A DNA stretch of 20,779 bases. Origin: Isosphaeraceae bacterium (GTDB lineage: Bacteria > Planctomycetota > Planctomycetia > Isosphaerales > Isosphaeraceae). Location of the stretch: contig DASZMJ010000454.1 of NCBI GenBank assembly GCA_035551935.1, forward strand, positions 1-20,779, read 5' to 3'. Shown here one piece after another: positions 1 through 20,779 of this stretch. Below the pieces are notes generated by a model. The model ran no database searches. It had not been told where the DNA came from and saw only the letters and a program-made list of their open reading frames with translations. Position 1 is the first letter of the stretch. Each line of letters begins with the position of its first letter. The translations under genes and the position numbers were made by a program.

Positions 1-2
1 CG

Positions 3-4271
<4,269 letters not shown>

Positions 4272-4282
4272 TCACGAGAAGA

Positions 4283-4378
4283 GGGTTCACCACAAGGACA
4301 CAAAAAGCACAAAGAATTAAGAATTCAATAATTTATAAATCTTTCTTTGTATCCTTTGTGCCTTTGTGGTGAACTCCC
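4283..4378. promoter_or_regulatory. AT-rich island in the uvrA-MFS intergenic region. An imperfect long palindrome is centred near 4330. Each arm carries three CACAAAG-like heptads at 8-9 bp spacing, and a TATAAAT box lies in the centre.
   Basis: The left arm gggTTCACCACAAggaCACAAAaagCACAAAG spans 4283-4314. The right arm CTTTGTatcCTTTGTGcCTTTGTGGTGAActcc spans 4345-4377. The core GTTCACCACAA / TTGTGGTGAAC is 11 bp perfect. The centre gaattaagaattcaataatttataaat is about 30% GC inside a 70% GC genome. Confidence 0.4.
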
Positions 4379-4473
4379 TTCCTCCCCTGGACGTTCGCCC
4401 CCCGGATCGCGTAGCATCGTCGTGCCCGGTCGGGGTTTCGATCCGGGTCGGGACATCGGGAGGGGCGGCGGCG

Positions 4474-5934
4474 GTGATCGCGACGGGGGCGGGCGAGGTC
4501 GACTCGAGCGGCGCCGCGGCGCCGGCGGCGCGGTGGGCGCGGGCGACGTTCGCGATCCTCTTCGCGATGAACCTGCTCGACTACGTCGACCGCTACGTCC
4601 TGTCGGCGGTCCTGCCGCAGCTCTCACGGCCGGTCGAGCAGGGGGGCCTGGGCCTCAGCAACGTGCAGGAAGGGACGCTGGCGACGGCCTTCCTCGTCAG
4701 CTACTCGTTCTTCGGCCTGTTGATGGGCTGGGCCGGCGACCGCTTCAAGCGCAACTGGCTGCTCGGCGCGGGGGTCGCCGTCTGGGGCGTGGCGACCGTC
4801 GCCAGCGGCCTGGCCCGGAACTACGACGACCTCTGGTGGGCCCGCATCTGGCTCGGCGTCGGCGAGGCGACCTACGGCATCCTCGCGCCGACCGTGCTCG
4901 CCGACCTCTTCCCGCGCCAGCGGCGCTCGTTCATCCTCTCGTTGTTCTACCTGGCGATGCCGGTCGGCGCCGCCCTGGGGATGCAGCTCGGGTCGACGAT
5001 CGCGACGCGGTATAGCTGGCAGGCCGCCTTCTTCGTCGTCGGCGGGCCGGCATTGGCGGCGGCCTTGCTCGCCGTCGTGCTCCCCGAGCCGGCCCGCGGC
5101 GGCAGCGACCTCGGCGTCGAGGGCAAGCCGACCGGCATCGACCGGGTCAAGCCCTCGGGCCGCGACTACCTCGACCTGGCCGTCACCTCGTCGTATGCCT
5201 ATGCCGTCTTCGGGATGGCGATGTATACCTTCGCGATCGGCGGGATGTCGTACTGGTTCCTGAAGTTCCTGGTCCACACTCGAGGGATCGGCCAGGAGCG
5301 GGCGGGGCACATCCTCGGGCCGATCACCGCGCTGGCGGCGATCGTCGGCATGCTCTCCGGCGGCTGGCTGGCCGACCGGCTCGCGAAGACGAATCCGCGG
5401 GCCCTGTTCCTCGTGCCCGGCGTGGCGATGCTCGCGGCCTTGCCGTTCGTGGCGCTGGGGCTGTTCGCGACGTCGGGGCCGGCGATCTTCGCGGGGATCT
5501 TCCTCGCCGAGACCTTGATGTTCGTCAACACCGGGCCTTGCAACGCGATCATCGCCAACGTCGTCCTGCCGAACATGCGCGCCGCGGCGTTCGCGATCGC
5601 GATCTTCGCGATCCATGCGCTGGGCGACTTCTGGTCGCCGCGGCTGATCGGCTGGATGGCCGACGAGTTCGGCCGCGCCGACACGATGGCGACCGCGTAC
5701 GGCCGCTTCTTCGCCGCCCTCGGCGCCTTGCCGACGCAGCGCCCCGGCGAGGCCCCGGGCCGGATGGAGAACATCCTGGCCGGCCTCGTCGTCGTCATCC
5801 CCGCCATCGCCGCCTCGGGCCTCGTCCTGATCGCCGGCGCCCGCCACCTGCCGCGCGAGATGGCGATGATGCTCGCGCGGCTGAAAGTGACGGAAGAACT
5901 CACCGCGGAGGACGCGGAGATCGCAGAGAAATAA
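4474..5934 (+). CDS. MFS-family transporter with 12 predicted TM segments.
   Basis: MFS motif A GWAGDRFKRN is present and multiple hydrophobic helices follow. The start was chosen at GTG 4474, which sits 10 nt after GGGAGGGG (4458-4465) and is in frame. The ORF track starts at GTG 4366, but that codon lies inside the upstream palindrome arm. The stop is TAA at 5932-5934. Confidence 0.75.
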   Translation: MIATGAGEVDSSGAAAPAARWARATFAILFAMNLLDYVDRYVLSAVLPQLSRPVEQGGLGLSNVQEGTLATAFLVSYSFFGLLMGWAGDRFKRNWLLGAGVAVWGVATVASGLARNYDDLWWARIWLGVGEATYGILAPTVLADLFPRQRRSFILSLFYLAMPVGAALGMQLGSTIATRYSWQAAFFVVGGPALAAALLAVVLPEPARGGSDLGVEGKPTGIDRVKPSGRDYLDLAVTSSYAYAVFGMAMYTFAIGGMSYWFLKFLVHTRGIGQERAGHILGPITALAAIVGMLSGGWLADRLAKTNPRALFLVPGVAMLAALPFVALGLFATSGPAIFAGIFLAETLMFVNTGPCNAIIANVVLPNMRAAAFAIAIFAIHALGDFWSPRLIGWMADEFGRADTMATAYGRFFAALGALPTQRPGEAPGRMENILAGLVVVIPAIAASGLVLIAGARHLPREMAMMLARLKVTEELTAEDAEIAEK

Positions 5935-5989
5935 ACTCATTAAAAAATGATAGATTTTTCCTCTGCGATCTCCGCGTCCTCCGCGGTGA
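5900..5989. repeat. Perfect 29-bp inverted repeat (arms 5900-5928 and 5961-5989) around a 32-nt AT-rich loop. It is a candidate terminator or mobile palindrome.
   Basis: TCACCGCGGAGGACGCGGAGATCGCAGAG, loop aaataaactcattaaaaaatgatagatttttc, then CTCTGCGATCTCCGCGTCCTCCGCGGTGA. The left arm lies inside the MFS coding sequence (last 10 codons). The MFS stop codon is in the loop. Confidence 0.7.
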
Positions 5990-6014
5990 AACCCCCGACT
6001 TCTGGAGGCATTCG

Positions 6015-7010
6015 ATGACCAAGCCGATTCGCATCGCCGTGACCGGGGCCGGGGGCCAGATCGGCTACGCCCTGATCTTCCGGGTCGCCTCGGGGGGCCT
6101 GTTCGGGCCGAATCAGCCGGTCTCGCTCGGCCTGCTGGAGATCACCCCGGCCCTGCCGGCCCTGAACGGCACGTTGATGGAGCTGGAGGACTGCGCCTTC
6201 CCGCTCCTGGCCGACGTCAAGGCGACCGACAAGGCCGAGGAGGCGTTCGCCGGGGCCGACTGGGTCGTCCTCGTCGGCGGCCTGCCGCGCAAGGAGGGGA
6301 TGAGCCGCGCCGACCTGATCCGCGCCAACGGCCCGATCTTCACCGGCCAAGGGAAGGCGATCAACGACGACGCCGGCCCCGACGTCCGTATCCTGACCGT
6401 CGCCAACCCGTGCAACACCAACTGCCTGATCGCCCGGTCGCACGCCCCGCGCGTGCCGGCCGACCGCTGGTTCGCGATGACCCGACTCGACCAGAACCGC
6501 GCCGCCGCCCAACTGGCGAAGAAGGCCGGCGTGCCGGTCGGCCAGGTCTCGCGGATGACGATCTGGGGCAACCACAGCGACACCCAGTACCCCGACTTCA
6601 AGAACGCCCACGTCGGCGGCCGGCCGGCGCCCGAGGTCATCACCGATCACGCCTGGTTCACCGAGACCTTCGTGCCGACCGTCGCCAGGCGCGGCGCCGC
6701 GGTCATCAAGGCGCGCGGGGCGTCGTCGGCCGCCTCGGCGGCCAACGCGGCGATCGACAGCCTCCGATCGGCGACGACCCCGACGCCGAAGGACGACTGG
6801 TTCAGCGCCGGCGTCGTCGCCGACGGCAGCTACGGCATCCCCGCCGGCCTCATTTACAGCGTCCCCCTCCGCACCGCCGACGGCCGCTCGCACCAGATCG
6901 TCAAGGATCTGCCCGTCGACGCCGACGCCCGCGCCCGGCTCGACGCCTCGGCCAAGGAGCTCCGGGACGAGCGCGAGGCGGTCAAGGACCTGCTCGGCCC
7001 CGCGGCGTGA
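6015..7010 (+). CDS. mdh: Malate dehydrogenase, NAD-dependent, LDH/MDH superfamily (331 aa).
   Basis: N-terminal Rossmann motif [22 protein letters not shown]. Catalytic-region matches MTRLDQNRA and IWGNHS. GGAGG at 6004-6008 lies 6 nt before ATG 6015. The stop is TGA at 7008-7010. Confidence 0.9.
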
Positions 7011-7044
7011 CGCGGAATCGCCCGGAAACCACGTCTCCCGTCGT

Positions 7045-7390
7045 GGACCGTCTTTTCTCGAATGGTCTGCGGGAAGAGGTGCCGCGGCCGGACCCGGGCG
7101 ACGGCCGTCGGGAACGTCCCGATCCCCTCCGCTCGACGGTGTCGAGGTGGGCGCCGAGGACCGCGGCGTGGTCCGCGTCGGTGCGGCGACCGGCGGGGGG
7201 ATGCGGGCGTGGCGGCTCGCCTCGGCCGGCGCCACGCCGTCGCCGGTCCGGTCGGTCGGCCGCCGCCGCCGCGGGCCCGCGCGGCGGCGGCCGGCGCGGG
7301 TCCGGGTGTCGGTGTCGTGCCTGGGGGCCCCACCCCGAGAGGGCCTGTGGGTCCGATCCGGATTACAGACCATCTTCGGGTGGAAGGTCC
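7045..7390 (+). mobile_element. Copy A of a roughly 345-bp GC-rich MITE-like repeat with imperfect terminal inverted repeats of about 25 bp. It encodes no credible protein.
   Basis: About 99% identical to the reverse complement of 17148-17490, with 3 substitutions and one 3-bp indel. The ends are GGACCGTCTTTTCTCGAATGGTCTG ... CAGACCATCTTCGGGTGGAAGGTCC. It fills the mdh/dacB convergent intergenic space. Confidence 0.6.
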
Positions 7391-7466
7391 CGTAGGGTCC
7401 GCTCTTGCGGACCAGCTTCGATCCCATGATTTGATGGAAGATGGTCCGCAAGAGCGGACCCTACGG
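7390..7466. repeat. Perfect 25-bp inverted repeat (arms 7390-7414 and 7442-7466) with a 27-nt loop. Each arm contains a nested palindrome GGTCCGC-tctt-GCGGACC. It is a candidate terminator for dacB.
   Basis: CCGTAGGGTCCGCTCTTGCGGACCA ... TGGTCCGCAAGAGCGGACCCTACGG. It abuts the MITE copy A end (7390) and the dacB stop (7468-7470). Confidence 0.65.
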
Positions 7467-7467
7467 A

Positions 7468-9069
7468 TCAATCGCCGGCCTTGGCCCCGTCGTCTTTATC
7501 GTCGTATAAGGTTTCGCAGAGCCGGCCGAGGAGGCGGCCGGCGGCGGCGGGGGTGCCGGGGCCGTCGCCGGAGCCGTCGAGCGGGACGTTGTTCAGGAAG
7601 GCGGCGAAGACGAGCGATCGGCCCGAGGCGGTCTCGATGTAGCCGGCGAGGGCCTTGCTGGTCAGGACCCCTTTGCCGTTGAGGCTGTTCTCGACGTAGT
7701 ACGTCCCCGTCTTGGCGCGGACGTGCCCGCGCGCGGGGCTGTCGGGGCCGACAGCCTTGGCGAGCGTGCCGTCGCGGCCGAGGACCGGCAGGGCCGCCTC
7801 GAACGCGGCGAAGTCGGGCCGCCGCGCCATCGCCCGCAACAGCGCGACCGTCGCCCTCGGTGTCACGAGGTCCGCCCGGCTCCCGCCCGCGCCGCCGCCG
7901 AAGGAGATCGTGTCGATGTCGATGCCGGCCGACCGCAGGAACGCCCCCTCGCGCCGCAGGCCGTCGGCCAGGGTCGACTCGTCGTGGTGCGCCGCGACGA
8001 GTAGCGGCAACGTGCTGGCGTAGAGGTTGTGGCTCACCTTGAGGACCACGCGCACGTATTCCTTGAACGGCGGCGACGTGTACTCGGCCACCTTCGGCAG
8101 CTTCGCCACGGCGTCGCGGTCGGGGAGATGTTCGCCGCGGTTCGTGCCGAGCGGCGAGGCGACCACGCGGACCCCCCGGCGCCGGAGGGCCTCGATGAAC
8201 AGGGCGCGCGCGAACGAGGCCGGCTCCTCGACCTCGTACGCCTTGACGATCGCCTTGTGCCCGACGGGGATGCGGCCCCGGACCGAGAACCGCCTCGGCC
8301 CCTCGGCGCGGACGTGGAGGCGCGGCTCCCTCTCCCCCTCGACCGTCTCGACCCGCGCGTCCATCGCGACGAACGCCGTGCTCGGCACCGTCGATACCGT
8401 CGCCGGCTCGCCCGCGACGGCGGCCGGGGTGACGACGACGTCGACGAGGTTGTCGTTGACGACGATCGGCGACACGCGCGACGGCCCGCTGCCGCTGCTC
8501 TCGGCCGGGCGGAAGAGGCGGTCATCGATCAAGACATCTCCGCTCACGGCCGTGATGCCCGAGCCGCGGACCTCGCGCGCGAGGTGGTCGAGGCCGGCGA
8601 GCGGGTCGGCGCCGGCGAGGGCGGCGTTGGAGTTGCCGTCGGAATACGTGTGGTCGTTGTCGGCGAAGACGAGGCCGCCGTCGGGCCCGGTCCGGCCGCC
8701 GAGGCAGAGGTCTCCCGAGGCGACGAGGATCAAGTCGCCGTCGAGGGTGCCGTCCGACTCGACCTCGCCCCGGCGATGCACCGGCGTCCGGAACCGGTAA
8801 TCGGCCCCGAGGTCGTCGAGCGCCGCGGCCGTCGTGAACAGCTTCGTCACCGACGCCGGCGCGAACATCCGGTCCGCGTCGCGCTTATAGACGACCTCGC
8901 CCGTCCCCTTCTCGACGACCAGGATTCCCCATCCCCCGTGGCGATATCCCTCCGCCTTCAAGACCGCCTCGACCCTCTCCTCGACCGACTCTGCCCCCCT
9001 CGCCGTCCCCGCCGCGACGGCCAGTATCGATGCCATCGCGACGCGCCACGTTCGAGCCGACATGAGCAT
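7468..9069 (-). CDS. dacB: D-alanyl-D-alanine carboxypeptidase/endopeptidase, PBP4 (peptidase S13) family, with a signal peptide.
   Basis: SxxK motif FAPASVTKLF. SxN-like motif KVSHNLYAS. KTG motif RAKTGT, followed by LAGYIETASGRSLVFAAFLNN, which resembles PBP4. The start was chosen at the ATG doublet (9069 or 9063) directly after GGAGG on the minus strand. It gives MLMSARTWRVAMASILAVAAG, a signal-peptide-like N-terminus. The ORF track extends to GTG 9150. Confidence 0.8.
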   Translation of the reverse strand: MLMSARTWRVAMASILAVAAGTARGAESVEERVEAVLKAEGYRHGGWGILVVEKGTGEVVYKRDADRMFAPASVTKLFTTAAALDDLGADYRFRTPVHRRGEVESDGTLDGDLILVASGDLCLGGRTGPDGGLVFADNDHTYSDGNSNAALAGADPLAGLDHLAREVRGSGITAVSGDVLIDDRLFRPAESSGSGPSRVSPIVVNDNLVDVVVTPAAVAGEPATVSTVPSTAFVAMDARVETVEGEREPRLHVRAEGPRRFSVRGRIPVGHKAIVKAYEVEEPASFARALFIEALRRRGVRVVASPLGTNRGEHLPDRDAVAKLPKVAEYTSPPFKEYVRVVLKVSHNLYASTLPLLVAAHHDESTLADGLRREGAFLRSAGIDIDTISFGGGAGGSRADLVTPRATVALLRAMARRPDFAAFEAALPVLGRDGTLAKAVGPDSPARGHVRAKTGTYYVENSLNGKGVLTSKALAGYIETASGRSLVFAAFLNNVPLDGSGDGPGTPAAAGRLLGRLCETLYDDKDDGAKAGD

Positions 9070-9205
9070 TCCTCCCGGTGATGTTCCAGCAGATTCATAC
9101 CAGTCCAATGATTCGATTTCGCCGTCGCCCTCCCACCATAACCTCCCCACCCGGCCGCGTCACGCGCCTGGACCGGTCCTGAGCGGTGCGGCCCGTCGCG
9201 GGTCG

Positions 9206-9234
9206 TTGTGGAATCCGCTCGACAGCCGTAAGAT
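9206..9234 (+). promoter_or_regulatory. Sigma70-like promoter candidate for the HEAT-repeat gene.
   Basis: TTGTGG (9206-9211), a 17-nt spacer, then TAAGAT (9229-9234). This is about 30 nt upstream of ATG 9266, inside the divergent dacB/HEAT intergenic region. Confidence 0.3.
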
Positions 9235-9265
9235 CGTGGCACGTGTCCGACGGAGGAACTTGCCC

Positions 9266-10714
9266 ATGCGGCTTCCCCGAATCCGGGTCCGCGAGCTGAT
9301 GCTGCTGGTGGCCTGCTGCGCCTTCGTCTGCTGGGAGGCGATCGTCCTGCGCGACTCCGATCCGATCGCCGGCGCGACGCGCCGGCTCCGGTCGGGCGAC
9401 GTGGAGGTGCGGCGGGCGGCCGCGTCGGAGCTGGGCGTGCGGCTGTCGGACGCGCTGCCCGCCATACCGGCCCTGGTGGCGGCGACGCGCGACCCCGACG
9501 CCGAGGTCCGCCGCGCCGCCGCCGAGTCGATCGGCGTCGTCACGGCGCAGGGACCGGCCGGCGGGCCGGGCGAGGCCGCGGCGGTCCGGGCCCTGATGGC
9601 GGTCCTGGAGGACCCCGATCCGAGGCTGCGCGTGGCGGCGTCGACGGCCCTGCGGCGGATCGCCTCCCCCATCGCGGCCCCCGCGCTGGCCGCAGCCCTG
9701 CGCGACCGCAACCCGTCCGTCCGCGGGATCGCCGCGTCGGCCCTCGGCGGCATGGGACAGGCGTCCCGAGACCAGGCCCCGGCCTTGCTCGCGGCGATCG
9801 CCGCCGAGTCGGACCCGCGCGATCGCGAAGGGCTCTTGATCACACTGCCGCGGCTCGACCCCGACCCCGCCGTCGCCCTCCCGCCGTTAACGTCGCGGCT
9901 CGCCCGCGACGGCGACGAGCGCGCCCGCGCCGCGACGGCCCGCGCGCTCGGGGATGTGCTGGACGCCCGGCTGAGGGCGGGCGAGGTCCCCCCCGCGACC
10001 CATCCGGCCCTCGCCGCTCTCCGCGCCGCGATCTCCGACCGCTCGCCGCTCGTCCGCCTCCAGGCCGTCGCGTCCCTCGGCCGCATCCGGGCCTCGGCCC
10101 CCGACCCGCTCGCCCCCGTGCTGGATGAGGCCCTCCTCCGCGCCCTCTCCCACCGCCGTGCCGACGTCCGCGCGGCGGCGGCCAGCCTTTATTCCAGGAA
10201 CTGGATAACTCACGTCGATGTCATGCCGATTTCCGACGAGATCGTCCGCGCGCTGGTCAAGGGCCTGCGCGACCCCGAGGCCGATGTCCGCCATCATGCC
10301 GCGTGGGCGCTCATGCAAACCGCACGGGCCAGGCACCCCCTCGGCTCGAAGCACCACGACGCCTTCGTGCGTGTCCTCCCGGACCTTCGCGCCGCCCTGC
10401 GAGACAGCGACCTCACCGTCCGAGATGCGGCCTTCCACGCCCTGACGGCCCTCGGCCGCGGTGCCCCCGAGGGCGACCGCGACTTCCGCGCGGCCGCCCG
10501 CTTCGCGGCGAAGGAGTTCGTCGCCTTGTTGCGCGATCCTCGGGAAGACGTCCGGCAGATCGCAGCGACCTCCTTGATCTCGATCGACCCTCGCGACGCC
10601 GACCTCGTGCTCGACGCCCTCAGTTCCGCCGCCGAGCATGATAGGACGGAGGTCGTCCGGAACTCCGCGGCCTTCGCCGTGCAAAGGATCAAGGAAGTCC
10701 GAGCGTCGAAATAA
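9266..10714 (+). CDS. N-terminally membrane-anchored HEAT-repeat protein (PBS-lyase-type HEAT repeats, about 11 repeats).
   Basis: GGAGG at 9253-9257 lies 8 nt before ATG 9266. The N-terminus MRLPRIRVRELMLLVACCAFVCWEAIVL is a TM helix. Recurrent D/EVRRAAAxxLG units follow (AVRRAAASELG, EVRRAAAESIG, SVRGIAASALG, LVRLQAVASLG, ADVRHHAAWAL, DVRQIAATSL). Confidence 0.75.
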   Translation: MRLPRIRVRELMLLVACCAFVCWEAIVLRDSDPIAGATRRLRSGDVEVRRAAASELGVRLSDALPAIPALVAATRDPDAEVRRAAAESIGVVTAQGPAGGPGEAAAVRALMAVLEDPDPRLRVAASTALRRIASPIAAPALAAALRDRNPSVRGIAASALGGMGQASRDQAPALLAAIAAESDPRDREGLLITLPRLDPDPAVALPPLTSRLARDGDERARAATARALGDVLDARLRAGEVPPATHPALAALRAAISDRSPLVRLQAVASLGRIRASAPDPLAPVLDEALLRALSHRRADVRAAAASLYSRNWITHVDVMPISDEIVRALVKGLRDPEADVRHHAAWALMQTARARHPLGSKHHDAFVRVLPDLRAALRDSDLTVRDAAFHALTALGRGAPEGDRDFRAAARFAAKEFVALLRDPREDVRQIAATSLISIDPRDADLVLDALSSAAEHDRTEVVRNSAAFAVQRIKEVRASK

Positions 10715-10732
10715 CGACGCTCGGTGGGGCCG

Positions 10733-10760
10733 CCGCCGGGTCAAGTCCTCTGGCGGTTTT
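10733..10760 (+). terminator. Weak intrinsic-terminator candidate downstream of the HEAT gene.
   Basis: CCGCCG-ggtcaagtcctc-TGGCGG followed by TTTT at 10757-10760. Confidence 0.3.
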
Positions 10761-10848
10761 GCCGATTCTGCCTATGATGAGGGCCGGTCGGCCCAGGGAA
10801 CGGGTCGGGTCGGTGCCGAAGAGGTCCCAAGGACGGGGGTCACGAGCA

Positions 10849-12120
10849 ATGTCCCAAGGCGCGCAAGGCACATCGCGGCTGGCGTATCCCGTCACGATGG
10901 CGATGCTGGCCCTGGCGTTGGCGTTCCCGATCGCGTTGATGGTGCTGAACCCGACGCTCATGTTCGAGCGCGGCTGGGAGCAGTACGTCGGCACGGCGAT
11001 CTATCTGTGGGCGGTCGTGACCCTCGGCCGCGAGCTCTTGCGGCTCCGCAAGGACGAGCGCGCCTTCGACGATGCCCCGGCGCTGCTCGACGCCCTGGCC
11101 AGGGCCAAGCCCGCGAACGACGACGATCGCCGCCTGTTGCCGGGCCGATTGCGGCAGCTCGCGCGGCACGCCTCGGGGCCGTCGGCGCCGACGGTCGAGC
11201 AGCTCATGGAGCTGAACCGCGAAGGGTCGGGCCTCGACCAGGAGCAGGCGACGGGGCGGTTCACGATCACGCGATACATCCTCTATTTGCTGCCCGTCAT
11301 CGGCTTCATCGGCACGGTCGAGGGCATCAGCAAGGCGCTGATGAACATCAGCCGCGTCCTGCCGATGGTCAAGGACCTCGACGGCTTCCTCAACAACCTG
11401 ACGAGCGTGACCTCGGCCCTCCAGATCGCGTTCGACAGCACGTTGCTCGCGCTGTTCCTGAGCGCCGCGCTCATGCTGGTGCAGACGCTCGTCTTCCGCC
11501 GCGCCGAGGACTTGCTGGCGCGGGTCGATCGCTGGGTCGTCGACCACGCCTTGCCGAAACTGGGGCGCGCCGACGGCGAGGCGATCGCCGCATTGCCGGC
11601 GGTCCTGGCCGACCTCCGGCGCGACCTGCTCGTCCTCGGCGAGCGCATGGGCGCCGGCCTCGGGCCGCACGTGGCTCGGTTCTCCGAGGCGGTCGACCGG
11701 CTCGACCCGGCGCTCGCGAGCCTCCAGCGCGGCGCCGAGGCGATCGGCCGCGTCGGCGACGACCTCAAGGCCGTCGGCGAGTCCAACGACCTGCTCCGCC
11801 GCGGCGTCGCCACGCTCGGCCGCATCGAGTCGGCCCTCGCCCAGGACCGGGGCCCCGACGAGCAGCTCGAGCAGATCCGCCGCGGCGTCGAGCGCTCCTG
11901 TGCCGCCACCGAGGCCCTGGCCGGCCAGTGGTCGCAGGCCTTCGAGCGCACCAGCCGCCTCACCCAGGAGCAGCTCGCCCGCACCCTCCACAGCCTCAAG
12001 GACGCCCTCGACCTGCTCCAGGTCAGCATGGAACAGGGCAACGCCCTCTACCGCTCCATCGTCAAGAAGATCCTCCCCGTCTACCACGGCGACGACGAGT
12101 CCGACGCGCGGGCGGCGTGA
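10849..12120 (+). CDS. MotA/TolQ/ExbB-family proton-channel protein with a roughly 210-aa C-terminal coiled-coil cytoplasmic extension.
   Basis: TM1 is VTMAMLALALAFPIALMVL. The family motif LLPVIGFIGTVEGI corresponds to PxIGLxGTVxGI in TM2. The TM3-like segment is ALQIAFDSTLLALFLSAALMLVQTLVF. The tail is rich in heptad Ala/Leu/Arg/Glu. ATG 10849 was chosen because the upstream ATG 10759 has no RBS. Confidence 0.65.
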   Translation: MSQGAQGTSRLAYPVTMAMLALALAFPIALMVLNPTLMFERGWEQYVGTAIYLWAVVTLGRELLRLRKDERAFDDAPALLDALARAKPANDDDRRLLPGRLRQLARHASGPSAPTVEQLMELNREGSGLDQEQATGRFTITRYILYLLPVIGFIGTVEGISKALMNISRVLPMVKDLDGFLNNLTSVTSALQIAFDSTLLALFLSAALMLVQTLVFRRAEDLLARVDRWVVDHALPKLGRADGEAIAALPAVLADLRRDLLVLGERMGAGLGPHVARFSEAVDRLDPALASLQRGAEAIGRVGDDLKAVGESNDLLRRGVATLGRIESALAQDRGPDEQLEQIRRGVERSCAATEALAGQWSQAFERTSRLTQEQLARTLHSLKDALDLLQVSMEQGNALYRSIVKKILPVYHGDDESDARAA

Positions 12121-12224
12121 GGGTCGACCAACCGACACATGCCGGGCGCAGGAGCGGGCGGTCGTTCGCCAAGACGGCCGGCTCCGGGGACTTTGCGGAC
12201 CTCCTGCCCGGCGGTCGTGGAGGC

Positions 12225-12253
12225 TTGGAACCGGGCCGGGGCCCGATTAGAAT
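12225..12253 (+). promoter_or_regulatory. Sigma70-like promoter candidate for the STN-domain gene.
   Basis: TTGGAA (12225-12230), a 17-nt spacer, then TAGAAT (12248-12253). Confidence 0.3.
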
Positions 12254-12297
12254 GCAACGAGCGTCGGGGAGGCGAGGGGATCGGGAGGGCCGGGCCG

Positions 12298-13014
12298 ATG
12301 GGTGGGTCGCGTTCCAGGGGCGTCGCGGCGCTCGTGGCGGTGGGCATCGCCGCCGGCACGGCCGGCTGGGGCCTGCGGGCGCAGGGGCCGTCGCGTCGCC
12401 CGGAGCCCGCGACCGGGAACGCCCAGGCCAAGGCCAAGGCCGTCCCGAAGGGCTCGATCGCGGCCATCGAGGCGATGCTCCGGCCCGCCGCGTTGCCGTT
12501 CCAGGAGCCGACGCCGCTCGACGAGGTCGCCGCCCACCTGCGGACGATCCTCGGCGTCCCCGTCGTCCTCGACCGCGCCGCGCTGGACCGCCGCGAGCTG
12601 ACGCCCGAGTCGACCGTCACGATCGAGAAGCTCGACGGCGTCCGGCTCCGCACGGCCCTGAGGCTGTTGCTCGAGCCCGTCGGCCTGGTGGCCCGCGTCC
12701 TGCCCGAGGACAACATCGTCCTGATCACCGACGCCGCCGGCTCCGACGACCCGATCGACCACGTCCTGGCCGAGCTGCGGCGGCTGCACGACGATGTCCA
12801 CACCCTCCAGGACACCGTCGACGACCTCTACGACGAGATCGCGCCGCCGGAGGAGGTCAAGGACCTCGAGCTCCAGAAGGTGCGCGACGTCCGCCGGGCC
12901 GTCGACGACCTCCGGCGACGGGATCGAGCACGGCATCGACCGCCTTCCCCCGGAGCGACCTCGACACCCTCGGCCGGCTCACTCGGTCGCGTGGTTGATC
13001 TCGGGCCAGGTTGA
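12298..13014 (+). CDS. Small membrane-anchored or secreted protein with a secretin/TonB N-terminal (STN)-like domain and a C-terminal coiled coil.
   Basis: GGAGG at 12285-12289 lies 8 nt before ATG 12298. The N-terminus is MGGSRSRGVAALVAVGIAAGTAG. The segment PLDEVAAHLRTILGVPVVLDRAALDRRELTPESTVTIEKLDGVRLRTALRLLLEPVGLVARVLPEDNIVLIT fits the STN/secretin-N pattern. The remainder is coiled coil. Confidence 0.6.
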   Translation: MGGSRSRGVAALVAVGIAAGTAGWGLRAQGPSRRPEPATGNAQAKAKAVPKGSIAAIEAMLRPAALPFQEPTPLDEVAAHLRTILGVPVVLDRAALDRRELTPESTVTIEKLDGVRLRTALRLLLEPVGLVARVLPEDNIVLITDAAGSDDPIDHVLAELRRLHDDVHTLQDTVDDLYDEIAPPEEVKDLELQKVRDVRRAVDDLRRRDRARHRPPSPGATSTPSAGSLGRVVDLGPG

Positions 13015-13208
13015 GCTTCTCGTCGCAGTGTTCGGTCGCGGCCTTGCCGGTCATGGGGCGGCTCCGTGGCGTCGGGCCTCGACGACGCGCCATATCCATC
13101 GGGATCGACCCTCGGGCCTTGCGGGACGCACGCGGCGGGCGTATTCCTCGAAGGGACGTGTGCGAATCCACCCTCACCCCGGCCCTTTCCCAGGCGGACC
13201 GACCGTCG

Positions 13209-13309
13209 CTCTTCCCCGTAGCAGGCACGCTCCGCGTGCCGTCCGCCACGACCCAAGAGCTATGTGGTAGGGCGGACGGCACGCGGAGCGTGCCTGCTAC
13301 GGGGAAGAG
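13209..13309. repeat. Perfect 39-bp inverted repeat (arms 13209-13247 and 13271-13309) with a 23-nt loop.
   Basis: CTCTTCCCCGTAGCAGGCACGCTCCGCGTGCCGTCCGCC, loop acgacccaagagctatgtggtag, then GGCGGACGGCACGCGGAGCGTGCCTGCTACGGGGAAGAG. It is intergenic between the STN gene and the second MFS gene. Confidence 0.75.
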
Positions 13310-13348
13310 GGTCGGAGTGAGGGTCTCCTGCGATGGCGTAAGGGACAC

Positions 13349-14707
13349 ATGATGGCCCGACACGAACTCGACCAACGCGAGACGTTCGCGCACGACCTGG
13401 AAGGCGAGGGGCCGCCGTCGCGGGTGCGGTACGCGGTGCTGGCGGCGGCGTGCCTGCTGGCGATCGTGACGTACCTGCTCCGCGTCGGCTTCGCGACCGC
13501 CTCGGCGCAGCTCAAGGGGCCGCTCGGGCTCAACTCGGGACAGATCGCCGCGATGATGGCGTCGTTCATGATCGTCTACGGCCTGTTCGAGATCCCCTGG
13601 GGCCTGGTCGCCGACCGGCTCGGGGTGCGCAAGGCCCTGGCGATCATCGCGCTGGGGGGCTCGCTGACGACGGCGGCCGTGGCGCTGGTGCCGCGCCTGC
13701 CGGTCGGGACGTTCTGGCCGTTCGCGGCCTTGCTGGCGCTGCGGGCCCTGTTCGGGATGTTCCAGGCGGGGACCTTCCCCGCGCTCTCGCGGATGATGGC
13801 CGACTGGATGCCGACGGCCGAACGGGGCTCGGCGCAGGGCCTGATCTGGATGGCGAGCCGGATGGGCGGCGCGCTGGCGCCGCTCCTGATCGCCTGGCTG
13901 ATCAGCGAGACGGGGAGCTGGAGCCTCCCGCTGGTGCTCGCCTCGCTGACGGGCCTGGCCTGGTGCGCGGCGTTCGTCCCCTGGTTCCGCGACCGTCCGG
14001 AGCAGAAGGTGGGGGTGAACCCGGCCGAGCGCCGGTTGATCGAGGCGGGGCGGAAGGCCGGGGCCTCGGGTCACGGGCGCTTGCCGTGGGGCCGGGCGCT
14101 GGCGTCGCCGAACGTGTGGGCCCTCTGCGGGATGTACGGTTGCCTCGGCTTCAGCGGCAACTTCTTCCTGACGATGCTGCCGGACTACCTGAAGAACCAT
14201 CGGCACCTCTCGACGGGTGAGACTTCGTGGCTCTCGGCCCTGCCGCTGGCCTGCGGCGTCGTGGCCTGCGTGCTCGGGGGGGTCGTCTCCGATCGCCTGA
14301 TCCTGGCCTGGGGCGATCGCCGCTGGGCGCGTCGGGTCGCCGGCGCCCTCGGCATGGCGATGGCCGGCGCGGCGGTCCTGGCGACGATCGCCGTGCGCGA
14401 CGTCGTCCCGCTGGGGGTGCTGCTCTGCATCACCTTCTTCGGCAACGACCTGGCGATGGGCCCGGCCTGGGCCGCCGCCGCCGACATCGGCGAGCGGAAC
14501 GCCGGCACGCTCGGCGGGATGATGAACATGTTCGCCAGCTTCGCCGGCGCCGCCGGCGCCGCGATGATCGGCCCACTCACCGACGCGCACTATCTCCGGC
14601 TCCCGTTCGTCATCTTCGCCGCCGTCTATTGGATCGGCGCCCTCTGCTGGCTGCGGGTGGACGTCCTGGAGCCCCTGAGCGACGACGACCCGGCGCCCGA
14701 CGTCTAG
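13349..14707 (+). CDS. MFS-family transporter (ACS/anion-cation-symporter-like), 452 aa.
   Basis: 12 hydrophobic segments and an MFS-type loop motif (ADRLGVRKA). The sequence DWMPTAERGSAQGL resembles the ACS family. The start is the ATGATG at 13349. Confidence 0.75.
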   Translation: MMARHELDQRETFAHDLEGEGPPSRVRYAVLAAACLLAIVTYLLRVGFATASAQLKGPLGLNSGQIAAMMASFMIVYGLFEIPWGLVADRLGVRKALAIIALGGSLTTAAVALVPRLPVGTFWPFAALLALRALFGMFQAGTFPALSRMMADWMPTAERGSAQGLIWMASRMGGALAPLLIAWLISETGSWSLPLVLASLTGLAWCAAFVPWFRDRPEQKVGVNPAERRLIEAGRKAGASGHGRLPWGRALASPNVWALCGMYGCLGFSGNFFLTMLPDYLKNHRHLSTGETSWLSALPLACGVVACVLGGVVSDRLILAWGDRRWARRVAGALGMAMAGAAVLATIAVRDVVPLGVLLCITFFGNDLAMGPAWAAAADIGERNAGTLGGMMNMFASFAGAAGAAMIGPLTDAHYLRLPFVIFAAVYWIGALCWLRVDVLEPLSDDDPAPDV

Positions 14708-14716
14708 GAAATCGCC

Positions 14717-15178
14717 ATGTCCATCTACGTCGACGCCGATGCCTGCCCGGTCAAGGACGAGATCTATCGCGTGGCGCGGCGGCACGGGGTCAAGGTGTTC
14801 GTGGTCGCCAACGCGACGATGCGGGTGCCGGCCGAGGCGACGGTCGAGCTCGTCGTGGTCCGCGGCGGCTTCGACGCGGCCGACGACTGGATCGCCGAGC
14901 GTGCCGGGCTCGGGGACGTGGTCGTCACCGCCGACATCCCGCTCGCCGACCGCTGCCTGCGGCGCGGGGCCCGGGTGCTCGGTCCGAAGGGGGACGTCTT
15001 CACCGAGGACGCGATCGGCGAGGCCCTCGCGACCCGCGCGTTGCTCGACATGCTCCGCCAGTCCGGCCAGTTCACCGGCGGCCCCGCCCCGTTCGCCAAG
15101 GCCGACCGCTCTCGGTTCCTCTCCAGGCTCGACGACCTCCTCCACGCCGCTCGCCGGGCCAGGCCACCGGCCCCGTGA
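14717..15178 (+). CDS. yaiI: YaiI/UPF0178 (DUF188) family protein.
   Basis: The N-terminus [12 protein letters not shown] is the hallmark of this family. [10 protein letters not shown] and ADIPLA segments are conserved. AGGAAA lies 7 nt upstream. The start is 9 nt after the MFS stop, which suggests an operon. Confidence 0.8.
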
Positions 15179-15366
15179 TGGATCGGCCGCGGGAAATGCG
15201 GTCGGGTGGCGCGCCCGGAGTCCGCGACGGGCGTGGGCGACGCCGGGGTCAGACGCCCTTCGAAGACTCCGGGCGTGCCACCCGACCGGAGTCGATCGAG
15301 GTCGGCGCGTCGTGCCGGAAAACGGCGACGGCCGCGCGAACGCCTGGGCAGGATCGTGCGTCTACA

Positions 15367-15452
15367 AGGGGCAGAGCACGACAGGGGTGTCCTCCTGGGA
15401 GAGGTCTCCGGCTCCAACCCGGACGGACAGGGTTCGACTCCTTGCGCCCCTG
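15367..15452 (+). tRNA. tRNA-Trp-like (anticodon CCA) gene with a roughly 15-nt extra hairpin between the D and anticodon arms. It is either a pseudogene or a non-canonical tRNA.
   Basis: The acceptor AGGGGCA/CGCCCCT plus discriminator G matches E. coli tRNA-Trp (AGGGGCG..CGCCCCTG). D-arm GCAC-GACAGGG-GTGT. Anticodon arm TCCGG-CTCCAAC-CCGGA. T-arm CAGGG-TTCGACT-CCTTG. The extra segment CCTCCTGGGAGAGGTC (15391-15406) precedes the anticodon stem. No CCA is encoded. Confidence 0.4.
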
Positions 15453-15457
15453 CTCGA

Positions 15458-15487
15458 CGACGGCCAGCGGGGCCGTCGCGCGTTTTT
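15458..15487 (+). terminator. Hairpin plus T5 terminator candidate after the Trp-like tRNA.
   Basis: CGACGGCC-agcgg-GGCCGTCG (8-bp stem), then gcgcg, then TTTTT at 15483-15487. Confidence 0.3.
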
Positions 15488-15591
15488 CAAGCAAGCGGCT
15501 GGGACCGTCGGGCCCGCGGCGCGCCGGCCTCGCCCTCGTGGCGATCGGCCTGGTGTGTTCCGTGAAGGGGATGTAAACCGGGGCGGTCCCA

Positions 15592-15665
15592 GGCTGTGGT
15601 AGCTCAGAGGATAGAGCACCGGGCCCATAACCCGGGTGTCGCGGGTTCGACTCCCGTCCACCGAC
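15592..15665 (+). tRNA. tRNA-Met/fMet-like (anticodon CAT) with canonical D, anticodon and T arms but an imperfect acceptor stem.
   Basis: GGCTGTGG-TA-GCTC-AGAGGATA-GAGC-A-CCGGG-CCCATAA-CCCGG-GTGTC-GCGGG-TTCGACT-CCCGT-CCACCGA-C. There are three G:C pairs closing the anticodon stem. Position 33 is C. The acceptor has mismatches at 1:72 and 3:70. An extra 5' G could pair with C73. Confidence 0.55.
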
Positions 15666-16030
15666 CGCGGTCCCCGAACAGGACCGCTCGGGGAGCGTTC
15701 GCAGCGCTTCCGCCAATCGCCCGAGGGGGGCGGCCGGCCGCGACGATCGGCCGACGCCCGGCGATCAGCCCCGCCCGCGCGGGGACCGGGCCGGGCGTCG
15801 GCGGCACGAGAGGACGCCCTGAAGTGCGCGGATTCCGCCGTCGGAGATCGCCGGACCCGAAGGCCGCCCAGGCGGCCCGAACCCCGGCGACGACCGCCCG
15901 CTCAAGCCGCACTCCGCATCCCGACGTGTGATCGCCGGCCGCGCCGTCCCCCGACGGCCAAAACTCGATGTCGTCATTCTTTCAACGAATCCTAAGTCCC
16001 GCGGCCGAGGCCAGGGGCGGGGAGGTCGCG

Positions 16031-17137
16031 ATGTTCTTCGTCAAGTCGTCCAAGGTCCGCAGCTTCGAGGTCGGCCTCCTGTTCCGCGACGGCGAGTTCC
16101 GCGGCCTGCTCGGCGAGGGCACGCACCGCGTGTTCGACCCGCTCGGCAAGGTCGCCGTCGAGGTCGTCTCGCGGCGGGTGCCGCAGCTCCTGCACGAGAA
16201 GCTCGACCTGATCGTCGCCTCGGGCGTCCTCAAGGGCATGGCCACGGTCCTCGACCTCAAGGACGACCAGCGCGGCCTGGTCTGGGTCGACGGCCGGTTC
16301 TTCGGCGTCTGCGCGCCGGGCCTGCACGTCCTCTGGAACGGCCCGAGGGCACTCCGGGTCGAGGTCGTCGACGCCCGCCGCCCGCGGCTCGAGCACGACG
16401 AATTGCAGACGATCACGCGGTGGTCGGCCGCGAGCACGCTGCTCGACGTCTGCGACGTCAACCGCGGCTGCGCGGGCGTGCTCTTCCTCGACGGCCGTTA
16501 CGCCGACACGCTGGCGCCGGGCCGCTACGCCTTCTGGAAGGGCGTGGCCGATGCGCGCGTCGTCGAGGTCGACCTGCGCGAGGCATCGCTCGACGTCGGC
16601 GGCCAGGAGATCATGACGGCCGACCGCGTGACGCTCCGCCTGAACGTCGTCGTGACCTACCGCGTCGTCGACGCTCGTCGCGCCGTCTGCGCGTCGGAGG
16701 ACGCCCGGCAGGGCCTCTACCGCGAGGCGCAGCTCGCGCTCCGCGCCGTCGTCGGCGGCCGGACGCTCGACGCGCTCCTGGCCGACAAGGAGGCCCTCGC
16801 CGCCGAGCTCGTCGACCTGCTCCGCGGCCGGGCGGCCGAATTGGGCCTGGAGGTCGTCGCCGCGGGCATCCGCGACGTCATCCTGCCGGGCGAGATGAAG
16901 GAGCTGTTGAACAAGGTCATGGAGGCCCGCACGGCCGCCGAGGCCAACCTCGTCACCCGCCGTGAGGAGACCGCCGCGCTCCGCAGCCAGGCCAACACCG
17001 CCCGCCTGCTCGCCGAGAACCCGACGCTCATGCGGCTCCGCGAGCTCGAGGTCCTCGAGAAGGTCGCCTGCGGCGGCGAGCTCAAGATCGTCCTCGGCGA
17101 GAAGGGCCTCGCCGATCGCCTCGTCAACCTGCTCTGA
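16031..17137 (+). CDS. SPFH/band-7 (stomatin/prohibitin/flotillin/HflKC) domain protein with no N-terminal TM segment.
   Basis: GGAGG at 16021-16025 lies 5 nt before ATG 16031. The SPFH core is DRVTLRLNVVVTYRVVD...LGLEVVAAGIRDVILPGEMKELLNKVMEARTAAEA...LRELEVLEKVA. The stop is TGA at 17135-17137. Confidence 0.8.
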   Translation: MFFVKSSKVRSFEVGLLFRDGEFRGLLGEGTHRVFDPLGKVAVEVVSRRVPQLLHEKLDLIVASGVLKGMATVLDLKDDQRGLVWVDGRFFGVCAPGLHVLWNGPRALRVEVVDARRPRLEHDELQTITRWSAASTLLDVCDVNRGCAGVLFLDGRYADTLAPGRYAFWKGVADARVVEVDLREASLDVGGQEIMTADRVTLRLNVVVTYRVVDARRAVCASEDARQGLYREAQLALRAVVGGRTLDALLADKEALAAELVDLLRGRAAELGLEVVAAGIRDVILPGEMKELLNKVMEARTAAEANLVTRREETAALRSQANTARLLAENPTLMRLRELEVLEKVACGGELKIVLGEKGLADRLVNLL

Positions 17138-17147
17138 AACCCATAGC

Positions 17148-17490
17148 GGACCTTCCACCCGAAGATGGTCTGTAATCCGGATCGGACCCACAGGCCCTCT
17201 CGGGGTGGGGCCCCCGGGCACGACACCGACACCCGGACCCGCGCCGGCCGCCGCCGCGCGGGCCCGCGGCGGCGGCCGACCGACCGGACCGGCGACGGCG
17301 TGGCGCCGGCCGAGGCGAGCCGCCACGCCCGCATCCCCCCGCCGGCCGCCGCACCGACGCGGACCTCGCCGCGGTCCTCGGCGCCCACCTCGACACCGTC
17401 GAGCGGAGGGGATCGGGACGTTCCCGACGGCCGTCGCCCGGGTCCGGCCGCGGCACCTCTTCCCGCAGACCATTCGAGAAAAGACGGTCC
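17148..17490 (-). mobile_element. Copy B of the roughly 345-bp MITE-like repeat, in inverted orientation relative to copy A.
   Basis: The reverse complement of 17148-17490 aligns end to end with 7045-7390 at about 99% identity. It fills the convergent intergenic space between the SPFH gene and the metalloprotease gene. Confidence 0.6.
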
Positions 17491-17499
17491 GCTACAAAA

Positions 17500-20457
17500 T
17501 CAGGGCTCGTTGGCGTCGAGGCCGGCCTCGAGGACCTTGCCGATCTTGTGGCGGCAGTCTTCGAGGTGGGCGCGGGTGGTGTCGTCGATGGTGACGTCCT
17601 TCCGCTCGAGCAGCTTGCCGATGCGGTCGCCGATCTGGCGGAGGTGGAGCCGGGCCAGCGCCCGCGCGTCGGCGGGATAGGAGCCGCCGCCGTTGAAGGA
17701 GAGGAAGGCGAAGGAGCCGCCGAAGTCGCCCCGGCGCTCGCCGAGGACGATGGTGCTGAGGCGCTTCAGGTACTCGCGCTGGAGGTTGCGGCGGACGGTC
17801 GAGAGGGCGACCTCCCTGGGCGCGGCCTTGGCCTTGTCGTCGGGCTTGGCGGCCTTGTCGTCGACGAGGTCGCAGCAGTCGCAATCGGCGTCGGGGTTGG
17901 CCTCGGACCAGATGCCGTCGGAGAGGGTCCGGAAGACCTCGGCCATCTTCAGCGGCTTGGAGCCGGGCTCGGCCTGGAGCTCCTGGTTCTGGAGCCGGGC
18001 CAGGACCTCGGGCGCGAGGCACTGCGCCAGGACGATGCGCTGGACGTCGAGGACGCGTTGATGGACGGGATAGTCCACCTCGCCGAGCATCATCGCCTCG
18101 TTGCCCCAGCCCGACCACTTCTCGGTGGCGAGGCGGCGGAGCAACGCCGGCGAGAACTTGAAGGCGCGGTCGCTGAGGATCTGGTCGACGAGGAACGCCA
18201 GGCACTCGCGCTGCTTCGGACCCGGCACGGGGACGATCGGGTCGCGGGCGTTCTTGTCCCCCTTGTGGTCGCGGGAGATCGACTGGCCGCCGATGTAGTT
18301 GGAGACGAGGTACGCCGCGTTGCCGTACTGCGACAGCAGGATCGCGAAGGCGCGGCGGTTCCGCGACCACGGCTCGCCGTCGCGGACGACCTTGGCGTCG
18401 AGGTCCTTGAGCAGCTCGGCCGACAGCGCGATGCGGTCCTTGGCGAAGCGGCAGACGTCGGAGCCGAGGTCGAAGCGGTTGACCTGCGGGTCGTTGTTCA
18501 GCGCGGCGTCCTCGTCGGTCGCGAAGGCCAGGTCGGGCTCGGGGGCCCGCGCGGCGATCGCCCTCAGCTCGCCGGCCTCGTCGCCCATGATGGGCTTATA
18601 CGCATATTCGATGGCCCAGTAGTCGTACGGGCCGAGGGTGGTCGTGTAATAGTCCCCCTGCTTGACCCCCTTGGGCGCGATGTTGACGGGGCTGTAGTCC
18701 ATCACGCTGCCGACGAGCCCCTTGACGCGGGTGATGGCCGTGTCGTTGAGCTGCTCGGCGGTCAGCATCGCGCTGGCCTTGAAGTTGTGCCGCAGGCCGA
18801 TCGAGTGGCCGACCTCGTGCATGACCACTTCCTTGAGCGCCTGGCCGATGAACTCCTCGGGCACCTCGACCGGGCCCCCCTTGCCGCCGCGGTCCGGCAC
18901 GGCCAGCGCCATCGCCGCCAGCGCGAAGTCGGCCTGCATGCCGGCCTGATAGGTGCAGGTATGACCATCCCGACGCGCCAGCCGGCTCAGCCGGTAGTCG
19001 AGCGACGACCAGTCCGCCGGCACGACCGAGGGCGCGTTCGCCGCGCCGTTGCCCCGGCCCGCCGTCAGCGGCAACGGGCCGCCGAAGCCGTACTTCGCGG
19101 CCATGATCGGGCTGATGACCTCGCCGACGGCCAGCGGGGTCAGGTCGAGCTCGCCCCCCTGCCCCGTCGGCTTCGCGCCGATCATCAGGGCGTATTCCTG
19201 CTTCCAGTGGCGGATGAAGCTCGAGTCGAAGATCACGTCGCCGTCGATGATCTCGCCGGTCAAGGGGTTCGAGCGGAAGCACGTCCGCGCGTAGCCGCGA
19301 TCGCTCGTGACCCAGCGGAAGGTGCAATAGCTCGTGTCCTCGGGGTCGAACTCCTCGCCCGGCTGCTGCCAGCGCACGGCCAATGCGTTGCGGAAGCCGA
19401 TCTTCTCGAACGCCTTGTTCCACTCGAGGATGCCCGCCTCGACATACGGCCGGTACTCGTGCGGCACCGTGTCCTCGACCCACCAGACGACCTGCTTCCG
19501 CGGCGGCGAGAGCTTCGCCCGCATGTCGGCCTTGTCGAGCCGCCAGCGGTTGAGCAGGCGAACATAGTTCGAATCGGAGTCGGTCGAGCCGAAGTCCTTC
19601 GACGTGCTCAGCCAGTGGCCGATGCGGTCGTCGGCCAATCGGGTCCGGAAGCCGAAGTCGTTGGGCAGGCGGATGAGGCTGTAGTGGATGACCAGGGTGA
19701 TCCCGCGCGGGTCGGCGACGCCGTCGTTGCCGCCGAACATCGCCATCATCCCGCGCATCCCGGCGCCGCCGAAGGTGGCCTCGACCTCGAGCTCGAGGTT
19801 GTCCTTCAGCCCCTTGACCTTGTACCAGGACGACCGGCTCCGGTCGAGGAAGCCGAGGTTGAGCTGCGCCAGGTCGGTCATGAACATGTCGGCCAAGTCG
19901 ATGACCGTCGCGCCCGAGGGGCTGACCGTGCGGATCGGCAGCGACATCAGCACGGAGTCGACGTAGTTCTGCTTGACCGACTTCTCGATCGGCGTGCCGG
20001 GCGTGGCCTTGTAGCTGATGTTGCGCCGGACGAGCTGGATGTGCTCGTCGACCTTGCGGAAGACGACGACCATCTCGTCGCCGTTGGAGACCGGCTCGCC
20101 GGTGCGTCCCAGGCCGCGGGCGATGGTGGCCAGCACGAGCATCGGCTGGTCGAGCTGGTGCGGGCGGATCTCGGCGTAGAGGTGCTCGTCCTTGCGGTGG
20201 AGGGTGAAGAGGCCGTCGATCTTCTCGGCCCCCCGGGTCATCTCGTTGAAGTCGGGATAATGCCGGTCGCTGGCGCCCCCTCCCACACGGCCCGGGCCGC
20301 CGGCCGCGCGCATCTGGCTGAGGATCGCGTCGAGGTCGGCCTTGGTCTCGCCCCCGGCCTTGGTCTCGGGCCTGGGCTCCTGCGCCCGCACGCCCACCGT
20401 CCCGATGGTCATGGCGAGGGCCGTCGCGACCCCCCCCCATATCGTGGTTCGTCTCAT
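17500..20457 (-). CDS. Secreted zinc-dependent metalloprotease of the DUF4953/DUF5117/DUF5118 family (985 aa).
   Basis: HExxH motif VMHEVGHSIGLRHNF. ATG 20457 gives the signal-peptide-like N-terminus MRRTTIWGGVATALAMTIGTVGVRAQEP. The ORF track's upstream GTG extension was not used. The stop is TGA at 17500-17502. Confidence 0.8.
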   Translation of the reverse strand: MRRTTIWGGVATALAMTIGTVGVRAQEPRPETKAGGETKADLDAILSQMRAAGGPGRVGGGASDRHYPDFNEMTRGAEKIDGLFTLHRKDEHLYAEIRPHQLDQPMLVLATIARGLGRTGEPVSNGDEMVVVFRKVDEHIQLVRRNISYKATPGTPIEKSVKQNYVDSVLMSLPIRTVSPSGATVIDLADMFMTDLAQLNLGFLDRSRSSWYKVKGLKDNLELEVEATFGGAGMRGMMAMFGGNDGVADPRGITLVIHYSLIRLPNDFGFRTRLADDRIGHWLSTSKDFGSTDSDSNYVRLLNRWRLDKADMRAKLSPPRKQVVWWVEDTVPHEYRPYVEAGILEWNKAFEKIGFRNALAVRWQQPGEEFDPEDTSYCTFRWVTSDRGYARTCFRSNPLTGEIIDGDVIFDSSFIRHWKQEYALMIGAKPTGQGGELDLTPLAVGEVISPIMAAKYGFGGPLPLTAGRGNGAANAPSVVPADWSSLDYRLSRLARRDGHTCTYQAGMQADFALAAMALAVPDRGGKGGPVEVPEEFIGQALKEVVMHEVGHSIGLRHNFKASAMLTAEQLNDTAITRVKGLVGSVMDYSPVNIAPKGVKQGDYYTTTLGPYDYWAIEYAYKPIMGDEAGELRAIAARAPEPDLAFATDEDAALNNDPQVNRFDLGSDVCRFAKDRIALSAELLKDLDAKVVRDGEPWSRNRRAFAILLSQYGNAAYLVSNYIGGQSISRDHKGDKNARDPIVPVPGPKQRECLAFLVDQILSDRAFKFSPALLRRLATEKWSGWGNEAMMLGEVDYPVHQRVLDVQRIVLAQCLAPEVLARLQNQELQAEPGSKPLKMAEVFRTLSDGIWSEANPDADCDCCDLVDDKAAKPDDKAKAAPREVALSTVRRNLQREYLKRLSTIVLGERRGDFGGSFAFLSFNGGGSYPADARALARLHLRQIGDRIGKLLERKDVTIDDTTRAHLEDCRHKIGKVLEAGLDANEP

Positions 20458-20664
20458 CGTGGTCAGGCTCCCGGTGCGTCCCCGGCGGAGTGTCGATCGT
20501 CGCGGCCGTCGGTTGTCCTCCCCGGCGCAGACCGCAATCTTTCTCCATCCTGACCGAAGCCGTTCAGGGTCGCAAGGGGCGCTGCGACGGAGGGCCGGCG
20601 TCGCGGTCGTCAAAATCGACGCGACCGCCCCGTCCCGCACCCGGTCTCGGGCCGTAGCCCCTTT

Positions 20665-20689
20665 CCCCTCGCCCCCCCGGGGCGAGGGG
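20665..20689. repeat. GC hairpin CCCCTCGCCCC-ccc-GGGGCGAGGGG (11-bp perfect stem) upstream of the protease gene.
   Basis: Direct reading of the sequence. Confidence 0.5.
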
Positions 20690-20731
20690 CCGGGGGTGAG
20701 GACGCATGCGCACCGGGATGGGCGGCCGGGT

Positions 20732-20779
20732 GGCTGGGGCCGAAGGCCCGTTCGGATCCCGGGGCCTTCGGCCCCAGCC
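20732..20779. repeat. Perfect 17-bp inverted repeat GGCTGGGGCCGAAGGCC ... GGCCTTCGGCCCCAGCC with a 14-nt loop. It is cut by the window end.
   Basis: Arms at 20732-20748 and 20763-20779. The element may extend beyond the window. Confidence 0.5.

Follow-up and report, generated by a model that had tools for sequence, protein, structure and literature searches.

The window analyzed here is a contig of 20,779 nt (NCBI TPA) from the metagenome-assembled genome (MAG) of an Isosphaeraceae bacterium, an uncultured planctomycete. Its principal feature is a pair of inverted copies of a non-coding sequence, each of which lies between two convergently transcribed genes, as a first-pass annotation of this DNA had proposed. 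Copy A (7045-7390, + strand, 346 nt) starts 34 nt 3′ of the stop codon of the outer gene mdh (malate dehydrogenase, 6015-7010, + strand) and is followed by dacB (Peptidase_S13, 7468-9069, − strand). Copy B (17148-17490, − strand, 343 nt) is 10 nt from the stop codon of an SPFH/slipin gene (SPFH/Band_7, 16031-17137, + strand) and 9 nt from that of the second outer gene, which encodes a Met-zincin (DUF4953/DUF5117) metalloprotease (17500-20412, − strand). Between dacB and the slipin gene, all on the + strand, are a HEAT-repeat gene (9266-10714), a MotA/ExbB-like gene (MotA_ExbB, 10849-12120), a gene for a hypothetical protein of 238 aa (12298-13014), an MFS gene (13349-14707), a YaiI/DUF188 gene (14717-15178), a tRNA-Trp gene (15383-15453), and a tRNA-like gene called Met (15593-15666). 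The labels first given to mdh, dacB, and the HEAT, MotA, MFS, YaiI, SPFH, and metalloprotease genes stand, but Pfam gives no support for the "STN" label of the 238-aa product; of the two genes described as tRNA-like, the tRNA-Trp gene is genuine and the other is properly so described.

Results

Repeat detection and pairwise alignment identify copies A and B as one long inverted repeat with its arms 10 kb apart and an identity of 99%, well above chance. The copies differ by three substitutions, at element positions 125 (T/A, copy A given first), 145 (A/G), and 278 (T/C), and by a 3-nt indel, GCC, at positions 215-217. A script that fixes the limits of the repeat places its outer ends at 7045 and 17490, as previously proposed, and with the other two analyses bears out the description of a ~345-bp inverted repeat of 99% identity. 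The edge at GGACC is backed independently by a contig of the Logan assembly (L084), which ends 30 nt into copy B, equal to k-1 for k = 31. The claim that each copy fills its intergenic space is correct for copy B, but not for copy A, which leaves the 34 nt next to mdh and, before the dacB stop codon, a 77-nt REPIN-like hairpin (7390-7466, no strand assigned).

A metagenome assembler could generate such a repeat, or make a join through it, and both the short-read source and a repeat that should exceed the typical read length speak for an artefact. This explanation is nevertheless highly improbable. A JGI contig of 24,214 nt has different ends from the NCBI contig and 5 mismatches to it elsewhere, yet these two independent assemblies agree exactly on both copies, the four copy-specific differences, the arrangement, and the single orientation. 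A third assembly, Logan, breaks exactly at the repeat boundary, and one of its unitigs independently supports the junction from SPFH to the element. Moreover, the copies are non-identical, unlike a collapsed or duplicated assembler path.

The element has a GC content of 78% and is open in nearly all six reading frames, yet we judge it non-coding from its codon-position GC: it carries no codon-position signal, with a highest GC at any codon position of 0.83, compared with a GC3 of 0.90-0.97 in real genes. A six-frame protein search with the element found no homolog, its candidate list being saturated by low-complexity words. The left terminal inverted repeat (7045-7069, + strand; GGACCGTCTTTTCTCGAATGGTCTG) is identical in copy B (17490-17466, − strand), and the right one (7366-7390, + strand; CAGACCATCTTCGGGTGGAAGGTCC) overlaps a subterminal hairpin with 19-nt arms at 7330-7348 and 7365-7383. 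These terminal repeats are 25 nt long and imperfect, with ∼17 of 25 positions matched. The two ends share a perfect 5-nt terminal run, giving the element its tips GGACC…GGTCC, and an in-register 8-mer (ATGGTCTG/CAGACCAT), a combination with a chance probability of about 2e-4 among random 30-mer pairs from the window. The minimum free energy (MFE) fold joins the two ends of the element (z = −3.5 and z = −2.8), the predicted structure is strong on both strands, and the center forms a perfect 13-14-bp GC hairpin. No Rfam family matches the element, and it contains neither a promoter-like site nor a consistent terminator-like one.

Short direct repeats flank each copy, CGT/CGT (3 nt) at copy A and GC/GC (2 nt) at copy B; they are unequal, and at these lengths both may be due to chance. 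In three of its four flanks, a tag (GTAG or CGTC) is positioned 1-2 nt outside the end of the element. The tags sit in the flanks, outside the shared sequence, and differ between copies A and B. The hairpin next to copy A comprises two GTAG-tagged palindromes arranged as an inverted doublet, GTAG-GGTCCGC-TCTT-GCGGACC … GGTCCGC-AAGA-GCGGACC-CTAC. Copy B has no such hairpin, which places it outside the repeat, and its similarity to the right end of the element is weak, with a score reached by 6 of 300 shuffles. Both this hairpin and another at 13203-13315 correspond to the description of REP/REPIN units as 20-40-nt palindromes with a GTAG/CGTC tag. REPs with these tags are known from sites between convergent ORFs and as targets of insertion sequences (IS) (PMC3733652).

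The 10.4-kb segment enclosed by the copies is indistinguishable in composition from its surroundings. GC is flat across the window (0.69-0.75 throughout), synonymous codon use inside and outside the segment correlates at r = 0.99, tetranucleotide correlations are 0.953 within and 0.954 between the inside and outside classes, and GC3 is 0.90-0.97 in every gene of either class. None of the genes called on the 24-kb contig encodes an integrase, transposase, recombinase, or other mobility function, and the contig contains neither an IS nor a RAYT gene. The segment is bounded by two copies of one element, as a composite unit would be, but no direct repeat flanks the whole (0 nt; outer flanks …CCCGTCGT and GCTACAAA…). 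The tRNAs inside the segment are what is left of a tRNA array whose linkage to SPFH is ancestral across the family. The segment is thus ordinary chromosome, and its reading as an island or a composite transposon is not supported.

The copies seen are the two on the 24-kb contig. Searches with blastn and nhmmer found no copy in 2.07 Mb of related Isosphaeraceae loci, and in the readable relatives the element is absent 3′ of both SPFH and dacB. The left-end 20-mer has no match in the JGI subset or in GTDB representatives, the right-end 20-mer has none in IMG/VR, and whole-element blastn gave nothing real in plasmids or phages. In a relative of 88% identity, dacB is followed by ∼99 nt and then by a different convergent gene, a spacer too short to hold the element. 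No empty site with both flanking genes was seen in the relatives, in all of which the junctions are non-syntenic. For none of the genes tested does any relative share the surrounding gene order, so synteny cannot decide on an inversion, and rearrangement breakpoints relative to these genomes fall at almost every gene boundary. The downstream neighbor of SPFH is different in every relative; in Tautonia, mdh-MFS1 and tRNA-SPFH adjoin, in a different relative orientation. On these comparisons, both junctions appear to be lineage-specific.

Discussion

On balance, copies A and B are probably two separate copies of a small (∼345 nt), non-coding, non-autonomous, MITE-like repeat element restricted to this Isosphaeraceae lineage. 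In size (346 and 343 nt), in having no transposase or other gene, and in terminal inverted repeats that are imperfect but pair in the MFE fold, the element has features of a MITE. Multiple dispersed genomic copies are a hallmark of this class. Like Correia, ERIC, and MITEAba12 (PMC10969869), it combines small size, no coding capacity, and terminal inverted repeats with a hairpin-forming fold, an intergenic site near gene 3′ ends, and near-identical copies. It differs from these MITEs in the number of copies seen (two), in the imperfection of its terminal repeats, in putative target duplications of unequal length (3 versus 2 nt), and in its very high GC; the 24-kb contig yielded no parent IS with the same ends, and searchable collections yielded no relative. 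The arrangement would have arisen by two insertions, each into a harmless short 3′ spacer between convergently transcribed genes, and the 10.4 kb between them would be core chromosome that happens to separate the two sites. We infer both mobility and the time of insertion, with near-identity taken to reflect recent duplicative movement rather than long-term homogenization.

REP and REPIN sequences, the GTAG- or CGTC-tagged palindromic repeats mobilized by RAYT transposases (PMC3733652), offer a second comparison. The element shares with them its location between convergent ORFs and an architecture of two inverted ends plus a spacer, and its tips, GGACC/GGTCC, resemble the half-stems GCGGACC/GGTCCGC of the neighboring REP unit. 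However, it is about four times the length of a REPIN, and the tags, which vary from copy to copy, lie outside the repeated unit. We therefore do not classify the 346-nt element as a REP/REPIN; the adjacent hairpin fits that class instead.

That the copies delimit a 10.4-kb unit moved or acquired as a block, as a composite transposon or genomic island, is largely refuted, and we give this account very little credence. The geometry does recall TIME-COMPs/IMU (PMC13367494), multi-kb segments between inverted copies of a 250-450-nt element with terminal inverted repeats, some of which exceed 10 kb. Here, in contrast, the outermost ends have no direct repeat, where such units have 5-6 bp, nothing points to a Tn3-family partner, and the cargo is native and of housekeeping type, without mobility or accessory genes, on a chromosome rather than a plasmid; the tRNA-SPFH linkage within it is ancestral and conserved throughout the family. 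The earlier suggestion of an island or accessory block is not supported for these reasons, nor are the usual features of a genomic island present, the tRNAs being internal and linked to SPFH family-wide, with no integrase and no flanking direct repeats. Nor do we regard the segment as a programmed invertible unit of the invertase or shufflon type, since no recombinase is among the genes called on the contig and the repeats are 343 nt long rather than short sites. An origin in inversion has more in its favor, although we still consider it unlikely. The second copy could have arisen during a 10.4-kb inversion by intramolecular replicative transposition, or the pair could later have mediated one by RecA recombination, in which case both orientations may coexist in the population. 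A pair of inverted copies with 99% identity over 343 nt makes a good substrate for RecA, so the first-pass view of the pair as open to homologous recombination, and of an inversion that would disrupt no gene, is a reasonable one; the lineage-specific appearance of both junctions, seen in the dacB neighbor of the 88% relative, the SPFH neighbors, and the orientation in Tautonia, points the same way. Inverted units bounded by MITEs are known to flip (52 versus 62 replicons in the TIME244 TIME-COMPs), and the geometry is like that of inversions between inverted IS copies or by replicative transposition (IS26 "in trans") (PMC13367494). Unlike these, the present locus lacks a transposase and the reciprocal flank signature expected after inversion (0 and 1 nt match), and each copy retains its own short direct repeat. 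Two assemblies give one orientation and phase the copy-specific differences alike, and with breakpoints at almost every gene boundary the coincidence of junctions and repeats carries little weight.

Function rather than movement could also account for the pair, if the element were a structured RNA gene or a bidirectional terminator or insulator cassette, duplicated and then held identical by selection or gene conversion. We regard this as improbable. Its strong predicted structure on both strands and its central GC hairpin are consistent with such a role, and both copies are placed where terminators are needed, the element being the only intergenic sequence of note at copy B. Against this, it has no Rfam match, no promoter-like and no consistent terminator-like site, and no homolog at equivalent positions or elsewhere in the 2.07 Mb of relatives; unrelated hairpins occupy the remaining convergent spacers of the window, and three substitutions are too few for covariation.

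For the MITE-like element, the arrangement has one possible consequence: with an identity of 99% over 343 nt in opposite orientations, the copies could recombine through RecA and so turn the segment around with no gene broken, an event not seen here. A broader proposal, doubtful at present, is that the element is one of an undescribed, lineage-specific family with REP-tagged 3′ spacers as its targets, and that recombination between copies of the element drives the extreme scrambling of Isosphaeraceae gene order, such that the junctions would be recent breakpoints and the segment would flip. We keep it in play because the junctions look lineage-specific and tags adjoin three of the four ends. 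The lack of synteny among planctomycete genomes is notorious, and what scrambles their gene order is, to our knowledge, poorly described.

The repeat pair matters little alone, as small transposon-like repeats are to be expected in an uncultured planctomycete. Such repeats are worth annotating, since they break short-read assemblies, as in the Logan contig, and can seed inversions; this one would gain in interest if the family proved abundant and located at rearrangement breakpoints. The tRNA array and its cap may merit a closer look than the repeat does. In relatives across the family, a large tRNA array is found upstream of the slipin gene; its cap is a tRNA-like element of conserved structure and freely drifting anticodon.

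A near-identical pair of non-coding repeats

The repeat scan of the window returns a single long inverted repeat, given as two abutting pieces (7040-7269 with 17266-17495, and 7262-7397 with 17141-17276). Delimiting the shared unit by pairwise alignment and script places copy A at 7045-7390 on the + strand (346 nt) and copy B at 17148-17490 on the - strand (343 nt). Between them there are three substitutions, at positions 125, 145 and 278 of the element, and a single 3-nt indel (215-217). The first-pass annotation had thus described a real feature correctly, and its coordinates and figure of 99% identity are exact by this alignment. It had also stated that each copy fills the whole spacer of a convergent gene pair. 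This holds for copy B, whose ends are 10 nt from the stop codon of SPFH and 9 nt from that of Met-zincin, but not for copy A, which lies 34 nt 3' of the mdh stop and is separated from the dacB stop by a 77-nt hairpin.

The element has a GC content of 78%, against ~72% for the window, and almost all six of its reading frames are open. The maximum GC at any codon position is 0.83, compared with a GC3 of 0.90-0.97 in every real gene here; lacking the codon-position GC of real genes, the element is non-coding. A protein search with its concatenated six-frame translation, which looked for spurious ORFs on other copies, gave no match, a weak negative since low-complexity words saturated the candidate list at 8000. 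The ends of the element are GGACCGTCTTTTCTCGAATGGTCTG and, reverse-complemented, GGACCTTCCACCCGAAGATGGTCTG; among random pairs of 30-mers drawn from the window, a fraction of 2e-4 shows their combination of a perfect 5-nt terminal run and an in-register 8-mer in an anchored test, global alignment with free end gaps having been uninformative. In the MFE fold the two ends pair in a long stem (z = -3.5; opposite strand, z = -2.8). The element also has a perfect GC hairpin of 13-14 bp at its centre and a subterminal hairpin at the right end. No Rfam family matches the element, even in a search of the element by itself with lax filters; all that came up was generic hairpin models, on the palindrome next to it and far under their thresholds. 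Neither a sigma-70-like promoter nor a consistent terminator-like site is found within the copies.

Concordant assemblies of the locus

The same region as in the 20,779-nt NCBI TPA MAG contig is contained in contig Ga0376674_0004095 (24,214 nt) of JGI metagenome 3300036800. The ends of the two contigs differ, and there are five mismatches between them, all in the uvrA region. Both repeat copies and the entire segment are identical, so that two independent assemblies back one arrangement and one phasing of the differences that distinguish the copies. In a third, the Logan assembly of SRR11842680, an identical SPFH gene lies on a 2.2-kb contig (L084, 2180 nt), which stops exactly 30 nt (k-1) inside copy B, counting from the terminal GGACC; the opposite end of this contig falls within yaiI, 38 nt past window position 14960. 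De Bruijn graph assembly breaks in this way at a repeat boundary. Given the two concordant assemblies and this break, an assembly artefact is unlikely. Exact-protein look-ups of the four junction genes, in search of alternative junctions, returned only the source contig and the Logan contig ending in the repeat. L084 is also a practical case of a repeat fragmenting unitig-level assemblies.

Search for further copies

In exact scans, the left-end 20-mer is absent from a JGI contig subset (without the source contig) and from one genome per GTDB species, and the right-end 20-mer from IMG/VR viral contigs. Whole-element blastn against plasmids and phages gave nothing real, the one match, 49 nt of GC-rich coding sequence in a Streptomyces plasmid, being irrelevant. 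Among 172 fetched loci, which include 2.07 Mb of related Isosphaeraceae/Planctomycetota sequence (~160 genomes and metagenome contigs), the source contig alone was matched by blastn or by an nhmmer profile. Its absence from these collections and related loci indicates that, among the sequences searched, the element is restricted to the source lineage.

Flanks and neighbouring hairpins

On the + strand, copy A lies between ...GTCTCCCGTCGT and CGTAGGGTCCGC..., and copy B between ...GAAACCCATAGC and GCTACAAAATCA.... Each copy has a short direct repeat (CGT at copy A, GC at copy B); around the whole A-to-B unit the direct repeat is 0 nt. An inversion between the copies, whether by homologous recombination or by intramolecular replicative transposition, should leave a reciprocal flank pattern; the flanks lack it (matches of 0 and 1 nt).

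GTAG or CGTC occurs 1-2 nt from the element tip in three of the four flanks. REPs tagged with GTAG and CGTC have been described in Planctomycetes, mostly between convergent ORFs (PMC3733652), and REPs are targets of IS insertion in earlier work as cited in that paper. The tags, the convergent-ORF placement and the IS targeting would fit an element that landed in REP-bearing 3' spacers, which with two copies is only a lead.

The hairpin adjoining copy A (7390-7466) is an inverted doublet of GTAG-GGTCCGC-N4-GCGGACC units, and a second GTAG-tagged inverted doublet lies at 13203-13315; as inverted doublets of GTAG-tagged palindromes, both are REPIN-like. We considered the first as part of the element and rejected this, since copy B is without it; its similarity to the element is weak, 6 of 300 shuffles reaching the score before correction for six tests. 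Many intergenic gaps of the window hold a long near-perfect hairpin, each of different sequence (also at 671-767, 4274-4386, 5900-5989 and 15199-15288); the four measured have arms of 34-45 nt. A GTAG-tagged hairpin is also present at 685. The motif GGTCCGC-N(3-6)-GCGGACC occurs four times in the window, counting both strands, and not at all in 2.07 Mb of relatives.

The segment between the copies is native chromosome

The first-pass annotation had suggested that the segment might be an island or accessory block, and had proposed comparing its composition with that outside. In this comparison the segment resembles its surroundings: GC stays level at 0.69-0.75 and does not shift at either copy; the correlation of relative synonymous codon use between the segment and the DNA outside is 0.99; and the tetranucleotide correlation is 0.954 between inside and outside chunks, against 0.953 within each class. 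No mobility genes are present among the genes of the segment, which are of housekeeping type. Part of the supposed cargo is ancestral to this spot, since a tRNA array lies directly upstream of SPFH across the family. The gene at 12298-13014, labelled 'STN' in the first pass, matches nothing in Pfam at E<=0.1 and has no precomputed domain; it encodes a hypothetical protein of 238 aa with a hydrophobic stretch at the N-terminus.

Gene order in relatives

Gene order was compared at 80 species-representative loci around the MotA/ExbB-like gene (L002-L081) and 83 loci around SPFH (L087-L169), for which 80 metagenome loci were fetched. No other window gene lies within 10 kb of the MotA/ExbB-like gene in the 80 species representatives, and one occurs near SPFH only in Tautonia, where the mdh-MFS (MFS1) pair lies on the other strand, upstream of the tRNA array by ~5 kb. 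Ancestral orientation is thus undecidable by synteny, and this comparison, also proposed in the first pass, is powerless in a family that does not keep gene order around the genes tested. Across the ~160 Isosphaeraceae/Planctomycetota loci there is essentially no gene-order conservation around either gene, even at 70-80% protein identity, the exceptions being the link from tRNA array to SPFH and the nearby mdh-MFS pair of Tautonia. GC skew follows the coding strand and is therefore uninformative as an orientation marker.

The gene after dacB in relatives at ~70% identity encodes an MscS-like channel or GATase_3. The closest relatives (88-91% aa, JGI 3300047160) were compared by gene tables. 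In the 88% relative, dacB is followed by ~99 nt, which leaves no space for the element, and then by a convergent gene whose product, at least 494 aa long, cannot be that of mdh (331 aa). An MscS-like gene, as in the fetched locus L170, and Met-zincin are equally good candidates; a cluster look-up found no Met-zincin member on the 3,008-nt contig. If the gene were Met-zincin, this relative would have the inverted arrangement. The other genes found after dacB, including that in the 88% relative, indicate that junction A (mdh, copy A, dacB) is specific to the source lineage. Junction B (SPFH, copy B, Met-zincin) is conserved in none of the relatives examined; the downstream neighbour of SPFH differs in each (isochorismatase, HATPase_c, sulfatase). 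Since breakpoints relative to these genomes fall at nearly every gene boundary, that they coincide with the repeats argues only weakly for rearrangement through the repeats.

Origin of the repeat pair

The evidence best supports two insertions of a lineage-restricted, MITE-like repeat. The pair has the small size, lack of coding capacity and terminal inverted repeats of MITEs; a non-autonomous repeat of this kind would have inserted twice, into harmless 3' spacers, and the native chromosome between the copies would be an accident of position. The feature is most likely ordinary in nature. A composite transposon fails for want of direct repeats at the level of the unit; an island fails on native composition and the lack of mobility genes, and an invertase-type switch on the lack of a recombinase. 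Recombinational inversion of the segment is a real possibility by analogy, because the A/B pair shares its geometry with MITE-bounded composites, whose inner segment is known to flip (PMC13367494).

tRNA array and UvrA genes

In relatives, a large tRNA gene array lies directly upstream of SPFH/slipin on the same strand; it comprises 27 tRNAs in Tautonia plasticadhaerens, and several metagenome contigs have 13-25 (loci with the array include L089, 6893-9554, and L087, 488-2496; also L093, L103, L108, L116 and others). It usually ends in ...His Trp (Thr) Arg Arg (Arg) Cys X; in L090, the closest relative represented by DNA, the order is Trp-Thr-Arg-Arg-Arg-Cys-Met. The two tRNA genes of the window (15383-15666) are a remnant of this array, and since only Trp and the last member are kept, an old breakpoint lies just upstream of tRNA-Trp, between yaiI and the remnant. 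A MAFFT alignment hinted that tRNA-Trp is a remoulded tRNA-Cys; this was rejected on 85% identity to Tautonia tRNA-Trp, A1-U72 and G73.

The last 'tRNA' before slipin, called tRNA-Met CAT (15593-15666), is a conserved tRNA-like element rather than a decoding tRNA. Aligned across ~30 loci at the equivalent position, 290-650 nt upstream of SPFH, it retains the arms of the D, anticodon and T stems, where 13 of 18 pairs show compensatory changes; the D and T loops are near-invariant, and only four acceptor pairs are conserved. Its anticodon drifts freely (CAT, GTT, GAG, TTT, TAA, TGA, AAG, CTG, GTA, GAT, AAT, CGT, ATT, TTA), some versions have 6- or 8-nt loops, and the 'Leu' and 'Ser' versions are without a long variable arm. 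One possible role is as a signal for processing between the array and the mRNA of slipin.

Two UvrA-family genes are adjacent at the start of the window, which opens with the 3' end of the first (ORF ending at 688); 3-302 of this end has 73% DNA identity to 2919-3218 in the next gene. The second, at about 216-4271, is unusually long (1351 aa in the JGI gene call) and has UvrA_inter and UvrA_DNA-bind domains.
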